DNA of 64,000 nt from Patescibacteria group bacterium (GTDB taxonomy: Bacteria > Patescibacteriota > JACPGU01): positions 797,254 through 861,253 of the forward strand of contig JAKLDG010000001.1 in assembly GCA_022703645.1 (NCBI GenBank), written 5' to 3'. Within the stretch, counting starts at the first letter, position 1, and every line of letters begins with the position of its first letter. This document shows, piece after piece, positions 1-64,000 of the stretch. A model generated the notes under the pieces. That model did no database searches, had not been told where the DNA came from, and saw only the letters and a list, made by a program, of their open reading frames with translations. The translations under genes were made by a program, and so were the position numbers.

Positions 1-406
1 AAAAACCTGCCTTCCGCAACTGTGATGTCATATTAGATTTATTGTTCAAAACAAAATCCATTATATCTTTGTAAAGTTGTTCTCGCGTAAAATCAAAGCG
101 GCTCTTGCCTTCTTCTTTTAATTTTCTTTCATACACAACTTGCGTTTCAAACCCTGCGTGATCCGCTCCCGGAAGCCACAGCGCAGAGAAACCTGCCATT
201 CTTTTCCAACGAATAAGAAAGTCCTGAATAACATACATCATATGCCCCGCGTGCAGGTTCGCATTCGCATTCGGAGGTGGAAGAATTATAGTGTATGGTT
301 TTTTATTCGCATCAATTTTTGGTGTAAAATATCCGCTTTCTTCCCATGCTTTATATATTTTTTCTTCAACATCTTTCGGGTTGTATGCTTTGGCAAGTTC
401 TTTCAT
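1..406 (-). CDS. valS: Valyl-tRNA synthetase, N-terminal fragment (gene continues beyond the left edge)
   Basis: Reverse-strand translation from ATG (rc of 404-406): MKELAKAYNPKDVEEKIYKAWEESGYF...ILPPPNANANLHAGH...LWLPGADHAGFETQVVYERKL. This has the class I aaRS HIGH motif and is near-collinear with the ValRS N-terminus (PPPNVTGSLHMGH / GTDHAGIATQ). It is not in the ORF track because it lacks a stop within the window. Confidence 0.8.
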   Translation of the reverse strand, partial: MKELAKAYNPKDVEEKIYKAWEESGYFTPKIDANKKPYTIILPPPNANANLHAGHMMYVIQDFLIRWKRMAGFSALWLPGADHAGFETQVVYERKLKEEGKSRFDFTREQLYKDIMDFVLNNKSNMTSQLRKAGF

Positions 407-492
407 TATTGTTTTTTTATTACTTTTATAATAAACTCTTAGTATAATACCATAAAACGTTGTTTTAAAAAATACCTCGGAGGATAACTATC

Positions 493-936
493 ATGCAAAA
501 TGAAGGTGAAAGCACCAAGTATGTAGGAATACCAGTTGGGGTAATCACATTTAACGTATTATGTTTTGGGGATATGGCGGATAGTTACTTTAGTGAAATT
601 AGCACGGGAATATTAAATATTTTAAGACAAGGAAATGCCTGCCAAATAATCATTGAAGCTCAAACTATGCAAGAAACCATTGCGGTTTCCGTGGGATTGC
701 AACGGGAAGTTTGCGAATCGCTATCTCCAGTCCCCGCACTTATCGAAAGTATAGAGTTTAAAGAGCATGCAGCTTATCTATCCAGCAACCCAGATGGTTC
801 AGAAAGTTATAAAAAAATTATTGTTGCTATTTATGCGATTGATATGACGCAAGCTTTAAGAAATAAACAAGGTTTTATTTCTCGAGTTGTTTCAAGAATA
901 AGAAAAGCACTAAAGAAAGAGGTTGTCCCGACATAA
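493..936 (+). CDS. Hypothetical protein (147 aa)
   Basis: ORF with SD-like ggagg 8-10 nt upstream of ATG; no recognisable motif. Divergent from valS. Confidence 0.45.
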   Translation: MQNEGESTKYVGIPVGVITFNVLCFGDMADSYFSEISTGILNILRQGNACQIIIEAQTMQETIAVSVGLQREVCESLSPVPALIESIEFKEHAAYLSSNPDGSESYKKIIVAIYAIDMTQALRNKQGFISRVVSRIRKALKKEVVPT

Positions 937-948
937 AAACTAAATTCA

Positions 949-975
949 GCGCACCTAAAAAGTGCGCTTTTTGTT
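949..975 (+). terminator. Rho-independent terminator (agcgcac-loop-gtgcgct + T-run)
   Basis: A GC hairpin followed by TTTTT lies between the 493..936 gene and the convergent tsaD gene. Confidence 0.6.
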
Positions 976-983
976 TACAAAAA

Positions 984-2084
984 TTATAATTCTTTATTCG
1001 ACATTACTTCAAAATCAAGATTGAAAGATTTTTTGTTTTTCTTATTTTTCAACTGGTATGCCGCGCAAGCAGCAATCATCGCCGCATTGTCACCACAGTA
1101 CTCTATCGGCGGAACACAAAAAGAAACTTTTTTGAATTTATTTTTAACCCTTACCCCAATTTCTTCTCTTAACCTTTTATTGGCTGCAACCCCTCCGCAA
1201 ATAGAAACTGTTTTTGCTTTATATTTTTCCGCAGCTTTTATGGTTTTTGTTGTTAAAATATCTACCACCGCTTCTTCAAATTCATAACAGAATAAGGGTA
1301 TAGCGTTTAGGGTAGAGGGTTTAGAATTATTTTTTATAAAATCTTGCCATTTATAAAGGACGGAAGTCTTTAGCCCGGAAAAAGAGAAGTTGAAGTCTTT
1401 CGAGTCCATCATTGATCTCGGGAAAAATTTTCCACTCCCTAATTCTTTATGTTGTGGCGAAGCCACTACTTCATTGGAAATTGGAAATTGGAAATTGGAA
1501 ATTTGTCTGCGATAACGCTCAGCTTCGGCTGAAATATTAGGACCGCCTGGATATGGCAGTTCCAGCACCCGAGCTACTTTGTCAAAAGCTTCTCCCGCTG
1601 CATCATCGAGCGTTTCGCCTAGATATTTATATTTTCCATGATCTTTCATGAGAATTAGCGAGGTATGACCGCCAGATACCAGCAAAACAACCGCAGGAAA
1701 CTTAAAGTTTTTGTTCCTGTCTATGAAATTGGCGTAAATATGCCCCTCCAGATGATTCATTGGTAGAATCGGCTTATCAAGCACTGCCGAAACCATCTTT
1801 GCGGTATTTACTCCAACAAGCAATGATCCAATTAATCCTGGCGCATGAGTAACTGCAATATAATCGATTTTTTTAAGACTAGTCTTTGCTTTTTGTAAAG
1901 CCTCGTCTAAAACAGGTAAAATCTGTTCCACATGAGCGCGGCTCGCAACCTCTGGGACAACACCACCGGTTTTTTTATGAATATCAATCTGACTTGCCAC
2001 AACATTTGATAACAAACCTTCTGCAGTATCATACACAGCGGCTGATGTTTCATCGCAAGATGTCTCAATGGCTAATATTCGCAT
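984..2084 (-). CDS. tsaD: tRNA N6-adenosine threonylcarbamoyltransferase TsaD (Kae1/Gcp family)
   Basis: MRILAIETSCDETSAAVYD... HLEGH and SGGV... motifs, full length 366 aa. It carries an in-frame ttggaaa x4 heptamer run (1474-1501), coding strand is minus, encoding ISNFQFPISNE. Confidence 0.9.
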   Translation of the reverse strand: MRILAIETSCDETSAAVYDTAEGLLSNVVASQIDIHKKTGGVVPEVASRAHVEQILPVLDEALQKAKTSLKKIDYIAVTHAPGLIGSLLVGVNTAKMVSAVLDKPILPMNHLEGHIYANFIDRNKNFKFPAVVLLVSGGHTSLILMKDHGKYKYLGETLDDAAGEAFDKVARVLELPYPGGPNISAEAERYRRQISNFQFPISNEVVASPQHKELGSGKFFPRSMMDSKDFNFSFSGLKTSVLYKWQDFIKNNSKPSTLNAIPLFCYEFEEAVVDILTTKTIKAAEKYKAKTVSICGGVAANKRLREEIGVRVKNKFKKVSFCVPPIEYCGDNAAMIAACAAYQLKNKKNKKSFNLDFEVMSNKEL

Positions 2085-2184
2085 TTTTTGGCTAATTATT
2101 GATTTATTATGAATAGTATGCTAATATTATAACATATAGTACTTTTAGAAAGATAGTTAAAAAATAAAACTTGTCTAGAAAAGG

Positions 2185-2481
2185 ATGGTGGTTGAATTGG
2201 ATGCAATACGCTTGCCAGAAGAAGGAACTTGGATAAATACCGATCATATGGAAAACACTGAGAAACCGAACTATTTATCCGAGAAAATAGCGTCCATCGT
2301 AAAAATGATCAAAAAAGGTGAGGCGACCAGCGTTTTTGTACAAGGTCACATAACCGACCCGAAGAACAGTTTGGAACTAATAGTACATCTGATTTCCAAA
2401 GGAATTTTTGCAACACAGATCGACCAAAAGAAAATTGATAAAACACTCTACCTCATCACCTGTACTACCCCCGAAAATTAG
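2185..2481 (+). CDS. Hypothetical protein (98 aa)
   Basis: ORF with aaggatgg SD-like sequence, followed by a hairpin terminator at ~2510-2545. Confidence 0.4.
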   Translation: MVVELDAIRLPEEGTWINTDHMENTEKPNYLSEKIASIVKMIKKGEATSVFVQGHITDPKNSLELIVHLISKGIFATQIDQKKIDKTLYLITCTTPEN

Positions 2482-2699
2482 GCGTGTAACAAGACCTGAT
2501 TAAACAAAAAACACTTCGCAATCCGGAGTGTTATTTTTTTCCCCAGAAATTGCTATTTTTTCATATTGAATTAATACTAATAAGATGTTAAAGTGAGATT
2601 AGTAAATAAAAGAGAGAAGGAAGGTGAATATCGCAAGCACCTTTAAAAAAGAGCTGTGTCTGACGAATAACCTAAATCCATTTCAAGAGGTATATACTA

Positions 2700-3062
2700 A
2701 TGCATAATAAAGACACACTCAGATGCGCTGCTAAGGATATCCTAAACAACCCCAAAGAGTTAGGAAGAATAGTGGCAGCCATTACTGGATCCAACCAAGA
2801 CCAAGATGAAAGACCATCGCGCTTGCTTATCACAGGAAAGAAAGCTGAGGATATTGAAAAGGCGGCACAAGACATTAATAAATCATTGGCAGATGTATCC
2901 GCATTGGAAATGTTCCATGTATGGTATATAAAAAACGGCATACCCCCAACTAATCCCAAAATTCATTGTTATTTAATTATTTATAATTGGGTATATGGGG
3001 GCAAAAAGTTTAGAGATGAGCAGGGTCGTTTTCTTGAAGAAGATCCTGCTATAAAAAGCTGA
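2700..3062 (+). CDS. Hypothetical protein (120 aa)
   Basis: ORF with gaggt SD-like sequence, followed by a strong terminator. Confidence 0.4.
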   Translation: MHNKDTLRCAAKDILNNPKELGRIVAAITGSNQDQDERPSRLLITGKKAEDIEKAAQDINKSLADVSALEMFHVWYIKNGIPPTNPKIHCYLIIYNWVYGGKKFRDEQGRFLEEDPAIKS

Positions 3063-3080
3063 AAACTCTTCAATAACACC

Positions 3081-3117
3081 AACCGTTCCTGTACACTTAA
3101 GGAACGGTTTTATTTTT
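3081..3117 (+). terminator. Rho-independent terminator (aaccgttcc...ggaacggtt + TTTTATTTTT)
   Basis: A perfect 9-bp stem followed by a T-run. Confidence 0.7.
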
Positions 3118-3142
3118 AAGAAAAAAATGCTATAATTCTCTC

Positions 3143-4039
3143 ATGGAACTGACTAATTTATTGCAATCGAAATCCTGGGAAGAATTCGAAAAGACTTTGG
3201 GTAATAAAACTTTTTGGGTTGATGATGCGCTTCTCATAAAAAACCCTCTGCCAAAGGGAATGTCTTATTTATATTGCCCGCGCGGACCGCGTGAGCTAAA
3301 TTCAGATTTTATCAAAAAAGCGACCGAGCTTGCAAAAAAAGAATCAGCAATATTTATACGAATTGAACCACTGGAAATACCCAATACTCAATGCTCAATG
3401 CCCAATTTGGTGAAGACAATAAATCTTAATCCTGCAAACACTCTGATTCTCGATTTGGCCAAGAGTGAAGATGCTCTCCTCTCTGAAATGAAACAAAAAA
3501 CTCGCTACAATATTAACCTTGCAATAAAAAAAGGGGTTGGAATCGAAGTAACTACTGATCCTGAAAAAGCTCAAATTTTTTACAATATTATGAAGCAAAC
3601 TTCTGCTCGTGATAAATTCGGAGCGCACTCTCTCGAGCATTACAAGAAATTACTTGAAGTCTTAGGTACAAATAAGATTATCCGTTTGTATTTGGCAAAA
3701 TATGAAGGAAGGTATATTGCCGCAAATATTGTTTCTTTTTTTGGCAACACTGTTTCCTATCTACACGGTGCTTCAGCAAACGAGTACCGTAATGTCATGG
3801 CCCCCTATCTACTTCAATGGGAAGCGATAAAGGATGCGAAAGTAGGCGAATATGAATACTATGATTTCTGGGGTATTGCTCCTGATGATTCACCAAAACA
3901 TAGGTGGTCAGGCGTAACACGATTTAAAAAAGGTTTTGGCGGTCAGCAGTTTGATTATCCAGGCACATATGATATTGTGATTTCAAAAAAGTGGTATTTT
4001 TTATACAAAGTTTTGCGCAAGTTAAACAGATTGTTCTAA
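3143..4039 (+). CDS. FemAB-family peptidoglycan-bridge aminoacyltransferase-like protein
   Basis: ~300 aa. Motifs resemble the FemX/FemAB family (SYLYCPRGP; ...APYLLQWEAIKDAKVGEYEYYDFWGI). The assignment is from motif memory, not a search. Confidence 0.55.
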   Translation: MELTNLLQSKSWEEFEKTLGNKTFWVDDALLIKNPLPKGMSYLYCPRGPRELNSDFIKKATELAKKESAIFIRIEPLEIPNTQCSMPNLVKTINLNPANTLILDLAKSEDALLSEMKQKTRYNINLAIKKGVGIEVTTDPEKAQIFYNIMKQTSARDKFGAHSLEHYKKLLEVLGTNKIIRLYLAKYEGRYIAANIVSFFGNTVSYLHGASANEYRNVMAPYLLQWEAIKDAKVGEYEYYDFWGIAPDDSPKHRWSGVTRFKKGFGGQQFDYPGTYDIVISKKWYFLYKVLRKLNRLF

Positions 4040-4147
4040 TTTTTGATTTTTGAATTTTTAATTTTATAAATAAATTTTAAATTCGAATTTTTAAAAATTA
4101 AGATTTTCCCCGTTTATTTAAAAATTAAAAAATTAAAAATTATAAAA

Positions 4148-5116
4148 TTGAATTCAGTCTTTCTCATTCACGGCGAAGATGACTATCTTGCCCGTGAAAA
4201 ATTAAATTTTTTTAAACAAGGTTTCATAAAAAAATATGGTGACCTAAATATTTCTGTTTATAATAATGAAAATATTGATCTCGATGGAATTATGAATGAT
4301 GTAGTTTCAGCACCATTTCTAAGTGAAAAGAAAATGATAATTCTCGAGGGGATATTAACGGAATTAAAAAAAGATGACCGCAAAAAATTTATTGAATTAA
4401 TCAAGAAAGTTCCGGACACATCTGTTTTTTTTATTTATGAAAATAGAAATCTGGGCGATAAAAAAACTAAGAATAAGGATATCGATGAAATCATCAAAAG
4501 CTTAAGAGCAAAAAATATTTTCGAATTTAAAAAAATATCAGAATTTGATATTGCGAAATATATCCAACAAAAAATAAGGTCCAGCGAATACAAAATGGAT
4601 TCACGCGCTATTAACACACTTGCAACTCTCGTCGGACCAAACACAAGACAGATTGATAATGAAATCAAAAAACTTTTTGCATATAAATTCCAAGAAAAAG
4701 AAATTACCGCTGACGATGTGCTCAATCTAGTTAAGGCAAATGTTAACAAGGGAGTATTTGACCTGACAGATGCATTAGCAAAAAAGGATTTGAAGGAATC
4801 ACAGAAAATTATTAAACATCTTGTCGAGACAGGAGAAAATCCGATTTCCATTCTTGGCATGATCACTTTTCATTTTAGGAATCTATTGCTGGTAAAATTA
4901 GCGCAAGCACAAAAGTTGAGAGAAGGCGATGTGATTAAAGAAACCGGTATGCACCCATTTGTTTATAAAAAAACTACTTCACAATCTCGGGGTTTTGATA
5001 TGAATAAAATCAAAGAAATTTATCACAAAATATGCCAGACGGATTTTGAAATGAAAACCGGAGAAAAGGAACCGGAATTAGCAATTGATCTACTGATTGC
5101 TAAAATTTGTATGTAA
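4148..5116 (+). CDS. holA: DNA polymerase III delta subunit
   Basis: The N-terminus LIHGEDDYL... is the HolA signature, ~320 aa. The start (TTG at 4148) is uncertain. Confidence 0.75.
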   Translation: MNSVFLIHGEDDYLAREKLNFFKQGFIKKYGDLNISVYNNENIDLDGIMNDVVSAPFLSEKKMIILEGILTELKKDDRKKFIELIKKVPDTSVFFIYENRNLGDKKTKNKDIDEIIKSLRAKNIFEFKKISEFDIAKYIQQKIRSSEYKMDSRAINTLATLVGPNTRQIDNEIKKLFAYKFQEKEITADDVLNLVKANVNKGVFDLTDALAKKDLKESQKIIKHLVETGENPISILGMITFHFRNLLLVKLAQAQKLREGDVIKETGMHPFVYKKTTSQSRGFDMNKIKEIYHKICQTDFEMKTGEKEPELAIDLLIAKICM

Positions 5117-7876
5117 TTATTTCTCTCCCCAATTATCTGCTTCTTTGCCTTCTACAATTAAAGGGCACTTGAGAACAAAAACATTTTGCATAATTTTTTT
5201 AATTTTCAATTTCCAATTTTCAATTTCCAACTCGGGAAGTTCAAATACCAATTCATCATGCACTTGCAAAATCATTTTTATATCTTTGTTCTTCGATAGA
5301 ATTTGTTTATCAATTTCAATCATCGCAAGTTTCATAATGTCAGCTGCCGTTCCTTGGATTGGCATATTTATCGCCATGCGCTCTGCGGCGCGTTTGATTT
5401 GCGCAACGCCCGATAATATATCGGGAATATAACGACGACGACCAAGGAGCGTTTCGACATAACCTTCTTTTTCTGCAAAGACAACCGTGTCATCCATATA
5501 TTTTTTAATAGATGGATATTCGCGGAAATATTCTTCGATAAATCTCCCCGCCTCCGCTGGAGTTTTTTCTACCGCCTGAGATAGTCCGTATGAAGATATT
5601 CCATAGATAATTCCAAAGTTTACAACTTTTGCAACTCTGCGCATATCTTTATCAACTTTTTCTGCCTCAACATCAAAAATAGCTGATGCAGTTTCTGTAT
5701 GAATATCGCGGCCTGTATTAAATGCATCCAACATTTTTTTATCGTTTGATACCGAAGCAACCACGCGCAACTCTATTTGCGAATAATCAAAGATGAGAAA
5801 TTTCTTTCCCTTTTCAGCAATAAATGCTTTGCGGATTTCCGCTCCAATCTCGGTACGAATTGGAATATTTTGTAGATTTGGATCGGATGAAGATAGGCGA
5901 CCGGTGGAAGTAATTGTTTGGTTGTATGACGTATGAACCCTGCCATCAAATTCATTTATCAATTTTGGTAAAGCTTCAATGTATGTGCTTTGAAGTTTTG
6001 TTAACTCGCGATATTCCATAATTAATTTTATAATCGGATGCACATCGCGAAGTTTCTCGAGCGAATCAGCTGCAGTGGACATGCCAGTTTTTGTTTTCTT
6101 CACATCCTGCGTACTAATTCCTAATTTCTTATATAAAATTTCTGCTAATTGCTGAGTTGAACTAATATTAAAATCTTCTCCTGCCAATTTAATAATCTTC
6201 TTTGAAAGATCGTCTATTTGAGTTTGAACTTTTCGGGATAATTTATTTAGGAATTTATCATCAATTTTTACTCCCCAAAATTCCATGTTGGTAAGAATTT
6301 TTACCAATGGCATTTCTACTGTGTAAAATAATTCTTCGGTCTTTTTTATTTCTCCTAATCTTTTCTTAAAAACTTCATAGAGTCTCCAAGTAATATCAGC
6401 ATCTTCTCCTGAATACTTGCATGCATCTTCGACACTAACTTCAGCAAATGATTTTTGTTTACTACCCGTTCCGATTAATTCAGAAATCTTCATGTTTTCG
6501 TGACCGAACTCGGAGAAAGCTAAAACATCGAGTGAATGGCCACGGCCGATTGGATTGATAATATAAGAAGCAATCATGGTATCGAAATATACCCCCTCAA
6601 CATCAACTCCAGATTTTTTCATGACAAGCAGATCGTATTTGAGGTTCTGGCCAATTTTTCTAATTTTTTCATTTTCAAAAATGGTTTTTAGTTTTTCAAG
6701 AACGAATTTCTTTTCTAATTGTACGGGCAGAATATTTTCTGTCCCTACGGCAATATGTCCCACTGGAATATAATATGCAGTATTTGCTTTCCATGAAAAA
6801 GATAGCCCAACTAGTTCTGACTCCATTGCTCCCAAAAAAGATGTTTCCGTATCAAAAGCAAATTCTTTTTGCTTCACTAATTCATCATAAAAATCATCGA
6901 AAGATTCTTGGGTATTTACTAAAATATAATTCACATCCGATTCTTTGTTTTGTTGATTTTTTGTTTTATTATTTTCTTTATTCACGCCATCAATTAGTTT
7001 CAACAACCTCCCCATCAAAGATCGGAATTCAAATTTTTGGAAAGTTGCGATTGCTTTTGCTTTGTCAAAATCATAAGTACAGCAATCTTCAATCTCAACC
7101 TTGATTGGAACGTTTAATTCTATAGTTGCCAGTCTCTTTGACATGTACGCGTTTTCTTTGTCCATGATAAGTTTATCTTTTACACTATTGCTAAAAGAAA
7201 AAACGTTATCATTTATTGCCTCGTAAATTCCATCGAGCGTTTTATATTTAATTATCAAATCCGTCGCTGTCTTCTCGCCTATTCCTTTTACACCCGGAAT
7301 ATTATCCGATGGATCGCCCCGCAAAGCTTTGTAATCAATAACCCTATCGGGTCCAAAACCATATTTTTGTTCGACAAGATCAGTATCATAAATAATGGTA
7401 TCTTTAATACCCTTCTTTAAAGTATAAACACGTGTATTATCATCAACGAGTTGAAGCGTGTCCATATCACCGGTAACAATATATGTATCGATGTTTAATT
7501 TTTTGTCATCAATTCTTTTGCAAAGTGTGCCGATCAGGTCATCTGCCTCAAATCCAGCAACTGCATAAATTGGAATATTTAGAGCGCCCAAAACTTCTTT
7601 GGCATAAGGAATTTGTTCATAGAGCTCATCAGGCGCTTTGACACGCGTTGCCTTGTATTCTTTATACTCTTCGTGACGAAAGGTAGGCGCCGCCATATCA
7701 AAAGTCGCCGCAATATAATCCGGTTTTATATCTTCGACAGCTTTGAGCAGTGTTGAAGTAAAACCATAAACAGCGCCAATATTTAGCCCTTCTTTTGTTC
7801 GAAGTGGAGGAAGAGCATGGAATGATCTGTGCACTAAGGCATTAGAGTCTATTAATAAAAAACGTTTTTTACGCAT
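5117..7876 (-). CDS. polA: DNA polymerase I (5'-3' exo, 3'-5' exo and polymerase domains)
   Basis: 919 aa. 5' nuclease N-terminus (LLIDSNALVHRSFHAL), polymerase motifs (DYSQIELR, QVHDELVFE). Confidence 0.9.
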   Translation of the reverse strand: MRKKRFLLIDSNALVHRSFHALPPLRTKEGLNIGAVYGFTSTLLKAVEDIKPDYIAATFDMAAPTFRHEEYKEYKATRVKAPDELYEQIPYAKEVLGALNIPIYAVAGFEADDLIGTLCKRIDDKKLNIDTYIVTGDMDTLQLVDDNTRVYTLKKGIKDTIIYDTDLVEQKYGFGPDRVIDYKALRGDPSDNIPGVKGIGEKTATDLIIKYKTLDGIYEAINDNVFSFSNSVKDKLIMDKENAYMSKRLATIELNVPIKVEIEDCCTYDFDKAKAIATFQKFEFRSLMGRLLKLIDGVNKENNKTKNQQNKESDVNYILVNTQESFDDFYDELVKQKEFAFDTETSFLGAMESELVGLSFSWKANTAYYIPVGHIAVGTENILPVQLEKKFVLEKLKTIFENEKIRKIGQNLKYDLLVMKKSGVDVEGVYFDTMIASYIINPIGRGHSLDVLAFSEFGHENMKISELIGTGSKQKSFAEVSVEDACKYSGEDADITWRLYEVFKKRLGEIKKTEELFYTVEMPLVKILTNMEFWGVKIDDKFLNKLSRKVQTQIDDLSKKIIKLAGEDFNISSTQQLAEILYKKLGISTQDVKKTKTGMSTAADSLEKLRDVHPIIKLIMEYRELTKLQSTYIEALPKLINEFDGRVHTSYNQTITSTGRLSSSDPNLQNIPIRTEIGAEIRKAFIAEKGKKFLIFDYSQIELRVVASVSNDKKMLDAFNTGRDIHTETASAIFDVEAEKVDKDMRRVAKVVNFGIIYGISSYGLSQAVEKTPAEAGRFIEEYFREYPSIKKYMDDTVVFAEKEGYVETLLGRRRYIPDILSGVAQIKRAAERMAINMPIQGTAADIMKLAMIEIDKQILSKNKDIKMILQVHDELVFELPELEIENWKLKIKKIMQNVFVLKCPLIVEGKEADNWGEK

Positions 7877-8003
7877 AAAAGTTGATTAAAAAATTTACAA
7901 TCTTCAGTTTTCAATTTTCAATCAATGACGCAATGTCTCAATGTTTGAAAATTAAATCATTGAAAATTTATTGAAAATTGCAAAATTGAGAATTGAAAAT
8001 TTG

Positions 8004-9344
8004 CTATTTGATGTATTTCATGACTATTTCTTTATCATTGAAAGGTTGTATCTTGCCAGCAATATTCATACCGGTTTCGGAACCTTTTCCGGTTATTACT
8101 AGTACATCACCTTCTTTTTGTACCATTAGCAGCGCCTTCTCAATTGCTTGTTCACGGTTTAAAATTATCTCGTAATCCATTTTCTCGATCTTATCATTAT
8201 TTTTAAATCCTTGCTCGATGTCATGAACTATTTCATACGGATCTTCAAAATATGGGTCTTCATTTGTCAGTATTGAATAATCAGCATATCCAGAAACGAT
8301 CTGGCCCATTAACGGCCTTTTCTTTTTATCTCTTCCGCCTCCACAGGAACCAAATACAGCAATTATTTTGCCGGTATAAATCTCACGGATTATTTTATAT
8401 AACTCCTGAAGTGAGTCCGGAGTTAAGGCATAATCGATTATCACATCATAACCCTTACTGCTTTTTATTCTATCAAGCCTACCAGCAACTCCAGAAAAAC
8501 TTTCAAGCGATGCTTTTAGTTTTTCTGCGGATATTCCAAAAATCATCGCAACAGATGCGCCAGCAAGAAGATTATATGTATTAATGGCTCCTAAAATTTT
8601 TGATTCAATTTTTAACCTGTCTTCCCCATAATTCAGATTAAATCTAATCCCTTCTTTACTTTGGGTTGGTATATCAGCCTTGATAATATTCTGCGCAAAT
8701 AAAGAACTGTCTTTTTCTATACCGAAACCAATTTTTTGTTCTGCATCAAATCTTAAGAAATCTTCTGCGTGTTTGTCATCAATATTTGCGATAATCGTTT
8801 TGCGCAATTGATTCGCATCAAAACCGATAAGTTTTTTTCTCTTACTTTTTGCGAGTTTTGCAAAAATTCTCTGTTTCGCTTTTTTATAATTTTCAAAACT
8901 TCCGTGAGCTTCTATATGTTCGGGTGTAAGATTGGTAAAAACAAGAATATCAAAATCAATACCATAGGTTCTATGTGATGCGATTCCTTCGGAAGAAACT
9001 TCCACTACCGCAACCTTGCAGCCATCTTTCACCATGCGACGCAACATCTTTTGGAGAGATAGACGTCCTAGCATAGTGTTCTTTGATTTATTTACCCATT
9101 CTTTGTTTCCAATTTTAAAATTGGCAGTTGAAAGCATGCCAGTACGGATACCATTGCTTTGCAAAACATGGGCTATGACATTTACCGTGGTAGTTTTGCC
9201 ATTTGTACCAGTAACACCGATCACGAGTAGTTCTTTGGCGGGAAAACGAAATATCGTTGCAGCAAGAGCTGACCATAAAAAATAATAAAGAGAAAAAATA
9301 AACTTCGGAGTATATTTACGAACTAATTCTTTTAACTTCTTCAT
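8004..9344 (-). CDS. Mur ligase family protein (MurE/MurF-like), with an atypical hydrophobic N-terminus instead of the usual N-terminal domain
   Basis: P-loop VIGVTGTNGKTTT and NLTPEHIEAHGSFENYKKAK, typical of the Mur ligase central domain. Only ~40 residues precede the P-loop and they are hydrophobic. Confidence 0.55.
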   Translation of the reverse strand: MKKLKELVRKYTPKFIFSLYYFLWSALAATIFRFPAKELLVIGVTGTNGKTTTVNVIAHVLQSNGIRTGMLSTANFKIGNKEWVNKSKNTMLGRLSLQKMLRRMVKDGCKVAVVEVSSEGIASHRTYGIDFDILVFTNLTPEHIEAHGSFENYKKAKQRIFAKLAKSKRKKLIGFDANQLRKTIIANIDDKHAEDFLRFDAEQKIGFGIEKDSSLFAQNIIKADIPTQSKEGIRFNLNYGEDRLKIESKILGAINTYNLLAGASVAMIFGISAEKLKASLESFSGVAGRLDRIKSSKGYDVIIDYALTPDSLQELYKIIREIYTGKIIAVFGSCGGGRDKKKRPLMGQIVSGYADYSILTNEDPYFEDPYEIVHDIEQGFKNNDKIEKMDYEIILNREQAIEKALLMVQKEGDVLVITGKGSETGMNIAGKIQPFNDKEIVMKYIK

Positions 9345-9367
9345 AGAGCAAAATTTAAATTTTGAAT

Positions 9368-10210
9368 TTACTTGATGATTTCCCTTATCCTCTCCTCGTG
9401 TTTTCTTTCCATATTGGTGGCAAAGTAACTACTGGATAGGTAAGATGCCAATACTATCCCGACAAAGACAACCAGATATCCTAATATATGTTTGAAAGTT
9501 ATTTCCGAAAAAGATACCGCAAAAACAAAACCAAAAATCAATTCAAAAATCAAAAACAACGCAAAAACCTTTTTATTTAATTTATGCCACAGTTTAAATG
9601 GCCAAATTTTTGCCAAAAATTTTACGAAGATAAATGAAAGAACTCCACCAACAACCATACTCCAAGCCATCCCCAATAAAAAATCAAAGGTAAATATCTT
9701 TGAAAGGAAAATGTCCGGGAAATTTGCATACCAGAAATCTTTGAATTGAGTAACTAATTGTGGTATGACAATTCTACCTCCCAAGTAACGAAAAATGCTT
9801 TCAATTAGAGTCAAAAATAGGAAGGATATAGCACCGTAGCGAATAGCATCGAAATACAGCGTTTTGTCATCTCTTTTTACTCCTAACGATGAAGATACAC
9901 TATCCCAAGCCCCGGAAATCTTTTCTTTATAACCTCCCTCTCCTATTTTATCACCAACACCTTCAACCATTCCTCGGACTTCTTTCATGATATTTCTTTT
10001 ATGAAGTGTTTTTTCTTCTTCCTCACCAAAAATATCATCACCTTTGATAATTTCGGCTATTTTTTCTCTTTTTTCCTGATCAATAAAATCAAGCGCTTCC
10101 TTGATATCACGATATTCAACACCTTGGTCCATGAGCCCTTTTCTTAATTGATCCATGTCAAATTGTGTGCGATACTTTTTTATGTAATCTACTAAGTCTT
10201 GATCTACCAT
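9368..10210 (-). CDS. Polytopic membrane protein, unknown function (co-oriented with the T4SS-like operon)
   Basis: Charged N-terminal half, then 4-5 hydrophobic helices. Confidence 0.4.
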   Translation of the reverse strand: MVDQDLVDYIKKYRTQFDMDQLRKGLMDQGVEYRDIKEALDFIDQEKREKIAEIIKGDDIFGEEEEKTLHKRNIMKEVRGMVEGVGDKIGEGGYKEKISGAWDSVSSSLGVKRDDKTLYFDAIRYGAISFLFLTLIESIFRYLGGRIVIPQLVTQFKDFWYANFPDIFLSKIFTFDFLLGMAWSMVVGGVLSFIFVKFLAKIWPFKLWHKLNKKVFALFLIFELIFGFVFAVSFSEITFKHILGYLVVFVGIVLASYLSSSYFATNMERKHEERIREIIK

Positions 10211-10377
10211 AGGTTTATTTATTTATAAAAACATATTCATAAATATTTAACGACTCATAATACTCATATTTTACCTCAAAATCAAAAAATAAGCAAAATA
10301 GATAGGATTTTTTAAGCCCCGCATAGATATGTGGGGCTAATCAATAAAAATAGCGATCATAATTCTGGAACTATTTT

Positions 10378-12441
10378 TTATGTCTTTTCCGTTTGTTCCA
10401 AAGTGGTTCCAGCTGCAGCAGCTTGTTCGATTTGCTGTTTTGGCGAGGTTGTGACAATTTGGTCTTCAGTATAGGAAGCAATGATTTTTATTGCGACATG
10501 GTTCAATCCCGCGAAGAAAAGGCCTTCGCCAACACCTGATTCAAGTAGCAGCGCTGCTTCAGCTTGAGTAAGATTAAAAGTTTTTGTTACAGCTTCAATG
10601 GAGGCTGGCGACTGACGCAAGAGCAATTGGAGCGATGAGTTGGTTATAATAGCTTTGCCATATTTATTTCCCAGAAAGTCCTCGACATCCTGCGCAATAG
10701 TGGTAAGACCGCAATAATATTTACGAGCTCTTTTGGCAATTGAGAAAATAAATCTGGCAGCATCCTCATGCTCCATCATTGTCCATGCTTCGTCAACTAT
10801 TAATAAGCGTTTCTTTTTCTCATGTTTGATCTTGGACCAAATAAAATCCAATACCATATACATGGCAATTGGTCGAAAAGAGGCTTCAAGATCCCGAATA
10901 TTGAACACCACGAAAGGATTATTCATATTAATATTAGTGGGCTGGTTGAAGAAATTGGAGAAAGTACCGGTAACATAACGGTCTAATCTTTTTACAATAG
11001 AATCAGCCTGAGGAATCTTCTTCAAAACCTCGTGAAAATCCGACATCAATGGCGGCGGATTTTTTTGGCTTTGTGGATCTTTGCTAATCCCCTTGCTTGT
11101 ATAAACATCAGCTAATGCTTTTTCTACAATCGCATCCTCTTCTGGGTTCATGGAGCCTAAAAGCAGGTTGAATAAACCCTTTAAAGTAATTAGGGCATTC
11201 CGGATATTGTCTTCTGCTTCAGCTTCGGTTGCATTATCGGGTAATTTTGTTAAATCAAAAGGATTAATACGGTCATCAGAAGAAAGACTCATGTTGAGAA
11301 ACGAACCTCCCACAACCTTACAAAGATTTTTATACTCGTTTTCTGGATCAATAATAATGATTTCTGCCCCGGTCATCATATAGCGCAAAGCTTCGAGTTT
11401 TACTGAATATGATTTCCCTCCGCCGGATTTTGCGAATACTACCGCATTGGCATTTTCGAGACTAAATCGGTCAAATATTATCAAACTATTATTATGACGA
11501 TTGATTCCATACATAATTCCTTCATTACTAGTCAGATCCATTGAAGCGAATGGGAAAGCAGTAGAAAGTGCGCCAGTATTCATATTTCTGGCAACATCCA
11601 AAAGATCACTTCCCAAAGGTATTGTTGAGCGGAAACCTTCACTCATCTGAAAACCAGCGCGTTTTGAGTAAATCAATGAACCGCCTAATTGGGATTCGAT
11701 ACGGCTTGACAACATATCCAACTCATCCAAAGTTTTAGAGTAGATAGTAATATAAATTGCAAATTGGAAAAGTTTCTCCTCGCCACGAGTCAATCTGTCA
11801 CGCAATTCTTCAATATCCTGGTAAGCTCCTTCCAATTCCGGATTACGAACCAATCCTTTTTCCGCCTCATTTTGAAGAGCCGCCTGTACTTGACCGGAAC
11901 GTTTGCGCAGTGTATCCAAAACTCCTTTTGTATCACGCGGATAAATAAACATCCCAATATCCATCGTCTGATCAATATTGATTAAAGGAGAGAGCCAGTT
12001 TGGGAAAATATATCTTGGATAATTAAAAATAAATAACGTTCGAATAAAAAGATCGTTGATAACTATATAGTTGGGAGTAATCTGCACAGAAGATGGAGCT
12101 ATCAGGTCGCGGATTGAAGCAAGACCTTTTTCATAGGTTCTTCGAGCTTCTTCTTCACGTTTCGCCGCTTCTTTTTTCAACCTTTCCTCTTCTTTTTGTT
12201 TTCCAATATCTATTGACATAGTTCTTGAACCAAAAAGAGAAAAACCTTTTTTTTGTGGAGCAGCTGCTACTGGGGATGGCTCAGTTTGAACCTGAGCAGG
12301 CGCGCCCACTGAAGTTGTATTTATTTGAACAGGCTGCATCGGCTGAGCCGTGGCAGTTGGATTTGCCATACCAGTATTGACCGGCGGATTATTTGTCGCC
12401 GGTGCCAATATTGAATCAATTATTTTTTTTGCATCATCCAT
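10378..12441 (-). CDS. virB4: VirB4/TrbE/TraC-family type IV secretion ATPase
   Basis: Walker A AKSGGGKS, Walker B LLIVDEAW (the DEAW hallmark of VirB4), 687 aa. Confidence 0.8.
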   Translation of the reverse strand: MDDAKKIIDSILAPATNNPPVNTGMANPTATAQPMQPVQINTTSVGAPAQVQTEPSPVAAAPQKKGFSLFGSRTMSIDIGKQKEEERLKKEAAKREEEARRTYEKGLASIRDLIAPSSVQITPNYIVINDLFIRTLFIFNYPRYIFPNWLSPLINIDQTMDIGMFIYPRDTKGVLDTLRKRSGQVQAALQNEAEKGLVRNPELEGAYQDIEELRDRLTRGEEKLFQFAIYITIYSKTLDELDMLSSRIESQLGGSLIYSKRAGFQMSEGFRSTIPLGSDLLDVARNMNTGALSTAFPFASMDLTSNEGIMYGINRHNNSLIIFDRFSLENANAVVFAKSGGGKSYSVKLEALRYMMTGAEIIIIDPENEYKNLCKVVGGSFLNMSLSSDDRINPFDLTKLPDNATEAEAEDNIRNALITLKGLFNLLLGSMNPEEDAIVEKALADVYTSKGISKDPQSQKNPPPLMSDFHEVLKKIPQADSIVKRLDRYVTGTFSNFFNQPTNINMNNPFVVFNIRDLEASFRPIAMYMVLDFIWSKIKHEKKKRLLIVDEAWTMMEHEDAARFIFSIAKRARKYYCGLTTIAQDVEDFLGNKYGKAIITNSSLQLLLRQSPASIEAVTKTFNLTQAEAALLLESGVGEGLFFAGLNHVAIKIIASYTEDQIVTTSPKQQIEQAAAAGTTLEQTEKT

Positions 12442-12918
12442 AGAATAGAATTTAGTATTTAGAATCTAGAATAACGAATTAGGAATGGTTTCTTGATCCT
12501 CTTATTAAACTATTTAATAATTTGTGAACATCTATACTTTTACTATATAAATTTGTAAATACTTCTTGATTTAGATAACCAATGTCCTTTCCTGCTATTA
12601 TTTGGTTTTGGACTTCAGTTACGGAACCGCTAGCGATATAATAAAACTGAATTTTTTCTTTATATGAATATCTTGTGAATCCTTCAGCTATGTTTGAAGA
12701 TATTGAAACAGCTGCTCTTCGAATTTGGCTTGTTAAACCATACATCTCATCTTTTGGGAAATCCTTTGTGGCATTATAAATCATTAAAACTAATTTATGC
12801 GCTTCCTGCCAAGTTCTTAAATCTGTAAAATTTTTAATCTTCTCTTTTTCTATATCCATTCTAAATCCTTTATTCGTTATTCTAAATTCCAGATTCTGTA
12901 TTCTAAATTCTTCCCCAT
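12442..12918. mobile_element. Candidate miniature insertion cassette: four-helix-bundle gene bracketed by ~38-bp imperfect inverted repeats
   Basis: Left flank 12455-12479 ...atttagaatctagaataacgaat. Right flank 12872-12909 attcgttattctaaattccagattctgtattctaaattct. A 13-nt perfect inverted core tagaataacgaat/attcgttattcta lies immediately outside the stop and start codons. Confidence 0.4.
12479..12859 (-). CDS. Four-helix-bundle protein (TIGR02436 family, the 23S-rRNA intervening-sequence protein type)
   Basis: 126 aa with TWQEAHKLVLMIYNATKDFPKDEMYGLTSQIRRAAVSISSNIAEG...YIASGSVTEVQNQI, the family consensus. It sits as a single gene between T4SS operon genes. Confidence 0.75.
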   Translation of the reverse strand: MDIEKEKIKNFTDLRTWQEAHKLVLMIYNATKDFPKDEMYGLTSQIRRAAVSISSNIAEGFTRYSYKEKIQFYYIASGSVTEVQNQIIAGKDIGYLNQEVFTNLYSKSIDVHKLLNSLIRGSRNHS

Positions 12919-13638
12919 CTAGATATTCATTTCTTTCGGCATTTTTTCAATCACCTCTGTTTCAAATTGTGATGCGTCAACTAATTTTTGCGCCGTACTC
13001 TGATCGGGATTATAAACACCATAAAATAGTTCAATCAATTCCTGCGTATCAAGCTGAATTGCGCGCACCCCAACTCCTTGCAGACCCATTGCTACTGTTT
13101 CAGCTTTTTGAATCAGATATTTTTTTTCATCAGCAAAACTCCCAACTGCAATAGCTCCTTTTCCTGCAGAAGAACTCCTTCCGACCGCTCCTACTTTTTT
13201 GAAAGCATTCGGATAGTGCGGGATAACAACGTAGAATCTTTTTTGCATAATATTTGTCTGCTGTATTATATTTTGCACAAATATAATATAGTCGCGAATT
13301 TGAATTTTTAGTAATTCGTTACTAATTTTTTTGGAATTTTCTGCTAATCCATCCAGATATCCTTCAAGATCAAGTTTGCGCGATTGGACTACTATTTGAA
13401 TAGGAAAGTCGAGAGAATTCAAGAATGATTGGAAACCGTAAATAATTCCGTTTCTTTCCAGCTCTGATTTTAATTCAAAGTTAACAGCAGAAGTGGAAAG
13501 TACCATACGCATACTTCCATCCTTCATTACGAGAATGCCCTCCTCAAAATGATCTATATCAATATAATATTGAGTCGAACCGGGTTTTGCGGGAGCAGTT
13601 TCTACCTGTCCCTTTTGTTTTTGTTCTTGAACTGCCAT
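12919..13638 (-). CDS. Hypothetical protein (239 aa) within the T4SS-like operon
   Basis: Co-oriented and tightly spaced with the VirB4 and VirB3-like genes; no assignable motif. Confidence 0.4.
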   Translation of the reverse strand: MAVQEQKQKGQVETAPAKPGSTQYYIDIDHFEEGILVMKDGSMRMVLSTSAVNFELKSELERNGIIYGFQSFLNSLDFPIQIVVQSRKLDLEGYLDGLAENSKKISNELLKIQIRDYIIFVQNIIQQTNIMQKRFYVVIPHYPNAFKKVGAVGRSSSAGKGAIAVGSFADEKKYLIQKAETVAMGLQGVGVRAIQLDTQELIELFYGVYNPDQSTAQKLVDASQFETEVIEKMPKEMNI

Positions 13639-13705
13639 TTTGTTTTTGTTTGAAATTTTTTTTTATTATACAACACTTATCTTTTTACGCAATTGCAAAT
13701 TCTTA

Positions 13706-14257
13706 TTAATCCAAAGGTAACTCTGTTAGATTCGTATCCGCTTTCACATTTTCTCTCAATGCCGATTGCACTACCCCTGGAGAGGCAACTCTACCTTCTG
13801 TTTCGTTCGATTCCGCATTCCAACCTTTTGTATCCAATGTTAATGCCAATTCATTCAATCGCGATCTTACCACACCGCTTCGCGCAAGTTTTGCCATTTC
13901 TTTCTGTTTTTCCTTTTCCTCACTACTTGCCTTCACCATAGTTCCAAAGTCTTTGAGTTTTGAAGCTTTCTGCCATTTCATCGTTTTTGGATTTTTCACA
14001 AATCCAAGTAGAAATGCCAAAAAAGTAAGGAATGGTCTTTCGTTAATCTTCACAAAAACTATCGCAATAGTCAGAACGGCTACCGGGGCATCAACAATCA
14101 TAACAACCATTAAACCAAACATCGGCATTAGAATTGTGTAAAGAACATAAATCAGCAGAACTCCACCAACCAAAAAACCGAATTGCTTGAGCGTGAAAGG
14201 CCCAATAATTTTATCTTCGACATCCAGGTTTTGTGGAACTTTATATTGATCTGGCAT
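13706..14257 (-). CDS. VirB3/PrgI-like small membrane protein (T4SS)
   Basis: N-terminal DKIIGPFTLKQFGFLVGGVLLIYVLY plus a second TM helix, immediately upstream of the VirB4 region in operon order. The fold-level assignment is inferred. Confidence 0.4.
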   Translation of the reverse strand: MPDQYKVPQNLDVEDKIIGPFTLKQFGFLVGGVLLIYVLYTILMPMFGLMVVMIVDAPVAVLTIAIVFVKINERPFLTFLAFLLGFVKNPKTMKWQKASKLKDFGTMVKASSEEKEKQKEMAKLARSGVVRSRLNELALTLDTKGWNAESNETEGRVASPGVVQSALRENVKADTNLTELPLD

Positions 14258-14272
14258 AGATTTAGCCTCAAT

Positions 14273-17041
14273 TTATAGATTTGAACTTTTCTTTTTTAAT
14301 GCATATTTAAATTTTTTCCTATCTGACTCGCTACCACCCTGAGAATCGGGTCTGCGCCAATTTAGCACTTCCTTCATCTCATTTGCATATAATTTCATTC
14401 TTTCACCGCTCGCCTTAATTTCTTCTGGTTTCGTTTTATCTACCAAAGCTATATCGGGATAAAATTGTTTTCCAAGTTCAAACGCCTTCTCTGGAGAAGC
14501 CCCCTCTATTGAGTTGGCAAATGATTCTAAATATTCGTAATACTTTTCTTCATCACCACCATATGCCATCATTAATGAGGGGTCATTTATTTCTGCGCGC
14601 ATTCTTTGAACATTGCTATTCTTAATTGCGCCGGTCAGTTTTCTTTCTAATCCCATAATCTTCCCATGTGAAATTGCTTCATCTGTTATAGCGAGTTTTT
14701 GACGGAAATTTTTTGCATCTGTTTCATTATTACCAAAATAACTTTTTATATCCTCATTTTTTTCTATCTTGTTCAATAAATCTGTTAAATCATCGTCTTC
14801 TAATGCTCCTAAATTCCCAACCTCCTTCATTTTTGCTTTCATTTCATTCCTTTTCCCTTCTAAAACCTTGCTAACGGCGTTTTTATTTTCTTGACTAAAC
14901 TTGTTTAAATCTAACTCTTTAATAATGTCTGGGTTTTCGCTCAAGCTCATTATAGCCGCTTCGTCCTTGAAATAATTGTCTACCGTTGGTTTCTTCCCTG
15001 TGAGCTCCCTATAATTCTTAAAGTTACTCCATATAGGTAGTTTTCCTTCTGGATCGATTCCTTGACCACGTAGTTTTTCTAGTTCTTTAATTGCGGTCAT
15101 TTGCTCCTGATCGCTCATAACACCTATCCCCTTTGCTTTATCTTGCAATACTTTTAATGATGCTGCGTGTTCGATCTTAGTTAATTTTGGATCAAGTATA
15201 GCATTACTTAAGGCGCGAGGTTGATAATTCCCTCTATTCTTTGCTTCAGCGAACATTTTATCGTTAAATGCTGGGCCAGTAAGGTTGTTTTGTTTATATT
15301 TGTCCCAATCCATTTCGGCAGCCTTTGCACGGGCAGCTCGCGGCTCTTCATATCTTTTCGGAATTTCCTTTGCTCCTAACACGGCTCTTGCATAACCAGA
15401 ACCAATTTTTTGACGCATTGTTTTGTTGTCTTCATCTGTTCTTTTTGCCGCTTCTTTTAATCTTGTCTCGGATCCTCTTTTTACCTGACTTCCCGCCCAT
15501 TTTTGAACATCTCCCATACCCTTCACCTTCCCACCGGTCGCTGCGCTGATTCCTTTATCCACTACGGTAGCTGCCTCTTTTGACATCTTCATTGTCATAG
15601 TAATACCAATATAAATTACAATAATTGCTAATATTAATTGTGTAAGATTGTAGTTTCCTTTTTCAATACCATTTGGGTCGATACCGAGATCGATAGTCGG
15701 CACAACATCGCCGGTAATGCTAATCGCCTTTGCACTAATATATAGAAACAATGCCACGAGAGGGCCCATAAAAACCCATTGCACGAAATATCCCGTCCAT
15801 TTTCCCACGAGATCAGTAACTTGTTTGAAAGGAATAACATTTGCTATATACGGCGTAGCAGAAAAAATGAAGAGAAGTTGTACTATTATTTTCCTCACCC
15901 ACAAAATCATCCAAGTATATAACAAGACTATAGTAAATGCCCAGATCGCGATAACCTTTACTACCACTGCAGCTAAAGCGACGCCGTCAAGTACCATAAA
16001 TGCGGAAAAACCGCCATTAAATATTGGGTCTATGCCCTCAGCAATACCACCAGATCCGGAACTTTGTAAAAATAGACCGACAAGGTAATTCGAAGCGTCA
16101 ACAAAAAGATTACAAATAGACAAGCTGAAATTAACCAACACTACTGCACCAATCATTGCCGGTATCATTTTCTTTACCTGCCAGCTTTCAAGTTTTTGAC
16201 CCAAGACCGATCCTAAGCCCAAAGTATTTAACACATTCAGTAGAGCCATTATCATAAAAGCCAACATAAATAGAACATTTATAATATTGCGAATTATCGT
16301 CCACATCTCAATCACAAAATTACCGGCTGCAATATTAGTTGGCAGGGTTAAAGAATTTGACATTCTATCAGTAGTTAGGAAATTATTAACAAGTAAGCGC
16401 GGTGGGAATAAGAAAATATCAAAAAATTTACAAAACATATTCTTTGGCAATTGTTTAAAGTCTTTCATCAAACCCATAAAATCCATTCCAGAAACATCAT
16501 CAGGACATTTGGAAGCATCGCCGGAACTACTTGACGAACCGCCTTTGACTGCCGCAGTTTTAGCTGCTGCCTGGACTTCGGCCTTGGTTAAGTTTGATTT
16601 TTTAACATCTTGCGCTGCTATTACTGCAGTATTAACAGCCCTAAGGTTTTCTTCTGTTACACCAGTAATTCCATTATTCTCATAGTACTCAAGAGTTCCA
16701 GGATTATCATTAACCGATATCGGCGGTACCGACTCCTCGCTGCTTTTTATTATCTCATCAACAACATTTTGTGCTTCGTCCGTAGTTAAATTTGCTTTTT
16801 TAACATCTTGCGCAGCTATTATTGCAGTGTTTACTGCGGTAAGATTATCGTCAGTTACATCATTGATGCCATAGCCTGAATAATATTCCAGTGTTCCTGG
16901 GTCATTGAGAGAAATCGGCGCTAGCTCCGCGGCACTTGCTTTTAAAGGGATGATCAGGGATATAAAAAAAGACAATACAAAAAGTACTGTCAGTATCAAA
17001 AACACCCTTTTATTTTTTCCTCCTTTTTTTTGAAAATTCAT
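14273..17041 (-). CDS. VirB6/TrbL-like polytopic T4SS membrane protein with signal peptide, duplicated N-terminal ~55-aa surface repeat and a long charged C-terminal domain
   Basis: Preferred start MNFQKKGGKNKRVFLILTVLFVLSFF (rc of 17039-17041); the track's longer ORF uses TTG. Tandem repeat ISLNDPGTLEYYSGYGINDVTDDNLTAVNTAIIAAQDVKKANLT / ISVNDNPGTLEYYENNGITGVTEENLRAVNTAVIAAQDVKKSNLT, then >=6 TM helices, then a ~450-aa hydrophilic tail. Confidence 0.5.
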   Translation of the reverse strand: MNFQKKGGKNKRVFLILTVLFVLSFFISLIIPLKASAAELAPISLNDPGTLEYYSGYGINDVTDDNLTAVNTAIIAAQDVKKANLTTDEAQNVVDEIIKSSEESVPPISVNDNPGTLEYYENNGITGVTEENLRAVNTAVIAAQDVKKSNLTKAEVQAAAKTAAVKGGSSSSSGDASKCPDDVSGMDFMGLMKDFKQLPKNMFCKFFDIFLFPPRLLVNNFLTTDRMSNSLTLPTNIAAGNFVIEMWTIIRNIINVLFMLAFMIMALLNVLNTLGLGSVLGQKLESWQVKKMIPAMIGAVVLVNFSLSICNLFVDASNYLVGLFLQSSGSGGIAEGIDPIFNGGFSAFMVLDGVALAAVVVKVIAIWAFTIVLLYTWMILWVRKIIVQLLFIFSATPYIANVIPFKQVTDLVGKWTGYFVQWVFMGPLVALFLYISAKAISITGDVVPTIDLGIDPNGIEKGNYNLTQLILAIIVIYIGITMTMKMSKEAATVVDKGISAATGGKVKGMGDVQKWAGSQVKRGSETRLKEAAKRTDEDNKTMRQKIGSGYARAVLGAKEIPKRYEEPRAARAKAAEMDWDKYKQNNLTGPAFNDKMFAEAKNRGNYQPRALSNAILDPKLTKIEHAASLKVLQDKAKGIGVMSDQEQMTAIKELEKLRGQGIDPEGKLPIWSNFKNYRELTGKKPTVDNYFKDEAAIMSLSENPDIIKELDLNKFSQENKNAVSKVLEGKRNEMKAKMKEVGNLGALEDDDLTDLLNKIEKNEDIKSYFGNNETDAKNFRQKLAITDEAISHGKIMGLERKLTGAIKNSNVQRMRAEINDPSLMMAYGGDEEKYYEYLESFANSIEGASPEKAFELGKQFYPDIALVDKTKPEEIKASGERMKLYANEMKEVLNWRRPDSQGGSESDRKKFKYALKKKSSNL

Positions 17042-17272
17042 TGTGTGTTTGTTTTTTATACACAAATATAGCAAAAATAAGGTTACATTCTTGTCCCTTT
17101 TGCCTTTCAATATTTATTATACTTACTGTGCAATAAAAGACAAGAGACCATTTGATATGAAAATCCCAAATCCTAAATCACAAATCCCAAACAAATCCAA
17201 ATTTTCAAAATTCAAAAGGGAACCCCGATTAATTTCAGAGTTCCCTCATTTGATTTATTGTTTAATTGTTTA

Positions 17273-18076
17273 TTATTTTTTCATTGCTTTGTTCCATAGA
17301 ACAACTTGATTTCTGCCATTTTCTTTTGCGAAGTAAAGCGCTTCATCAGCCTTGGCTATAACTTTTGGTATCAGCATATCAGTAACTCTGACGTTTGCTA
17401 TATCGCGTCCCTCTACAGAGTGAACACCGATACTTGCTGTTACGCGCACTTCTTTTCCAGTTCTTTTATTAATCGTGAACTTATTATTTTCAATTGCTTT
17501 AATGATTCTTTTTGCTGCTTCAACGCCTAATTCTTTTGGGGTATCAGGAAGCAATATCACGAATTCCTCGCCACCAAATCTGAATACTGAATCTGTTTCG
17601 CGGACTTGATTTTTTAGCGTACCGGCAACACCGCGCAAAACCATATCTCCTGCCAAGTGACCATATCTATCATTAACATGTTTGAAGTGATCAATGTCTA
17701 CCATCATAATAGTTAATGTAATCGGTTCAGAAAGTAATTGTTCGATTTGCAAATGTTTCGCTCGCAACCGTGCCAATTCTTTGGAAATATTATCAATAAA
17801 TGCTCTACGGTTATATACTTGAGTCAGTTCATCCATTGTAGCCAACATCTCATGTTTCTTGGCTTTTTCCTCAGCATTGAGCGCTAATACACCAAGCCAA
17901 AACATCGTGTCTTTTTCTTTCAGTTTACCTTGCTGAAAAAGTACAAGGATGTCTTCTGGACGCAGCGTTGAAAGATCTGACATTTTTTTCATCTTGGTAA
18001 GATTTCCGATACTGTCAGCAAGATCTTTAATTCTTTTATTCTCGTTAAGCGCAAATTGTAATGTGTTGGTTGTCAT
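17273..18076 (-). CDS. GGDEF-domain diguanylate cyclase (coiled-coil N-terminus, no obvious sensor domain)
   Basis: RRAF...MMVDIDHFKHVNDRYGHLAGD...FRFGGEEFVILLP: the GGEEF active-site motif and surrounding conserved blocks. Confidence 0.85.
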   Translation of the reverse strand: MTTNTLQFALNENKRIKDLADSIGNLTKMKKMSDLSTLRPEDILVLFQQGKLKEKDTMFWLGVLALNAEEKAKKHEMLATMDELTQVYNRRAFIDNISKELARLRAKHLQIEQLLSEPITLTIMMVDIDHFKHVNDRYGHLAGDMVLRGVAGTLKNQVRETDSVFRFGGEEFVILLPDTPKELGVEAAKRIIKAIENNKFTINKRTGKEVRVTASIGVHSVEGRDIANVRVTDMLIPKVIAKADEALYFAKENGRNQVVLWNKAMKK

Positions 18077-18331
18077 ATGTGTGTTTGTTTTTATTTCGAA
18101 AAACCATCTAACTGATTTTTCAAAATTAGATCATTGTATCACAGAAATATGAAAAAGTCAAGAATAATCATTGTACAATATTCTAAATATTTGTGTTATA
18201 ATTTGGCAAAAGAGAGTTGCCGTCTTTCTTTGCTTTGGTGTTAAAAAAAGAAAAATGGCTTTATATACCTGATTTATATATAAAAATACAAAAAATAGCG
18301 ACATAGATTTCGCTTACAAAAAGGAGGAAAA

Positions 18332-19963
18332 ATGGAAGATGAAATAAAAACAAACCAAACTGGTTTATCAGGTGATACTCCCCCAAATATCCCGGTATCG
18401 CCAGAAATTAACACACCAGTACGAAACTTATCCACAGACCCCAAACCGGCAGAAAATATTGATGATCTTTTGAATGGTACTGCAAGTTCTCCAAAACCTG
18501 CATCTGAAAGCAGTTCTTTTTATTATAATCCGGCACAAACATCAGCACCAACAAGCACACCAATACCGCCAAAAGAAGCCTCTAGTATCGACGCTTTCAA
18601 TAAAAGAATGGCCAGCTCAAGATCCAGCGGCGAAGGCTCAGGCAACAAAAAAATGATCATTGGTATAATAATAGCCGTTGTGGTTGTCGCGCTCGCTATT
18701 GCAGGATATTTATTGTATTTAAATACAAAAAAATATTCTGTAACTATTAACGTAAATCCGCCTGAAGCTAATATCTCAATACCCGGATCTGCCAATGCCG
18801 CTGCCAAAAACGGTAAATTAGTCCTAAATCTTAAAAAAGGAACCTACTCCGTATCTATTTCGAAAGATGGCTACTCAACCTTGAAACAAACACTTAATGT
18901 AAAAGGATCCAGCAGTGTGAATTATAATCTCTCACAGTTTTTGACTTTCAGCCCCGTACTTGAACAGAATATAATGAGCCCAATTATTAATACTGAATTG
19001 GGAACTATTATTTATCTGGAAAAAGGCGAACAATGGACATCAATTAAGGAGTATAATTATAACTCCGATGATAAAAAAACAGTTATATTGGCGGATTCAT
19101 TGCCTGATATCAAAAAAATCACATGGTCCAAAACATATCGACAAGCAGCTGTAAGAATCAAAAATTCTGAACAAAATAATGGCTCATTACTTCCTTTTCA
19201 GGAACAATACGGCGAAGGAACGGAAATGAATTGGGTGATTGATCTTGACCGAAAAGATGTAGTAAATGTAAACGTTAAACCTCTTAGCCCAGATATAAAA
19301 AACATTACATTCAAACCTGACGGCACCAAGATTGCATACTATTATAATAATGGAACCAAAAAAACACTGGCGATAGCAAATATCGACGGTACTAACTACC
19401 AAAATATCGTTGATATCAAAACCATTCAATTTGATCCGGACGTAATCTGGTCTTCAGATGGGGTAAGAATAGCAATATTTGCAGATAATCCTGGCGGAGA
19501 AACGAACGTCTTCGCCTATAATTTCGAAACTAAAACCGAGATCGACCCAAATACCAATATTGAAACTCCTTCTGGATCAACAAGCGGAAGTAATGCAAAA
19601 CTTTCAACTGACAATATATCTTACGGAGCATTGTTTTCACCGTCAGCTAGCAAGATCATATTTAATTCCGGAGCAAAATTGAGTATTTATGATTTTGAAA
19701 AAGAGGCCGGTTCCGCGCTGCTTGATACTGGAGCAGAAGCAAAAATAACGAACTGCACTTGGTTATCAGATGATACAGTAATTGCCGTAACAGACAATAA
19801 GGAGTTAGTAAAAATTAAAACAACCGGTGAAAAAATCACAATCCAAATCAATCAAGAAGGATTGCCTGAGACAATCACCGGAATAATTAATGATGTTTCA
19901 AATGTTTATTTAATTGGTGACACGGGAATTTTCTCAACTCCTATCGCAAATTTAAATAATTGA
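18332..19963 (+). CDS. Membrane-anchored protein with PEGA-like domain and PD40/TolB-like beta-propeller repeats
   Basis: Low-complexity N-terminus, one TM (IIGIIIAVVVVALAIAGYLLYL), YSVTINVNPPEANISIPG...GTYSVSISKDGY (PEGA-like), later WSSDGVRIAIFAD... PD40-like motifs. Confidence 0.5.
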   Translation: MEDEIKTNQTGLSGDTPPNIPVSPEINTPVRNLSTDPKPAENIDDLLNGTASSPKPASESSSFYYNPAQTSAPTSTPIPPKEASSIDAFNKRMASSRSSGEGSGNKKMIIGIIIAVVVVALAIAGYLLYLNTKKYSVTINVNPPEANISIPGSANAAAKNGKLVLNLKKGTYSVSISKDGYSTLKQTLNVKGSSSVNYNLSQFLTFSPVLEQNIMSPIINTELGTIIYLEKGEQWTSIKEYNYNSDDKKTVILADSLPDIKKITWSKTYRQAAVRIKNSEQNNGSLLPFQEQYGEGTEMNWVIDLDRKDVVNVNVKPLSPDIKNITFKPDGTKIAYYYNNGTKKTLAIANIDGTNYQNIVDIKTIQFDPDVIWSSDGVRIAIFADNPGGETNVFAYNFETKTEIDPNTNIETPSGSTSGSNAKLSTDNISYGALFSPSASKIIFNSGAKLSIYDFEKEAGSALLDTGAEAKITNCTWLSDDTVIAVTDNKELVKIKTTGEKITIQINQEGLPETITGIINDVSNVYLIGDTGIFSTPIANLNN

Positions 19964-19979
19964 TATTATATTAAATCTC

Positions 19980-21362
19980 ATGAATGATAATGCAAAAAGC
20001 GGCCTGTTCTGTTGTTTACTGCCGGCAATTTTATACATTGCTATTATAGTAATGCTGTTGGCTTTTTTATTATCAATACTTTCCCGCTCCGGCGGGCCTT
20101 GTTCTGGTGTAAAAAGTTTTCTCTTCAATGTCGTTTTGACGGGTAATTCACAAGAAGCGAAAGATGCTCTCTGCGGAGCATCAAAAGAAGCTTTTGGCGC
20201 GCCACCGGATGCAGCCGCTGGTGCATATATTTATGATGGTGGAAACACATCAAGCTGCAGTAGCACAGGATTAATTAATACATCTCGCTACATTAATGAC
20301 CCAAATCTTCCAGGCTGGATAAAAGACGCGTCTGATAAATATTTTGGGGGCGACCAAGCATTATTAATTTCTATTATTCAGGTAGAGTCGGGCTGGAAAC
20401 CAAATGCATATAACCCTTCTTCCGCTACAGGACTGGGACAATTTTTGACAAGCACTGCACAAAACAGAAAATGGGTTGAATTCCATGGTGGTACTGACCC
20501 ACAAGGCAAGACTTGGCCATTCGGAACTATTTATACCGACAAACCACCACCTTCTAATGACGCAAGGTTTGATCCTGAAAGATCTTTATATGCTGGCGCA
20601 AGGTATTTCTCTGAAACAATGGGATACCCAGACCTACAAGGTTTTAAAGATTGTAAAGGTGCTACGGGAATTCAATTAGCTTATTGCGCATATATTTATC
20701 ATTATAATGGAGGATGTTATTTAAAACCCGGATCATCGACATATTCTGCCACCCAAAAAGACCTCTGCACAGCCGCAGTGAAGGCTGGTAATGAAATGAA
20801 AACTAATTATGCAAATCTTACTAGTAAAGGTCAGTGTGTTGCAATCGCAGGAGCACTTGCTGATGGCCCTATCGGACCACTTGTTTCCGGAAAATGCAGT
20901 GAAAGAATAATGTCCGAAGCTCAAAAATATATTGGGATACCATATAGCCAAGGCAAACCTACTGGTTCACCAAATGGACATTGCGGAACAAATTCGAATG
21001 GTCGCGAAGGGGTGGGCTCTTTGGGAATTGATTGCTCTGGTTTTGTAAGTAGAGTATATAGGGATTCAGGAATATTCCCAGAAAACAAAAGAGGGTTGTG
21101 GTGTAATACTACAGCAACATTGCCAGGTAACTCACTTTTACGTAGATTATCCGGTCCCAAGGAGCTAAAAACTGGTGATCTAATTGTTTCTCCTGGACAC
21201 GTTGTAATATTTATTTCAACAAACACTGATGGTTCAGCAAGGATCATTGAATCAGGTGGTAGTGACCCTGGAGGTGGAAGTGTAAGAATTACAACTAGAA
21301 GTAAGGTTAAGGCCTTTGATATCAAAAGAAATGTATATCTCCGAGCGCAGGCCTGTGAATAA
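19980..21362 (+). CDS. Bifunctional cell-wall hydrolase: lytic transglycosylase (SLT) domain plus C-terminal NlpC/P60 peptidase domain, N-terminal TM (VirB1/PrgK-like)
   Basis: SLT motif LISIIQVESGWKPNAYNPSSATGLGQF. NlpC/P60 catalytic Cys context IDCSGFVSRVY with downstream GDLIVSPGHVVIFI. Confidence 0.65.
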   Translation: MNDNAKSGLFCCLLPAILYIAIIVMLLAFLLSILSRSGGPCSGVKSFLFNVVLTGNSQEAKDALCGASKEAFGAPPDAAAGAYIYDGGNTSSCSSTGLINTSRYINDPNLPGWIKDASDKYFGGDQALLISIIQVESGWKPNAYNPSSATGLGQFLTSTAQNRKWVEFHGGTDPQGKTWPFGTIYTDKPPPSNDARFDPERSLYAGARYFSETMGYPDLQGFKDCKGATGIQLAYCAYIYHYNGGCYLKPGSSTYSATQKDLCTAAVKAGNEMKTNYANLTSKGQCVAIAGALADGPIGPLVSGKCSERIMSEAQKYIGIPYSQGKPTGSPNGHCGTNSNGREGVGSLGIDCSGFVSRVYRDSGIFPENKRGLWCNTTATLPGNSLLRRLSGPKELKTGDLIVSPGHVVIFISTNTDGSARIIESGGSDPGGGSVRITTRSKVKAFDIKRNVYLRAQACE

Positions 21363-21417
21363 AAAATAGGGAGTCGAATTGCGGCTCCCTATCCTATTGA
21401 ACTGTAAATTTAATTTT

Positions 21418-21975
21418 TCAACCAGCCCCCTCTCCACATCTCTCATAAGGGGTTTGCTTAATAAGATTTCCCGAGAAATCTCTTACCACATTTCTTCCTT
21501 TGTACAAAACTTGATTAGGGCACTTTCTGCTATTATCCACGATTTGATCAATCACTTTGTATGAAAAAAATTTACCCTTAAGTATAGGCAATGTGTCGAT
21601 ATTACTATTCTCGATCGTTTTAATCTTCTTGGCTCCAATATTATAGATAACAATAATTGTTGTCATAAGATCATCATTGCTATCGAGACCATCAAAAATA
21701 AAATTCTTACCATTGGGTGACCATAAAATATTCGCTGTGCTTTGGATTATAAAACGGCTATCCTTTTTGAACTTTGCAGCAACTTTAAATTTGCTATTTT
21801 TGACTGCAAGTTCTTTTACGCCAATATAACAGTAGTCACTCGGCTCACAGAAAACCGCGACCATCCACATCCCATTGGGAGATAGAAACTCAGATATTTT
21901 TTTTGCAGCCTGCACATCAGTTGATCTCAACATCAATGCAAATATAAAGAACATTATCGCAACAGTTTTTTTCAT
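21418..21975 (-). CDS. Secreted protein with PD40-like motif (paralog 1 of 3)
   Basis: Signal peptide MKKTVAIMFFIFALMLRSTDVQA; WSPNGKNFIF motif. Confidence 0.5.
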   Translation of the reverse strand: MKKTVAIMFFIFALMLRSTDVQAAKKISEFLSPNGMWMVAVFCEPSDYCYIGVKELAVKNSKFKVAAKFKKDSRFIIQSTANILWSPNGKNFIFDGLDSNDDLMTTIIVIYNIGAKKIKTIENSNIDTLPILKGKFFSYKVIDQIVDNSRKCPNQVLYKGRNVVRDFSGNLIKQTPYERCGEGAG

Positions 21976-22070
21976 AGTCAGTCTCCTCTTTTCTCTGGTT
22001 TTTTAAAACTACTGCTTTATTTTTGAATTTTCTTTTTGAAAAAGAAAATGTAATAAAAAGCTATAAAATA

Positions 22071-22099
22071 ATAATACCATATTTGGCTAAATATCGCAA
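22071..22099 (-). promoter_or_regulatory. Sigma70-like promoter (TTGCGA-17-TATTAT on minus strand) with palindromic operator ATATTTAGCCAAATAT in the spacer
   Basis: rc reads TTGCGAtatttagccaaatatggTATTAT. The whole ~110-bp upstream region is duplicated (~75% identity) at 23525-23650. Confidence 0.5.
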
Positions 22100-22174
22100 T
22101 TATTACCCTATTCATGAAATAATAGAGAGCCCGTGAGGACTCCCTAAAATTTTGATTTAAAAAAACTTTGTTAC

Positions 22175-22858
22175 TCAATTCCCTTCTGAATCATATTCTG
22201 ACGCATACTCAACCTTTTCGAATACCTTGATCGCACGCTTCGAAATCTGTCTTCCTTCAAATGAGAACTCATACATAATCGCGTCATAAAACGTTGTGTT
22301 TGCGCCATCGCTAAAGCCGCCATCGACCCCAGATTGGTAGTCTTGAATGCATATAGAGAAAGAGTTTTTGTGCATAAAAATCTTTCCCTCGGGATTATAT
22401 GACACATCACCTTTTTTATCAGGAGCACAAAATCCCTCATGACTGCCGGGAGAGATAATGCTCTTTCCGAATACTCCTCCTTTTTCAGTGTCATACAAAG
22501 TTACATTTGAGTCATGGAGTGGAGTCCCGACTTTCAGAAAGACAAAATATCTACTGTCAGCTGACCATACTGGTTTACCAATAAACAGGGTGTGGTACTT
22601 CGCATATTCCTTTTTTTTGTCAAAGAAATATCCATCGGTTATAAGATAACTTTGCCCATTCATCTTCATATGAAAAGTACAGACAGTCTTATATTGAATA
22701 GTATTATTGGCAGCGCATACACTCTTTTCATAAGCTTCTTTGCAGTTGTGAACAGCTTTTTTCTTCCCGTCCGGTGAGGGATAAGAAGAGTTTGTGGCTC
22801 TTGCAATCCCTCCAAAAATAATCGACAGCACCACAGCAAACAAAATAATTCTTTTCAT
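22175..22858 (-). CDS. Secreted protein with PD40-like motif (paralog 2 of 3)
   Basis: Signal peptide MKRIILFAVVLSIIFGGIARA; WSADSRYFVFL...LYD motif; 28-bp spacing to the upstream paralog (operon). Confidence 0.5.
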   Translation of the reverse strand: MKRIILFAVVLSIIFGGIARATNSSYPSPDGKKKAVHNCKEAYEKSVCAANNTIQYKTVCTFHMKMNGQSYLITDGYFFDKKKEYAKYHTLFIGKPVWSADSRYFVFLKVGTPLHDSNVTLYDTEKGGVFGKSIISPGSHEGFCAPDKKGDVSYNPEGKIFMHKNSFSICIQDYQSGVDGGFSDGANTTFYDAIMYEFSFEGRQISKRAIKVFEKVEYASEYDSEGN

Positions 22859-22886
22859 TTCACTTTCTCCTTTTTGGATTTTTTTC

Positions 22887-23513
22887 TTACGGACAGTTTT
22901 CTATCGCAATATCCGCGCGAACCGTATGTTCTCTTTCTTTCCAAGATACTTTCTTTCCAGTTGCAAGATTTATTTGGAATTTTGTCGCTTTCCACCCGCT
23001 CTCACAATCAGCTTCACCCATTAGTGATAAGTGAAAATAGGTAAGCAATCCATCAGAAAAACGAACAAAACCCGGATAAGGAACGAATGATTTTTCTTTC
23101 GCTTTCGAAAGATATTTCTCGGAAATAAATCCAATGGTGTTGTCTACCACAGGATCATTATTGTTGAATGTATCCACTATCTTCCCGCTGCCGGTTTTCA
23201 AATCATAGAGAAAAAGATATGCTTCCCGAGAATTTTCCGATCCTGCTATGGCGATATAGCGTCCGCCCGGATCCCATGTAACTTCTGATCTTGGAACGCT
23301 TTCACCGGAAATACTAAATATCTGTTTTCTTGATTTTTGTGTTACGTTTCGAAGATAGTACCGACATGACCACGAACTTTCCCACGAGCCAGAACACTCC
23401 TTGTTTACCATAGCGCCACTTTTACTGACGTAATCTTTGTTGTCTTTTTCGGCCATGGCGTAAACCCCAAAAAAGAAAGCAAACAGAAAAACAAACCCGC
23501 AAATCCTTTTCAT
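22887..23513 (-). CDS. Secreted protein with PD40-like motif (paralog 3 of 3)
   Basis: Start moved to MKRICGFVFLFAFFFGVYAMA (rc of 23511-23513), preceded by a gggggaagga SD. WDPGGRYIAIAG...LYD motif. Confidence 0.5.
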   Translation of the reverse strand: MKRICGFVFLFAFFFGVYAMAEKDNKDYVSKSGAMVNKECSGSWESSWSCRYYLRNVTQKSRKQIFSISGESVPRSEVTWDPGGRYIAIAGSENSREAYLFLYDLKTGSGKIVDTFNNNDPVVDNTIGFISEKYLSKAKEKSFVPYPGFVRFSDGLLTYFHLSLMGEADCESGWKATKFQINLATGKKVSWKEREHTVRADIAIENCP

Positions 23514-23609
23514 TTCCTTCCCCCTTTTTTTTAATTTATTTTTTAAAACTGCTGCTTTTTTAATAACCTTTTCCACAAAAAAATAAATAAGTAAAAAGCT
23601 ATCGAACCA

Positions 23610-23638
23610 ATTATATTATATTTGGCTAAATATAGCAA
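23610..23638 (-). promoter_or_regulatory. Second copy of the sigma70-like promoter (TTGCTA-17-TATAAT) with the same palindromic operator ATATTTAGCCAAATAT
   Basis: rc reads TTGCTAtatttagccaaatataaTATAAT, with the same geometry as the 22071-22099 copy. Confidence 0.5.
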
Positions 23639-23786
23639 CATTTTTCTCGTTTAAAAAAAATAAATTTTATTAAAAAAACGCTAAAAAGCTACTTACATTG
23701 TGCCGGGTTTTTGGATACAATGAATATGGACAAGTGCGTCTATCTATTTTTGCGTATAAAAATATATTTTATTTATTTATAATTTT

Positions 23787-26700
23787 TTGTTCATGCCTGA
23801 AAAAGAAGAAAACCAAAACAAAAGCCAGACATCAAAAACTCCTGAAGCTGAAAAAGCTGCGTCATCAAACGCACTCCAAAAACAAGCGAGTGGTTCTTCT
23901 GGCGCAAATACCGGCATACCAACAGTCGGCAAAACAGCGAATAGCCCAACTGGGGGAATTGCTTCGAGTGGATCTGCGGGGGGAAGGGCTGGTGGTGCAA
24001 TTGGTGGTAATGCAGGGAAAGCAGTTGGCGGGGCGGCAGGAAAAGCCGGAGGAGGACCAGCTGGCGATGTACAAGATTATGCAAAAGGTGCAAAGGCCGC
24101 TGGGAAAGCAGCAATGGAAGGCGCAACAACCCCCGAAGATGAGGAAGCAATGGGAAGAGCCGCAGCCAAAGCAGCTGCTACAGCAGTAGCCGGAACGGCA
24201 GGAACAAAAGCACTAGAAACGGCTGAAAAAGTCCCGATCGCTGGAGAGCAACTGAAGAAAATATACAGTAAAGCAGGTAAGACAATATCGACCTCAATTA
24301 AAGTTATATCCTTTCTTATACTTCTGATTTTTGGCATGACTGCCATTATATTCTTTGCAATTATAAGCAGCATCAATAATGGATCAACCGGACAGACTGC
24401 GCCACAGAAAGCTGATCTCAATAACCCAACTCAGCGATCTGCCCTACATATTGTCCAAGCTTACACAGGTGATCAAGATATGAAAAGAGAAGCTGTTAAT
24501 GATATTTCCGAAGGGTTGATGACTAAAATTAGTACTGTTAAAGGAATACAAAACGCTGTTCCCATCAACCTTCCTTCAACAGTTTATGCAGAATCAGAAA
24601 GCGATGTTGATGAAACAGGCATTGACATTAAAGAAGACGGAACAAGTAACATACCAAGCAATGAGGTGAATCTAGATGAACAGGTTATTGATGAAACGAC
24701 TCAAGATTTACAATCTACTATTTTAGCCCTTAATACGGCTGACGATCAGAGCCCAGCAGGCATTACAGCTTTGAAAACAAAAGTTCAAGTATGGAAAAAC
24801 AGCCTCAGCGAAAGCGAAAAGACAAAATATAAAAACGAAATAGAAGAAATTGATAAAGATATCGGGCGCCTAACGGTTATAGCTTCCATAGGATCAACCG
24901 CAAAGTTAGTAATACCGGCAGCAGACCTGGCTTATATTAGAAATAATGAGGTTGATATTCGAGTAGTCCAAGCTTTAAATTATCTTGTTACCCCAAGAAA
25001 TCTCGGTGGAGCAGGATACAGAAAGATTAAGGTTAGGAGAATAAAAAGCCAGTACGACAGCAATAAAAGAAAGTTTGACCGAGAATGGTATGAGCCAGAA
25101 GATGCGGAGGAAGTTGTCAGCGCCCATTTCGAGGGACAGGCTTTTGATATATCAGGAATTGACTATGCTGAAAGAAGACTCTACAAAAAAAGAGTTATAA
25201 AGAAGATGAGTAAAACAGAACCTCGCCCGCCAGTTGATATTATGGTTGTTGACCAATCAACAAAACTTGGTAAGTCTGATGCTTTCGGAACATCGAACAG
25301 CAGCACTGGAAACACATTTGGAACGCTTTTTGAAAATCAAGCCTTGAGCGAACTATATTCAACAATCGCAGAAAACACCGGCTACGATTTCTCTCAATAC
25401 GACATCCGTGGCAGTAATCTGAATGATGCTGTGAAAACTATTGGTATTGTGGCTCTTGGCGAAGAACTTGGAATAAAAATTGATCCAATTCAAGATAATT
25501 CTTCATCAGAAAAATTCTTTTCTAATCTGGGAGGAAATCTAGTTTCAAGCTGCCTTGATATACCCGAAAGCGCTCTTAACATAGATAATCCTGAAGAAAT
25601 AACCAGCAACATAGGAAGGGAAACGATTGCCCAAAGAATGAAAATAGAAGCGCTATCTTTAAGTGGAAATACCTCTGCGGAGATACTTGAAAGTGTCGGC
25701 AAGAGAAAAATTGAAAAAAATCTAGGGATAAGAATTGGCTCACTAAACTATATGAGCGCAAACGATACGATCTTTGCTTACATTGGGCAAGTTATTGTAG
25801 AACAAACTCTTAATCTTGCAGGTGGTACATTTGCTGGCAACAACATTGACTCTATCAAGGAAAAAATTGGTGGTGATAGTTTTAATAGTATTTTTGCTAA
25901 TGATCCGGGGCAAATAGATGCTATTTTGAGCTTACCAATAGATGATGGCGACACTCAAAAACTCTTGGATAAAGAAGAGTCCCCTATTCAATATAAAGAA
26001 AAAATTGGCAGAGTTATTATCCAAGCAAAAGTATCGAATTATAAAAACCACAATACTGTCGGAGAAATAAAAAAAGTCAGTAGTGATAATATATTTGGTC
26101 GGTGCGGAGGAATGTTTAACCGAAACGCAAATCTTATTTCTTCTGAAAATGATTGTTACCTAATGCAAACAAGTAATACCCAGCAAAACCAACAAGATGA
26201 GGCTTTTGATATCCCAGAAGGTAGCGCCGCAAGATTGTTCCCAGAAAATGGAAGGTCGGATTTTCAAACTTTTCATGATATTGGGGTTGATGAGGTGGCG
26301 AAAAGACTAACTGATATCGAGGAAGAAAGACAAGAAATAAGAATGTGGTTAACTGAATATAAAGACAAACAGCTTGGAGAACTAACCTTCCTGCGCATCA
26401 GTGATGTTTTGGACAATATCACGGATCTTGAGAAAAAAATAAAGATTATCAGAGACAAAGGAGAAAAAACCACACAAGAAGAAAAAGATAACCTAAGTGA
26501 TTATACTTCACGACTGGAAAAGATTTCATGGGTAAGAAGCGCGGTCAGTCTGTCCAGCCCCAGTAGCATAGATGCTCTTCAGATTACTCTCGCCAAAAAT
26601 ATTGAGGAAGGAATCGATGGCGAAAATGCCTCAGAAATTCAGGCAAATCTCGATGGTTTCAATAGAGCACTGAATAAATATGAAATCTACAAGAAACAAT

Positions 26701-29700
26701 TATTTAATGACTATACTGAAGAAAAAAAACAAAGCCAGTTAGAAATGGCGAATTTTGCTGCTAATTTAATATTATTAGGAGGAAAGTTAACTGATGGAAA
26801 ATGGACATTTGGCAATTCGGATTTATTCACGGTAATTACAGAGGACCCATTGAACCAGTTGCTTGGATTACCAAATAACTCAGTATCAAAAATATTCAGA
26901 ACGGACAGCGGGTCAGATGTTTTTTATACTGTCGGAGAAAATAAAATTGAAGATGCAGATTACAAGCAAAATAATAACTACAAATCACGGGCGCTATCTC
27001 GGATGCAATTTCTTGAAACCCAAATAGATGCTAGTAATAAGAAAATTGAGGAACTAAAAAAAATAATGGGGCAGGATGCCAGCAGCCAAATTAAAATGTA
27101 TGAAAATAGTATTGCGGTTCTGCAGGATCAAGAAGCCATGGAGCAGGCAAACGCGCTAAGAGATAATAGCACCGCCGAAGAAATGGCAACCAAGAGAAAG
27201 AAAAGCGAATCTCTTGGAATAAAATGTTCCGATCTAAATATAAAAGATATTCTCAACGACCCCTCAAATCAAATCATAAAAATTGGCGCGAGTAAATTAG
27301 AGTCTTCATTGGAATTGCCGAGCGGTTCATTGGCAAACCAAGCAACAAATAGTGAAGAAGAATATCCTATTGATTACATTCCTGAACCAGAAGTGAGTCC
27401 TTCGGCGACAACTAAAGCACAGGGTAGTTTATTTGATAGTTCGGGTATTGGAGCTGCAAAAATAGAGGAGATACTCGAAATGCCAAGTGGGATTTTTGTC
27501 GGCACTGAATTATCGGAACTAATATATAACCTTGGTGGGGAAGAGACGCTATACAAATATTTCGCTCCAGATAATAGCTATGAAGAAATCCAAACCCAAC
27601 TGCCAATCAGCGCAACAAGCGAAGAATGGTTCCGTTCGATTTTCAAAAATACCGACGCAAAGTTAGGAATTGATGAGGGTTCAACATATGATCTTTTTGT
27701 TGAAGCTTTAACCCCAAATGAATATGCTGCTATAGTTGGCAAAAGCCATCTTGAAGGAGAAGGCCGAGATATAATTTCAAAAGAATTAAATTTAAATATC
27801 GGTGGATATGGAATTGGTTATGATGACATACAAAGCCTCTTAAAGGGCGATTATATAGGGGTTGCTCTAAAGCTTGGAGCGAAGACAATGGATGAGGGAA
27901 TGGATCTGCCTGAGGGAACAACAGACGGTTTGATTGACGATCCAGGCGCTGATTGCACCATCCAAAATGATGAGACAGGAACTATAGATAGTTGTATCTC
28001 TGGTATTCTTGAGGCGAGCGGAAAAGAAAAGCTTGCTGAGTATATGCACGTATACTCCCAAGCTACAATATCTGATAATACATCCGAAAACCTCGGACAA
28101 ACAAAAATTGAGGAAACATTAAATGAGATTCATCCTAACCCCGATCTCCCGCAAGGCTGGCTATCGGGCGCGAATTTGACTCAGGTAGTCGAAAATATCG
28201 CGCGCCTCAACAACGACAACCTGATGAAAAACATGGCTAAATATGATGCACAAACAATGAAGGATTCTGAAAATGCCATGTTACAAAAATTTGGATTTGA
28301 TCTGGAAGATACGACACAAAACACAGTAAAATCTCTACAAAAAAATGGCTTTGCATTAAATTCGCCTGCTTATATCGTCGCTAAAACGCTGGACGAACAA
28401 TTGAAAATTCCAGTCGGAACAACAGCGCAACTTTTCCAGGGGAAAATGACCTTGAAGAAATTCAAGAATATTGTTTATAAGAAATACTCTCAAAATGAGG
28501 TTAAGACTTTTATTTATGGTAAGCTATTTGATGACGAAACTATCAGCACCATGGAAAAACTTGGTATTAGCCAGGATTCGGTATTGGAATTTGCCACTGA
28601 TTTGGCAAACGGTGGTACAAAAACAAAGGATATGTTGGAGGCAAATAAAGATAAGATAACTGGAATTCTTTCACAGGGCAACGGTAGTGACGCATGGGGA
28701 GAAATGACAATTGAAAGCAGGCTTGACCCTGGAAAAAAATTGAAAAGCGGATGGTTTGCTGGCAGTACACTTCAAGATGTAAAACTCAATATTGCCGCAT
28801 TGATGAATGCGCCAGAAACCCTGCCAGCTGGTCTTACTTGGGACACATGGAGAAAAACCCTGGTAGCCAATACTGCCAGCTGGATGACATCAGCAGAAAA
28901 AAATCTCTTGGCAGCCTTCCAGATTACTGACGGTCAATTCCAAAACCTGAAAGCAATAAAAGACTTTGATTTTACGACAAGCGAAGGAAAACAATCATCA
29001 GCCTATAATGCTTTCTTGGCAGACGATTCATATTTCAGCTTGAAACCCGAAACAACATTGAAACTTTTTAAGGGAGAGATTAGTATTACAGACTACACAC
29101 ACAGAGTTCAAACTGCATACGCAACACACAAAGCAACTAGCGCAGCGGTCAAACAATTTCTACCGGAAAATGTTCAAGATGTTTTGAACCGGCATGGTTT
29201 ATCACCAGAAGATGTTGTTTACGGTATAAAAAATCCTGAAACCCTTTTTACCAAAGTCCTTATGACATCTATGTCAGAAAAAGAAATGGGAATATTGGTT
29301 GGTTTGGGTTCTGTTTTTGAAGGAACCAAATTCGGCGCAGGAATAGACCAAATAAAAGGAGAGTTTACCGATAATCTCGCTCAAAAGAAAATAGAACAAA
29401 CACTCGGTCTGATACCAGGAACATTTTCCAAAGACTCTTCACTCGAAGCGATAATGGAAGCTAATGGTGTCGCCAAATTTGCCGCAGCATTTCGAATTAA
29501 TACCAATTACAGCGAGTCGGAAGCCAACTTAAGAACTTTTTTGAAAAATTCTGTTTTTAGAAAAGATATTAATTCTCCTTATTGGAGTCAGACCACAAAT
29601 ATTTCGCGATCCACAACGGTAGATAATCTATTGGAAATATTAAACGTTGAAACGCCAAGAGGAAGCACAACTCCAACTAAAGCGCTACTACAAAAAGAAA

Positions 29701-31916
29701 TTAGTATTACTGACTATATTGAGCTAGTGAGAAAATCCGCGTTCACTCAAGTCGCTAAACCCGGATTTCTTACCGGTCTTGCGGCTTCGCTAGTAAGCGG
29801 AGGAATGGGAGACCAGAATGATCCGAAAACTCAAAAAATAATGAGTTACGCCAACCTGCTAACAAATGTTTATGAAACACTCAAAGATCCAAAATCATTA
29901 AGGAAAGATAAAGAAAAACAAGCCACGCTTTTTGCTTCTTTACAATCAGTAAGTGGCTTTGATCTCGATGATAAGGCTGGCTTTACGACAGGAACAATTG
30001 AAAACCTCATTAAATATCCCAATGAGGCGCCATCGATACTTCTCGCTCAGGGACTGCGCGGATTATCTGAAAAAATATTCGGTGAAAAAGACACTGGACT
30101 AAATGAACTTTTGACTCTTTTCCAATATTATATACCGACCGATATTTTAAACCCGGGTTTTTATTTTGGCGATGCCGAGATAAAAACAGATGCAGCAGAC
30201 AGCTGCCCAATAGGAAGTAAGGACCTATCGGAAGAAGAGATGGTTAATTTTGTAAAAAATAACAGAAGCCGCTGCGGACAATTAATTTTGAACACTACGC
30301 TCAAAGGTTTTATTGAGAATACTACAGCAGTTAAACAAGACATAATAAACCCTGATACCGGGGAGGTTACTGAGGGAGACGTGATAGTGCCTGGAATCCA
30401 ATTACCAGACAAAGATCTAGAAAATCTGAAAAAAGGCGACATGAAGATCTTTACCGCCATGAGTATCACAAACATGGTAAACCGCGCAAACACACAACTG
30501 GACGAGGAGGGGCATAACTCCCAGATAATACCTGCGGGATTCCAATTAAATTATGAGGATGTTGCCGCCGCAATGGGGCTGCGCAGCAAACTTACTGCAA
30601 GTGAAGAATCAAAAATGAGAGATGACTTTACACAAGATTATATAGAAAAAAATGGTATCCCACTTTTGCCAAATGACCTAAAAGAATATAAAAACGCCGA
30701 GAATCAATATATTTTAGACCACTCTGTTAATATAAAATCTATTGCGCGGAAAAATATGATCAATGGTTATATGGATGCGCAATTAATGGCTACGTTTAAA
30801 GTACGCGGTGTTACCCCAATACTACCCGGGTTTACTGCTGCAATGTTTAGCGGCAATGATAAAGATAGAAATAATATGCTTTTGGCTTGTGGTATTAATT
30901 ATGCGATAAGTACTACGGGTGTATTGGGACCAGACATAACCAACAACGCCTACATTATGGATGCGCTTAATTCGTTCACTGAAACTCGTGATATTAATAA
31001 GCTCAAGGAAAGTTTTGCCAGCAGAGAAGGTATCCAAAATACTGTCTTCAGTTTTGTTGACCAAGGTTTATCCAAAAAGCTCGGTATTGAACTACCCCCA
31101 GACACAGCAAAAAATCTCTTTAGCTATCTTACTACTGGGAAATTTAGCACCCCTGGTTTTAGTAAAGACACTATACAGGGTCAGGTATATGGATTAATAG
31201 ACAAACAAATTGGTCTTCCTTCGGGGACAACAGGGTCGCTTATTTCAAACTATAAGCAATTTGCAGCTGGAAACATGTCTCCGACACAATTTCTCCTCGT
31301 TGCTGTTCAATTACTTTTTGGTAAGGCACTGATGAAGGCAGATGCTGAGCTTGGGGTGCCACCCGGAACATTGTCAGCTGCAATTGGTGTTGGTGTTGCT
31401 TATCTGGCTATGACACAAATCGCCGCTAGTGTTGCCGCAGGATCAGTTAGCGCAGGATCATTTGCCGCTACCATGGGTCCGATAGGTCTCTATATAGCTG
31501 CCGCCATGTTTGTCTACACTTTAGTATTTGGATTTTCGAAAATAGAAATGCAGATGACGTGCCCTGGAGACCCGAGCTTTATTGCCGGTGGTCCAACAAC
31601 TCAATGGTGTAGAGCAGAAGAAGAGATGCCGCAACTTTTAACTTCCTGGGCACAAATAAATATACGGCGACTCATTGAAGATATGCTGCGAATAGATGAA
31701 CCGACGAGAACAAATGACCCCAACCTTTTCCCTACGATAATGGGTACTTTCCGGAAAGAAGACGTTGACTATTTCCATGGTCAAGAAACGCTTTCAAACG
31801 GTCAAAAAAGCCCTGGTCTTGCTGACGAAAAATATTCGCGCTATGAGGTATTTAGAGGAATGAGAGATCTTTGGCAGAGTGATTATATGGGCGACTTTGT
31901 TCACATTGGATATTAA
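23787..31916 (+). CDS. Giant membrane/surface protein (2709 aa)
   Basis: Gly/Ala-rich low-complexity N-terminus (locally GC-rich DNA 23900-24240). TM near residue 175 (ISFLILLIFGMTAIIFFAIISSI). Huge hydrophilic body with a recurring degenerate motif LG(I/L/V)P(S)GT..L and repeated KGEISITDY blocks. C-terminal TM cluster (AVQLLFG...AIGVGVAYLAMTQIAASVAAG...GLYIAAAMFVYTLVFGF). Confidence 0.7.
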   Translation: MFMPEKEENQNKSQTSKTPEAEKAASSNALQKQASGSSGANTGIPTVGKTANSPTGGIASSGSAGGRAGGAIGGNAGKAVGGAAGKAGGGPAGDVQDYAKGAKAAGKAAMEGATTPEDEEAMGRAAAKAAATAVAGTAGTKALETAEKVPIAGEQLKKIYSKAGKTISTSIKVISFLILLIFGMTAIIFFAIISSINNGSTGQTAPQKADLNNPTQRSALHIVQAYTGDQDMKREAVNDISEGLMTKISTVKGIQNAVPINLPSTVYAESESDVDETGIDIKEDGTSNIPSNEVNLDEQVIDETTQDLQSTILALNTADDQSPAGITALKTKVQVWKNSLSESEKTKYKNEIEEIDKDIGRLTVIASIGSTAKLVIPAADLAYIRNNEVDIRVVQALNYLVTPRNLGGAGYRKIKVRRIKSQYDSNKRKFDREWYEPEDAEEVVSAHFEGQAFDISGIDYAERRLYKKRVIKKMSKTEPRPPVDIMVVDQSTKLGKSDAFGTSNSSTGNTFGTLFENQALSELYSTIAENTGYDFSQYDIRGSNLNDAVKTIGIVALGEELGIKIDPIQDNSSSEKFFSNLGGNLVSSCLDIPESALNIDNPEEITSNIGRETIAQRMKIEALSLSGNTSAEILESVGKRKIEKNLGIRIGSLNYMSANDTIFAYIGQVIVEQTLNLAGGTFAGNNIDSIKEKIGGDSFNSIFANDPGQIDAILSLPIDDGDTQKLLDKEESPIQYKEKIGRVIIQAKVSNYKNHNTVGEIKKVSSDNIFGRCGGMFNRNANLISSENDCYLMQTSNTQQNQQDEAFDIPEGSAARLFPENGRSDFQTFHDIGVDEVAKRLTDIEEERQEIRMWLTEYKDKQLGELTFLRISDVLDNITDLEKKIKIIRDKGEKTTQEEKDNLSDYTSRLEKISWVRSAVSLSSPSSIDALQITLAKNIEEGIDGENASEIQANLDGFNRALNKYEIYKKQLFNDYTEEKKQSQLEMANFAANLILLGGKLTDGKWTFGNSDLFTVITEDPLNQLLGLPNNSVSKIFRTDSGSDVFYTVGENKIEDADYKQNNNYKSRALSRMQFLETQIDASNKKIEELKKIMGQDASSQIKMYENSIAVLQDQEAMEQANALRDNSTAEEMATKRKKSESLGIKCSDLNIKDILNDPSNQIIKIGASKLESSLELPSGSLANQATNSEEEYPIDYIPEPEVSPSATTKAQGSLFDSSGIGAAKIEEILEMPSGIFVGTELSELIYNLGGEETLYKYFAPDNSYEEIQTQLPISATSEEWFRSIFKNTDAKLGIDEGSTYDLFVEALTPNEYAAIVGKSHLEGEGRDIISKELNLNIGGYGIGYDDIQSLLKGDYIGVALKLGAKTMDEGMDLPEGTTDGLIDDPGADCTIQNDETGTIDSCISGILEASGKEKLAEYMHVYSQATISDNTSENLGQTKIEETLNEIHPNPDLPQGWLSGANLTQVVENIARLNNDNLMKNMAKYDAQTMKDSENAMLQKFGFDLEDTTQNTVKSLQKNGFALNSPAYIVAKTLDEQLKIPVGTTAQLFQGKMTLKKFKNIVYKKYSQNEVKTFIYGKLFDDETISTMEKLGISQDSVLEFATDLANGGTKTKDMLEANKDKITGILSQGNGSDAWGEMTIESRLDPGKKLKSGWFAGSTLQDVKLNIAALMNAPETLPAGLTWDTWRKTLVANTASWMTSAEKNLLAAFQITDGQFQNLKAIKDFDFTTSEGKQSSAYNAFLADDSYFSLKPETTLKLFKGEISITDYTHRVQTAYATHKATSAAVKQFLPENVQDVLNRHGLSPEDVVYGIKNPETLFTKVLMTSMSEKEMGILVGLGSVFEGTKFGAGIDQIKGEFTDNLAQKKIEQTLGLIPGTFSKDSSLEAIMEANGVAKFAAAFRINTNYSESEANLRTFLKNSVFRKDINSPYWSQTTNISRSTTVDNLLEILNVETPRGSTTPTKALLQKEISITDYIELVRKSAFTQVAKPGFLTGLAASLVSGGMGDQNDPKTQKIMSYANLLTNVYETLKDPKSLRKDKEKQATLFASLQSVSGFDLDDKAGFTTGTIENLIKYPNEAPSILLAQGLRGLSEKIFGEKDTGLNELLTLFQYYIPTDILNPGFYFGDAEIKTDAADSCPIGSKDLSEEEMVNFVKNNRSRCGQLILNTTLKGFIENTTAVKQDIINPDTGEVTEGDVIVPGIQLPDKDLENLKKGDMKIFTAMSITNMVNRANTQLDEEGHNSQIIPAGFQLNYEDVAAAMGLRSKLTASEESKMRDDFTQDYIEKNGIPLLPNDLKEYKNAENQYILDHSVNIKSIARKNMINGYMDAQLMATFKVRGVTPILPGFTAAMFSGNDKDRNNMLLACGINYAISTTGVLGPDITNNAYIMDALNSFTETRDINKLKESFASREGIQNTVFSFVDQGLSKKLGIELPPDTAKNLFSYLTTGKFSTPGFSKDTIQGQVYGLIDKQIGLPSGTTGSLISNYKQFAAGNMSPTQFLLVAVQLLFGKALMKADAELGVPPGTLSAAIGVGVAYLAMTQIAASVAAGSVSAGSFAATMGPIGLYIAAAMFVYTLVFGFSKIEMQMTCPGDPSFIAGGPTTQWCRAEEEMPQLLTSWAQINIRRLIEDMLRIDEPTRTNDPNLFPTIMGTFRKEDVDYFHGQETLSNGQKSPGLADEKYSRYEVFRGMRDLWQSDYMGDFVHIGY

Positions 31917-32218
31917 TATTCCTTAGCTTTGCTCTTGAAACGAATCCTTGTTATTGACTTATTTTGAAGTAATTTATTTATTGCGTCTAAAATATCTTTC
32001 TCTCTTAAATTAACCTCCTGTGAATAAACACTACCTGTTGTACTTAAATACAAACAATCATCGCGAGAGGATATTATTTTAACCTGTTTTAAAAAATCTT
32101 TATCAAATAACCCCTCTAAAGCCTTTTCTGCTTCATGACAAACAAGAGCCGCTTGGGCGGCTCTGTTTAAGTTTTTTCCAACCAAAACACTTTTTGTGAG
32201 TTTTCCGATTCTATCCAT
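31913..32218 (-). CDS. Small DUF721/DciA-like protein downstream of dnaN (tentative)
   Basis: 101 aa. Its position immediately after dnaN and its weak resemblance (...AALVCHEAEKALEG...LYLSTTGSVYSQEVNL...) match the DUF721/DciA family that occupies this locus in many bacteria. It overlaps the giant gene stop by 4 nt (convergent). Confidence 0.35.
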   Translation of the reverse strand: MDRIGKLTKSVLVGKNLNRAAQAALVCHEAEKALEGLFDKDFLKQVKIISSRDDCLYLSTTGSVYSQEVNLREKDILDAINKLLQNKSITRIRFKSKAKEY

Positions 32219-32245
32219 TGTTTTTTTGATTTTTTGCTTTGTTGT

Positions 32246-33370
32246 TTAATTCCTCAACGGCATTATTATATAAAGATAATCATTCTTCCCCTCACCTTTT
32301 ATTAACCCCGCGCTATTTGCACCACTGAATTTAATTTCGACATTTTTTTCAGGTATTGCAGATAATACGTCAAGAATATATTTAGCATTAAAAGACACCT
32401 CGATTTCTTTTCCCTTACTTTTTACTGGTATTTTGCTAACACTTTCACCAACCTGAACCCCTTGACCGATGATAGAAAGAATTCCTTTCTCGTCTTTTTC
32501 TTTGCCTTTTTCAAAAGAGACATTGACTTTTATACTATTCGCTGATTCTCTTGCAAAAAGACTTGCTACTTTACAAACATTGAACAATTCCTGTTTATCA
32601 ACAATTACTTCATTCTCAAATTCAGCTGGTATAATCTGTTCATAATTTGGATATTGGCCATCAATAAGTCTTGAGACAAGATGAATTGATCCAAAATTGA
32701 AAAGTATTTGATTTTCATCATAAGAAATATCTACTTTTTCTCCTGCATCTTTTAATATCTTACCTACTTCGTTAATCGTTCTTGTTGGGACAATAAAACT
32801 CTTATTCGTCTTCTCATTTTTTGTAATTTTAACCTTCTCTTCCGCTAATCTATAACTATCTGTCGCGACAATTTTTAAAATATCTTTCTCAATTTTAAAA
32901 AATATTCCAGAAAGTATTGGTCGGGTATTATCAGCTGCGGCCGCAAAGGCTACTTGATTAATCGCGTTCATTAAATCTCGTGATGTTACTGTAAAAGTAT
33001 ATTCTTCACTGATATCTGGGATTGATGGAAAATCTTCCGCATTAACACCTTTTATTGTCGCATTATATTTTTCACCTTCAATTAAAACATTATTATTATC
33101 GACACTAATATTAATTTTATCTTCTTTGATATTAGAAATAAATTCAGTTATTAATCTAGATGGTATTGCAATTGAACCGTCTTTTTCTATTTTTGCACCA
33201 ATCCAATAATTAATACCTAATTCAAGGTCTGTAGCAGAAATTTTTAATCTTCCTTGATCAGTTGAAACTAAAATATTATCTAAAATAGGCAATGAGCTTC
33301 TAACTGAAATTATTCTGGAACTGTGAATTAATGCTTTATTTAAATTTTCTTGTACGCAAGTTACTTTCAT
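32246..33370 (-). CDS. dnaN: DNA polymerase III beta sliding clamp
   Basis: 374 aa, MKVTCVQENLNKAL...PILDNILV...LKISATDLE; three-domain clamp length. Confidence 0.9.
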   Translation of the reverse strand: MKVTCVQENLNKALIHSSRIISVRSSLPILDNILVSTDQGRLKISATDLELGINYWIGAKIEKDGSIAIPSRLITEFISNIKEDKINISVDNNNVLIEGEKYNATIKGVNAEDFPSIPDISEEYTFTVTSRDLMNAINQVAFAAAADNTRPILSGIFFKIEKDILKIVATDSYRLAEEKVKITKNEKTNKSFIVPTRTINEVGKILKDAGEKVDISYDENQILFNFGSIHLVSRLIDGQYPNYEQIIPAEFENEVIVDKQELFNVCKVASLFARESANSIKVNVSFEKGKEKDEKGILSIIGQGVQVGESVSKIPVKSKGKEIEVSFNAKYILDVLSAIPEKNVEIKFSGANSAGLIKGEGKNDYLYIIMPLRN

Positions 33371-33688
33371 AAATTCCTCTTTTTGTTATTAAGACCTTTA
33401 ATTATTATTAATTATATTAATTAAATTTAATTAGTAATAGTAGTATTAGTGTTTGTGGATATTGTTAGTAAGTTTTAAAAAATTCTATTTAAAGGTCTTT
33501 TTGTTTGGGTGTTTAATTGTTGAGAAATATTTTTTGTTTTGATTTTTATTGGTGAAAAGTAGTGGAAGTATGTTGATAAAAAACTTTAGATTTTTGGCAA
33601 GAGTTTTTTTATCCACCATTTTGATTTTTTATAAACAATCTATCCACATGATTTATGCACTTTTCCACAATGGCTGTTGAAAATATGT
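33371..33688. promoter_or_regulatory. dnaA-dnaN intergenic region with DnaA-box-like 9-mers (oriC candidate part)
   Basis: ttatccacc (~33612), ctatccaca (~33649), ttttccaca (~33672), tgtggata (~33453); AT-rich 318-bp spacer. Confidence 0.6.
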
Positions 33689-35077
33689 TTATCTAAAAAA
33701 TCTTTCTTTTATACTATTAATTTCATGTTTGATTATATCATTAGATGAAAGCTCCTGGCTAATTTTGCTGCAAGCATGCATTATTGTTGTGTGGTCCTTA
33801 CCTCCTAATTCTTTGCCTATTTTAGGAAAAGAAAGATGTAGCTCTTCCCGCAGTAGATATGCAAGAATTTGGCGCGGATAAACTAATTCCTTGTTTCTTT
33901 TTTGTCCCAATATCTCATCAACCGAAATATCATAGAAATCAGCCACTTGTCTTAAAAGATCCTTAGGTGAAACATTCCTTTGCTTATCATTAAAAGAAGA
34001 CCCGCACAATATTCCTTTTACATCATCTAAGGAAAGAGTTTTATTATTTAGTTCCGAATGAGCCAAGATTCTGTTTAGCGCTCCCTCCAGTTCGCGTATA
34101 TTATTTTGGATATTTTTTGCGATATAATTAATGATTTCGTCATCAATGTCTTGTGATTTCTCCGCAGCTTTGTTTTGCAATATAGCAATCCTAGTTTCAA
34201 TATCGGGCGGATTGATATCTGCCAACATCCCCCACTCAAAACGTGAGACAAGACGAGCTTCCAGCGCAGCTATTGCTTTTGGGGGTCTATCGGAGGTCAT
34301 GACAATTTGCTTTGATGTGCTATGGAGGTCATTGAATGTATGGAAGAACTCTTCTTGTGTAGATTCCTTACCGGCTAAGAATTGGATGTCATCAATTAAT
34401 AATACGTCAGCACCGCGATAATTATTTTTGAATTGTTCCGCTTTGCCTTTTTTTATTAGAGAAATAAATTCATTAGTAAATTTTTCCGAAGTGGTGTAAA
34501 TAATCTTTTTTTTCTTATCCTTTCTGTGGATCTCGTTTCCTATTGCCTGCATTAGGTGTGTTTTTCCTAGGCCAACCCCTCCATAAATAAATAATGGGTT
34601 GTATGTCACGCCAGGGTTTTTGGAAACAGCCAGAGCAGCCGCATGGGCAAGGCGGTTTGATTCCCCAACAACAAAACTATCAAAGCAATATTTTGGGTTT
34701 AGCTGTCCAATTTCGGTGGTAATTGGTTTTTCGCCATAATCGATACTATTAGTTTCTTTGTATCCATTATTAATGTTGTCAGCCAACCCTTCTTTCCTTG
34801 GGGCAGTAGTATGTGCCATGCCTTTTGATCCTTGGCTATGCAGTATGTATTCGATTTTCTTTACATCACCAACATGATGGTTGAGAGTAGAGAGAATTTC
34901 TTGGTGAAATTTCTTTTGTAGCCAGTCTTTAGTAAATGCATTGGGTGTTCCAATTACAACTGTGTCATCTTTAATATTAATAATGGCAGTTTCTTTAAAC
35001 CACGTGGTAAAATTGGCCTTTGATAATAAGACCTCAAGTTCACCCAAACAAGTTGACCAGAGTTTTTCGATGTCCAT
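33689..35077 (-). CDS. dnaA: Chromosomal replication initiator DnaA
   Basis: Start set at MDIEKLWSTCL... (rc of 35075-35077). AAA+ Walker A GGVGLGKTHL; C-terminal DNA-binding domain (...HTTIMHACSKI). Confidence 0.9.
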   Translation of the reverse strand: MDIEKLWSTCLGELEVLLSKANFTTWFKETAIINIKDDTVVIGTPNAFTKDWLQKKFHQEILSTLNHHVGDVKKIEYILHSQGSKGMAHTTAPRKEGLADNINNGYKETNSIDYGEKPITTEIGQLNPKYCFDSFVVGESNRLAHAAALAVSKNPGVTYNPLFIYGGVGLGKTHLMQAIGNEIHRKDKKKKIIYTTSEKFTNEFISLIKKGKAEQFKNNYRGADVLLIDDIQFLAGKESTQEEFFHTFNDLHSTSKQIVMTSDRPPKAIAALEARLVSRFEWGMLADINPPDIETRIAILQNKAAEKSQDIDDEIINYIAKNIQNNIRELEGALNRILAHSELNNKTLSLDDVKGILCGSSFNDKQRNVSPKDLLRQVADFYDISVDEILGQKRNKELVYPRQILAYLLREELHLSFPKIGKELGGKDHTTIMHACSKISQELSSNDIIKHEINSIKERFFR

Positions 35078-35254
35078 CCTAAAATTTTTTAACAAAAAAT
35101 CTAAATGATTAATTCCATAGTAACATAAGTTATACACAGATTACAATATACAATTCACAGCTTTTATAAAAAATCCACAGCCTGTTGACAAGACATTCTT
35201 AAAAATTTATACTTAGTAGAGTAAAAAATCATCTAATACTAAATTTCAAAAGAA
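35078..35254. promoter_or_regulatory. Region upstream of dnaA with DnaA-box-like motifs and the divergent rpmH promoter (oriC candidate part)
   Basis: ttatacaca, attcacagc and aatccacag between 35140 and 35190. Confidence 0.5.
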
Positions 35255-35404
35255 ATGAAAAAAGGAACAAAAGCGCCACAAAAGAAAAAAAGCCTAAAAG
35301 TACACGGTTTTCGTAAAAGAATGAAAACGAAAGATGGAAGAAAAACTTTATCCGCGAGGCGCGCTAAAGGTAGAAAGAGAATCTCTGTCAGTGATAAAAA
35401 ATAA
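35255..35404 (+). CDS. rpmH: 50S ribosomal protein L34
   Basis: 49 aa [49 protein letters not shown]. It is not in the ORF track because it is under 60 aa. Confidence 0.85.
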
Positions 35405-35406
35405 AA

Positions 35407-35757
35407 ATGTTTTTTATGAAGGCTTCCAAAAGCATTCGAACGAATAAAGAATTTGACTTGGTATATAAAAAAGGAAAGGTGTTTTTTGGAACCTTTTTTG
35501 CTTTGCGTGTTTTAGTTGTTAAAGACGCTAAAGATTTTCGAGTTGGTATAGTCGTCAGTAATAAAATATTACCAAAAGCCGTGGAAAGAAATAAAAAGAA
35601 ACGTCAGTTGCGCGAAATAATTAGACTCAACCAAGGCAGGCTTATTTCGGGAGTATGGATTTCATTGGTATTAAAAAAAGGCTCAGAAGACAGTAATTAC
35701 CAAGAACTTGAAAAAGAATTTCTTTTGCTGGCAAAAAAAGCAGGGATAATCAGATAA
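35407..35757 (+). CDS. rnpA: RNase P protein component
   Basis: 116 aa basic protein ...VSNKILPKAVERNKKKRQLREIIR, immediately after rpmH. Confidence 0.8.
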   Translation: MFFMKASKSIRTNKEFDLVYKKGKVFFGTFFALRVLVVKDAKDFRVGIVVSNKILPKAVERNKKKRQLREIIRLNQGRLISGVWISLVLKKGSEDSNYQELEKEFLLLAKKAGIIR

Positions 35758-35758
35758 G

Positions 35759-36022
35759 ATGCAGTTTTTAAGAAAAGTACATAAAATTCCAAGAAAGTTT
35801 GCTATAATAGCTATTAGTGTTTATCAAAAAACACTTTCCCCTGATCATGGATGGTTGAAACACTGTTTCCCGCAAGGTTATTGCAGATTTTACCCGACCT
35901 GTTCAGAGTATAGTAAACAAGCTTTTGAAAAATATGGTTTTTTTAAAGGATTTTTTTTAGCAAACTGGAGGATATTACGTTGCAATCCTTGGAGTAAGGG
36001 TGGAATTGATGAATTAAAATAA
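35759..36022 (+). CDS. yidD: Membrane protein insertion efficiency factor YidD
   Basis: CRFYPTCSEY conserved motif; 87 aa. Confidence 0.85.
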   Translation: MQFLRKVHKIPRKFAIIAISVYQKTLSPDHGWLKHCFPQGYCRFYPTCSEYSKQAFEKYGFFKGFFLANWRILRCNPWSKGGIDELK

Positions 36023-36037
36023 TATTAAAAATGAAGC

Positions 36038-36829
36038 ATGTCTTTTTTATGGAATGAGGTTTTAGTAAGACCATTATTAAATCTCCTGCTATTTTTGTAT
36101 GATATTATGCCAGGCCACGACCTCGGTCTGGTTATTATTGTGATTACGGTAATCATTCGCTTGATAGTTTTGCCATTCGGTCTTAAAGCATCGAGGGCGC
36201 AACGCAAGATGAAAACATTAGCCCCGGAGCTAAATAAACTAAAAGAGACCCACAAAACCGATCAGCAAGCTCTAGCAAAAGCTCAGATGGACTTCTATAA
36301 GCAAAATGGCATAAGCCCCTTTTCAAGCTGTCTTCCAGTATTAATTCAACTGCCGATACTTTTTGCGCTCTATCGGGTTTTACGCGAGGGGTTAACAAAA
36401 ATAAACCCAGTCATGGTTTATAGTTTTATCCATCTTCCAGAAAAAATTAGTCCAATGTTTCTTGGATTCCTAGATTTATCACGTCCAGAAAAATATGTAT
36501 TACCGATAATCGCTGGTATAGGGCAATATATACTTGGGGTTATGACAACTCCGTCTAATAATTCAAAAAACGCTGGGCCAGAAGCTGCTATGACAAAACA
36601 AATGTTATATATATTTCCAGTAATGACGATTTTTCTGGCGCTGAGTGTTCCTGCCGGCTTGGTTTTTTATTGGATTGCAACGACGCTTTTTAGTATTTTA
36701 ACTCAAATCTATGTAAATCATGAGAAGAACAAAGAGGTTACAGTACGTATAAAAACAGCTGGTGCCGATCATCATCTGGTTATTCAAGAGGTCAAAGAAG
36801 GAGAAATGGTGGAAGAAGAGAATAAATAG
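36038..36829 (+). CDS. yidC: YidC/Oxa1-family membrane protein insertase (short form)
   Basis: 263 aa, 5 TM helices, ...ISPFSSCLPVLIQLPILFALYRVL. Confidence 0.85.
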   Translation: MSFLWNEVLVRPLLNLLLFLYDIMPGHDLGLVIIVITVIIRLIVLPFGLKASRAQRKMKTLAPELNKLKETHKTDQQALAKAQMDFYKQNGISPFSSCLPVLIQLPILFALYRVLREGLTKINPVMVYSFIHLPEKISPMFLGFLDLSRPEKYVLPIIAGIGQYILGVMTTPSNNSKNAGPEAAMTKQMLYIFPVMTIFLALSVPAGLVFYWIATTLFSILTQIYVNHEKNKEVTVRIKTAGADHHLVIQEVKEGEMVEEENK

Positions 36830-36866
36830 TTATAAAGTTGAAAGTTTTAAAGTTATAATGTAGGGG

Positions 36867-36892
36867 CGAGCCGGTGGCTCGTTCTTTATTTT
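36867..36892 (+). terminator. Rho-independent terminator after yidC (cgagcc-ggt-ggctcg + T-run)
   Basis: GC hairpin followed by ttctttatttt; it overlaps the stop of the convergent methyltransferase gene. Confidence 0.6.
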
Positions 36893-37437
36893 ATATAGAC
36901 AAATAGTTTTTCGAAATCTGGTTTTTGAGGATTAAGAATTATTGTTTGGATGGGGTTCCAATTTGGGAAGCAGGATGTGTTGGTTATTACAACAGATCCT
37001 TTTTTTAATTCTTTTTTCAATTTTTCTTCTAGTGGGGGCAACCAATCATACCAGAGATAAGAATAAAGCACATCTACTTCGGAAAGGTTTTGTTTAAATA
37101 TATCGTTTTTTATAAATTTGATTTTACGGTGCAAAATTAAAGCGCGAATTTTCGCAAAAAATATCCGCAGCCTGCTATTATCGATTGCAACAACTTCAAT
37201 GCTTGGAAGTTGTTTTTTAATAGCTAATGCAAATCTTCCACGCGCACATCCAAGATCATAAAAATTAGTTGCGTCCGGGTTTATCTCTTTGATAACCTCA
37301 ATTATCTTTTCAGTTGCTTTTAAGCTTGTTGGTAATGTATGTCCCATTAGTTGGTCAATAAGAACTAAAATATAGAGGATGAGAAAACCAACCATAATCA
37401 GACATAAAAGAGCCAAAAAAATTAAATAGTTACTCAT
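36886..37437 (-). CDS. Membrane-anchored class I SAM-dependent methyltransferase
   Basis: N-terminal TM, then the motif I-like DLGCARGRFAL. Confidence 0.55.
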   Translation of the reverse strand: MSNYLIFLALLCLIMVGFLILYILVLIDQLMGHTLPTSLKATEKIIEVIKEINPDATNFYDLGCARGRFALAIKKQLPSIEVVAIDNSRLRIFFAKIRALILHRKIKFIKNDIFKQNLSEVDVLYSYLWYDWLPPLEEKLKKELKKGSVVITNTSCFPNWNPIQTIILNPQKPDFEKLFVYIK

Positions 37438-38612
37438 TTATATTCTTTTATTGTTTCTTCTAGTAAAGCCCCTGCTACATTCTTTGGGGTTCCTTTTGTT
37501 GGGAAATGATGTAGCTCTATGCATGGCAAACTATTTAATTCCAAAATGGCACAAGGCTGCTCATTCCAAGGAATACTGATATCTTTTGCGATAAAATCCA
37601 TGCCAACCAGTTTTAAATCGAGGTGCTTTGCAATATCGCGAAACAACTTTAGATTATCGGGATGAATCGTTCCCGTAACTTCCTCCAGTTCGCCTCCGAA
37701 TTTCATAAAAGGATCTTTCTGTAGGTAAACAATGCCGCCCCTTTTTAGAATTAAATTTGGGTTAACGCTGTACTTAATATCATGATAAAGCCGATCGGTT
37801 TTTGTGCCAATATCTCTTTTTGGGTCAGTATTCTTTTTCTCGACCAATTCTTCAATGGTTGAAACCCCATCACCAACGATATTTGCGGGAATTTGTTTTA
37901 CGCAAAATACTTGGTTCCCAACTACAGTAGCCCTATAAACCCAAGAGTCAGGAATATATTTTTCTACGATAAACCTAGATGAGTATTTATTGACGCTGTG
38001 GATGGCCTTTTCTAGCTCATCAAGAGATTTTATGTTTGTTGCCACATGACGCGCCACAGATCCTGATCTGGGTTTCACAACGAGAGGAAAACCAGCTTCT
38101 TTCGCAAATAGATTAGCTCTTCGCTTTTGGAAAAACCAAAAACTCTTTCCCTGTACATACGGAAAACCTTCCTTTTTTAAAACTCTTTTTACTTGGTTTT
38201 TATCATCGATATTGAACTTTGAAGAATTGGTTAATGGAAGCCAACGGAATGTGAAATTCTTTTCCCAATCCGTTCTTAATTTTATGTTTCCAGTATATCC
38301 ATAGGGTCCTTTTTGCAGCGCTGCGTTCAAGCCCCGACTTTTTGCCTCTTCCAACAAAACCCTTGATTTAAGGGGTAATAATTCGGGTTCGAAGTTTTTT
38401 TCATATCGTACAACCTTGAGCAGTGACAGGAGTGATTCAAATACAGATCCAACCAGATTCTCAAATCCTTTTGGTAGGATATTTGGCAGCGTTGCCTCAA
38501 TTATAGACTCTGTCCATGTATGAAAATGATGGTTTGCCGACAACCCGCACTCTTCACAGAAGGCTCGTTTTTTTTCTTTCTTTGACATTTTTTTATTATA
38601 CAACAAATGCAA
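37434..38612 (-). CDS. ATP-grasp domain protein (RimK/cyanophycin-synthetase-like ligase)
   Basis: FPLVVKPRSGSVARHV...ELN..P fold signatures. An alternative start MSKKEKK at 38588 has a tataat just upstream. Confidence 0.5.
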   Translation of the reverse strand: MHLLYNKKMSKKEKKRAFCEECGLSANHHFHTWTESIIEATLPNILPKGFENLVGSVFESLLSLLKVVRYEKNFEPELLPLKSRVLLEEAKSRGLNAALQKGPYGYTGNIKLRTDWEKNFTFRWLPLTNSSKFNIDDKNQVKRVLKKEGFPYVQGKSFWFFQKRRANLFAKEAGFPLVVKPRSGSVARHVATNIKSLDELEKAIHSVNKYSSRFIVEKYIPDSWVYRATVVGNQVFCVKQIPANIVGDGVSTIEELVEKKNTDPKRDIGTKTDRLYHDIKYSVNPNLILKRGGIVYLQKDPFMKFGGELEEVTGTIHPDNLKLFRDIAKHLDLKLVGMDFIAKDISIPWNEQPCAILELNSLPCIELHHFPTKGTPKNVAGALLEETIKEYK

Positions 38613-38734
38613 ATAAGCGGTAAGCAGGTAAGTTATAAGTATTAAAGAGTAGACTTATCTTGAAAAACATTGATACAATTCGTTTTTTATGTTAAAATTA
38701 TTCAGTAATAGAAAAAATAACCTAAATAATAAAA

Positions 38735-38992
38735 ATGGCAAACTTAAAGGCGTCTATAAAAGACATCAAAAAATCAGCAAAAAAGAGAGCCCAAAACTTG
38801 TCTTATAAATCCAAAATGAAGAAAGCGATCCGAGCAGTGGAGGACGCGGTTGAAAAAGGAATGGACAAGAAAGGTCTCCTAGAATTAGTTTCAAAGGCCT
38901 ATCAGATAATTGATAAAAGCTGTAAGGTTGGAGTGGTTCATCGTAATAATGCAGCACGCAAAAAATCAAAATTAGCGAAAGCAGTAAAATAG
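38735..38992 (+). CDS. rpsT: 30S ribosomal protein S20
   Basis: 85 aa MANLKASIKDIKKSAKKRAQNL...AARKKSKLAKAVK. Confidence 0.85.
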   Translation: MANLKASIKDIKKSAKKRAQNLSYKSKMKKAIRAVEDAVEKGMDKKGLLELVSKAYQIIDKSCKVGVVHRNNAARKKSKLAKAVK

Positions 38993-39002
38993 TTCTCAAA
39001 TA

Positions 39003-39031
39003 AAAATCCCTCCAAAAGGAGGGATTTTTTA
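39003..39031 (+). terminator. Rho-independent terminator after rpsT (atccctcc-aaaa-ggagggat + T-run)
   Basis: A perfect 8-bp stem followed by tttttt. Confidence 0.75.
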
Positions 39032-39043
39032 GTTAAATACTTG

Positions 39044-39409
39044 TTATTGGGTCAAAAAATCCGTTCCTTCTCCTGCGCCAGTAATTCCCAACTTAGACAT
39101 TACGAATGACTTTAGAGCGAAAGCTAAGGCAATAATTACTACACCAATAATCGCATAAGCAATAGTCTTATTCGCTGTCGCTACCTTTTCCGGATTACCA
39201 GCAGAGGTAACATAATTAAAGCCACCCATAATTACATAAATAACTGCGACAAAGCCTGCGGCGCCCAACAGCACATTAAGAGCGGTGTTTACAAAATTCG
39301 CTAAGCCCCCCTCCTCAACAAATCCTTCAACTGCTAAGGCTTTATTGCTTGCAAAAAGTATTGCAGACGCAGAGATGCTTGTGCTAATTAATTTAATTCG
39401 TTTTGACAT
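39044..39409 (-). CDS. T4SS pilin-like small protein (VirB2/TrbC-like; signal peptide plus two hydrophobic helices)
   Basis: Signal peptide ...ASNKALA, then GGFNYVTSAGNPEKVATANKTIAYAIIGVVIIALAFAL. It shares the motif [ST]xGNP[DE]K with the next gene. Confidence 0.5.
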   Translation of the reverse strand: MSKRIKLISTSISASAILFASNKALAVEGFVEEGGLANFVNTALNVLLGAAGFVAVIYVIMGGFNYVTSAGNPEKVATANKTIAYAIIGVVIIALAFALKSFVMSKLGITGAGEGTDFLTQ

Positions 39410-39582
39410 AAAATCTCCTTATTATCCCCAATAAATAATGGGGCTAAATTATTATTTTTATTTGTTATATTTTTTGATTTCTTGTTTTCTTTTCTCATGG
39501 TTTTCGACCTTTGGTTTTATTTTATTATAAATTGCTTTTTTTGCAATATCTTTATAAAACACCATTCGTATATTCGTTAGGT

Positions 39583-40218
39583 TCAAGGGCTTGTTGTGGT
39601 TGAGCCAGGGGTATTTATTTGAAGTTGTTCTACTGCGCTGGGGTTGCTTGCTGGATTGATATTAGCATTATTATAACCGATAAAATTGATAATAAACTGT
39701 GATAAAGCGTAAAACAGTATCAGGACTACCAGCCCAAGCAAGGCATAAGTAATCATGGCGGTGGCTTTTTTAATTTTATCCGGATTGCCTGTGGAAAAAA
39801 GATAATTGATTCCACCCCAAGCGATCAGTAGCGCAACCAGCACAAATCCAAATTCAAGTCCCAGTGATAATATATCTCCCATAGTCTTACCAGCAAAAGT
39901 AAAAATTGCTGCTGAACTGGTTTGCCCCGAGGCTTTTTCTTGAACTCCACTCAGTAGTCCAAAAAAAACTCTTGCTCCTACCACCACTATTAATGAGGTA
40001 ATGCCTGCTTCTACATATTTACGCGCTTTTTTAATTTTATCTGGATTGCCACTGCTGCTAATATACATCAAGGTAGCAACCATAAATGATATAAGACAGG
40101 CAAGCAAAGTCAGCCAATAAGTAACAGAATAAAGCGAGCCAAGAAAATTTGTACTGAAATTAATATCGGTCAGGCTTGTTCCAGAGACGATACTATTAAA
40201 ATCAAGATTAGTAGCCAT
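39583..40218 (-). CDS. Tandemly duplicated T4SS pilin-like protein (two pilin modules in one ORF)
   Basis: Two copies of the module: ...YISSSGNPDKIKKARKYVEAGITSLIVVVGA... and ...LFSTGNPDKIKKATAMITYALLGLVVLILFYAL. Confidence 0.5.
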   Translation of the reverse strand: MATNLDFNSIVSGTSLTDINFSTNFLGSLYSVTYWLTLLACLISFMVATLMYISSSGNPDKIKKARKYVEAGITSLIVVVGARVFFGLLSGVQEKASGQTSSAAIFTFAGKTMGDILSLGLEFGFVLVALLIAWGGINYLFSTGNPDKIKKATAMITYALLGLVVLILFYALSQFIINFIGYNNANINPASNPSAVEQLQINTPGSTTTSP

Positions 40219-40226
40219 TGATTATT

Positions 40227-41591
40227 CTAATAATATTTTTTCAGCATATCATTGCCTCGGCTGACAGCAGTGTCCAGCGCGCTTTGAGAACTTTCCCCAT
40301 ACTTTGTAACAGAGTCAATCATATCAATGATTATTTTATCAAACGCTTCACCATTACCCTTATAAAAAGTCTTAGCATATTCCTTTTGTGTCTCAAAAAC
40401 TTTATCACTTCCACCGCTGATGCTAATAAGTGGGGATGGTTTTTTGGTTGCGGTGAGATACTGCGTTATATTTGCTGGGTCAGAAACAAATTTCATAAAA
40501 GACCAAGCCAATCCTTGATTTTTAGAATTACGAGAAACCGCCCAACCCCAATAATTTGCTAATGTGATATTACTTGGGGCACCCGTTATCTGAGGAAATG
40601 GAGCAACTTTAAGACTAATATCTGGGTTGATCTTTTTTATTTGCGGTATCATATATGAGTATCCTATCATCATCGCTACTTTGCTATTAGCAAAAGCCTC
40701 GATATTTGACGGAAAGTCAGATGACCATTTGTTGTTTTCATTACCATTTGCAAAAGCTGTATAGAAATCTAAGGCACTCGCTCCCGGATGTTTTATTTCT
40801 TCTGTTCCAGATTGTTTCTGGAATTGATTGAAAGTAAAAGTTCTTTTATCTTCTGAATTCATAATTGTTCCAGTCTGTAGCATCAAAGCCAATACTATAT
40901 CCTGAGAACGGGAAATATTACTTGTCAAACCCATTGCTATGCCTGCGTCTGCTTGTTGGGTTACTGTGCTTGTCACGCGGCCTTTTTTGTCATAATTAAC
41001 TATTGGGTGAGTTAGGATTTCAGCGTCTTTTATGACATCATCCCAAGTTGCGGGCGCTTCGACAATAGAGGCCTTATTAAACATTCTTGAATTATAGAAA
41101 AGCGCTAAGCTGTCACTATATAAAGGAAATGCATAAATATTTTTGTCTAAAACAAAGTCTTCATAAGCTGCTGGAAAGAATTTCTTTTGGTAGTCATCAA
41201 CAGAAATAATAGTGTCTTTTGCTGGGACCATCTTTGCTTTATGTTTTCCAATCCAGCTATTACTCACATAGAATATATCGGGTCCATTGTCCGAAGCAAT
41301 GGCATCAATAAGCATTGATTCATAATCCGCGTAATCTTTCATTACGTATGTAATTTTCGTGTCTGTGTAACCTTTTTGTTTATTGAAACTCTTAATTATT
41401 GGCTGCCAGGTATCACTACTATCAAAAACCCCCCAAATAACCAAACTATTTGTAGCGCCAGTATCAGTATTTTCTACTAGAGTCGTTCCGTTGTCTGGTG
41501 TTGTAGTAGTGGTTTTTTTCCCGCAACTCAATCCTGAACCGAATATAACCAAAAGAACACTCAAAAAAACTATGTATTTTGTAGCTTTCAT
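40227..41591 (-). CDS. ABC transporter extracellular solute-binding lipoprotein (family 1, sugar-type)
   Basis: Lipobox GSGLSC, ~450 aa with the SBP_bac_1 layout (...VIWGVFDSSDTWQ...IFYVSNSWIG...). Confidence 0.65.
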   Translation of the reverse strand: MKATKYIVFLSVLLVIFGSGLSCGKKTTTTTPDNGTTLVENTDTGATNSLVIWGVFDSSDTWQPIIKSFNKQKGYTDTKITYVMKDYADYESMLIDAIASDNGPDIFYVSNSWIGKHKAKMVPAKDTIISVDDYQKKFFPAAYEDFVLDKNIYAFPLYSDSLALFYNSRMFNKASIVEAPATWDDVIKDAEILTHPIVNYDKKGRVTSTVTQQADAGIAMGLTSNISRSQDIVLALMLQTGTIMNSEDKRTFTFNQFQKQSGTEEIKHPGASALDFYTAFANGNENNKWSSDFPSNIEAFANSKVAMMIGYSYMIPQIKKINPDISLKVAPFPQITGAPSNITLANYWGWAVSRNSKNQGLAWSFMKFVSDPANITQYLTATKKPSPLISISGGSDKVFETQKEYAKTFYKGNGEAFDKIIIDMIDSVTKYGESSQSALDTAVSRGNDMLKKYY

Positions 41592-41627
41592 TTATTTGGT
41601 ATTTTATTTTTATTTCTTCTTAAAAAG

Positions 41628-42071
41628 TTATTCCGCCTTTACCTTGATGGTCTTTCCTTTATTCTTTACTGCCTTTGGAATGCGGATGGTCAAAACCCCC
41701 TTTTTGTTAATTGAAGCATCAGCTTTGTCAGCTAATACAGCAACAGGAAGCGGTTGACTCCTTGCAAAAGATCCCCAGTAGCATTCACGTATTACATAGT
41801 CGTCACCAACTTCTTTGCGGTCCTCGTGTCTTTTTCCTCTAATATAGACGGAATCTTCATTAACATTTATTTCTAGATCCTCTGGGTCGACACCGGCGAC
41901 AGGAGCTTTGATAACCACATCATTATCGGTTTGGTACATATCGATTGATAATTGGCCTTCCGGTTCTTCAACATCTGTGTCATCATCGCTTGCTACAAGA
42001 TGTGTGTTTCTGCCAAATCCTAAAAAATCATCATCATCAGAAAAAAATTTTTCAATTTCACTTTTACTCAT
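41628..42071 (-). CDS. Hsp20/alpha-crystallin small heat-shock protein
   Basis: Alpha-crystallin domain ending ...KGVLTIRIPK; 147 aa. Confidence 0.8.
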   Translation of the reverse strand: MSKSEIEKFFSDDDDFLGFGRNTHLVASDDDTDVEEPEGQLSIDMYQTDNDVVIKAPVAGVDPEDLEINVNEDSVYIRGKRHEDRKEVGDDYVIRECYWGSFARSQPLPVAVLADKADASINKKGVLTIRIPKAVKNKGKTIKVKAE

Positions 42072-42343
42072 ACGTCATAATTCACTCCGTGCTTTCCGCA
42101 AAATCTTTTTGGAAAAAAGATTTTTCTACAAGCACTTCATGAATTCCTCCTTTTAAGAAAAAATCCTACTATATAATTTGGTATAGATTTTTTCTTGATT
42201 ATTTTTTATATTTATTTGTCTTTATTATAGTACATCAAATGAAAAACGCAATTCCTATTTTTTATTATAACCATGTTATAATACTTGTCATGAAAATAAG
42301 TATTTGATTTTACATTTATAGATACAAATAGTATAATATAATC

Positions 42344-45300
42344 ATGAAATTGAGAAACAAAATAGCTTATATTTTTATTCTTATCTCTCTCATATTTAGC
42401 GCGAGCTTGGTTAGTGTTCCAGCAAAAGCGCAAAGTGATCCACAGAATATCCCCAACCAGAAAATTGAGTATTCGTTTATAGTAAGTAGTACAGAATATA
42501 TTTCCAAAATATCTAAGAGCGATTTTGCTTTTACTGGGGTTGCAAGTTCTTGGAATAAAGATATATATAACCCACAGATATATTTAAGATCAGGTAAAAC
42601 AGAAAGTTCTTTAAGCGACTGGCAAATTATAACCCCCGAAAGTGATATGGGCCCGGATAATACCCCTAACGCAAATTTTTATTATGGGGATGTGTTCAAT
42701 GCAAACAAAGATAGCTACCTTCAATATAAAGCAGTATTTGATGCGCAAGATATTGGAAAAAATTTCTCTATATCTTTAAGTATCTTTGACGCTTCTGCTG
42801 CGCCACTTATTACTAAAATTTCAGCGGATAGCGCCGGTTTGGGTCCAAAAATAATTTCCAGATCAGCTTGGGGAGCAAATGAAAGCTATATGAATTGGAC
42901 TCCGGAATATAGCGAAGTAAAAGCGTTTATCATTCATCATACGGCTGGGGACGCGGGTTCGGGTATAATTGACCAGGCGAGCTTAATGCGTAATATTTAT
43001 TATGGACACGCGGTAAGTAATGGTTGGGGTGATATCGGTTACAATTATGTCATTGATTTTAATGGGAATATTTATGAGGGTAGAACTGGCGGAGGTTCTG
43101 TAGTGGCTGGTCATACTACCGGTTATAACTATGGTACTATTGGTATATCGGTAATGGGTGATTATACAACACGTGAATTTACGGAACAGCAGACACAAGC
43201 GCTTGCAGATCTAATTGCCTATAAATCTTTTCAAAATGGAATTGATCCTACCGGAATGGTTTATCTGAAAGACAAAACGATTTCTACAGTTGTTGGTCAC
43301 AGAGACCTCAATGCCACTCTTTGCCCGGGAACAAATATTTATACCAAAATTACAGATATAAAAAATCGAGCAAAGACCAAATTAGCTACTTATCCATCAA
43401 AACAAGTAAACGCGCAATTCATTTCCGCTGATGGTGGTACAAAGATCTTTGGCGGTGATACCAGCAAGTTCAATGTCAGTATAAAAAACAATGGAAATGC
43501 ACCGATATTAAGAGGTGGTTCACATCGTATTAATATTGTCAGTAATGGCGGTTCTGTTGTAGCAAATCTTGCGAATTCAGGTAGGAGTATCGAACCCGGA
43601 GAAACGGTAGCTATTAGCGTAGATGTTTCTGCTCCAACAACCACTTCAACGGTAAACCAAGCTTTTAGCGCAACGATTGATGGCGCGCTTATTGCGGGTG
43701 GAAATTTCTCAACGACTTTTAATATTGTGATGCCGCAATACAGGGCAAAGTTTAATGCAAAAAGCGCCGATTTGGTTTTACAGCCAGGTCAGAAAGGAAC
43801 AGTTTGGGTGGAATTCAAAAATGTCGGAAGCGAGAACTGGCAAAGTAATACGGGGTTAAAATTAGTAACCAAGTTTGGCAATAGTAGTTCCTATTATACT
43901 TCTGGGGATTGGGAATCCGGATCAAGTGTTGGAACATTTGACCAGCTTCCAGTAACAGCTGGGAGCATTGGCAGAATCTCTTTTCAAATAACTGCCCCCT
44001 CAACAGCCGGTAATTACAGAGAGAGTTTTAAATTAACAGCCAACCCATTACTTGAAGGTGGTTCTGATCTTGAAGTTTCTTTTGGTCTTGTAAACCAAGC
44101 TCCAAGTGGGCAGCTGATAAGTACTACTGAACAAAAAGTTTATAGCAAAAATATTTCTGATTATAGTTATCAAATTATTACTCAAAGTCCGTATCTTGAT
44201 ATGGTTACCGGAGATAAAAAAGAAGTGTTTATTGAGATAAAAAATACTGGCAAGACCAATTGGTACAAAGACACTCTTCGCCTGGGTACATTGAGAGTTG
44301 CGGATCGAGCAAGTATATTTGCCGATTCTTCTTGGAAATCAGCCAATCGTATTGAAATGCAGCAAACTAAAGTTGCTCCGGGAGAAAATGCGCGATTTCA
44401 GTTTACAGCAACTGCGCCAAACCAGGCCGGAAGTTTCAAAGAATATTTTGGCTTTGTTGCCGATGGAGTTGGTTGGATGAGTGATATCGGGCTTTATTGG
44501 GCGATTAATATTTCTGCTCCAGCGGTTCCAACTTCATCTAGTTCAACATCATCCGATCCCTATGCAATGCAATTAATCGATAAAGGCAACGATATAAGCG
44601 TTGCAAAGGGCATTGGTACAAATGTAAACATAAAGGTGAAAAATAACGGAGCTGCTACTTGGAAAAAAGGCGTAGTCAGACTTGGGACGTTTGAACCAAT
44701 GGATCGGGTGAGTACCTTTGCTGATACTAATTGGTTGAGTACAAACAGAATTGCTTTTGCAGAAACGGAGGTTGCGCCGGGAGGAATAGCAAATTTCAAT
44801 TTCACGATTAATTCAAGTAAAGATGTTGGTAACTATATAGAAAAATTCAAACTCGTTGCTGAAAATATTGCTTGGTTTGGGGTTGTTATACCAATAAATA
44901 TTTCAATCACAAATCCACCAGTTGTCAGTTTGCCTGCTACACCTAAGATAGGAGATGCTTTTGCATATGTTTCACAAAGTCCTCATCTAACTTTAAATAC
45001 CGGCGATACTGTTCAGGTTTGGATAGATCTGAAAAATACCGGAGATACAAATTGGGAAAAAAATTCTTTATCTCCTGTGCGTTTAGCTACAAATAACCCA
45101 CGTGATAGAACCAGCGCGTTTATTTCATCTAATCGCATTTCTTTGAATGATAATATTGTTTACCCTGGTAATACGACTCGCTTTAGTTTTAGTATTACAG
45201 CTCCGGGTACACCGGGTGTCTATAAGGAGTATTTTACTCTCGTGCGAGATGGTGTTTCATGGTTTAATGACATAGGAATTTATTGGCAATTTACAGTAAA

Positions 45301-46264
45301 TAAATCAACTCAACAAGATACTCAAGTTACGACAAATACTCCTACAACCGGAACGCTAACTAGTATTCCCGCAGGTACGCAAACGGTAAGAATTTCAGCC
45401 AGTGGTCCATTTATCGTAGTAAATGGACCCGAAGTAAAATTAGCTGAAGGTGGTGCTGGTGATTATATAGACGCATTTTATAAAGATGGAAAACATTATT
45501 TTAATTATAAAGGTCAAACTATACTTGCGGATGGTTGGGTGAGAGTTGTCCCATGGGCAGCACAAACCATTTTGACTCTTGATAACTATTCTGACAGACC
45601 AGCATGGAATACTTCGATAAATGATAATAAATTCAAGGGGGCTATAGAAGTACGTTATAGCACAAAAAATAGTCGGCTTTGGGTTATTGATGATCTAAAT
45701 ATTGAAGATTACCTCAAAGGTGTTTCTGAACCTCTCGAAAGCGGTCCCTATGAATATATTAAGGCAGCAGTTATTGCGGAGCGCAGCTACATTTATTATC
45801 ACTTGCAAAGGGGTGGCAGATGGCCGGATGATTTTATTACTCTCAAAAACTCGCGCAATGGTAATGGCGATGATCAGATTTATCAGGGTTACAATTTCTC
45901 AGCCCGCGCTGTAAATATTCCAAGAGCAGTATCTGATACAGCTGGGCAAGTAGTGACTTATAATGGTAATCCAGTTTTAACTCCCTACTATACGCAAAGT
46001 GATGGGAGAACCCGCTCGATTTCTGAAGTTTGGGGATCAAAACAGAGTGACTATCCGTGGTTAGTTTCTGTGCCTGATCCATGGTCTGCTGGATACCCAA
46101 TGTTGGGTCATGGCGTTGGTATGTCTGGTCGTGGCGCGAGAGGCTTGGCAGCGGAGGGTAAGAGTTATCAGGATGTACTAAAATATTTCTATACAGGAAC
46201 TGGAATCGGGAATATTAGTACGAACAGAAATATCCGAATTGGGATATATTACATAGAACAATAG
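42344..46264 (+). CDS. Secreted multidomain cell-wall hydrolase: N-acetylmuramoyl-L-alanine amidase (Amidase_2/PGRP) plus 5-6 copies of an unassigned ~85-100-aa repeat plus C-terminal SpoIID/LytB domain
   Basis: Signal peptide. Amidase_2 block SRSAWGANESY...FIIHHTAGD...GWGDIGYNYVIDFNGNIYEGR. Repeats with consensus NxG..W....RLGT..P.DR.S.FAD.SW.S.NRI....V.PG....F.F...AP...G.Y.EYF..VA.GV.WM.DIGLYW. C-terminal SpoIID-like ...YEYIKAAVIAERSYIYYHL...QIYQGY...YYTQSDGRT. Confidence 0.7.
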   Translation: MKLRNKIAYIFILISLIFSASLVSVPAKAQSDPQNIPNQKIEYSFIVSSTEYISKISKSDFAFTGVASSWNKDIYNPQIYLRSGKTESSLSDWQIITPESDMGPDNTPNANFYYGDVFNANKDSYLQYKAVFDAQDIGKNFSISLSIFDASAAPLITKISADSAGLGPKIISRSAWGANESYMNWTPEYSEVKAFIIHHTAGDAGSGIIDQASLMRNIYYGHAVSNGWGDIGYNYVIDFNGNIYEGRTGGGSVVAGHTTGYNYGTIGISVMGDYTTREFTEQQTQALADLIAYKSFQNGIDPTGMVYLKDKTISTVVGHRDLNATLCPGTNIYTKITDIKNRAKTKLATYPSKQVNAQFISADGGTKIFGGDTSKFNVSIKNNGNAPILRGGSHRINIVSNGGSVVANLANSGRSIEPGETVAISVDVSAPTTTSTVNQAFSATIDGALIAGGNFSTTFNIVMPQYRAKFNAKSADLVLQPGQKGTVWVEFKNVGSENWQSNTGLKLVTKFGNSSSYYTSGDWESGSSVGTFDQLPVTAGSIGRISFQITAPSTAGNYRESFKLTANPLLEGGSDLEVSFGLVNQAPSGQLISTTEQKVYSKNISDYSYQIITQSPYLDMVTGDKKEVFIEIKNTGKTNWYKDTLRLGTLRVADRASIFADSSWKSANRIEMQQTKVAPGENARFQFTATAPNQAGSFKEYFGFVADGVGWMSDIGLYWAINISAPAVPTSSSSTSSDPYAMQLIDKGNDISVAKGIGTNVNIKVKNNGAATWKKGVVRLGTFEPMDRVSTFADTNWLSTNRIAFAETEVAPGGIANFNFTINSSKDVGNYIEKFKLVAENIAWFGVVIPINISITNPPVVSLPATPKIGDAFAYVSQSPHLTLNTGDTVQVWIDLKNTGDTNWEKNSLSPVRLATNNPRDRTSAFISSNRISLNDNIVYPGNTTRFSFSITAPGTPGVYKEYFTLVRDGVSWFNDIGIYWQFTVNKSTQQDTQVTTNTPTTGTLTSIPAGTQTVRISASGPFIVVNGPEVKLAEGGAGDYIDAFYKDGKHYFNYKGQTILADGWVRVVPWAAQTILTLDNYSDRPAWNTSINDNKFKGAIEVRYSTKNSRLWVIDDLNIEDYLKGVSEPLESGPYEYIKAAVIAERSYIYYHLQRGGRWPDDFITLKNSRNGNGDDQIYQGYNFSARAVNIPRAVSDTAGQVVTYNGNPVLTPYYTQSDGRTRSISEVWGSKQSDYPWLVSVPDPWSAGYPMLGHGVGMSGRGARGLAAEGKSYQDVLKYFYTGTGIGNISTNRNIRIGIYYIEQ

Positions 46265-46336
46265 AAAACAAAAAAGCAATGAATCAAAAAAGGGCCTTTT
46301 AGAGGTCCCTTTTAAATTTACTAAAAAATGAACAAT

Positions 46337-46657
46337 TTAGGATGCAAATTCGACTTCAACCTCTTTTGTATCTACAGAAAAAGGTACATCTGATTTTGCA
46401 AGCGCTAAGGCGATTTCTCCCAAAATTTCGAACTGGCACTCAATAGCGCTTTCTTTTAAGTATGCGACAAAACGTTTGGCTGGCGCGCAGTCGCATTGAA
46501 TAAAGATAAATCTTTTTTTCTCTCCATCGTATTTAACCGCATACCCGCCGGATCCTATTGGGTTAAATGTGCTGTCAATACTTTCGATAATTTTTTTGTT
46601 GGTTTCATTTTTGGGTTCGTCTGGTCTTTTTAGTGTAATAACTGCAATTTTTGTCAT
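46337..46657 (-). CDS. Hypothetical protein (106 aa)
   Basis: ORF followed by a hairpin terminator at ~46290-46320; no motif. Confidence 0.35.
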   Translation of the reverse strand: MTKIAVITLKRPDEPKNETNKKIIESIDSTFNPIGSGGYAVKYDGEKKRFIFIQCDCAPAKRFVAYLKESAIECQFEILGEIALALAKSDVPFSVDTKEVEVEFAS

Positions 46658-46744
46658 GATGTTTTACTCCTTTTTTAAGGTATTTTTTGCTATATATAAT
46701 TTAGCATAAATAAGCCCTTTTGTAAAATATGTTAGAATAGTTTT

Positions 46745-47491
46745 ATGCTAAAAGATATTTATATTATCTTAAGAAACTTTTTGTTTGATCTCTTATTCCC
46801 CTGTTGTTGTCTTGGTTGCGGTGCAGAGGGGTCTTGGATTTGTCAGCAGTGTCTCAAAACTATTGATATTATAAAACAGCCCTTTTGTTCGGAGTGCAGA
46901 AGATCTACTTCATACGGAGAATTTTGTGACAGGTGCAAAAAAGATTTTGCGCTTGATGGGATTTTTATTTGCGCGAATTTTAACGAAGGAGTCCTCAAAG
47001 AAGCGATTCACCAATATAAATATAGCTTTGTTTTTGATATAGGGGAGATATTAGGGAAAATTATAAATGGAAAATTAAATTATGAATTAGGAATTATGAA
47101 TCATGAATTAAAATTTGACATGGTTGTACCGGTGCCATTGCATAAAAAAAGAAAAGCATGGAGAGGGTTTAATCAATCTGAGGTTTTAGGCAAAGTTATT
47201 GCGAAAAAATCAAATATTAAAATTGAGAAGAAAATCCTAGTACGTAATAAATATACAACTCCGCAAATGGAATTAGATAGAGATAGAAGATTGGAGAATT
47301 TAAAAGATGTATTTGAGATTAATAATGTAGGGATTGATAGCTATCAATCCCTACGGACAATACAGAATAAAAATATTTTATTGGTTGATGATATCACGAC
47401 AACCGGAGCAACGCTGGAAGAATGCGCCAAGGTTTTAAAAATAAATGGAGCAAAAAGTGTTTGGGCAATAGTTTTGGCAAAAGGTAAGTAA
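46745..47491 (+). CDS. comFC: ComF-family protein (ComFC-type phosphoribosyltransferase, competence/DNA uptake)
   Basis: N-terminal Cys-rich zinc-finger (CxxC...CxxC) plus C-terminal PRTase motif ILLVDDITTTGATL. Confidence 0.7.
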   Translation: MLKDIYIILRNFLFDLLFPCCCLGCGAEGSWICQQCLKTIDIIKQPFCSECRRSTSYGEFCDRCKKDFALDGIFICANFNEGVLKEAIHQYKYSFVFDIGEILGKIINGKLNYELGIMNHELKFDMVVPVPLHKKRKAWRGFNQSEVLGKVIAKKSNIKIEKKILVRNKYTTPQMELDRDRRLENLKDVFEINNVGIDSYQSLRTIQNKNILLVDDITTTGATLEECAKVLKINGAKSVWAIVLAKGK

Positions 47492-47523
47492 ACGAAAAAG
47501 CGCCGTAAGGCGCTTTTTCGTTT
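47490..47523. terminator. Bidirectional terminator (aaacgaaaaagcgcc-gtaa-ggcgctttttcgttt)
   Basis: A perfect palindrome with flanking A/T runs, between convergent comFC and the S8 protease gene. Confidence 0.75.
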
Positions 47524-49783
47524 ACTTAACTATGATATTCCAATAAAGCCCATTATCTTCCATCCAGTTAAATCCATCAGCAACCGGACGGAAATATTCA
47601 TTATAAACCCCGGCTGCGTTTGGAGCCTTTACCGAAAAATTAAACCTCACATTTTGTCCGGGAACAATAGAGTTACTACTCATAATGATTCTATTCGGGG
47701 ATAGCCATCCTGATCCAGAAATGGGGTTGTAGAAACTGCTTGTACGATCTAATGGGTTGGCGGTACCTAATTTAACAACTGATGAATCCCAAGTTATTCC
47801 GCCGGTGTTTTGATATTCAACCCAGAAGACAATTTGATCTCCTCTATTCATTATTATATAAGGGCTTTGACCAATATAAGATGCATGATAAGACTGTTTT
47901 TCAATTGTCACTTTCCAATAAAGACCAATGTCATTCATCCAGCTAATTCCTTCAGCAACAAGATTAAAATATTCATTGTATTGACCGCTAATTCCAGTCG
48001 GGGCGCTAAAAGTAAAATTAAAATGTGCTATTTCTCCATGGGCCACGACATCTTCCTGCATCGCAATGCGGTTGCTTGAAAGCCAAGAAGTGTCAGTAAA
48101 AATACTATTTCTGTCCATTGGATGAGTTGAGGCAAGGTGTACGCTCTGCTTGGTCCAAGTAGCACTACCCGTGTTTAAATAGGCAATACTCATAGTAGTT
48201 TTTTGTCCCGCAGAAATATTTGGGTATGGGCTTTGGCTTATTAGCTGATATTCATAATCACTTGGGTTTTGTGATATCAAAGTACTTGGAAGAGCAGAAG
48301 CATCACGAGTGTTTAATGTCTTTACCGTTCTGTTTCCTGAAGTGTCATAAACCTCGAAGGTTATTGTATGATCGCCAGCTTCCAAGTTATCAGTTTTTAT
48401 GCCAACATTAAATGATTGTTTTGGGTCGCTATTTAAAACATACCATTTGCTGCCGCCATCAATTTGATATCGAACGGTAGAGATATTACTACTGGTGACG
48501 TTTGGCAAAATATCGTTTCCATCTGTGTCATCGATAGCCGCACCATTTATGCTGTAACTGCCATTTCCTGCTTTATAAAAAGAAGAAATATTGAGAGACG
48601 GAGCGATAGTATCATAGTTTAGAGCGCTATAAGCGTCGAGTTTTCCATATCCAAGAGTCATAGTATAAAAGGCACCAGACATAGATGGAATTTTCTTGGC
48701 ACTTGATAAAATTCTTTTTTTAACTTGTTCTGTCGTTAAAGATGGATCTTTGGATAATAGAAGTGCCGCAGTAGCTGTTACCTGTGGGGTTGCAAAAGAA
48801 GTTCCAGTTAGATATTGATAGTGGTTAATTTGGTTTGAAACAATCCAGCTGGTTGTATAAATATTGTCTCCTAAAGCAACAAGTCCAATACCATCACCAT
48901 AGTTTGCGTAGGATGCTTTATAACCATTCGCATCAAGCGCACCGACGCCAATAGCATCAGGATTACGAGCCGGATTATCTACCAAGACTCTGTGGCTATT
49001 TCCTGTAGCAGCCACCACTAAGCAACCTTTGTTTTTTGCATAGGCTACGGCATTATCCAGAGTTGTACTTTCTTCCATTAAGCCCAAACTAACATTGGCA
49101 ACCCTGGCGCCATTATCGGCTGCATAAGTAAGCCCGCGAGCAAGATCTACCACATCACCTTCACCAGAGGCGGGAACGGCTTTTACTGCCATAATTTTTA
49201 CATTGGCAATTCCAGCAATACCCAATCCATTATTTTTTTGCGCTGCGACCACTCCTGCAACAGCAGTTCCATGCAGATTATCATCCATCGGATCATTGTC
49301 GTTATTTACAAAATCATACCCATGAAAACCTTGCGAATTGGCCCACATCATATTTCGCAGGTCTTCATGGTTGTAGTTCACACCAGTGTCTACAACGGCA
49401 ACAATGATTGATTGTGAACCAGTCGAAGTGTTCCATGCGTTTATTATATTTGAACTTTGCAGATATGTTTGCAGTGAATATCCAGGATCATTAGGGGCTT
49501 CTGAAATCTTCACTTTCTGGTTTTTTTCGATATAAACCGTCGCGATATTTTTTGATAGGATGTTTACTTGGTCGGCCGTCGCATTAATTTCATAAATACC
49601 AAGTTCATTAATTTTTTCAAAACTAGCCACACCAGTTTCGTTAAAAACATCTTCGGTCAAAGCAAAATCACGACTTTTTAATAAGTAGGATTGTTTTTCT
49701 TGCGCAGCAAAGACCTTATTCGTTGGTATAAATAAAAGAGAAAATAGTGTCAGAAACACTAATGCTAAACTGATTTTTTTCAT
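47522..49783 (-). CDS. Secreted subtilisin-like serine protease (S8) with a C-terminal array of the same repeat domain found in the 42344..46264 amidase
   Basis: Signal peptide. Catalytic triad contexts VVDTGV (Asp), HGTAVAG (His), GTSFATP (Ser). The C-terminal ~230 aa are two to three repeats, ...LGTANPLDRTSSF...NRI...VPGQNVRFNFSVKAPNAAGVYNEYFRPVADGFNWMEDNGLYW. Confidence 0.8.
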   Translation of the reverse strand: MKKISLALVFLTLFSLLFIPTNKVFAAQEKQSYLLKSRDFALTEDVFNETGVASFEKINELGIYEINATADQVNILSKNIATVYIEKNQKVKISEAPNDPGYSLQTYLQSSNIINAWNTSTGSQSIIVAVVDTGVNYNHEDLRNMMWANSQGFHGYDFVNNDNDPMDDNLHGTAVAGVVAAQKNNGLGIAGIANVKIMAVKAVPASGEGDVVDLARGLTYAADNGARVANVSLGLMEESTTLDNAVAYAKNKGCLVVAATGNSHRVLVDNPARNPDAIGVGALDANGYKASYANYGDGIGLVALGDNIYTTSWIVSNQINHYQYLTGTSFATPQVTATAALLLSKDPSLTTEQVKKRILSSAKKIPSMSGAFYTMTLGYGKLDAYSALNYDTIAPSLNISSFYKAGNGSYSINGAAIDDTDGNDILPNVTSSNISTVRYQIDGGSKWYVLNSDPKQSFNVGIKTDNLEAGDHTITFEVYDTSGNRTVKTLNTRDASALPSTLISQNPSDYEYQLISQSPYPNISAGQKTTMSIAYLNTGSATWTKQSVHLASTHPMDRNSIFTDTSWLSSNRIAMQEDVVAHGEIAHFNFTFSAPTGISGQYNEYFNLVAEGISWMNDIGLYWKVTIEKQSYHASYIGQSPYIIMNRGDQIVFWVEYQNTGGITWDSSVVKLGTANPLDRTSSFYNPISGSGWLSPNRIIMSSNSIVPGQNVRFNFSVKAPNAAGVYNEYFRPVADGFNWMEDNGLYWNIIVK

Positions 49784-49832
49784 ATCAATATTATATTATA
49801 TTATTCTGATTTGTGCAATATTCTTGATTAAA

Positions 49833-51188
49833 TTAAAGTGTTATTTCCTCATTTTCCTTTGGGATATATGCATTAACACCCAGCTCTTCTTTTAGCTTTT
49901 TCGCAAATTCACTACTTGCTTCCGGCTCACCATGGGTTACAAAAACAGTTTTTGGCATATTCTTTTTTTCCAGAATATTTTTTATCCAATTTATTAACTT
50001 TGGCTGGTCAGCATGAGATGAGTAAGCGGATATCTCGCGGATTTGAGCCCTCACTTCTACCTCCTTACCCATAATACGCACAACTGGCTCTCCGTCTTTT
50101 ATTCTTCGCCCCAAAGTACCTTTTACCTGATAACCGATAAAAAGAATGATATTATTCGGATCTGGCAGGTATAACTGTTCATGACCAAGAATTCTTCCTC
50201 CCGTACTCATTCCGGATCCGGCGATAATTACTTTTGGTTTTCTTTCTCTCTCAATAGTCTTTGATTGCTGTGCGGTTCTTGTGACTATCAGCCCCGGAAA
50301 ATTGAATATATCATGATCAGTTTTGATGGTTTCTCTTGCGGCATTGTCAAAATACCTTGGGTACTTGGCATATATTTCAGTAGCTTTGGTTGCTAATGGA
50401 CTGTCAATAAAAAAATTTATCTTGCCGATTCTCCCTTGGTTTGCAAGTTCGTTCAGTTCATAAAGTAATTCCTGGGTTTTTTCCAGCGCGAAAGCGGGAA
50501 TGAGCAGTACTCCTTTTTTCTCTTCCACTTCATCAAGAACCTTTTCAAGTTCCCCCATCCTTTTTTCTGATTTTTCATGTACTCTATTGCCATAAGTTGA
50601 CTCAATGATGATATAGTCTGCTTGATCAATTTTTTCCGGGTCTTCAACTATTGGGGCAGGAGGGTTACCAAGGTCACCAGAAAAAATAACGGTTTTTCCT
50701 TCAGCGAAAACTTTTAACATTGAAGATCCGAGGATATGCCCCGCATCCAGAAATTCCAAAAGCATATTACCAACTTTGAACGGTTTGTGATAATCAGTTC
50801 CTTGCCATAAATAAAGCGCTTTGTTCAGGTCATCTTCATCCCAAATCATCCTCTCGGGATCGCGTCTGGACTCATCGCGCATTAGTTTGAAAGTGTCATT
50901 CAAAAATATCATTCCGAGATCTTTTACTGGATCAGTCGAATAAATTGGTCCGTTAAATCCGCTTCTGATTAATTTTGGGATTCTCCCAATGTGGTCAATA
51001 TGCGAGTGTGTAGCGATAACGGCATCAATAGTTTTGGCATCAAAAGCAAAAGGTTCCATGTTTTTTCCTCGGTCAGCCGCGCTACCCTGAAACAAACCGC
51101 AGTCAATAATAATCCTTGTTCCTTCAGATTCGATAAGGTAGCAAGAACCTGTTACTCTGCCGGTAGCTCCCATGAATTTTATTTTCAT
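49833..51188 (-). CDS. MBL-fold beta-CASP ribonuclease (RNase J/CPSF-like)
   Basis: HSHIDHIGRIP metallo-beta-lactamase motif; 451 aa with a beta-CASP-like middle region. Confidence 0.6.
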   Translation of the reverse strand: MKIKFMGATGRVTGSCYLIESEGTRIIIDCGLFQGSAADRGKNMEPFAFDAKTIDAVIATHSHIDHIGRIPKLIRSGFNGPIYSTDPVKDLGMIFLNDTFKLMRDESRRDPERMIWDEDDLNKALYLWQGTDYHKPFKVGNMLLEFLDAGHILGSSMLKVFAEGKTVIFSGDLGNPPAPIVEDPEKIDQADYIIIESTYGNRVHEKSEKRMGELEKVLDEVEEKKGVLLIPAFALEKTQELLYELNELANQGRIGKINFFIDSPLATKATEIYAKYPRYFDNAARETIKTDHDIFNFPGLIVTRTAQQSKTIERERKPKVIIAGSGMSTGGRILGHEQLYLPDPNNIILFIGYQVKGTLGRRIKDGEPVVRIMGKEVEVRAQIREISAYSSHADQPKLINWIKNILEKKNMPKTVFVTHGEPEASSEFAKKLKEELGVNAYIPKENEEITL

Positions 51189-51270
51189 ATTTTTGATGTT
51201 TATTATTCTTTTTATTATACATTATTAGTTTAATAAAAAAACAACGAAATTAGTCGTCGTTTATTTAATT

Positions 51271-51466
51271 AATGGGCTTTAATTGAAAATGCGCGAACCT
51301 TTTTCAAATCTAAAAACTGAATTTCTGAATTGCATTTTGGGCGGAGCAATTCTGGGTGGGGGGCAGAATGCTCCGCCCAAAAACCCCGAATCCGAATTTT
51401 CCGCTCAATTTTCCGCCGCCGCTTCTTGCCGCAATTTAGGAAATTGCGGCTATTTTGAAATTTTGA
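51271..51466 (+). repeat. Inverted repeat A (left copy, ~196 bp) with GC-rich long hairpin plus terminator-like hairpin
   Basis: The reverse complement recurs at 54374..54569: ~150 nt identical apart from 1 mismatch. A 15-bp stem gggcggagcaattctg/cagaatgctccgccc has one bulge. The second hairpin ccgcaatttaggaaattgcgg is followed by a T-rich tail. Confidence 0.85.
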
Positions 51467-51473
51467 TTTTTAC

Positions 51474-52001
51474 CTATGTATTTTTTAAGACTTTCCCAAA
51501 AATATATGTATGTGTTACGGGTGGCTTTAAAAGTGTCCCCACAAATGGTTTTTTATTTAATTCTTTTATATTTAAAATTTTATAGTTATTAGCTTTATAA
51601 AATTTAATTGCCCAATCAGCCTTTTTCTGAGCTTCTAGCGCGATTGCATCTATTCCTAATCGTTTTGCTCTTTTTTCTATTTCAGAAAGTAACCCGCTTC
51701 CAACTCCTATTTTTTGATATTTTGGCAACACTTGAATCATACTTATCCAAAGAATACCATTCTCTTTAAGATAATATCTCATGGTGCCAACTATTTTATT
51801 ATTAATCGTAGCTATTAGAAATTTTCTCGTTTTTGCTGATTCTGCAAGATCTTTTTCTGATGCCTTTCCAACACAAAGCATCGTACATTCACTGGGTGTA
51901 AAAACGGACATGTATTGTTTGGCTTCTGAATTTTCTACTCTCGCAAATTCTTTATATTCAGATCCTTTTGGTTTTCTAAATTTTATTTTAATCATTTTCA
52001 T
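51474..52001 (-). CDS. GNAT-family N-acetyltransferase
   Basis: Start at MKMIKIKF (rc of 51999-52001). Acetyl-CoA motif ...LPKYQKIGVGSGLLSEIEKRAKRLGIDAIALEA. The upstream palindrome atttagccggctaaa (52091-52105) shares the half-site TTTAGCC with the PD40-gene operators. Confidence 0.7.
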   Translation of the reverse strand: MKMIKIKFRKPKGSEYKEFARVENSEAKQYMSVFTPSECTMLCVGKASEKDLAESAKTRKFLIATINNKIVGTMRYYLKENGILWISMIQVLPKYQKIGVGSGLLSEIEKRAKRLGIDAIALEAQKKADWAIKFYKANNYKILNIKELNKKPFVGTLLKPPVTHTYIFGKVLKNT

Positions 52002-52146
52002 TTTTATCCATTTTAAATATATCAGAACGACAGGAAAAAGTAAATAATTTAGGAAAATAAAAGTGATTTTTCTCTGTGGAAAAGTCATTTATTTAGCCGG
52101 CTAAACCCTAATATTGCACTCAAAATTTTGGCTTAATAAACGAATA

Positions 52147-52175
52147 TTGACTTTGCCGGCAAACTGTGCTATTAT
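52147..52175 (+). promoter_or_regulatory. Consensus sigma70 promoter TTGACT-17-TATTAT
   Basis: -35 at 52147-52152 and -10 at 52170-52175 with an exact 17-bp spacer. Confidence 0.6.
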
Positions 52176-52181
52176 GTATTT

Positions 52182-52262
52182 AGCATTCGTGAGGGCTTTG
52201 GCTCTCTCGCGGTCAAATGTTAAACTGCAGACGAGTGCTACCAGATTCTTTCTGGTTTTTTT
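52182..52262 (+). ncRNA. Candidate small RNA (~80 nt) defined by the consensus promoter and an intrinsic terminator; no protein-coding capacity
   Basis: Downstream of the TTGACT/TATTAT promoter. 7-bp closing stem gcattcg...cgagtgc (one G-U pair); terminator accagattctttctggt + TTTTTTT at 52240-52262. The 3' end abuts the stop of the convergent 52261..52755 gene. Confidence 0.4.
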
Positions 52263-52755
52263 ATTCTTCAAAATCAGTAGAGCTTAGTTTTCTTTTCTTG
52301 TTTCCGTTGGCATCAACAAACTCTATCCATGACGGGTACATGCTATAAAAGAATTTAACTCCGCCTTCAATTTCTTTTACAACCACTTTGATTCTCACTT
52401 CTTTTATAATAGCTACAAAAACATAATACCGAACCAACTTTGCTCTTTTCTCCCAGCGAGAATTTACTTTCTGACGAACTAACATATTTCTCTCGTCGTA
52501 TTCTTGTAGGGTGTGTGACTTCGTAATAATTTCAGGAACTAAATGTAATAGTCTCAATCGATTGTATTGTTCCACTTCGGATCTACCACGATTCCAAGAT
52601 TTGAAAAGCAGGTGTTCAAAACCTTCATTATTAAAATGCACAAAATCATCTAAATAAGGGCATTTAATTTTGCCAATGTTTTTGTACATTTCTTCGGCAT
52701 TTTCTCGTACCGTTTTGAACTTTTTCTCATCAAATTTTGGATTTTTGTTTTCCAT
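52261..52755 (-). CDS. Hypothetical protein (~164 aa) in IR-flanked cargo
   Basis: Start assumed at MENKNPKF (rc of 52753-52755); no motif recognised. Confidence 0.4.
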   Translation of the reverse strand: MENKNPKFDEKKFKTVRENAEEMYKNIGKIKCPYLDDFVHFNNEGFEHLLFKSWNRGRSEVEQYNRLRLLHLVPEIITKSHTLQEYDERNMLVRQKVNSRWEKRAKLVRYYVFVAIIKEVRIKVVVKEIEGGVKFFYSMYPSWIEFVDANGNKKRKLSSTDFEE

Positions 52756-52848
52756 GATTTTATTATAACATAAAAGTTGGCATGAGAATATCATTGTATT
52801 TTGCTCTGTTTTTGCATAATATGTAACTAATAAATAAACCAAAATTTT

Positions 52849-53895
52849 ATGACAGAAAAATTTGATCCAAGTAAACCAGAGTATAAGAAAGTCGAGGATT
52901 TACCAGAAGATCAACAACCACGATTTGAAAATGTTGAGGGCGGTGGTTTTGTAAATAAAGCCGCTCTTGAATTGTCCAAGGAAGATGCTCAAGAAAAAGC
53001 AACGAAAATTAATGAATGGGTAAACAGTAAAAGGAAAGGTAAATACAGTGAGCTTGATAATCCTGAATCTTCCATGGTATTTGAAAACAAGATAGAGACT
53101 TATGATATTCTTAAGCAAAGATTAGAAAAATTCGATGACATTACTGAAAGAGTTGAAAATTTAATATTGGAGGGGGGTGATTTTGATGTTTTGAGACCCG
53201 GATTTTGGAAGGATATGGTAAGAGCAGAAATGGAATTAGATCCGGCGAGAGGAGGTCTTTCTTGGAAAATAGCCATAGACATAGGCATAAGAGACTCTCA
53301 TATGTTTTTCTCTAGGATTATAGCACTTGATATATTCCATTCTTTGAAAAAAAAGGGATTACTTGACGATAATGATAAGAAACTGTTTTTAAAATCTATG
53401 CCAGTATTTGAGTTAGATAGCATATATACTAGGGGTCGTTCATTGTCACCCACAGCCCTTCTTGGCTACGAAAATGAGCTACTAGATTCTTTAGAAAAAT
53501 TATCACAGCGCGAGAATAGGGATGAAATAAATAAGGAGATTAATGAACGATCGCGCATTCATAGATCGATCTTTGACCTTCATAGATCATGTAATCGCCA
53601 TTTCTTTGAAGACTCTGGGTTCAGTGATATGGATGAATTTATTAAGGATGGAATGGGCGAAAAACAATTCAGGACCTATAATTCATTTAGATCGGGCATA
53701 GACAAGTCGCTTATAGAATATGAGGAACAAAATGAGTTTAAATATAGATCTGGACTCGCGGGCTGGGACGATTCTTATCCAAGAAACGCATTTACTCGTG
53801 GTATGGGCGATATAGATGTTTTTATTGATTTGGCAAAAGATGCTAAAAATAAAACTGAAAATGAAATAGAGCAAGATAAGAAAAAATCAAATTAG
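52849..53895 (+). CDS. Hypothetical protein (348 aa) in IR-flanked cargo
   Basis: Divergent from the 52261..52755 gene; acidic and charged; no motif recognised; hairpin terminator at ~53912-53935. Confidence 0.45.
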   Translation: MTEKFDPSKPEYKKVEDLPEDQQPRFENVEGGGFVNKAALELSKEDAQEKATKINEWVNSKRKGKYSELDNPESSMVFENKIETYDILKQRLEKFDDITERVENLILEGGDFDVLRPGFWKDMVRAEMELDPARGGLSWKIAIDIGIRDSHMFFSRIIALDIFHSLKKKGLLDDNDKKLFLKSMPVFELDSIYTRGRSLSPTALLGYENELLDSLEKLSQRENRDEINKEINERSRIHRSIFDLHRSCNRHFFEDSGFSDMDEFIKDGMGEKQFRTYNSFRSGIDKSLIEYEEQNEFKYRSGLAGWDDSYPRNAFTRGMGDIDVFIDLAKDAKNKTENEIEQDKKKSN

Positions 53896-54048
53896 CCAAT
53901 TGATAATTATAAAAGAGCGTCCAGCAGGGCGCTCTTTTCTTTCCCCTTAAATAGTCCTTCATCTCGCAGCTCCGCTGCGCCCCTCTAAATATAAAAACCT
54001 TGAATTTATATTCCTTAATAAAATTATATTTTTCTTATTATCATTTTT

Positions 54049-54255
54049 CTATTTTAATAGTTGGTCTACTTTTGTTCCGATAGCTTCAGCTAATTTCTCA
54101 ATGGTAGAAAGAGTGAGATTTCTCTTGCCATTTTCAATTCCACTAATAAAAGAACGATGAACTTTTAGTTTTCTCGCAATCGTTCCTTGTGATAATTTCT
54201 TTTTTGTTCTTATTTTTTTTAGATTTTTTCCTAATTGTGATGCTATTTTTGACAT
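54049..54255 (-). CDS. XRE-family helix-turn-helix transcriptional regulator (68 aa)
   Basis: LKKIRTKKKLSQGTIARKLKVHRSFISGIENGKRNLTLSTIEKLAEAIG is a canonical Cro/C1 HTH. Its promoter region has direct repeats ATAATGCAACA x2 (54270-54305, minus-strand reading). Confidence 0.85.
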   Translation of the reverse strand: MSKIASQLGKNLKKIRTKKKLSQGTIARKLKVHRSFISGIENGKRNLTLSTIEKLAEAIGTKVDQLLK

Positions 54256-54373
54256 ATAATTATTATCATTATAAATGTTGTTGCATTATTAGACAATGTT
54301 GCATTATAATGATACATGGATATTTGGGAGTCCTCATCATGCGCGCACGGGAGGGTGGGGCAAGCATGAAAAA

Positions 54374-54569
54374 ATCAAATTTCAAAATAGCGAGCCAATG
54401 GGATTGGCTCGCAAGAAGTGGCGGCGGAAAATTGAGCGGAAAATTCGGATTCGGGGTTTTTGGGCGGAGCATTCTGCCCCCCACCCAGAATTGCTCCGCC
54501 CAAAATGCAATTCAGAAATTCAGTTTTTAGATTTGAAAAAGGTTCGCGCATTTTCAATTAAAGCCCATT
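54374..54569 (-). repeat. Inverted repeat A' (right copy), reverse complement of 51271..51466
   Basis: ~150 nt identical to A. The terminal hairpin has a different sequence but keeps the fold (cgagccaatcccattggctcg versus ccgcaatttaggaaattgcgg). This is compensatory change conserving structure. Confidence 0.85.
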
Positions 54570-54714
54570 GAATTGGAGAGAGCGAAAAATTTGCGGGAAT
54601 TTTGACTCCTCGCTCGCCCCGAAGGCGGGCGGGGCGAGCGAGAATTGAAGCTGTAAAATCATAAGGTTCCAAGAAATTCCAAATGATGTTTTTATTTGAA
54701 ATCAGGCGGTTCGT
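54567..54714 (+). repeat. Inverted repeat B (left copy, 148 bp) abutting A', with GC-rich palindrome ctcgctcgcccc...ggggcgagcgag
   Basis: The reverse complement recurs at 56182..56328 with apparently perfect identity. It contains TGTAAAAT, an extended -10-like element oriented toward the recombinase gene. Confidence 0.85.
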
Positions 54715-54782
54715 GATAGCGGAGCTATCGTGAGCATTAGCTCACTCCAATTTTTTCCACAAGCGAAATAAATATAATCAAA

Positions 54783-56330
54783 ATGACCATGGACAAACAA
54801 AAACAACTACCACCCGATCAATGGTATCTCTACATTAGAAAAAGCACCGATGAAGAAGATCGTCAGGTTCTTTCTCTTGAAGCTCAAATGACCGAATTAA
54901 AAGAATTTGCCCAAAGGGAAAATGTAGAGATAACTGAAACATTTGTAGAAAAAAGAACCGCAAAAATACCCGGTCGCCCTGTTTTCAATGAAATGCTCTC
55001 TAAGCTGGAGAATAGCAATGGAAGAATTGGAATTTTAAGCTGGGCTCCCGACAGATTATCAAGAAATTCTGTCGATGGCGGAAAAATAATCTATCTTTTG
55101 GATATGGGTAGAATTGCCAGCTTAAAATTCCCTACCTTTGCTTTTGAAAATAATCCTTCGGGCAAATTCTTTTTGTCCATTTCTCTGTCTAACGCAAAAT
55201 ACTATGTAGATAATCTCGCGGAAAATGTAAGACGAGGCAATAGAGCAAAACTGCGTCGAGGCGAATGGCCAGGGCAAAAACCTTTTGGCTATATTTATGA
55301 CCACCGACTTAGAAACATTGTTCCCGACAAAAAGAAAGCGGAAAAAATCAAAATTATTTTTGAAGAATTTGCCACAGGCAAATACACTTACGAAACTATC
55401 TCTGATCGCATGATAGAATTTGGGATTAAAAGCAAGAGCGGGAAAAGAAAATCCAATCATGCGACAAACTATCTTTTAACTAATGCTCTCTACTGCGGAA
55501 TAATGAATTGGGATGGCGAGGCATACGAGGGAAAATACCAGCCGCTCATCTCAAAGCAATTGTTTTCAAAGGTTCAGGAAGTTCTACAAAACAAGAGCAG
55601 ACCAAGGCGAGGAGTCAGGGGCAACCACAATTTTCCTTTCTGCGGGCTTTTCAGGTGCTCTTGTGGCTCAATGTATACCGCTCAATGGGCTCGTGGCCAT
55701 GGCGGGCTTTACAGATACTACCGATGCACCAGAAAGCACGGAAAATGCTCCGAGCCGTATATCCAAGAAAAAGATCTGCAAAATAGAATCATAGAAAAGA
55801 TTAAAACAATTGCTTTGCCTGACGATTGGGCCGAGCCGATGTTAAATTACTTAGAACAAGAAAAAAAGAAAGAAGCCCAATCATCAAACGCTTTTGTCCA
55901 AGAGATCAACAAAAAACTTATTTCTACTCAAGATAAAATGGACAAACTTTTAGAACTTTATCTTGATAACATGCTTGACGAGGAAACTTACAAAATAAAA
56001 AAAGAAAGTCTCGTCAATCAAAAAATCGCCCTTAAGGACGAAAAACAAATTCTTGGGCAAAAGCGGATGAGCGGCTGGATCGAACCTACGATAGATTATA
56101 TTAAAACACTTGAGAAAGCCAAAAATATCAGCCCAGCGGTATCTCTCCCCGAGATTTCGCAATTTGTGGAAAAAATTGGAACGAACCGCCTGATTTCAAA
56201 TAAAAACATCATTTGGAATTTCTTGGAACCTTATGATTTTACAGCTTCAATTCTCGCTCGCCCCGCCCGCCTTCGGGGCGAGCGAGGAGTCAAAATTCCC
56301 GCAAATTTTTCGCTCTCTCCAATTCAATAA
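54783..56330 (+). CDS. Large serine recombinase (resolvase/invertase N-terminal catalytic domain, recombinase domain, zinc ribbon, coiled coil)
   Basis: N-terminus YLYIRKSTDEEDRQVLSLEAQ...RLSRNSVDGGKIIYLL (catalytic Ser region), Cys-rich CGLFRCSCG...YRCTRK, then coiled coil. The last 49 codons lie inside inverted repeat B'. Confidence 0.8.
   Translation: MTMDKQKQLPPDQWYLYIRKSTDEEDRQVLSLEAQMTELKEFAQRENVEITETFVEKRTAKIPGRPVFNEMLSKLENSNGRIGILSWAPDRLSRNSVDGGKIIYLLDMGRIASLKFPTFAFENNPSGKFFLSISLSNAKYYVDNLAENVRRGNRAKLRRGEWPGQKPFGYIYDHRLRNIVPDKKKAEKIKIIFEEFATGKYTYETISDRMIEFGIKSKSGKRKSNHATNYLLTNALYCGIMNWDGEAYEGKYQPLISKQLFSKVQEVLQNKSRPRRGVRGNHNFPFCGLFRCSCGSMYTAQWARGHGGLYRYYRCTRKHGKCSEPYIQEKDLQNRIIEKIKTIALPDDWAEPMLNYLEQEKKKEAQSSNAFVQEINKKLISTQDKMDKLLELYLDNMLDEETYKIKKESLVNQKIALKDEKQILGQKRMSGWIEPTIDYIKTLEKAKNISPAVSLPEISQFVEKIGTNRLISNKNIIWNFLEPYDFTASILARPARLRGERGVKIPANFSLSPIQ
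56182..56328 (-). repeat. Inverted repeat B' (right copy), reverse complement of 54567..54714; overlaps the 3' end of the large serine recombinase ORF
   Basis: A 147-bp apparently perfect match to rc(B); it encodes the recombinase C-terminal NRLISNKNIIWNFLEPYDFTASILARPARLRGERGVKIPANFSLSPIQ. Confidence 0.85.
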
Positions 56331-56550
56331 ATCCGATTGGATTGCTTACATTTACATTCCTGTGTTTGGCAGGATTGAGAAAATCAGGGTTGGTCGTATA
56401 TGGCGAACCAAAGTAGTCAACACAACACAGGAAAGATTAGATAACTATTATAAAAACTGCGAATATGTGATAACCCAATAACTACTGGGTTATTTTTAGT
56501 ATATCTGATTGCATTTTACCATACAATTAATTTTTTAGAAAGGAGTAAAA

Positions 56551-57120
56551 ATGAAAAAAGTAGCAATTTATGTTCGTTGCAGTACCGACAAGGGACAGGA
56601 TTTAGACACTCAAATACTGCCACTGAAAGAGTATGTCGCCAATCGTGGTTGGGAAGTCTACAAAATATATCAAGACTATGCTGAAAGCGGTTCAAAACAG
56701 GACAGAAAAGCCTTAAAAGAGCTAATGGATGATGCAAGACGACGCAAATTCCATGTTTGTGCCGTGGCACGCTGGGATAGATTTTCAAGGTCAACTCGGC
56801 AATTACTAGAATCATTGGAAACATTTAGAGCGGTTGGCGTAGATTTTGTCAGTCTGCATAATGCAACCGATACAACTACTCCCGAAGGAAAAATGTTTTT
56901 TACAATAATAGCTGGGTTTGCCGAATATGAAAGAGAACTGATAAGGAGTAGGGTTCTTGATGGTTTGAATAAGGCCAGAGCAAAAGGTAAAACTCTCGGC
57001 CGTCCAAAAGTTCCTATAGATATTCAAAAATTATTTCAACTAAAATCAGAAGGATTATCAATCCGAAAAATAGCAGAGGAATTGAAGGTTCCGAAATCAA
57101 CGGTGCAGAATTATATATGA
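56551..57120 (+). CDS. Small serine recombinase (Hin/Gin-like DNA invertase or resolvase) with C-terminal HTH
   Basis: 189 aa. VAIYVRCSTDKGQDLDTQ (catalytic Ser), ...VARWDRFSRS..., C-terminal LSIRKIAEELKVPKSTVQNYI HTH. Confidence 0.85.
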   Translation: MKKVAIYVRCSTDKGQDLDTQILPLKEYVANRGWEVYKIYQDYAESGSKQDRKALKELMDDARRRKFHVCAVARWDRFSRSTRQLLESLETFRAVGVDFVSLHNATDTTTPEGKMFFTIIAGFAEYERELIRSRVLDGLNKARAKGKTLGRPKVPIDIQKLFQLKSEGLSIRKIAEELKVPKSTVQNYI

Positions 57121-57150
57121 GCATAAAATGGCTTAAAATACATATTTTTC

Positions 57151-57179
57151 TTGACAATCATAGCGTTTTGTGGTATACT
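57151..57179 (+). promoter_or_regulatory. Perfect-spacing consensus sigma70 promoter TTGACA-17-TATACT
   Basis: -35 at 57151-57156 and -10 at 57174-57179. Confidence 0.65.
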
Positions 57180-57312
57180 GATTACATCAAAAATATCTTA
57201 TGAATATACCTTAACAATTCTACAAGAACTTGCTCACGAGGTGAGTCTTTATGATAAAATTTCTTTGTTAAAAATCTTGGGCGATATTTCGCCTGTATCC
57301 GAGGAGGATAAA

Positions 57313-57708
57313 ATGCCATACAAAGCAGCGACCACAGTATCAAAAAAGACAATAAGGGGTTCCGTTATCGTTGTAGCCCCGTCGGTAAGCAATATTGCAG
57401 ATAAAGTAGAAATTATTCTGGACAAGTATTACAAGAAAGCGGTTGGATGTGCCAACTATTGCTTTATTCCGCTTCAGATTCAGCAAATAAGTTTTCTGCG
57501 TGGTGGCTTTTATTGCGACATGCCTGCGTGTACGCAGTACAAGGCCGCCGTGATTTCTGCCGAGATAGACCCCTTCGTCCAAACAAACAAAAGGCACTGG
57601 AAGAAGTGGTTTGAAGAATTGATACAGGTAATCGGCGAAGAACTCGGTTGTTCGGAGCTGAAAATCACCTATACCGAGCTGGATGTGAAGGTGCTTCAAC
57701 AAGATTAA
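57313..57708 (+). CDS. Hypothetical Cys-containing small protein (131 aa) behind a strong promoter and SD
   Basis: Start moved to MPYKAATT..., preceded by gaggaggataaaATG. The track's longer ORF starts inside the promoter. No motif recognised. Confidence 0.45.
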   Translation: MPYKAATTVSKKTIRGSVIVVAPSVSNIADKVEIILDKYYKKAVGCANYCFIPLQIQQISFLRGGFYCDMPACTQYKAAVISAEIDPFVQTNKRHWKKWFEELIQVIGEELGCSELKITYTELDVKVLQQD

Positions 57709-57735
57709 AATCTCACAGAAGAGGGGTGGCTATTC

Positions 57736-57984
57736 ATGGCAATAAAATATCAGAAGTTGAGCGAGTTGAGCGAGAAGGCCAGAAAAATTCTCCTCAAAGC
57801 GAAACGGGGAGAAAAGGAGTTAGAGATAGATTATCAATCAGCAGGGCAGATAAGCAACTATCTTCATAACAAAGACTATCTGTCCGAGCAAGAGAGAGTA
57901 ATAATGGAAGAGGCTGATGAATACATGCGGAAGCAAGAAGATATACATATGCACCTCTGCGATACAGGCCAGTTTCCTTCCTGA
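57736..57984 (+). CDS. Hypothetical small protein (82 aa)
   Basis: SD-like gagggg upstream; charged helical composition. Confidence 0.35.
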   Translation: MAIKYQKLSELSEKARKILLKAKRGEKELEIDYQSAGQISNYLHNKDYLSEQERVIMEEADEYMRKQEDIHMHLCDTGQFPS

Positions 57985-58120
57985 TTTTTCAAAAACAACG
58001 CAACATGTGTTTTCGGAGGAATCCTTCAATTGGATTCCTTTTTTATTTCAAAAAATTTTAATTTTACGATAGCCTGCATCTAATAAAATAAAAAAACGGC
58101 TTAAATAACACAAAGTATTG

Positions 58121-58149
58121 TTGACAAATCTCAAAAAGTATGCTATAAT
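58121..58149 (+). promoter_or_regulatory. Perfect consensus sigma70 promoter TTGACA-17-TATAAT
   Basis: -35 at 58121-58126 and -10 at 58144-58149; downstream SD aaaggag before the 58225 ATG. Confidence 0.65.
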
Positions 58150-58224
58150 GGAAGTGTTTCTGATAATATTTTAATGAATAATATTTCGTACAATAAAAAA
58201 AAACTCAAAAAGGAGTGATAGCAA

Positions 58225-58629
58225 ATGACGAAAGTGGCTGACGATATTAATGAAATGGTTGAGACAAATTGTTGCAGATTCATAGTGCGACAGACGATGG
58301 ATGAACAAAAGGAAGACAGAGCCGTGGATACCGTAAAGGTTATACGTGCCATATACCACGAGCATATCAGACAGATTCAGCAGTCTATCCCAGACATTTC
58401 CGCAACAGCCGCCAAAGCACTGATTGAAAACCCAGATTCCGACTTTTTCTTGCCAGAAGGAGATATATGGTTTTTTGTTGAATGTTTACCAGACGATGAC
58501 CTAAAAAACCATTCTCCTGAAATACTGGCAGTAAAGATACTGGAATGGTCGGAAGAATTTATTAAAAATCACCCAAAAAAAACCAAGAAAGAAAACTGGT
58601 GGCGAAGGCTCTGCAAATTTTTCTCATAA
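58225..58629 (+). CDS. Hypothetical protein (134 aa)
   Basis: Strong promoter and SD; acidic protein, no motif recognised. Confidence 0.45.
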   Translation: MTKVADDINEMVETNCCRFIVRQTMDEQKEDRAVDTVKVIRAIYHEHIRQIQQSIPDISATAAKALIENPDSDFFLPEGDIWFFVECLPDDDLKNHSPEILAVKILEWSEEFIKNHPKKTKKENWWRRLCKFFS

Positions 58630-58734
58630 CCTTTATTCATGGACGACTCTTTTAAAAACGATATTTCATGCCGAGATATCGTTTTTTTATTGATACAAAT
58701 AGTTATGTGCTATAATAAAAAATAAAACATTATT

Positions 58735-59490
58735 ATGGATAAAAATAAAAAAGAACTTCCCATTTTTCTTCAAAATCCAAAAGTGAGAGGGATATCGAAA
58801 GAGGTTGTAGATTCTATTCCCAAAGATAAAAAAGTTTATCTAGTTGGCGGAATGGTCAGAAATGCTTTGTATTATCAGTATTTCAAGAAGATTCTGCCAT
58901 CGCGGGATTTTGATATTGCATTTGTCGGCAATAGACAGGGTTTTGTGAGCAATCTGATAAAAAAAGGATTCATATATGGAAAAACCAAGAAAAAAAATGA
59001 AATAGTATTAAAAAAATCCAAAATAAAAAAACCAAAAGCAATTCAAGATTATGTGGTTCTGGATATACATTCAGATGGAGACCAAGATATAAAAAAACAA
59101 ATAAAAGGAAAAGCGAATTTTACTATAGGCAGTTTTGCTTTAGAATTAAAGGATATTCTTTCTGAAGATTGGGCTGACAAAGTAATTACAACCCCACAAG
59201 CAGCCAAAGACTTAAAAAATAAACAAATTCGCGTTAATGCTTTGAATAAAGAACATCCTTTTCAAATCTTTTCATGCATACGATTGATGAGTTTGGGATT
59301 CAAAAAACCATCAAAGAAGGATATAGACAGGCTTCTGAAATTACTTTTTACAACAGACAATAAAGAAAGGTTTGATATAAATATCAAAAAAGTTTTTGAT
59401 TATGTAGGGGGAGAAAAGAAAGCTCGTATTTTACTAAAGAAATTAGGGATAAAAAAAGATATTTTTGATTTTAGTGTGATTCATAAATAG
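58735..59490 (+). CDS. Pol-beta-superfamily nucleotidyltransferase (CCA-adding/poly(A) polymerase head-domain-like; minimal NTase)
   Basis: YLVGGMVRNALYYQYFKKILPSRDFDIAF matches the [G][GS]x(n)DxD NTase signature (GGxVR(D/N)...DxD). It is only 251 aa with a Lys-rich tail and lacks the rest of a CCA enzyme. Confidence 0.5.
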   Translation: MDKNKKELPIFLQNPKVRGISKEVVDSIPKDKKVYLVGGMVRNALYYQYFKKILPSRDFDIAFVGNRQGFVSNLIKKGFIYGKTKKKNEIVLKKSKIKKPKAIQDYVVLDIHSDGDQDIKKQIKGKANFTIGSFALELKDILSEDWADKVITTPQAAKDLKNKQIRVNALNKEHPFQIFSCIRLMSLGFKKPSKKDIDRLLKLLFTTDNKERFDINIKKVFDYVGGEKKARILLKKLGIKKDIFDFSVIHK

Positions 59491-59856
59491 TTTTGTTATC
59501 TTGTCCCAAAAACCCCTCTAAAATTTAATAATTTTTTCTTCTGTTGAAGTTCCTAAAAAACACCGTCCAATATATAGTTGTTTTTGGGACAATATTTAAA
59601 GATGGGCTGAATAGTCCATAAAGTTTCTAAAAATACCGAACAAAATCCGAAAAATAGTTTAAAAAAGTTTCTACTCATACAAGGCCAATGCCCCAAAAAG
59701 TACCTCGGGGGGTGTTTCAAAAAAAATTCTTTTTTTATTTGACTTCACCCACATTAGACCCTTCTGTGTCTGGGGAAAATTTGGAAATAAAAATTGGTCA
59801 ATCAAAAAATTTTTCTATAATTTTTAAAAAAATACTTGACAAGTATAAAGTGAGAA

Positions 59857-60165
59857 CTATTTGATAGAGCTATCAAAATCTGTTGGCATATAGCCTGATG
59901 TGGTTGTACTGGTAACATTATTTACAATAATAGGCATCATTCTGTATGAGTCATTGGAGGTTGCCAATCCACTACTGGGTTGTTGTTCAAATGTTATGGT
60001 TGTTGGAATATGAAATCTATCTATACAACCAAAACTATCATCACAGGCCGAAGGCAGAACTAATGACCCTGCTGTCAGAATTGATAATGGAATCATAACC
60101 CAGCCATAATTTTCACTCCATACCGATAAACAATCAGCTTTAAAAATATTCTTTTTGTTGTACAT
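59857..60165 (-). CDS. Hypothetical protein (102 aa), last gene of the MazG-HAD-HAD operon
   Basis: 4-bp spacing to the upstream HAD gene. Confidence 0.35.
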   Translation of the reverse strand: MYNKKNIFKADCLSVWSENYGWVMIPLSILTAGSLVLPSACDDSFGCIDRFHIPTTITFEQQPSSGLATSNDSYRMMPIIVNNVTSTTTSGYMPTDFDSSIK

Positions 60166-60169
60166 ATCA

Positions 60170-60553
60170 TTATAAGTTACTATTGATAAACTTCTTTAAA
60201 TCTATTAAATCCCTCTTGTCTTTATCATAAAAATAAGTATTGATTCCAATGGATTGAGCACTCTTGACTGCGTCTGGACTGTGTTCAAAATAAATAACAT
60301 CTTGAGGCTCCAAATTAAAATGTTTCAATAAAGTTTTGTAATATTCTGGTTCTGATTTTTCAGGATTATGCTTTAAGGTAAAAATTTCATAAGGAATTTT
60401 ATCAAAACCAAGCTTTTTAAATTCTTCATCATTTGCATTTGTCAGAACTATCTTTTTATTTAGATAATCTTCCAACAAGTTATGCATTTCATCAAATAAA
60501 CCATTTTCGTTTACCAATGTTTCCCACGCATCAACTAAAATTGTTTTCTGCAT
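60170..60553 (-). CDS. HAD-like hydrolase (short form, degenerate motif I)
   Basis: ...IYFEHSPDAVKSAQSIGINTYFY resembles HAD motifs III-IV; 127 aa. Confidence 0.4.
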   Translation of the reverse strand: MQKTILVDAWETLVNENGLFDEMHNLLEDYLNKKIVLTNANDEEFKKLGFDKIPYEIFTLKHNPEKSEPEYYKTLLKHFNLEPQDVIYFEHSPDAVKSAQSIGINTYFYDKDKRDLIDLKKFINSNL

Positions 60554-60564
60554 GTTGCTCCTTC

Positions 60565-61164
60565 CTAATTGATTAATCCTATTCTTATTAAATCGCCTCT
60601 TAATTGTTTGGGGTCTTTAAAAAATATTGTCTTCATGCCTATTTTCTCTGCTGGTTCAAGATTATGTTCTAGGTCATCAACAAAAATACATTCTTCTGGT
60701 TTCATTCCACTTACCTCAACTGCCATCTGATAAATTTTGGGGTCTGGCTTGTGTACCCCAACTAAAGCCGAAACAATCGTGCTATCAAAATAAGAATCAA
60801 TTTTAAACTTGTCATTCAGAAATGGCCACCACTCTCTTGTTTGGTCTGACAATAAAATTAATTTTATTCCATTTGTTCTTAATTCTTTGCAAAGCTCTAT
60901 CATACCTTCATTAGGCTCAAAGAAATCCAAAAGAATCTCTTTTAATTTTCGCCAATCTTCTTTTATCCCAATTTCAGATAAGTAGTCTTTCCAAAACATT
61001 TCCTCTGAAATTTTACCAGAAAAATATTCTTTGTAATATTTTAAGAAAGAGTCTTTCGCCTTTTCAAACCCTATACCAAACCTATCTCCTGCATAATCCC
61101 AAAATTTCCAGATTCCTCTGTTCAAAAAAACTCCACCTAAATCTAAAATTATAGTTTTAATCAT
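60565..61164 (-). CDS. HAD-superfamily hydrolase (subfamily IA-like phosphatase)
   Basis: IILDLGGV (motif I-like), LLSDQ (motif II), KPDPKIY (motif III Lys), FVDD (motif IV). Confidence 0.65.
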   Translation of the reverse strand: MIKTIILDLGGVFLNRGIWKFWDYAGDRFGIGFEKAKDSFLKYYKEYFSGKISEEMFWKDYLSEIGIKEDWRKLKEILLDFFEPNEGMIELCKELRTNGIKLILLSDQTREWWPFLNDKFKIDSYFDSTIVSALVGVHKPDPKIYQMAVEVSGMKPEECIFVDDLEHNLEPAEKIGMKTIFFKDPKQLRGDLIRIGLIN

Positions 61165-61478
61165 TTCCAGCTTCTTTTATTATTTATTTCTTCTTTATCC
61201 CTAAATGCTTTTTCTAAATCAATATCAAACTTATTAGCTATCGCACATATAAATATTAGGGTATCGGCAAGTTCCTCTTCAACTGAACCAAACTTTGAAT
61301 TTAAATCAATTTTGTTGATATTCCCATGCTTTCGGATTGCTTTGAAAAGTTCCCCAACCTCCTCTCCTAACATCAGACAATTATTTAAAACATCTTTTGA
61401 AAAACCACGCTCATTTTCCATATCCAGAACATATTTTTGCAAATCTTTAAGGGTGGGTTGTTGGTTTAGGTGTAGCAT
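61161..61478 (-). CDS. MazG-like nucleotide pyrophosphohydrolase
   Basis: LGEEVGELFKAIRK...EELADTLIFICAIA: the all-alpha NTP-PPase EExxE/ExxD motifs; overlaps the next gene by 4 nt. Confidence 0.7.
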   Translation of the reverse strand: MLHLNQQPTLKDLQKYVLDMENERGFSKDVLNNCLMLGEEVGELFKAIRKHGNINKIDLNSKFGSVEEELADTLIFICAIANKFDIDLEKAFRDKEEINNKRSWK

Positions 61479-61482
61479 AATT

Positions 61483-61941
61483 TTAAATATTAAGTATTTT
61501 TCTAATCTCTACTGCCTTATCATGATTTTGCGTTGTAATATGCCTATCTCCTACTGAATAAAAAAGAGAGTTGGACAATGATATTAAATTACCAATAACT
61601 TTGTTTTTGTCTCCTTCATTAATGATTTTGAAAAGTTTTTTACATCTGGCAGCTTTATACACCGAAGAAAATTTACTAGCAACTCGTCTTAATTGTTTGG
61701 AGGCATGTTTGTAAAACGAAATCACTTCTTCGTTACCAAATGGTGTTGTTATTGGCATAATTGGATTAGTATAAACATTGCTGAAAAACATCATTTCTTC
61801 ATCAATCTCTCCGATAGCTTTTTTATATTCAATATATGGTTTTATATAAAATTCATTAATAATCAAGCCAACAACATAAACTACAATTCCGCCAATAATT
61901 GTTAAAGATGATGTCAAAACAATCTTTTCTATCTCTATCAT
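61483..61941 (-). CDS. Membrane-anchored hypothetical protein (152 aa)
   Basis: N-terminal TM helix; no motif. Confidence 0.35.
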   Translation of the reverse strand: MIEIEKIVLTSSLTIIGGIVVYVVGLIINEFYIKPYIEYKKAIGEIDEEMMFFSNVYTNPIMPITTPFGNEEVISFYKHASKQLRRVASKFSSVYKAARCKKLFKIINEGDKNKVIGNLISLSNSLFYSVGDRHITTQNHDKAVEIRKILNI

Positions 61942-61957
61942 AATATTATGCTTATTA

Positions 61958-62656
61958 TTATCTTTCTAATCCACAGGCCAAAACATCATTACTATCATCA
62001 AGTTGCTTAAAGGTCATTTTTGTGTAGTATCTTTGCCCACTAATATTTTCGTAATGAATAGTTATTAATATTTCTTTTTGTCTTTCTAATAATATTTCCA
62101 TCATTTTGTTTCCATCGTCTTCACATTTCATTCCCTTGGCTATGCTACAATCCCACTTTAATGCAAAATGGGTATGCCCACCCTTTGGTTCTATAAAGGT
62201 TTTATGTGGTGCAATGAGAAAAGAGTTTTCACCTTCAGGGATAACTATTTTGTCCATATAAACATTTTTTGCTATTCCTCTGCCAATATTTTTAAAGTAA
62301 AACAAGCCCGTGTCTTTTTCATAATTTAAAACTACAAAAGGAGCTCTTTCATAATCTAAACTTTTTCTTGTTATATCTTTCAAATCAAAAGTTTCCTTTG
62401 AATACCAAAAAACAATAACTGCAGTAATCCAAACAAATATAGCTGAAAACTTGTCATTTATGGTTATATTACTTATTTCAGGAAAAAAATATTTTATAAT
62501 TTGTTCACTATAAATTATTAAAAAAACACCAACAAAACAGATGGTCACCAAGAATTGTTTATATCTTTTTCTCCATAAAAAATCTAGCGCTCTAATTAAT
62601 ACATTGAGTTCCTTATTGCTATATTTATCCCAATCTTTTTTAAGATTCACAAACAT
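61958..62656 (-). CDS. Membrane hypothetical protein (232 aa)
   Basis: Two TM helices near the N-terminus; no motif. Confidence 0.35.
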   Translation of the reverse strand: MFVNLKKDWDKYSNKELNVLIRALDFLWRKRYKQFLVTICFVGVFLIIYSEQIIKYFFPEISNITINDKFSAIFVWITAVIVFWYSKETFDLKDITRKSLDYERAPFVVLNYEKDTGLFYFKNIGRGIAKNVYMDKIVIPEGENSFLIAPHKTFIEPKGGHTHFALKWDCSIAKGMKCEDDGNKMMEILLERQKEILITIHYENISGQRYYTKMTFKQLDDSNDVLACGLER

Positions 62657-62798
62657 ATTAATCTCCTTTAATTATTCGCATTTTTTCAAGTGCATGTTCT
62701 TTATCCATAATGATGATTATTTTATAACTACAATATAACAAAAAATCAGCTAAAAATCAACCAAAAAACAGGTCGCGAAGTTCCTGTTTTTTGGTTTA

Positions 62799-63056
62799 CT
62801 AATTTACTACAAGTTCCTTGATTTTTCTCTTGGCTTCATCATCTTCATTACTTAATCTATGCATTTCTTCTTTTGCTTCTTCTAGCTGGTTAGAGGAGAA
62901 AGTTTTTATTATTTCTGGCGGCTTTGCTTCTAAATCTACTAAATTTATTCCCAAGGTAGACATTACCTGAAGAACATACCTTGTCTTTTCATAAGGTTCT
63001 GTCCCATATCTAGGGTCTATATAGCTGTTGTTTTGTTCTTGTTGGTCTTGTTCCAT
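62799..63056 (-). CDS. Hypothetical acidic small protein (85 aa)
   Basis: ORF followed by a 14-bp perfect inverted-repeat hairpin (aaccaaaaaacagg...cctgttttttggtt) at 62760-62797. Confidence 0.35.
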   Translation of the reverse strand: MEQDQQEQNNSYIDPRYGTEPYEKTRYVLQVMSTLGINLVDLEAKPPEIIKTFSSNQLEEAKEEMHRLSNEDDEAKRKIKELVVN

Positions 63057-63060
63057 AGTA

Positions 63061-63552
63061 TTAGTGTAAACTTTGTTTACTATCTATTTCTAATTTTAAT
63101 AACTCTATCCTCGCTTTCTTGTATTGGTTGTTGGGGAATTGCATTACTTCTTTTGGCTGTTTTCCTCTTAAATCATATATAGCCAAAGATTCATTCATTT
63201 GAGCAACCAGCATAAAATTGTTTTTATTATAGATTTTTGGAAGTTCCTGTAAATTTGGTTCTTTACTTTTTAGTTCCTTGCCTTGTGATTTCTGCTTGAT
63301 TAGCTTTTTAAAGTCTTTTTTTGCTTCTCCCATCTTCTCTATCGGATATTCTTTGATTATTTTTTCTTTTTCACCTGAACTGTCAGTGATTTTTATTTTA
63401 CTTTCGGCATATATGGTGTGAAAAGTGAGCGCCCCAACTTCTGTCCCAGCCGTCATTTTTATCCCATTATAATGAAGGGCGAACTCTTTTCCACCTACCT
63501 CTTTCCAGAAAGGAACTTTGCTATCATAGCCATAGGGATTGATGTTTTTCAT
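63061..63552 (-). CDS. Hypothetical protein (163 aa)
   Basis: 4-bp spacing to the downstream gene; Lys-rich; no motif. Confidence 0.35.
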   Translation of the reverse strand: MKNINPYGYDSKVPFWKEVGGKEFALHYNGIKMTAGTEVGALTFHTIYAESKIKITDSSGEKEKIIKEYPIEKMGEAKKDFKKLIKQKSQGKELKSKEPNLQELPKIYNKNNFMLVAQMNESLAIYDLRGKQPKEVMQFPNNQYKKARIELLKLEIDSKQSLH

Positions 63553-64000
63553 ATGATTATTTTAGTTCCTGTGCTATATCGCTTATTACTATGATAGCGG
63601 AAATTAAGACTATAGTTAATAGATATTTAATTGGTTAGTTCCTTTACTTTTGCTTTTTGCTACGCTTTTATCTTTTATCTATTACTATTTTGCGTTTTCT
63701 TGTCTCTTTGAACCTTGTCTTACAGATTGAACCCTTAATTGACATTAATAAGAAAATGCATTTTTTTCTTACACTTTTTATTATTTTGTGTTCTCTAGTT
63801 TCTCTGTACCTTGGGTTATAGGTTAAGGTGGCGAACAAACTATTAAAAATTTCGGGGTTTATGTATTTTTGGTTGGCTATCTCCTGTGGGCGTGAAAATT
63901 TTCAATATTGTTTTGAGAATTACTTAAAAATGATTTAGAAAAATGCATGCGGTTTAGAGGTTATTCTGCAAAATAATAAAATCAATATTTTTTTAAAGAT

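Follow-up and report, generated by a model that had tools for sequence, protein, structure and literature searches.

Much of bacterial diversity falls within the Patescibacteria, which live on other microbes as attached cells, and to our knowledge neither a VirB8 nor an adhesin nor any outer structure has been identified for their T4SS. T4SS genes of CPR bacteria are located near dnaA (PMC12102498). Lineages such as ABY1 are an exception to this placement. In Southlakia epibionticum, the one species tested, the T4SS cluster is essential to epibiotic growth, an essentiality established at the level of the whole cluster; the giant protein family described below has not been identified in that species (PMC10633639). 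For comparison, strain ML1 has SEML1_0007, a 1113-aa protein that is itself essential for epibiotic growth, is encoded between VirB4 and a lysozyme/NlpC protein, and was assigned a ‘Hedgehog/DD-peptidase’ domain by structure-based annotation (PMC10633639, Table S2).

The locus analyzed here is a window of 64 kb from a Patescibacteria genome, the whole stretch of DNA under study, in which the ORF list places one uninterrupted 8.1-kb open reading frame on the + strand (23787..31916). The initial annotation described a single 2709-aa ORF; the uninterrupted frame is real, but translation most likely begins at the ATG at 23793, two codons after a TTG (23787) that offers an alternative start, giving a coding sequence at 23793..31916 (+) of 2707 aa plus stop. 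Over its entire length this product matches, at 100% identity, the deposited NCBI ‘hypothetical protein P5096_01125’ from a Patescibacteria group bacterium (MAG, 867-kb contig), and the identical protein is present on three contigs from independent sources. The unusual length of the ORF and its GC-rich 5′ part with spurious overlapping ORFs could raise the suspicion of a mis-assembly or of several ordinary genes fused, the frameshift or assembly error that the initial annotation had itself named as a concern. We give this practically no credence and rejected it outright, since the identical protein occurs on the three independent contigs and the end-to-end architecture, with the conserved N-terminal segment and C-terminal tail within one ORF, is common to 71 complete relatives; the predicted co-folding of the two protein ends also argues against it.

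Searches of the whole protein and its sub-fragments against Pfam, NCBIfam and PHROGs returned nothing usable, and PDB sequence searches with the single sequence, a 6-sequence profile or a 34-sequence whole-family profile gave no match. The literature yielded no description of the family, only general statements on CPR T4SS and giant proteins, so the earlier statement that its function is undescribed holds. Homologs were recovered when 1.84 billion representatives were searched exhaustively, with 109 relatives at E <= 1e-3, each the representative of a 50%-identity cluster. A word-indexed search with the full protein had found 2 relatives only, and with the C-terminal alignment it returned one fragment and missed the query proteins. 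All family members with a source name come from Patescibacteria (CPR), and five loci with GTDB classifications fall in Microgenomates, Saccharibacteria and other Patescibacteria. The proteins form a conserved, previously undescribed family of ultra-small Patescibacteria. It spans lineages as far apart as Microgenomates and Saccharibacteria and has never been annotated, and its gene is often the largest of the T4SS locus. The 71 complete members range from 1,381 to 3,091 aa and share a Sec-type N-terminus, a conserved N-segment, a variable module array, a hydrophobic hairpin and a conserved C-terminal tail of ~125 aa; when lengths and sequences were compared as the initial annotation had proposed, the ends proved conserved and the middle variable. 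That annotation's picture of a giant protein anchored in the membrane of an episymbiont with a small genome was likewise borne out.

The N-terminus of the window protein begins with a Gly/Ala-rich extension (aa 1–171, 23793..24305, +, GC 0.51–0.56) that is presumably cytoplasmic and is unconserved in the family, with an alignment occupancy of 0.1–0.4. As had been noticed from the sequence, the DNA here is locally GC-rich (0.56 at 23900–24230 vs 0.40 for the whole ORF and 0.364 for the window) and carries spurious overlapping ORFs (23698..24189 on the + strand, 23791..24150 and 24077..24421 on the − strand). The single transmembrane segment previously placed near residue 175 was found at aa 172–190 (24306..24362, +; Kyte-Doolittle mean 2.8), with a Lys-rich flank on its N-terminal side, and was assigned as a signal anchor. 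Besides the window protein, 11 further members have such a signal anchor with a cytoplasmic extension, and 47 of the 71 complete relatives have a signal-peptide-like N-terminal segment, often with an AxA-like site.

Near the other end, at aa 2526–2548 and 2557–2579 (31368..31529, +), hydropathy and AF2 point to a hydrophobic helical hairpin. The AF2 model shows two 23-residue helices joined by an 8-residue loop and preceded by an amphipathic helix; together with hydropathy and family comparison, this replaces the cluster of 3–4 transmembrane helices first proposed for the C-terminus by a two-helix hairpin. Across the family the hairpin region spans 28–56 aa, and its central turn is usually an uncharged G-P or N-P. 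In relatives whose hydrophobic region is only 28–34 residues long, it is doubtful on geometric grounds that the chain could cross the membrane twice.

Most of the protein consists of a variable repeat region (aa 498–2525, 25284..31367, +), delimited by its conservation profile, where length and sequence change strongly among complete members. The initial annotation had listed a recurring LG(I/L/V)PxGT motif and repeated EISITDY blocks as separate features. Both do recur: an HMM trained on relatives only found 12 copies of LG(I/L/V)PxGT, where 100 shuffled sequences gave 0.02 copies on average and never more than 1, and EISITDY occurs twice, at aa 1762 and aa 1969. They are, however, parts of one module of ~88 aa, composed of two LGLPxGT loops followed by ‘G.IS..DY’ and present in six strong copies, ten in total. 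These internal repeats were detected by profile methods only, and a BLASTP self-comparison of the protein showed none. Module 1, a half module at aa 602–651, and module 2 (aa 657–744), together at 25596..26024 (+), were found by jackhmmer at E = 2e-9 and 5e-28 and were also recovered by an HMM trained without the window protein. Module 3 (aa 1219–1321, 27447..27755, +), modules 4 and 5 (aa 1428–1566 and 1634–1776, 28074..29120, +) and module 6 (aa 1857–1983, 29361..29741, +) were detected both by jackhmmer on the family and by the relatives-only HMM. Module 5 holds the first EISITDY and module 6 the second; the stretch of modules 4 and 5 is sparse in relatives (alignment occupancy 0.16–0.29). 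In the AF2 model aa 2290–2525 are all-helical and LGLPxGT forms the inter-helix loops, and from the shared modules the remaining repeat region is probably helical too.

The two conserved ends of the protein were predicted to form a single domain, referred to here as the clasp. Its N-terminal half (aa 365–497, 24885..25283, +) contains LNYLVTP, GGAG and SxHxxGQAxD, with D388, R390, P401, G406, G408, H445, G448, D452 and Q488 invariant in 34 sequences; its C-terminal half (aa 2583–2707, 31539..31913, +) contains RKEDVDYF and the terminal ...DFVHIGY, with P2647, T2652, R2654, G2692 and H2704 near-invariant in the aligned family. The codon for His2704 lies at 31902–31904, and in most family members the terminal His is four residues from the C-terminus. 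The initial annotation had proposed domain-wise structure prediction followed by Foldseek. With input alignments of 34 rows, AF2 folded the N-segment and the tail into one compact domain (pLDDT 83.9, pTM 0.83; tail 90–97), the N-half exceeded pLDDT 90 in two models, and in the second model N-segment and tail were each again above 90. Foldseek with this pLDDT-84 model found no structural relative in PDB or BFVD (best E 0.4–0.8, no M15 among the matches listed). In the window protein the halves are ~2,085 residues apart, with the membrane hairpin included in between. Both are present in every complete member, and a contiguous, unsplit clasp was sought among the 109 family matches without success, the halves of complete members lying at least ~1,100 residues apart. 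The hairpin directly adjoins the clasp, which is 135–416 residues from the N-terminal hydrophobic segment. A domain that brings both ends of the chain together, despite an insertion of 2,000 residues and a membrane hairpin between them, and that has a zinc-peptidase-like site, is a clear structural hypothesis, and the end motifs LNYLVTP...SxHxxGQAxD and RKEDVDY...HIG[YF] offer a simple annotation marker for CPR genomes.

The statement that the protein has no recognisable catalytic motif proved wrong. At aa 443–452 (25119..25148, +) the sequence SAHFEGQAFD, with His445 and Asp452, resembles a zinc-ligand motif of the LAS/M15 type. The His and Asp of SxHxxGxAxD are invariant in 33 aligned relatives; the 34 aligned sequences show no change at H445, G448 and D452 and at least 90% conservation at S443 and A450. 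Near-invariant His2704 lies in a predicted strand that is co-folded with the N-half by AF2. Judged from sequence, the invariant His/Asp and the near-invariant C-terminal His would correspond to the zinc ligands of LAS (M15/VanY/Hedgehog) peptidases, and the predicted order of helix, strand, motif, beta-hairpin, insertion, long helix and final His-bearing strand is one that we take to approximate the LAS order. Profile comparisons gave weak matches. Compared with Pfam, 31 mini-constructs returned Peptidase_M15_4 (7), VanY (4), Extensin-like_C (4), DUF5715 (3), HH_signal (1) and Peptidase_M15_3 (1), with best E-values of 0.003–0.006. The relatives reached 16.8–17.5 bits at most against a gathering cut-off of 25, and the window protein had no Pfam match. 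These matches span the motif and ~25 upstream residues only, never the C-terminal His, and with the last 22 residues joined to the N-core the M15/VanY matches still stopped short of it. In hhalign, S.H..G.A.D was aligned to its counterpart in VanX (1R44; P = 0.007 over 79 columns) and in a Ply500-type VanY profile (P = 0.01 over 98 columns); overall, the VanX/VanY comparisons gave P = 0.002–0.01 and HH probabilities of 4–13% against comparison profiles of low diversity. In the LAS clan the third zinc-binding His is on a later beta-strand, usually as part of a [DE]xxH element. The position −3 from the terminal His, acidic and catalytic in VanX, was not conserved, with D, G, K and A all occurring.

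The initial annotation had placed the gene beside the origin and T4SS/secreted-protein genes, and DciA/DnaN/DnaA, T4SS genes and VirB2-like pilins are indeed present. On the − strand of the window, Pfam matches and synteny with three other loci (L001, L003, L004) identified a VirB4-like ATPase (10378–12441), a TrsD/TraC-like gene (12919–13638) and a PrgI/VirB3-like gene (13706–14257); its transmembrane profile and the same synteny mark a polytopic 945-aa protein (14273–17110, −) as a VirB6-like candidate, whose positional equivalent in locus L008 (the first gene, 947 aa) has TrbL Pfam matches. Upstream of the giant gene and on its strand are a PEGA/beta-propeller membrane protein (18332–19963, +) and a VirB1-like SLT + NlpC/P60 wall hydrolase (19980–21362, +), both assigned by Pfam and conserved in order in relatives. 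Two VirB2-like T4SS pilin genes (39044–39409 and 39583–40218, −; Pfam PF18895) lie beyond the origin genes, an arrangement common to L001–L005, L007 and L009. Three small secreted proteins encoded upstream of the giant gene showed no detectable paralogy. The giant protein itself had no match to named T4SS subunits (VirB1–B11, PrgB/PrgK/PrgL, TrsD and others) in Pfam, NCBIfam or PDB sequences, and its family is absent from the T4SS components catalogued in PMC12102498.

In all 11 loci examined (the window, L001–L005, L006, L007, L008, L009 and the P0027 contig), the giant gene comes after VirB6/VirB3/TrsD/VirB4 and an assortment of genes for cell-wall hydrolases, near dnaN-dnaA, the adjacent hydrolases differing by locus (SLT, NlpC/P60, YkuD, M23, C39_2, M15_4). 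In L008 it is the final gene of a series read in one direction (TrbL/VirB6-PrgI-TraC-like-VirB4-...-M23-C39/C70) and begins right where the preceding gene stops, and dnaN is ~6 kb away with seven other genes between. In L006 it lies within two genes after VirB4. Because dnaN/dnaA is near every examined locus, it is only L008 that tells linkage to the T4SS from linkage to the origin.

We tentatively propose, with a probability of about 45%, that the giant protein is a Patescibacteria-associated envelope protein that is functionally part of a chromosomal monoderm-type (MPF-FATA-like) T4SS locus, acting as a scaffold in the wall zone, with a clasp that may be metallopeptidase-like. Once exported, the chain would be led back to the outside by the two-helix hairpin, and the tail could bind the N-segment there, close to the membrane. 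The clasp would then close the helical region of ~2,000 residues, forming a loop that projects into or through the wall. On the zinc-peptidase reading a divergent LAS-like domain would be interrupted by the entire loop as an insertion. Local binding or cutting of peptidoglycan stem peptides would be the most likely role, while the loop may scaffold or shield a passage for the T4SS channel and VirB2-like pilus; given its variability, the loop is possibly the part that meets the host. The label ‘surface protein’ is plausible, with the conserved parts predicted beside the membrane and the variable helical loop alone reaching outward. If the protein is a T4SS accessory, its family is a candidate for the element that is still missing, whether one that spans the wall or one that faces the host.

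The variability of the loop could also be read as that of a host-recognition adhesin. For the T4SSs of Gram-positive bacteria, adhesins of the PrgB type keep mating pairs stable, and a PrgB-like role, in which the fast-evolving helical loop binds the host surface and the conserved ends are an anchor only, would fit a central region so variable in length and sequence between conserved ends. It would also fit the lack of a detected PrgB-like adhesin in Patescibacterial T4SS loci (PMC12102498) and the proposal that giant membrane proteins of CPR predators are attachment factors (PMC8080830). We nevertheless consider it unlikely, as Pfam and sequence inspection found no lectin, Ig-like or beta-rich adhesin domain and no LPXTG, the invariant His/Asp/His and other polar residues of the clasp are unexpected in a mere anchor, and the consistent partners are wall hydrolases, not type IV pilus genes. 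An LPXTG-anchored PrgB-type adhesin in the strict sense was rejected, there being no C-terminal LPXTG, no adhesin or Ig-like domain, and a modelled region that is helical. The helix-loop-helix character of the modelled region and modules, and the lack of any AsmA/TamB/DUF490 match, similarly led us to reject a bridge-like lipid-transfer protein of the AsmA-TamB type, in which a long beta-rich groove comes after an N-terminal anchor, even though an anchor is present. Rather unlikely, too, is a general protein of envelope or wall maintenance, placed near the origin for dosage or by history and mechanistically outside the T4SS. With dnaN/dnaA, yidC and rnpA near every locus, a GGDEF gene conserved alongside, and neighbouring YkuD, M23 and SLT hydrolases that serve ordinary wall turnover as well, this has some appeal, but it does not sit well with L008, where the giant gene is within the co-directional T4SS run and seven genes apart from dnaN, or with its position just after VirB4 in L006.

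Two readings would take the hairpin to the host membrane. Uncharged hydrophobic hairpins insert into membranes in T3SS translocators and ClyA-type alpha-pore-forming toxins, and the giant protein might be a contact-dependent translocator, released in mature form in members with a signal peptide, whose hairpin enters the host membrane from outside and opens a route for T4SS substrates or nutrients. The protein is helical where modelled, the hairpin is conserved with its usually uncharged G-P or N-P turn, the prevalent signal-peptide-like N-termini would allow release, and an epibiotic lifestyle needs some access to host contents. The signal anchor and cytoplasmic extension of the window protein and of 11 others argue instead for retention in the producer's membrane. 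The hairpin, moreover, adjoins the clasp, itself 135–416 residues from the N-terminal hydrophobic segment, and no similarity to known pore formers was found (Foldseek match to AhlB, E = 3.9), so that we regard such a translocator as improbable. We attach a similarly low likelihood to a T4SS contact device in which the giant loop, shut by the split metallo-domain and with its hairpin in the host membrane as well as, or instead of, that of the producer, would be the missing distal conduit by which monoderm Patescibacteria pass substrates to their hosts or take nutrients from them; the conserved hairpin with its usually uncharged turn, the mostly signal-peptide-like N-termini and the lack of a known fold match are compatible with it.

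Set against known systems, the wall-zone T4SS protein that we favor shares with T3SS translocators IpaB/YopB and toxins of the ClyA family a helical make-up and a short uncharged hydrophobic helical hairpin, but no detectable sequence or fold similarity, and several members of its family have a producer-side signal anchor. Like PrgB adhesins and the giant surface proteins of episymbionts, it is large, lineage-variable, exported and linked to cell-cell contact; it differs in having no LPXTG and no Ig-like or adhesin domain, in the helical character of its modelled region, and in the conserved domain that is predicted to join its two ends. The monoderm VirB1-like hydrolases PrgK of pCF10 and TraG of pIP501 are comparable as membrane-anchored, extracytoplasmic, wall-active accessories encoded in T4SS operons, the wall activity being putative here. 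These enzymes carry SLT, CHAP or LytM domains; the giant protein has none of them, and the neighbouring gene at 19980–21362 (SLT + NlpC/P60) already fills that role. A VirB1-type hydrolase was rejected outright.

The comparison with LAS/Peptidase_MD enzymes (VanX 1R44, VanY/Ply500/CwlK, Hedgehog N-domain) is the more detailed one. The differences are that no match reached a curated threshold and none to LAS was obtained by Foldseek, that the general-base Glu/Asp ahead of the last His is unconserved in the giant family, and that the two halves are so widely separated, membrane hairpin included; we know of no LAS enzyme whose halves are split so far apart by an insertion and a membrane hairpin. 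The likenesses are the SxHxxGxAxD motif, whose His and Asp are invariant, another His that is near-invariant, lies on a predicted beta-strand at the C-terminal end and has an aromatic residue after it (FVHIGY here, EWWHY or DYPHFEL in LAS enzymes), a similar predicted order of secondary structure, weak profile matches that converge on the LAS clan, and a genomic company of peptidoglycan hydrolases. SEML1_0007 of Southlakia epibionticum ML1 differs from the giant protein in that its LAS domain is contiguous (residues 951–1105), and no protein of ~1113 aa was among the 109 family matches. Compared by description only, it is nonetheless alike in being a large hypothetical protein encoded in a Saccharibacterial T4SS cluster by dnaA.

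The giant protein is encoded by one uninterrupted frame on the forward strand (23787..31916 in the ORF listing). A TTG codon stands at 23787 and an ATG two codons on, at 23793; the ATG product has 2707 aa, the numbering used here, and is identical over its full length (100%) to P0001, a deposited 'hypothetical protein' encoded on a contig of 867 kb in a Patescibacteria-group MAG. The initial annotation had described a Gly/Ala-rich N-terminus whose GC-rich DNA spawns spurious ORFs, and both points held: the composition extends over the first ~170 residues, GC content at 23900-24230 is 0.56 (vs 0.40 for the whole ORF and 0.364 for the window), and the ORF listing contains overlapping ORFs in other frames there. 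The single transmembrane segment proposed near residue 175 corresponds to a strong hydrophobic segment at aa 172-190. At the other end, the stop codon shares 4 bp (31913-31916) with the 3' end of convergent dciA, so that these genes meet tail to tail without intergenic room for a terminator.

The whole protein had no match in Pfam or NCBIfam, and word-indexed homologue searches recovered two relatives only. A word-indexed search with alignment A2 returned one fragment (P0004) and missed P0001-P0003, although their exact C-termini were query rows. Scanning GTDB species genomes identified five loci (L001-L005) in Microgenomates, Saccharibacteria and unclassified Patescibacteria, each with a relative of 2,360-2,817 aa or one truncated by the contig. 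Exhaustive phmmer searching of 1.84 billion cluster representatives, using the joined N-segment (aa 365-497) and C-tail (aa 2583-2707) as query, yielded 109 matches at E <= 1e-3 (33 at E <= 1e-10), with source names, where given, from CPR ('candidate division CPR3', 'bacterium ADurb.Bin212'). Complete proteins account for 71 of these matches and form two size classes (~1,380-1,600 aa and ~1,850-3,090 aa); 47 of the 71 have a signal-peptide-like N-terminus, and 12, including the giant protein, a signal anchor after a variable cytoplasmic extension. Conservation is highest at aa 400-700, 1300-1400, 1800-2100 and 2200-2707 of the giant protein and lowest in the cytoplasmic head and at aa 900-1000 and 1400-1800.

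Both repeat signatures reported earlier, the LG(I/L/V)PxGT motif and two EISITDY blocks, were found in the giant protein. An HMM of a ~30-aa motif, trained on relatives only, detected 12 copies in it compared with a mean of 0.02 (maximum 1) in 100 residue shuffles, so the recurrence is not due to chance. Profile iteration over the family united both signatures in a ~88-aa module, with the pattern G...hE..LGLP.GsF.G.... in its first half and G...F...F..P..hD..LgL..GTT..LL.G.IS..DY...V in its second; 'KGEISITDY' corresponds to the module's tail. Six copies are strong (a half module at aa 602-651, and aa 657-744, 1219-1321, 1428-1566, 1634-1776 and 1857-1983), or ten if weaker ones are counted. 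In an AlphaFold2 model including aa 2290-2707 the LGLPxGT elements are loops joining consecutive helices, so that the repeat region, where modelled, is helix-loop-helix; the common modules suggest the same fold upstream of aa 2290.

All members share two regions near their ends. The N-proximal segment carries (V/I)D.R, LNYLVTP, GGAG and S.H..GQA.DIS, and the C-terminal tail has RKEDVDY and terminates in H(I/V)G(Y/F). Among 34 aligned sequences D388, R390, P401, G406, G408, H445, G448, D452 and Q488 are invariant, and R416, Y421, E431, S443, A450, P2647, T2652, R2654, G2692 and H2704 show conservation of at least 90%. Most members have the terminal His four residues from the C-terminus; in a subgroup ending ...HVSFGGLF the distance is eight. 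In none of the 109 phmmer matches are the two segments adjacent, their spacing always being at least about 1,100 residues. An AlphaFold2 model of aa 365-497 joined directly to aa 2583-2707, with full-length relatives as alignment rows, predicted co-folding of the two chain ends (mean pLDDT 83.9, pTM 0.83, pLDDT >= 90 in 153 of 258 residues). Because this pTM is so high for two equal-sized pieces, the model implies that they form one domain, here called the clasp, with a confident mutual arrangement.

A second model, with aa 2290-2582 added, again gave pLDDT > 90 for the N-segment and tail, and placed a helical array ahead of two hydrophobic helices of 23 residues each (aa 2526-2548 and 2557-2579) separated by an 8-residue loop. 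The C-terminal membrane cluster initially annotated is thus present as a hydrophobic cluster at ~aa 2525-2585, with two predicted helices rather than 3-4. Across the family this region spans 28-56 residues, usually with a central G-P or N-P. Two membrane passes, or a re-entrant dip in shorter versions, would probably return the tail to the ectodomain side, where the clasp requires it.

Downstream of the giant gene and convergent with it lie dciA, dnaN and dnaA, then rnpA, yidD, yidC and two VirB2-like pilin genes. Upstream are a SLT + NlpC/P60 (VirB1-like) hydrolase, a PEGA membrane protein and a GGDEF cyclase, and, on the opposite strand, a polytopic 945-aa VirB6-like candidate, PrgI/VirB3, a TrsD/TraC-like gene and VirB4. 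BLASTP synteny showed this neighbourhood repeated in L001-L005. Further contigs with family members have the orders PrgI, TraC-like, VirB4, YkuD, a 183-aa gene, a 1,405-aa member and DciA (L006); NlpC/P60, member, SLT and RecF-DnaN-DnaA, with pilins farther along (L007); and, in CPR3, PEGA, SLT, C39_2, the member three genes on, a small gene, DnaN and DnaA, with pilins farther along (L009). On the contig of the relative P0027, Peptidase_C39_2 and Peptidase_M15_4 lie upstream of the member. The most informative locus is L008, where a single strand carries TrbL/VirB6, a 465-aa gene, PrgI, TraC-like, VirB4, a 430-aa gene, Peptidase_M23, C39_2/C70 and the giant gene, whose start abuts the end of the preceding gene; dnaN is ~6 kb away with seven other genes between. 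The giant gene here travels with T4SS genes and not with the origin. The origin-proximal T4SS context is already published: CPR T4SS are chromosomal, MPF-FATA-like and relaxase-poor and often lie close to dnaA (PMC12102498), and epibiotic growth of Southlakia epibionticum requires the cluster (PMC10633639). The giant-protein family is absent from both papers, and the family, module, end-to-end composite domain and metal-site motif appear undescribed in the searchable literature.

Several neighbouring genes were also recorded. The hydrolases directly upstream vary by lineage (M23 + C39_2/C70, YkuD, M15_4, SLT, NlpC/P60; swapped genes at L008 5962-10001, L006 8191-9339 and P0027 contig 8146-9279), the giant gene being constant. 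The GGDEF diguanylate cyclase (window 17273-18076, reverse strand) has 58-59% identical counterparts in the same place beside T4SS genes in L001 (3410-4213) and L003 (6888-7718), and a GGDEF gene also occurs in L009 (1994-2836) and on the P0027 contig; its conservation suggests a c-di-GMP link to the T4SS locus. Within the T4SS run, between VirB4 and the TrsD/TraC-like gene, lies a gene for a 126-aa '23S rRNA-intervening-sequence protein' (bAvd-like four-helix bundle; 12479-12859, reverse strand); L003 and L004 showed no counterpart there. Three small proteins with signal peptides (185, 227 and 229 aa; 21418-23576, reverse strand), encoded between the VirB1-like and giant genes, showed no significant Pfam match, no detectable paralogy and no counterpart in L001-L005. 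Near the locus lie genes for two further large proteins, wall-active or proteolytic, that have Ig-like N_BRCA1_IG domains: a 1306-aa Amidase_2 + SpoIID protein (42344-46264, forward) and a 753-aa S8 subtilase (47522-49783, reverse). A possible integrated element comprises genes for a large serine recombinase and a resolvase+HTH protein (54783-57120), then a low-GC stretch (0.29-0.32; 58000-64000) with HAD hydrolase genes, one for a MazG-like protein and several small ORFs without annotation.

VanX and VanY, zinc peptidases of the LAS (M15/VanY/Hedgehog-type) fold, have the clasp motif S.H..G.A.D as their zinc-ligand signature. One relative, P0019, gave a sub-threshold VanY match on this motif (E = 0.09). 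When 31 mini-constructs (trimmed N-core plus the final 22 residues) were scanned individually against 24,736 Pfam models, seven matched Peptidase_M15_4 (best E = 0.003), four VanY (best E = 0.006), four Extensin-like_C, three DUF5715 (E = 0.0033), and one each HH_signal and Peptidase_M15_3; the remaining nine families matched one or two members each. The matched families presumably belong to a single Pfam clan, CL0170, and, judged from these matches, convergence on them is not chance, though the scanned members are mutually related. Every match spans the same ~20-50 residues. In hhalign comparisons the family profile aligned the motif to its counterpart in VanX (sequence verified as PDB 1R44; P = 0.007, 79 columns) and in a Ply500-type VanY profile (P = 0.01, 98 columns), with HH probabilities for LAS comparisons of 4-13%. 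The predicted element order (helix, strand, motif, beta-hairpin, a 2,085-residue insertion, long helix and final His-bearing strand) parallels what we take to be the LAS order. However, no LAS-type match of the family reached a curated threshold, and none extended as far as the terminal His. An acidic residue ahead of that His is not conserved either, and Foldseek with both AlphaFold2 models found no structural relative, of LAS fold or otherwise, in PDB or BFVD. The metal-site motif thus resembles that of LAS enzymes, and membership in the fold is unproven.

We tentatively favor, with a probability of about 45%, a T4SS-associated wall-zone scaffold with a LAS-like clasp. Sec would export the protein, as its family's signal-peptide-like starts and signal anchors suggest, and the hairpin would tether the C-terminal end to the membrane; docking of the tail onto the N-segment would close off the helical region as a loop extending into the wall. 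The putative His/Asp/His site of the clasp may bind metal and hold or act on peptidoglycan peptides, and the loop could scaffold T4SS passage, contact the host, or both. More broadly, the protein would be an envelope or wall-active accessory protein of the T4SS locus, with a small chance that it is something categorically new.

A role as adhesin only is unlikely by comparison, and a general envelope protein unrelated to T4SS somewhat more so, given that the L008 gene goes with the T4SS run, seven genes away from dnaN. A translocator inserting into the host membrane seems less probable still. That the ORF is an artefact can be dismissed almost entirely: the initial annotation had named a frameshift or assembly error as what would undo it, and the single-ORF architecture recurs in every complete member, so that neither a frameshift nor a fusion artefact can account for it. 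The closest known functional analogue is SEML1_0007 of S. epibionticum, an essential 1113-aa protein of the T4SS cluster with a contiguous Hedgehog/DD-peptidase domain assigned by structure (PMC10633639).

What the first reader, a model, noticed from the sequence alone, without database searches (positions are those of the whole stretch)
42344..49783. Unassigned ~85-100-aa repeat domain shared by a secreted amidase/SpoIID mega-hydrolase and a secreted S8 protease
The 1306-aa protein (Amidase_2 plus 5-6 repeats plus SpoIID/LytB) and the 753-aa subtilisin carry the same repeat: NxG..W....(R)LGT..P.DR.S.F.D.SW.S.NRI....V.PG....F.F...AP...G.Y.EYF..VA.G..WM.D.GLYW. I cannot match it to a familiar cell-wall-binding module (LysM, SH3b, choline-binding, SLH). 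Two different lytic enzymes sharing one targeting module suggests a dedicated surface or substrate-binding domain. In an epibiotic or predatory lifestyle this could be aimed at a host cell wall; that is an inference.
Basis: partly seen in the sequence, partly recalled or inferred. Interest (0 to 1): 0.6.

Follow-up and report, generated by a model that had tools for sequence, protein, structure and literature searches.

The report
Bacterial NBR1-type (FW) repeats on wall hydrolases
The repeat shared by a secreted cell-wall hydrolase and a secreted protease in this Patescibacteria genome is real, but it is a divergent bacterial version of the already catalogued FW/NBR1 Ig-like domain (Pfam PF16158); its role outside eukaryotes is still untested.

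Summary
A 1306-aa Amidase_2...SpoIID/LytB protein (42344-46264, +) and a 753-aa S8 protease (47522-49783, -) share a ~115-125-aa repeat. There are 7 copies, not ~9: four strong and one degenerate in the hydrolase, two in the protease.

The repeat is not unassigned. It matches Pfam PF16158 (N_BRCA1_IG, the FW domain of the autophagy receptor NBR1) at 110 bits against a cut-off of 28. Two AlphaFold models, the better at pLDDT 95.9, have human NBR1 (4OLE) as best PDB match and ILRUN (6VHI) as the only other well-superposed one. Of the 106 closest relatives scanned, 103 hit PF16158. The identical proteins are already in NCBI for a Patescibacteria MAG.

The Amidase_2-FWn-SpoIID architecture is widespread: at least 589 stretches in species-representative genomes, mostly CPR. 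Some genomes split it into Amidase_2-FWn plus FWn-SpoIID. High-GC Chloroflexi MAGs carry S8-FW, FW-SpoIID and Amidase_2-FW as adjacent genes. In some relatives, one of them from Thermoleophilia, nine LGFP repeats fill the same slot.

Best reading (inferred): FW arrays hold and co-localise wall-remodelling enzymes on the producer's own envelope. Host targeting is unsupported.

This is a new member of a known kind, of modest interest.

The parts
42344..46264 (+). Gene A: secreted 1306-aa bifunctional peptidoglycan hydrolase, ordered as signal peptide, unassigned N-terminal region, Amidase_2, five FW-type Ig repeats, SpoIID/LytB.
   Evidence: ORF. Pfam and NCBIfam hits. It is 100% identical to NCBI 'MAG TPA: N-acetylmuramoyl-L-alanine amidase [Patescibacteria group bacterium]'.
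42344..42430 (+). Predicted signal peptide of A (MKLRNK...VPAKA|QSD).
   Evidence: Read directly from the sequence: basic n-region, hydrophobic core and an A-x-A site. No predictor was run.
42431..42898 (+). N-terminal region of A (aa 30-185) with no family assignment.
   Evidence: No Pfam or NCBIfam hit. It is found only in a minority of related genes, 10 of the 102 FW-containing ORFs in the loci fetched.
42911..43330 (+). Amidase_2 (N-acetylmuramoyl-L-alanine amidase) domain, aa 190-329.
   Evidence: PF01510 at E 8.8e-19. The expected Zn-ligand motifs are present: IIHHTAG (H198/H199), GHRD (H319) and CPG (C327).
43391..43738 (+). FW-like copy A.1 (aa 350-465). It is degenerate and lacks the DR.S.F / W..NR loop motif.
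   Evidence: Family HMM gives 24.6 bits, i-E 2.8e-9. In Pfam it scores better as NPCBM_assoc (25.7 bits) than as PF16158 (16.5 bits). Its closest relatives are the first copies of orthologues, at 36-39% identity.
43721..44065 (+). FW copy A.2 (aa 460-574). It is divergent and its loop motif is degraded.
   Evidence: PF16158 at 32.4 bits. Family HMM at 70.2 bits.
44147..44518 (+). FW copy A.3 (aa 602-725), with the full motif.
   Evidence: PF16158 at 31.2 bits. Family HMM at 138.7 bits. The AlphaFold model mcfe96393334a has 4OLE and 6VHI as its top PDB hits.
44546..44911 (+). FW copy A.4 (aa 735-856).
   Evidence: PF16158 at 26.2 bits. Family HMM at 103.8 bits.
44945..45304 (+). FW copy A.5 (aa 868-987). 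It has a short deletion in the beta3-beta4 loop.
   Evidence: PF16158 at 32.9 bits. Family HMM at 137.9 bits.
45341..46261 (+). SpoIID/LytB region (aa ~1000-1306), a lytic transglycosylase-type glycan cleavage domain.
   Evidence: PF08486 at aa 1109-1206, E 1.1e-9. TIGR02669 at 104.7 bits against a cut-off of 83.3. The motifs EDYLKGVSEP and GHGVGMS are present.
47522..49783 (-). Gene B: secreted 753-aa S8 subtilase with an Ig-like linker and two C-terminal FW repeats.
   Evidence: ORF and Pfam hits. A 753-aa cluster member from the same 867-kb contig is NCBI HRY59979.1, 'S8 family serine peptidase [Patescibacteria group bacterium]'.
49706..49783 (-). Predicted signal peptide of B (MKKISL...NKVFA|AQE).
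   Evidence: Read directly from the sequence. No predictor was run.
48692..49414 (-). Peptidase_S8 catalytic domain, aa 124-364.
   Evidence: PF00082 at E 2e-49. The triad motifs are present: VVDTG (D133), HGTAVAG (H172) and GTSFATP (S329).
48317..48493 (-). Weak bacterial Ig-like domain between the S8 domain and the FW repeats (aa 431-489).
   Evidence: Big_7 at E 0.0047 and Big_13 at E 0.0066, both below the Pfam cut-offs.
47897..48271 (-). FW copy B.1 (aa 505-629).
   Evidence: PF16158 at 24.1 bits. Family HMM at 142.3 bits. AlphaFold model m76db114e29ac has pLDDT 95.9. 4OLE is its best PDB match (TM 0.69-0.73) and 6VHI (TM 0.68/0.74) the only other well-superposed one.
47525..47905 (-). 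FW copy B.2 (aa 627-753), at the C-terminus of the protease.
   Evidence: PF16158 at 21.2 bits. Family HMM at 134.9 bits. It is 59% identical to the same-position copy of the orthologue in L005.

Best explanation
What it is (shown). The repeat is a divergent bacterial subfamily of the FW / NBR1-like Ig domain (Pfam PF16158), a seven-stranded beta-sandwich. Compared with human NBR1 it has a ~10-residue longer beta3-beta4 connection carrying a subfamily-specific conserved motif, LGT..P.DR.S.F....W....R. Of the four canonical tryptophans, the 4OLE alignment shows one is kept and invariant (NTGxxxW), one is replaced by Phe (EYF.LV) and one by V/I. The fourth falls outside that alignment.

Where it sits (shown). 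Five copies lie between an Amidase_2 domain and a SpoIID/LytB domain in one secreted protein. Two copies end a secreted S8 protease.

How it most likely works (inferred):
- The tandem FW arrays act as envelope-retention and co-localisation modules. They hold the enzymes on the producer's own cell wall, by binding a wall glycan or a wall-associated component through the conserved beta3-beta4 loop face.
- The amidase first strips stem peptides. The SpoIID domain, tethered about 600 residues further along the same chain, then cleaves the denuded glycan strand.
- The FW-tagged S8 protease is delivered to the same compartment, where it may process or turn over the hydrolase or wall proteins.

My confidence in the domain identity is about 0.95. 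My confidence in the retention and co-targeting mechanism is about 0.45.
For: Identity:
- PF16158 scores 110 bits on A and 36 bits on B against a cut-off of 28. Single copies score 21-33 bits.
- Of the 106 closest relatives from an exhaustive profile search, 103 hit PF16158 at E <= 1e-5.
- Two independent AlphaFold models have human NBR1 FW (4OLE) as best PDB match. Human ILRUN FW (6VHI) is the only other match that superposes well, at TM 0.67-0.74; three GH123-type chains (8K2N) rank alongside by E-value in the second search at TMq ~0.5.
- The best PDB sequence hit of a 36-sequence profile is 4OLE, E 0.0011.

Mechanism:
- Both proteins have N-terminal signal peptides and intact catalytic motifs.
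- SpoIID enzymes digest glycan strands denuded by amidases (PMC6635528), so the fusion joins two sequential activities.
- The fusion is the commonest form, 58 of 102 FW ORFs in the loci fetched. Nine loci instead carry split Amidase_2-FWn and FWn-SpoIID genes, mostly a few kb apart, and each half keeps its own FW array.
- S8-FWn lies beside the amidase-FW gene in the window, in L005 and L003, and in a Chloroflexi MAG. There S8-FW4, FW4-SpoIID and Amidase_2-FW5 are consecutive genes on one strand.
- In some relatives (one, P0183, from Thermoleophilia) the slot between Amidase_2 and SpoIID holds nine LGFP repeats instead of FW, and never both. LGFP is proposed to be a wall-anchoring repeat (PMC3314691).
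- No classical wall-binding Pfam family is matched by two or more of the 106 FW-rich relatives.
- The loop motif is about as conserved across 529 instances as many core positions: D 74%, R 74%, S 77%, F 74%, W 76%, R 92%.
- In the only FW-ligand complex solved, the beta3-beta4 loop forms part of the binding interface (PMC9233695).
Against: - There is no experimental datum on any bacterial FW domain. The papers found mention only that bacterial FW proteins exist and are diverse.
- The only demonstrated FW ligands are proteins: Ams1, MAP1B and TAX1BP1.
- The same repeat also accompanies non-wall enzymes such as GSDH, glycosyl hydrolases and cupredoxin-like domains, which fits a generic extracytoplasmic Ig module.
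- Conserved loop residues could be structural. In CtNbr1 the loop seals one side of the sandwich, and I had no model coordinates with which to test solvent exposure.
- No phage lysin carries the domain: tblastn against 50,697 phage records and a BFVD fold search both found nothing. A general peptidoglycan-binding module is often borrowed by phages.
- Repeat charge gives no hint of binding to a wall polymer; the median pI is 6.6.
- S8-FW adjacency was seen in only two independent lineages.
Confidence: 0.5

Rival explanations
1. Passive spacer. The FW copies are inert Ig-like beads that only set the distance between the amidase and SpoIID active sites, and extend the protease away from the membrane. 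They have no ligand of their own.
For: - The domain has a beta-sandwich fold. After the FW domains, the next-best structural matches are the inter-domain Ig linker of Micromonospora sialidase (1WCQ) and accessory domains of glycosidases.
- Pro/Ser/Thr-rich linkers lie between copies.
- The two amidase-proximal copies, A.1 and A.2, have lost the loop motif.
- Copy number varies freely, from 1 to 13 per protein.
- The domain accompanies many unrelated enzymes.
Against: - In the S8 protease the two copies are C-terminal, so there is nothing for them to space.
- Short proteins and open reading frames that consist of little besides FW domains exist.
- The loop motif is about as conserved as many core positions over 529 instances, and each copy is conserved with its positional orthologue.
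- The slot is alternatively filled by LGFP, a putative anchoring repeat, not by arbitrary linkers.
Confidence: 0.25
2. Protein-protein assembly module. As in eukaryotic NBR1, the FW domains bind proteins. Candidates are each other, an S-layer or pilus component, or the partner enzymes. Binding would assemble amidase, SpoIID and protease into one complex, a fused or FW-bridged analogue of the SpoIID-SpoIIM-SpoIIP machine.
For: - All demonstrated FW ligands are proteins (PMC9233695, PMC3357945, PMC9582228).
- Split Amidase_2-FWn and FWn-SpoIID genes each retain FW arrays.
- Three FW-tagged enzymes are encoded consecutively in a Chloroflexi MAG.
- Marchbank et al. suggested homo- or heterodimerisation for the bacterial XRE-FW proteins.
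Against: - The window subfamily differs from eukaryotic FW domains exactly in the loop that forms part of the Ams1 interface, so ligand type cannot be transferred.
- In the fused protein, which is the commonest form, no bridging is needed, yet 3-5 copies are kept.
- No conserved candidate partner gene was seen next to the loci beyond the enzymes themselves.
Confidence: 0.2
3. Host-directed weapon. The FW repeats recognise the cell wall or surface of the bacterial host of this episymbiont and deliver a lytic amidase/transglycosylase and a protease to it.
For: - The genome is a Patescibacteria (CPR) MAG.
- All cultivated members of that group are episymbionts (abstract of PMC11623550).
- Both proteins are secreted and lytic.
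- Type IV secretion-type pilin genes lie 2 kb upstream.
Against: - FW-tagged Amidase_2, SpoIID and S8 genes also occur side by side in GC 0.69-0.73 Chloroflexi MAGs. The Amidase_2...SpoIID scaffold occurs with LGFP or no FW in Actinomycetes and Thermoleophilia MAGs. None of these is a known epibiont.
- The gene lies in conserved synteny beside origin-proximal housekeeping genes in two genomes whose copies are only 48% identical.
- The repeats show vertical, position-by-position conservation, not the rapid turnover expected of host-range determinants.
- Amidase plus SpoIID is a typical self-wall remodelling pair (PMC6635528).
Confidence: 0.12

Closest known systems
FW (four-tryptophan) / NBR1 domain of eukaryotic NBR1 and ILRUN (Pfam PF16158 N_BRCA1_IG; PDB 4OLE, 6VHI, 7VQO)
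   Same: - It is the same Pfam family by HMM.
- It has the same seven-stranded Ig/fn3-like sandwich, with 4OLE and 6VHI as the best-superposing structural matches at TM 0.67-0.74.
- It shares the K-N-T-G-x-x-x-W, V-x-P-G, F-x-F...A-P...G-x-Y and G-x-x-W/F motifs.
   Different: - The window copies are extracellular, tandem (2-5 copies here, up to 13 in relatives) and attached to hydrolases. The eukaryotic domains are single and cytosolic, in an autophagy receptor.
- The beta3-beta4 loop is about 10 residues longer and carries its own conserved motif, P.DR.S.F....W....R.
- Canonical Trp1 is V/I and Trp3 is Phe.
- Sequence identity to 4OLE and 6VHI is only 13-15%.
- The ligand is unknown.
Bacterial FW proteins noted by Marchbank et al. 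2012 (XRE-FW regulators, tandem-FW-only proteins, membrane FW proteins)
   Same: [quoted passage not shown] The FW domain is often C-terminal, as it is in the S8 protease here.
   Different: - Those described are mostly single-copy and cytoplasmic, fused to an XRE helix-turn-helix.
- Fusion to peptidoglycan hydrolases or proteases, and the loop-insertion subfamily, are not mentioned in any paper found.
- The short canonical bacterial type keeps 'NFQWRMVQEGVxWFG', where the window type has 'EYFxLVAEGxxWMxDxGLYW'.
LGFP repeats (PF08310) in Amidase_2-LGFP9-SpoIID proteins (P0176, P0208, P0217)
   Same: They occupy exactly the same slot between homologous Amidase_2 and SpoIID domains, in proteins of the same length. 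They are also tandem and extracellular.
   Different: The fold and sequence are unrelated, with a ~53-aa repeat. LGFP is only 'proposed' to anchor proteins to the wall (PMC3314691).
SpoIID-SpoIIP (DMP) engulfment machinery and chlamydial SpoIID + AmiA
   Same: The same two chemistries act in sequence: an amidase removes stem peptides, and SpoIID then cleaves denuded glycan (PMC6635528).
   Different: - Here both activities sit on one polypeptide, or on two FW-tagged polypeptides.
- The amidase is of the Amidase_2 (PGRP/T7-lysozyme) type, not the SpoIIP or Amidase_3 type.
- There is no SpoIIM-like scaffold.
- The organisms do not sporulate.
E-set Ig-like accessory domains CARDB (PF07705) and NPCBM_assoc/NEW3 (PF10633)
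   Same: They give overlapping weak hits on the same stretches. The degenerate first copy of A scores better as NPCBM_assoc. They are also accessory beta-sandwiches of secreted enzymes.
   Different: The six clear copies score PF16158 first, and their best-superposing structural matches are FW domains rather than CARDB, whose structure 2KL6 ranks 50th.

Membership tests
FW / NBR1-like Ig domain (Pfam PF16158, N_BRCA1_IG) | Match to the family HMM above Pfam's gathering score (28 bits). | tested here: met
   Protein A scores 110 bits (E 1.1e-31, 4 stretches) and protein B scores 36 bits (E 1.1e-8). Single copies score 32.4, 31.2, 26.2, 32.9, 24.1 and 21.2 bits, so three of six pass alone. Of 106 closest relatives, 103 hit the family at E <= 1e-5, up to 393 bits.
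FW / NBR1-like Ig domain (Pfam PF16158, N_BRCA1_IG) | Small seven-stranded Ig/fn3-type beta-sandwich that superposes on the solved FW domains 4OLE and 6VHI. | tested here: met
   The model of copy A.3 (pLDDT 74.5) and the model of copy B.1 (pLDDT 95.9, pTM 0.87) each have 7 strands. The best Foldseek PDB match of both is 4OLE, at E 4e-5 to 1.7e-4 and TM 0.64-0.73. 6VHI follows at TM 0.68-0.74; 8K2N chains rank alongside by E-value in the second search at TMq ~0.5.
FW / NBR1-like Ig domain (Pfam PF16158, N_BRCA1_IG) | Four near-invariant tryptophans, in beta2, the beta2-beta3 linker, beta5 and beta6 (Marchbank 2012). | tested here: inconclusive
   - In the alignment to 4OLE, Trp2 (NTGxxxW) is invariant in 529/529 instances.
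- Trp1 aligns to V/I.
- Trp3 (HWRL) aligns to Phe (76%) or Trp (10%).
- The position of Trp4 lies beyond the aligned stretch.
- The window copies do carry 3-5 Trp each, but two of them (D.SW in the inserted loop and GxxWM) are at non-canonical positions.
FW / NBR1-like Ig domain (Pfam PF16158, N_BRCA1_IG) | Function as a protein-cargo binding domain (Ams1, MAP1B, TAX1BP1). | not testable with these tools
   Only eukaryotic data exist. The ligand of the bacterial copies is unknown.
Classical cell-wall-binding modules (LysM, SH3b, SLH, CW_binding_1/choline-binding, SPOR, PG_binding_1, LGFP) | Match to any of those Pfam HMMs. | tested here: not met
   None is listed for either protein even at E <= 1, nor for the single copies.
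Amidase_2 (PGRP/T7-lysozyme-type N-acetylmuramoyl-L-alanine amidase) | HMM match above cut-off, plus the His/His/Cys zinc ligands. | tested here: met
   PF01510 scores 68.6 bits against a cut-off of 26. H198/H199 (IIHHTAG), H319 (GHRD) and C327 (CPG) are present. Calling these residues zinc ligands rests on established knowledge of the family and was not tested here.
SpoIID/LytB lytic transglycosylase domain | Match to TIGR02669 or PF08486 above cut-off, plus the conserved catalytic-region motifs. | tested here: met
   TIGR02669 scores 104.7 bits against 83.3, and PF08486 scores 39.2 against 23. The EDYLKGVSEP and GHGVGMS motifs are present. It is not the sporulation equivalog: TIGR02870 scores 83 bits against a cut-off of 235.
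Peptidase S8 (subtilase) | HMM match plus the Asp/His/Ser catalytic triad in D-H-S order. | tested here: met
   PF00082 scores 168.9 bits. D133, H172 and S329 sit in their canonical motifs. It is not a mycosin: TIGR03921 scores 193 bits against a cut-off of 279.

The most novel reading that the evidence does not exclude
The loop-insertion FW subfamily is a genuine, previously unrecognised cell-wall (glycan)-binding module. It co-targets a conserved trio of secreted enzymes (Amidase_2, SpoIID, S8 protease) in CPR bacteria and Chloroflexi. On that reading, the cargo-binding FW domain of the eukaryotic autophagy receptor NBR1 would descend from a bacterial envelope-binding domain.
Probability: 0.3. 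Interest if true: 0.55.

Novelty: new member of a known kind. Interest (0 to 1): 0.3.

Why it matters
The practical result is a correction. The 'unassigned' repeat belongs to a catalogued family, so the finding should not be carried forward as a new domain.

Some interest remains:
- No function has been shown for any bacterial FW domain, although an exhaustive search found 6,838 cluster representatives carrying this subfamily.
- The Amidase_2-FWn-SpoIID protein may be one of the commonest large secreted proteins of CPR bacteria, which have few other recognisable autolysins.
- If the FW array proves to be a wall-binding or enzyme-assembling module, it would explain how these small monoderm-like cells retain and coordinate wall hydrolases.
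- It would also give the eukaryotic autophagy-receptor domain a concrete prokaryotic antecedent.

Tried and rejected
- A profile of only the six window copies against PDB sequences gave nothing significant; the best hit was a 35-residue stretch of BT_4395 at E 0.07. A 36-sequence profile was needed to reach 4OLE.
- A single repeat through the word-index protein search gave no hits, so close relatives are rare and the family is divergent.
I used the whole protein A instead.
- The exact-product look-up given as a DNA reference failed but worked with the protein id.
- tblastn of the protease's two repeats against 50,697 phage records found no match. The BFVD fold search found nothing at E <= 1e-3. 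There is therefore no evidence that phage lysins use the module.
- A test for concerted evolution between the repeats of A and B was negative. The copies are positional orthologues.
- Charge and pI gave no wall-polymer-binding signature.
- Rfam and tRNA scans of the window were empty.
- Literature searches for N_BRCA1_IG, PF16158, NBR1-like domain, and SpoIID with CPR terms found no paper on extracellular bacterial FW repeats.
- I considered filing the repeat as CARDB or NPCBM_assoc and rejected it. Only the degenerate first copy prefers NPCBM_assoc.
- The commonest partner of the subfamily, an N-terminal ~250-aa domain, has no convincing Pfam or PDB match. The only PDB hit below E = 0.1, the repeat protein BurrH (7e-5), rests on stretches that fail individually.

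Full report
**1. The observation**

The window holds the two ORFs as described: 42344-46264 (+), 1306 aa ('A'), and 47522-49783 (-), 753 aa ('B').
- A carries Amidase_2 (aa 190-329, E 8.8e-19) and SpoIID (aa 1109-1206). The NCBIfam SpoIID_LytB domain model scores 104.7 bits against a cut-off of 83.3.
- B carries Peptidase_S8 (aa 124-364, E 2e-49).
- Both start with a typical signal peptide (VPAKA|QSD and KVFA|AQE).
- Both keep their catalytic motifs. A has H198/H199, H319 and C327, plus EDYLKGVSEP and GHGVGMS. B has D133, H172 and S329 (by inspection).

The shared repeat is real.
- One copy used as a phmmer seed finds the others in both proteins at i-E 1.5e-12 to 1.2e-30.
- An HMM of 523 family instances delimits five copies in A: aa 350-465 (weak, 24.6 bits), 460-574, 602-725, 735-856 and 868-987.
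- The same HMM delimits two copies in B: aa 505-629 and 627-753.
- Nothing else in the six-frame translation of the 64 kb scores below E = 1.

The unit length is ~115-125 aa rather than 85-100, and the copy number is 7 rather than ~9.

**2. What the repeat is**

It is not unassigned.
- Pfam PF16158 (N_BRCA1_IG, 'Ig-like domain from next to BRCA1 gene', the FW or four-tryptophan domain of the autophagy receptor NBR1) scores 110 bits on A and 36 bits on B against a gathering score of 28.
- Single copies score 21-33 bits, so the match is remote but consistent.

Three independent lines confirm the assignment.
- **Relatives.** An exhaustive HMMER search of 1.84 billion cluster representatives with the six-copy profile found 6,838 proteins at E <= 1e-3 and 831 at E <= 1e-30. 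Most are multi-copy. Of the 106 best that were scanned, 103 hit PF16158 at E <= 1e-5, up to 393 bits.
- **Fold.** I built AlphaFold models of copy A.3 (six-sequence alignment, pLDDT 74.5) and of copy B.1 (56-sequence alignment, pLDDT 95.9, pTM 0.87). Both are seven-stranded sandwiches. Both have human NBR1 FW (4OLE, E 4e-5 to 1.7e-4, TM 0.64-0.73) as best PDB match, with human ILRUN FW (6VHI, TM 0.68-0.74) the only other match that superposes well. In the second search three chains of a GH123-type beta-N-acetylgalactosaminidase (8K2N) rank alongside by E-value, but at TMq ~0.5 and rmsd ~14 A. The remaining hits are generic Ig-like domains.
- **PDB sequence.** A 36-sequence profile has 4OLE as its best PDB sequence hit (E 0.0011), with the Chaetomium Nbr1 construct 7VQO third at a non-significant E 0.17.

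That alignment also shows where this subfamily differs.
- The beta3-beta4 connection is about 10 residues longer and carries the motif P.DR.S.F....W....R.
- Canonical Trp3 (HWRL) is Phe (EYF.LV) and Trp1 is V/I. Trp2 (NTGxxxW) is invariant in 529/529 instances.

The public databases already hold this assignment.
- The identical 1306-aa protein is in NCBI as 'MAG TPA: N-acetylmuramoyl-L-alanine amidase [Patescibacteria group bacterium]', with PF16158 precomputed.
- A homologue is named 'NBR1-Ig-like domain-containing protein'.
- A 753-aa member of a matching cluster, from the same 867-kb contig, is HRY59979.1, 'S8 family serine peptidase'.

[quoted passage not shown] It discusses only XRE-FW regulators and a few others, and it reports no bacterial function (PMC3357945, PMC9233695, PMC9582228). 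Searches for N_BRCA1_IG, PF16158, NBR1-like domain, and SpoIID with CPR terms found no paper on extracellular FW repeats.

**3. Context and distribution**

The window comes from a Patescibacteria MAG (GCA_035454225.1; also a JGI contig of 866 kb).
- Gene A lies about 8 kb from dnaA, rpmH, rnpA, yidD and yidC.
- It follows two T4SS-type pilin genes, a solute-binding protein and Hsp20.
- The same order, including a 753-aa S8-FW gene further on, recurs in GCA_028718745.1, where the A orthologue is 48% identical.

A scan of one genome per GTDB species with protein A found at least 589 related stretches.
- The best 80 are mostly Peregrinibacteria/Peribacteria, Gracilibacteria and other Patescibacteria.
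- A few come from Actinomycetes and Chloroflexi MAGs.

In those loci the architectures, by my own HMMs, were as follows.

| Architecture | ORFs |
|---|---|
| Amidase_2-FWn-SpoIID | 58 |
| Amidase_2-FWn | 22 |
| FWn-SpoIID | 11 |
| S8-FWn | 4 |
| FWn only | 7 |

Three further points stand out.
- Nine loci carry a split pair, Amidase_2-FWn and FWn-SpoIID, mostly a few kb apart. Each half keeps its own array.
- Chloroflexi MAGs with GC 0.69-0.73 have FW5-SpoIID next to Amidase_2-FW5 (L059). One has three consecutive same-strand genes: S8-FW4, FW4-SpoIID and Amidase_2-FW5 (L081).
- In relatives P0176, P0208 and P0217 the slot between Amidase_2 and SpoIID is filled by nine LGFP repeats. None of the relatives listed carries both LGFP and FW.

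Each window copy is most similar to the same-position copy in orthologues. Examples are A.5 with L003 copy 4 at 61% and B.2 with L005 B.2 at 59%. A.1 and A.2 also match their counterparts best. The array is therefore old and evolves vertically, without homogenisation between A and B.

**4. How it most likely works**

Shown:
- Both enzymes are secreted and catalytically intact.
- The FW array is the only module they share.
- The association of FW arrays with Amidase_2, SpoIID and S8 recurs across phyla, both fused and split.

From established knowledge: SpoIID enzymes cleave glycan strands that amidases have stripped of peptides (PMC6635528). Protein A therefore joins two sequential steps of peptidoglycan degradation.

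Inferred:
- The FW arrays retain and co-localise these enzymes on the producer's envelope.
- The conserved beta3-beta4 loop face is the likely binding surface. It is the subfamily's most distinctive conserved feature.
- The equivalent loop forms part of the cargo interface in the only FW complex solved (PMC9233695).
- So does the absence of any classical wall-binding module among the families matched by two or more of the 106 FW-rich relatives.
- The two amidase-proximal copies, A.1 and A.2, have lost the motif and may serve only as spacers.

I put this mechanism at about 0.45. The rivals are a pure spacer (0.25), a protein-protein assembly module as in NBR1 (0.2), and host targeting (0.12). 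Host targeting concerns the target, not the binding mode.

Against any wall-binding claim:
- There are no experimental data.
- The only known FW ligands are proteins.
- The repeat also accompanies GSDH-type dehydrogenases and glycosidases.
- No phage lysin carries it.
- It has no charge signature.

**5. Comparison with what is known, and novelty**

Membership in PF16158 is met on HMM score and on fold. The 'four tryptophan' signature is only partly kept, so this is a divergent subfamily. It is not a member of LysM, SH3b, SLH, choline-binding, SPOR, PG_binding or LGFP.

The catalytic parts are ordinary members of Amidase_2, SpoIID/LytB (not the sporulation equivalog) and S8 (not a mycosin). The finding is thus a new member of a known kind. 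The domain is catalogued and the proteins are already deposited and annotated.

Two things are undescribed in the literature I could search:
- the loop-insertion subfamily and its systematic attachment to wall-remodelling enzymes;
- the Rosetta-stone pattern of fused and split genes, and the S8/SpoIID/Amidase_2 gene trio in Chloroflexi.

**6. Verdict**
The shared module is real and non-classical, but it is not unassigned, and host targeting is not supported.
- Interest is 0.3.

The most novel reading still open is that this FW subfamily is a true wall-binding module ancestral in kind to the NBR1 cargo-binding domain. I give that a probability of about 0.3.

Noticed in passing
window 23787-31916 (+) and 14273-17110 (-): Two very large ORFs, 2709 aa and 945 aa, have no Pfam hit at E <= 1e-4. 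They flank a TraG/VirB4-like P-loop ATPase (10378-12441) and lie in the same region as T4SS-type pilin genes. They may belong to the CPR type IV secretion/pilus-like apparatus.
   Followed up: partly
window 32246-36829: The chromosomal origin region lies inside the window: dnaN (32246-33370, -), dnaA (33689-35137, -), then rpmH, rnpA, yidD and yidC (yidC at 36038-36829, +), as annotated on the public contig. The hydrolase gene is only about 8 kb from dnaA.
   Followed up: partly
window 39583-40218 (-) and the neighbouring small ORF upstream: Two T4SS_pilin (PF18895) genes and a solute-binding protein (40227-41591) sit immediately upstream of the hydrolase gene. The order is conserved in a genome whose hydrolase is only 48% identical (L003).
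   Followed up: partly
window 54783-56330 (+) and 58000-64000: A large serine recombinase (Resolvase + Recombinase + Zn_ribbon_recom) is followed by a drop in G+C from ~0.38 to ~0.30. This may be an integrated mobile element or prophage remnant.
   Followed up: no
window 42431-42898 (aa 30-185 of protein A): This ~155-aa region between the signal peptide and Amidase_2 has no family assignment. It is conserved in only a minority of related genes, 10 of 102 FW ORFs in the loci fetched.
   Followed up: partly
window 46337-46657 (-): A 106-aa ORF with no Pfam hit lies between the hydrolase gene and a ComF-like gene (46745-47491, double zinc ribbon + phosphoribosyltransferase). It is called as a gene on both public contigs.
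   Followed up: no
related proteins P0004, P0006, P0010 and others (e.g. P0006 aa 1-259): The commonest partner of this FW subfamily, in 48 of the 150 best representatives, is an N-terminal ~250-aa domain with motifs such as 'IDDSIF...MS...IQNFL' and 'ATLQKEQSL'. It has no Pfam hit at E <= 0.1. Its only PDB hit below E = 0.1, the repeat protein BurrH (7e-5), rests on stretches that fail individually. It may be an uncharacterised wall hydrolase domain.
   Followed up: partly
L081 6205-15499; L059 6100-13084: High-GC Chloroflexi MAGs encode S8-FW4, FW4-SpoIID and Amidase_2-FW5 as consecutive same-strand genes. In L059 the pair is FW5-SpoIID plus Amidase_2-FW5. This is an operon-like version of the pair of genes seen in the window.
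   Followed up: yes
L003 1-1154 and 3776-4165: In the related Patescibacteria genome, a reverse transcriptase (RVT_1) with bAvd/23S_rRNA_IVP-type genes sits beside rpmH and yidC. These look like components of a diversity-generating retroelement. They are absent from the corresponding place in the window.
   Followed up: no
window 49833-51188 (-): A beta-CASP / metallo-beta-lactamase RNase J-like gene lies directly downstream of the protease gene. The precomputed annotation also lists a weak Anti-Pycsar_Apyc1 hit, which is probably only the shared MBL fold.
   Followed up: no

What the first reader, a model, noticed from the sequence alone, without database searches (positions are those of the whole stretch)
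51271..57120. Two adjacent pairs of long, perfect inverted repeats (196 bp and 148 bp) with two serine recombinases: candidate double DNA-inversion switch or novel mobile module
Seen directly in the sequence: IR-A (51271-51466) and its reverse complement A' (54374-54569) flank a 2.9-kb cargo (GNAT, candidate sRNA, two unknown proteins, XRE regulator). A' abuts IR-B (54567-54714), whose reverse complement B' (56182-56328) lies 1.47 kb away. The B/B' pair encloses a 515-aa large serine recombinase, and a 189-aa Hin/Gin-type invertase follows at 56551. Long perfect inverted repeats next to serine invertases are the hallmark of site-specific invertible segments (Hin/hix, Gin/gix, shufflons), which is established knowledge. 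Two such units sharing a junction, and the A-versus-B repeat architecture, do not correspond to any classical arrangement I know. In an AT-rich genome, ~150-bp perfect identity also implies recent duplication or active homogenisation by recombination.
Basis: partly seen in the sequence, partly recalled or inferred. Interest (0 to 1): 0.85.

Follow-up and report, generated by a model that had tools for sequence, protein, structure and literature searches.

The report
Mirror-armed serine-integrase island of Patescibacteria
The two inverted-repeat pairs are the duplicated attachment-site arms of a 5-kb mobile island driven by its large serine recombinase, one copy of a widespread family in ultra-small bacteria that normally inserts behind tRNA genes; I found no description of this family in the literature I could search.

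Summary
Both repeat pairs are real. IR-B is a perfect 148-nt pair. IR-A is 159 nt with one mismatch, then a different hairpin in each arm, then a shared tail.

They are not hix/gix-type switch sites for the 189-aa invertase, which has no homologue in 80 related loci. Window 51271-56328 is one copy of a family built as [A-cargo-A'][B-LSR-B'].
- 73 of 80 genome loci with an LSR homologue (41-67% identity) have the B-type pair.
- At least 20 loci also have an A-type pair abutting it.
- In 53 loci B' ends on the 3' end of a tRNA gene, and many different tRNAs are used.
- Cargo varies and is largely defence genes. An XRE regulator gene next to A' recurs in at least 11 loci.

The internal A'|B junction reads as a complete inverted attP; the outer ends read as attL and attR. 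A CGAAC motif lies 5 nt further out on the A side than on the tRNA side, as in attP versus attB half-sites.

Arms evolve in concert. Near-identical relatives carry the LSR module in both orientations, and one inversion maps inside the arms.

So this is a mobile module. Inversion occurs in relatives but is not shown for this copy. Why the att region is mirrored is unexplained.

The parts
51239..51262 (-). Terminator-like hairpin in the left host flank (L), immediately outside the element.
   Evidence: Its position fits a terminator left behind by insertion between a minus-strand gene and its terminator (inference).
51271..51471 (+). IR-A, arm 'a' at the attL-type end. It holds the core AAT (51271-51273), the conserved P'-type motif AATTGAAAATGCGCGAACC (51281-51299), a GC hairpin (about 51339-51378) and terminator-like hairpin type 1 (51428-51450) followed by a T-run facing the cargo.
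   Evidence: One search shows compensatory changes in both hairpins.
51472..54368 (.). Cargo module. It holds a GNAT (51474-52088, -), a weak LPD3 match (52261-52842, -), an unknown 348-aa ORF (52849-53895, +), an XRE regulator (54049-54255, -) and the XRE promoter with a direct-repeat operator-like sequence (about 54256-54310).
   Evidence: Cargo differs in every related element, while the XRE next to A' recurs.
54369..54569 (-). IR-A', the internal inverted copy of arm 'a'. It carries terminator-like hairpin type 2 (54390-54412).
54567..54714 (-). IR-B, the internal inverted copy of arm 'b' (the LSR 3' end). Together with A' it forms a complete inverted attP-like site whose core ATT lies at 54567-54569. 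It contains a 13-bp GC hairpin (54609-54642).
54715..54782 (+). LSR upstream region. It holds two small hairpins (GATAGC..GCTATC, and GTGAGC..GCTCAC followed by a T-run) and a TATAAT 5 nt before the ATG.
   Evidence: A GC hairpin lies just inside the left arm in most relatives.
54783..56330 (+). Large serine recombinase gene (515 aa), the integrase of the element. The stop codon straddles the right junction.
56181..56328 (+). IR-B', arm 'b' at the attR-type end, equal to the last 148 nt of the LSR ORF. Its inner end is ACGAACCGCC. It contains a GC hairpin (56253-56286), and the core AAT lies at 56326-56328.
56329..56550 (.). Right flank R. Relatives have the 3' end of a tRNA gene here. In this window it is neither a tRNA nor an 'a' arm.

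Best explanation
Window 51271-56328 (5,058 bp) is an integrated copy of a small two-module mobile island, [a-cargo-a*][b*-LSR-b], mobilised by its own large serine recombinase (LSR).

Shown:
- The architecture, with both repeat pairs and their shared junction, recurs in relatives whose LSR is 41-79% identical.
- In relatives the outer end of the right arm b overlaps the last 4-6 nt of a tRNA gene on the opposite strand. Many different tRNAs are used.
- The left arm is always followed by a conserved 'a' sequence carrying a CGAAC(C) motif. That motif sits 5 nt further from the junction than the equivalent T-arm motif of the tRNA.
- L|a, b|a and b|R share a 3-8 nt core (AAT in this window).
- Cargo is variable.
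- Arms are 96-100% identical within an element but 79-84% identical between related elements.
- Near-identical elements differ by inversion of the LSR module, and one such crossover lies inside the arms.

Inferred:
- b|a is the element's attP. The outer junctions are attL (L|a) and attR (b|R).
- The LSR integrates the element by conservative recombination between attP and an attB formed by the acceptor/T-arm end of a tRNA gene plus its downstream flank.
- The element carries a second, inverted attP just upstream of the LSR gene. An excised circle would therefore be two unique segments separated by two inverted roughly 350-bp repeats, as in the yeast 2-micron plasmid.
- The long identical arms recombine with each other, most likely through the host's homologous recombination. 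This keeps them identical and occasionally flips the LSR module, so that the LSR reads either outward into the tRNA or inward into 'a' with its terminators.
- In this window the copy sits at a non-tRNA secondary site.
- The neighbouring 189-aa invertase is not part of the system.

The selective reason for the mirrored attP is not established.
For: Family architecture:
- 73 of 80 loci have an inverted repeat of 33-307 nt (median 127 nt) bracketing the LSR gene. Among the 71 arm pairs of at least 70 nt, median identity is 99.2% and 33 are perfect.
- A second pair abuts the left arm in at least 20 loci, with the same 3-nt overlap in L013 as in the window.
- A tRNA or tmRNA sits at the right arm in 53 of 80 loci and never at the left arm.

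Attachment-site reading:
- Junction table. The CGAAC motif starts at +19/20 on the 'a' side (43 of 55 loci) and at +14/15 on the tRNA side (35 of 53).
- This matches the published rule that the DBD2 motif lies 5 bp closer to the centre in attB than in attP (PMC11722253).
- Cores are shared by attL, attP and attR.

Mobility:
- LSRs at least 90% identical abut several different tRNAs.
- Tandem elements occur in L058.
- Cargo includes R-M systems, Fic, AbiE and others.

Recombinase:
- LSR domains and the invariant RKST serine are present. The match to the A118 integrase DNA-binding domains has E = 1.6e-8.

Concerted evolution and inversion:
- Arm comparison within and between elements.
- L114 and L115 have the same cargo at 99.85% and the same LSR at 98%, with the LSR module inverted. 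The outer arm halves stayed with their flanks.
- L106 and L097 show LSR(end)-b-a-XRE.
- About 18 of 120 homologues have tails translated from 'a', as do 4 of 15 members of one 90% cluster.

The invertase has no homologue in 80 loci.
Against: - In this window the right flank is not a tRNA and lacks the T-arm-like motif. The attB reading therefore does not hold for this copy's own right junction.
- No empty site, excised circle or read-level heterogeneity was seen for this element.
- If an excised circle really had two equivalent attP sites, both integration orientations should be about equally common. Yet 53 MAG loci show the LSR facing the tRNA and none shows the mirror form.
- No recombination directionality factor was identified.
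- Some contigs showing the flipped form have arms longer than the assembler's k-mer and could be mis-joined. Only L111, L114 and L115 escape this, because their arms are short or have diverged.
- The function of the GC hairpins and of the conserved inner arm boundary (...GGA|ACGAACCGCC) is unexplained.
Confidence: 0.6

Rival explanations
1. The excised form is a 2-micron-like circle, and the internal site is a second working attP. The two orientations of the LSR module seen in relatives would then arise mainly by excision and re-integration through the other attP, or by LSR-catalysed recombination between att-type junctions as with the promiscuous Ccr recombinases. They would not arise by host homologous recombination.
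For: - The internal a*|b* junction is a complete, uninterrupted copy of the inferred attP.
- L112, L057 and L114 show the LSR module flanked on both sides by b+a arms of 273-307 nt, as expected for circles, multimers or arrays.
- L113 reads LSR-b-a-cargo-XRE-a*, the order expected across a circle or tandem junction.
- The best NCBIfam match is CcrB, far below its cutoff.
Against: - The mapped L114/L115 event left the outer arm halves with their flanks, so its crossover was not at the att core.
- It also changed only the LSR module, not the cargo orientation.
- Mirror-image integrants are absent from 53 MAG loci.
- No replication function is conserved in the cargo.
- Canonical LSRs do not recombine attP with attP (general knowledge).
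Confidence: 0.2
2. The internal mirrored att copy is not a recombination substrate. It is a regulatory or decoy binding site: LSR bound just upstream of its own promoter would autoregulate or be titrated. The extended identity and the occasional flips would then be by-products of gene conversion between nearby inverted repeats.
For: - The site lies 68-230 nt upstream of the LSR start in all loci. Hairpins or terminators insulate it on both sides, and it sits next to a divergent XRE regulator.
- The orientation of both modules is constant in MAG loci.
- The mapped crossover lies inside the arms.
Against: - A binding site needs about 50 bp, yet 350 bp are kept, including terminators and the coding 3' end.
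- This does not explain why arm 'a' is also repeated at the far end of the cargo, other than as the attL half.
Confidence: 0.12
3. This is a classical phase-variation switch. The 189-aa Hin/Gin-type invertase would flip one or both segments at the long inverted repeats to change gene expression.
For: - A small serine recombinase with a C-terminal HTH lies 220 nt to the right of B'.
- The LSR-bearing segment does invert in relatives.
Against: - tblastn finds no homologue of the invertase in the 80 genome loci, 73 of which carry the same repeat architecture, and none was annotated in the other related loci inspected.
- The invertase lies outside both repeat pairs.
- The arms are 148-201 nt copies of an att region, not 26-bp hix-type sites.
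- The cargo orientation is invariant.
Confidence: 0.03
4. The repeats are an assembly artefact, or members of a dispersed MITE/REP-like family unrelated to recombination.
For: - Contigs of many assemblies end exactly at these arms.
- The JGI contig's ends overlap within IR-A.
Against: - The same architecture appears in more than 70 independent assemblies made with different assemblers, including a closed chromosome (CP060229, L074).
- No extra copies occur in the window.
- In related loci with enough flanking sequence to judge, the arms lie next to an LSR gene; several short metagenome contigs hold an 'a' arm alone.
Confidence: 0.02

Closest known systems
Serine-integrase (LSR) integrative elements and prophages (A118/LI, Bxb1, phiC31, SPbeta type)
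   Same: - The three-domain LSR.
- A short shared core at attL, attR and attP.
- P-type versus B-type half-sites offset by 5 bp.
- The integrase gene sits at the edge of the element.
   Different: - The target is the 3' end of many different tRNA genes rather than one gene.
- attP overlaps the end of the LSR ORF.
- A complete inverted copy of attP with about 350 bp of flanks sits upstream of the LSR gene, so both modules are bracketed by long inverted repeats.
- No RDF was recognised.
- The elements are only 3-11 kb, with no phage or conjugation genes.
Yeast 2-micron plasmid (FLP/FRT inside 599-bp inverted repeats)
   Same: Two unique segments are separated by two long identical inverted repeats that contain the recombinase's site, and the recombinase gene lies in one unique segment. 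Both isomers exist. For this element the circular form is inferred.
   Different: - The recombinase is a serine, not a tyrosine, recombinase.
- The element is found integrated in a chromosome.
- No replication or partition genes are present.
- The mapped inversion is not at the site-specific core.
SCCmec (CcrAB) and Dehalococcoides ssrA genomic islands (DsiB + DsiA; PMC3146451)
   Same: These are small LSR-mobilised islands inserted at the 3' end of a conserved gene (rlmH; tmRNA) and carrying accessory cargo. CcrB is the best-scoring NCBIfam model.
   Different: - The score is far below the family cutoff (92 versus 900 bits).
- Those islands use a pair of recombinases encoded inside the island. 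Here the small recombinase is outside and not conserved.
- That paper does not mention inverted repeats.
Hin/Gin/Cin/Pin invertible segments and shufflons
   Same: Inverted repeats bracket a segment that can invert, and a serine recombinase is nearby.
   Different: - Those systems use short sites, an enhancer plus Fis, and a small invertase, and the inversion switches expression of other genes.
- Here the repeats are att-region duplicates and the inverted segment is the integrase gene itself.
- The small invertase is unrelated.
Integration-dependent gene-end switching (mycobacteriophages BPs/Brujita; SSV-type integrase partition). This comparison rests on my own knowledge.
   Same: attP lies within the 3' end of an element gene, so the C-terminal residues of the protein differ between the integrated and excised forms.
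   Different: Those systems use tyrosine integrases and have no mirrored att copy.

Membership tests
LSR (serine-integrase) integrative element | Recombinase with Resolvase catalytic domain + Recombinase domain + zinc ribbon, with the catalytic serine present | tested here: met
   One search finds all three Pfam domains. One search shows that R19-K20-S21-T22 are invariant in 28 homologues. One search matches the A118 integrase DNA-binding domains.
LSR (serine-integrase) integrative element | attL, attR and attP share a short core at which the flanks are exchanged | tested here: met
   In the window L|a, b|a and b|R share AAT. L084 shares AATGC and L013 shares TCG.
LSR (serine-integrase) integrative element | P-type and B-type half-sites carry the same outer motif, offset by about 5 bp | tested here: met
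   At family level, CGAAC starts at +19/20 on the 'a' side and at +14/15 on the tRNA side. The rule is quoted from PMC11722253. The window's own right flank lacks the motif.
LSR (serine-integrase) integrative element | A precise empty site (attB) in related genomes, or an excised circle | not testable with these tools
   The source sample's contig is not in the searchable metagenome collection, and no reads are available.
LSR (serine-integrase) integrative element | A recombination directionality factor | not tested
   The only conserved small gene is the XRE HTH.
Hin/Gin-type invertible segment | A small invertase that co-occurs with the repeats and acts on short hix/gix-like sites | tested here: not met
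   tblastn with the 189-aa protein gives no hit in 80 related loci. The arms are 148-201 nt att-region copies.
Hin/Gin-type invertible segment | Both orientations present in one population | not testable with these tools
   Two assemblies of this genome agree on one orientation. Relatives show both orientations of the LSR module.
MITE/REP-like dispersed repeat or IS with terminal inverted repeats | Many dispersed copies, target-site duplication, and ends recognised by a transposase | tested here: not met
   There are no other copies in 64 kb. In related loci with enough flanking sequence the arms lie next to an LSR gene. There is no direct-repeat duplication beyond the att core. A genome-wide count was not possible.
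SCC/Ccr-type or DsiAB-type island | Membership of the CcrA/B/C families, with a recombinase pair inside the island | tested here: not met
   CcrB scores 92 bits against a cutoff of 900. The small recombinase lies outside the repeats and is not conserved.
2-micron-type plasmid | A circular replicon with two long inverted repeats holding the recombinase target, with site-specific flipping and replication functions | tested here: inconclusive
   The repeat architecture fits if the element excises. However, no circle was shown, no rep genes are present, and the mapped flip is not at the core.

The most novel reading that the evidence does not exclude
This is an undescribed class of two-module serine-recombinase element. 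It recognises the universal acceptor/T-arm end of essentially any tRNA gene. It carries a mirrored second attP, so its excised form is a two-fold symmetric, 2-micron-like circle. Flipping of the integrase module between the mirrored arms is part of its life cycle, for example as an RDF-free control of integrase expression or directionality: convergent with the tRNA in one state and co-directional in the other.
Probability: 0.3. Interest if true: 0.85.

Novelty: new variant of a known kind. Interest (0 to 1): 0.7.

Why it matters
- Abundance. The family is large. 581 stretches in one-genome-per-species bacterial and archaeal genomes encode a relative, and 2,655 protein clusters have E <= 1e-10. 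It appears to be a main vehicle for defence and accessory genes in Patescibacteria, whose means of gene exchange are poorly known.
- Recombinase biology. Its integrases read a motif common to many tRNA genes. This is of interest for recombinase biology and for genome engineering.
- Architecture. The mirrored att arrangement has no described counterpart among serine-recombinase elements in the literature I could search. It raises a testable question about how directionality and integrase expression are controlled.
- Assembly. These arms are a systematic cause of contig breaks, and possibly of mis-oriented segments, in assemblies of these genomes.

Tried and rejected
- **A as an RNA gene.** Rfam at gathering and at E <= 5, and ARAGORN over the window, found no known RNA family or tRNA in A, B or the right flank. 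I considered A as a tRNA-like gene ending in CCA. Its conserved start is better read as an att half-site, so I dropped this.
- **Intron-split tRNA in the right flank.** Such genes exist in Patescibacteria (PMC13011429, listed). No T-arm motif and no intron hit were found.
- **Long-range RNA pairing of B with B' in the LSR mRNA.** Terminator-like hairpins lie between B and the LSR promoter, so this is unlikely.
- **Folded single-stranded DNA forming a duplex attP, as in CTX phage.** A serine recombinase acting on such a fold would linearise the chromosome. Rejected as unparsimonious, and not tested.
- **Phage association.** Only 2 of 7 viral-contig hits exceed 30% identity.
- **Genome-wide copy count of A in the source genome.** This failed because that contig is not in the searchable collection.
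- **Constant LSR orientation.** I first concluded from 53 MAG loci that the LSR module never flips. I had to revise this after examining protein tails and metagenome contigs.
- **Literature.** Six searches found no description of this architecture.

Full report
**Observation**

Both inverted-repeat pairs exist.
- IR-B (54567-54714 and 56181-56328) is 148 nt and perfect.
- IR-A is about 201 nt per arm, not a perfect 196-bp repeat. It has 159 nt with one mismatch, then a hairpin that differs between the arms, then a shared T-rich tail.
- A' and B overlap by 3 nt (ATT, 54567-54569).
- B' is the last 148 nt of the 515-aa recombinase ORF (54783-56330). B is its inverted copy 68 nt upstream of the start codon.
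- The ORF has the three domains of a large serine recombinase (LSR). The 189-aa neighbour is a small resolvase/invertase.
- Neither arm recurs elsewhere in the 64 kb. Rfam and ARAGORN find nothing in the region.

**Source**

The window is 100% identical to an 866,256-bp JGI contig whose two ends overlap inside IR-A, and to an NCBI MAG contig. Both show the same orientation. LSR homologues come overwhelmingly from Patescibacteria.

**The arrangement is a family trait**

I fetched 80 loci that encode LSR homologues (41-67% identity) from one-genome-per-species collections.
- 73 of the 80 have an inverted repeat of 33-307 nt (median 127 nt) around the LSR gene. The right arm is always the 3' end of the ORF. 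Among the 71 arm pairs of at least 70 nt, median identity is 99.2% and 33 are perfect.
- In 53 loci the outer end of the right arm overlaps by 4-6 nt the 3' end of a tRNA gene on the other strand (a tmRNA gene in one case). More than a dozen tRNA identities are used. No locus has a tRNA at the left arm.
- At least 20 loci also have a second pair abutting the left arm, enclosing 1.1-8.9 kb. L013, whose LSR is 46% identical, has the same 3-nt overlap as the window.
- The enclosed genes differ from element to element: restriction-modification systems, Fic, AbiE, LexA-like proteins, radical SAM enzymes and others.
- An XRE regulator gene next to A' and divergent from the LSR recurs in at least 11 loci.
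- The 189-aa invertase and the ORFs to its right have no homologue in any of the 80 loci.

**What the arms are**

I aligned the junctions of all loci. The right arm runs into the antisense tRNA (acceptor, then GGAxTCGAACC). The left arm, read in the same sense, runs into a conserved sequence, nnnnTTnCTnAACnnnGCnCGAACCTnTTTT. The start of the window's A (GGGCTTTAATTGAAAATGCGCGAACCTTTT) is this sequence.

The CGAAC motif starts at +19/20 on the A side in 43 of 55 loci and at +14/15 on the tRNA side in 35 of 53. For serine integrases, the motif bound by the second DNA-binding domain lies 5 bp closer to the centre in attB than in attP (PMC11722253).

L|a, b|a and b|R share a short core: AAT in the window, AATGC in L084 and TCG in L013.

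I therefore read b|a as the element's attP, the outer junctions as attL and attR, and the internal A'|B junction as a complete attP in inverted orientation. This assignment is inference.

The rest of arm A holds two hairpins with compensatory changes across relatives, the second followed by a T-run facing the cargo. A and A' carry two different, individually covarying terminal hairpins inside identical flanks. The same assignment holds in W, L084 and L013. Arm B carries a GC hairpin about 40 nt from its outer end in 33 of 57 loci, with unrelated stem sequences.

**Signs of mobility**

- LSRs at least 90% identical abut several different tRNAs.
- L058 holds two elements in tandem.
- Closely related backbones (W, L084, L085) carry different cargo.
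- Arms are 96-100% identical within an element but 79-84% identical between W, L085 and L084. This is concerted evolution.

**Does anything invert?**

In MAG loci both modules have a constant orientation. The wider protein collection gives a different picture.
- About 18 of the 120 listed homologues end in a peptide (..LxxARTxFxxN) that is the translation of the A-side motif. In those genes the LSR reads from b into 'a' rather than into a tRNA.
- One 90% cluster has 4 such members out of 15.
- Contigs L106 and L097 read LSR(end)-b-a-XRE.
- L112, L057 and L114 have b+a arms on both sides of the LSR module.

The cleanest case is L114 versus L115.
- The cargo is 99.85% identical and the LSR 98% identical, but the LSR module is inverted.
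- Their two arms differ at about 10% of positions, so the assemblies are trustworthy and the crossover can be placed.
- The outer arm halves stayed with their flanks. The exchange therefore lies in the inner 55-70 nt, not at the att core.

This points to homologous recombination between the arms, which would also explain their concerted evolution. I found no evidence that the cargo module inverts.

**This copy**

The window's element has the standard order and an intact LSR, but its right flank is neither a tRNA nor an 'a' arm and lacks the T-arm-like motif. I take it to be an insertion at a secondary site or a later rearrangement. A terminator-like hairpin just left of A fits insertion between a gene and its terminator.

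**Comparison with known systems**

- The unit works like a serine-integrase island. It meets the tests I could run: domains, shared core and half-site offset.
- It is not a Hin/Gin switch, a shufflon, a MITE, or a Ccr/Dsi-type island.
- What has no counterpart in the literature I could search is the mirrored copy of the whole att region. That copy would give an excised circle the layout of the 2-micron plasmid.
- Why it is kept is open. It could be a second working attP, an operator or decoy, or a substrate for flipping the integrase gene relative to the convergent tRNA gene.
- An equal use of two attPs is hard to reconcile with the one-sided orientation in MAG loci.

**Verdict**

The 'mobile module' reading is right. 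The 'inversion' reading is right for the LSR segment in relatives but probably not through a dedicated invertase. The Hin/Gin analogy is wrong.

Noticed in passing
window 51271-51420; L001 and L003: The 866,256-bp JGI contig that matches the window starts and ends inside IR-A with about 150 nt of overlap. It is probably a closed circular genome of about 866 kb that the assembler cut at this repeat.
   Followed up: partly
window 56551-59490: The small serine recombinase (189 aa) is followed by four ORFs: three with no family match and one with a weak nucleotidyltransferase match. None has a homologue in 80 related loci. This may be a separate accessory or mobile region abutting the island.
   Followed up: partly
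window 54256-54310: The sequence ATGTTGCATTAT is directly repeated over the predicted XRE promoter (TTGTCT-17-TATAAT, minus strand). It is a likely operator for autoregulation.
   Followed up: no
window 56180-56190 and the equivalent position in about half of the related loci: The inner end of the B arms falls exactly at ...AAAATTGGA|ACGAACCGCC, the LSR codons G-T-N-R, with synonymous positions fixed. A small GC hairpin with a TTCG-type loop sits just inside the left arm. This may be a second protein-binding site.
   Followed up: partly
L042 1832-1905: An element abuts a tRNA that ARAGORN calls with anticodon TTA ('tRNA-Stop'). It is a possible suppressor or a sign of an alternative genetic code in that lineage.
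   Followed up: no
L114 1-4943: Two LSR genes 83% identical at the DNA level diverge from a single cargo cassette (LSR2 <- b a cargo a* b* -> LSR). Such arrays cannot arise by simple tandem integration.
   Followed up: partly
80 genome loci and the short contigs: A large share of contigs carrying these LSR genes begin or end exactly at an arm, and many are 1.6-2.5 kb 'arm-LSR-arm' contigs. The family is a systematic source of assembly breaks in Patescibacteria MAGs.
   Followed up: yes
L084 6322-6471 versus 4712-4861: Within one element, the right arm's GC hairpin carries a compensatory double change (GCCCCG..CGGGGC to GCTCCG..CGGAGC) relative to the left arm. This suggests the hairpin structure itself is under selection.
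   Followed up: no
L086 2563-6498: A GyrA gene interrupted by an intein (Intein_splicing + LAGLIDADG) lies next to a decayed LSR copy.
   Followed up: no
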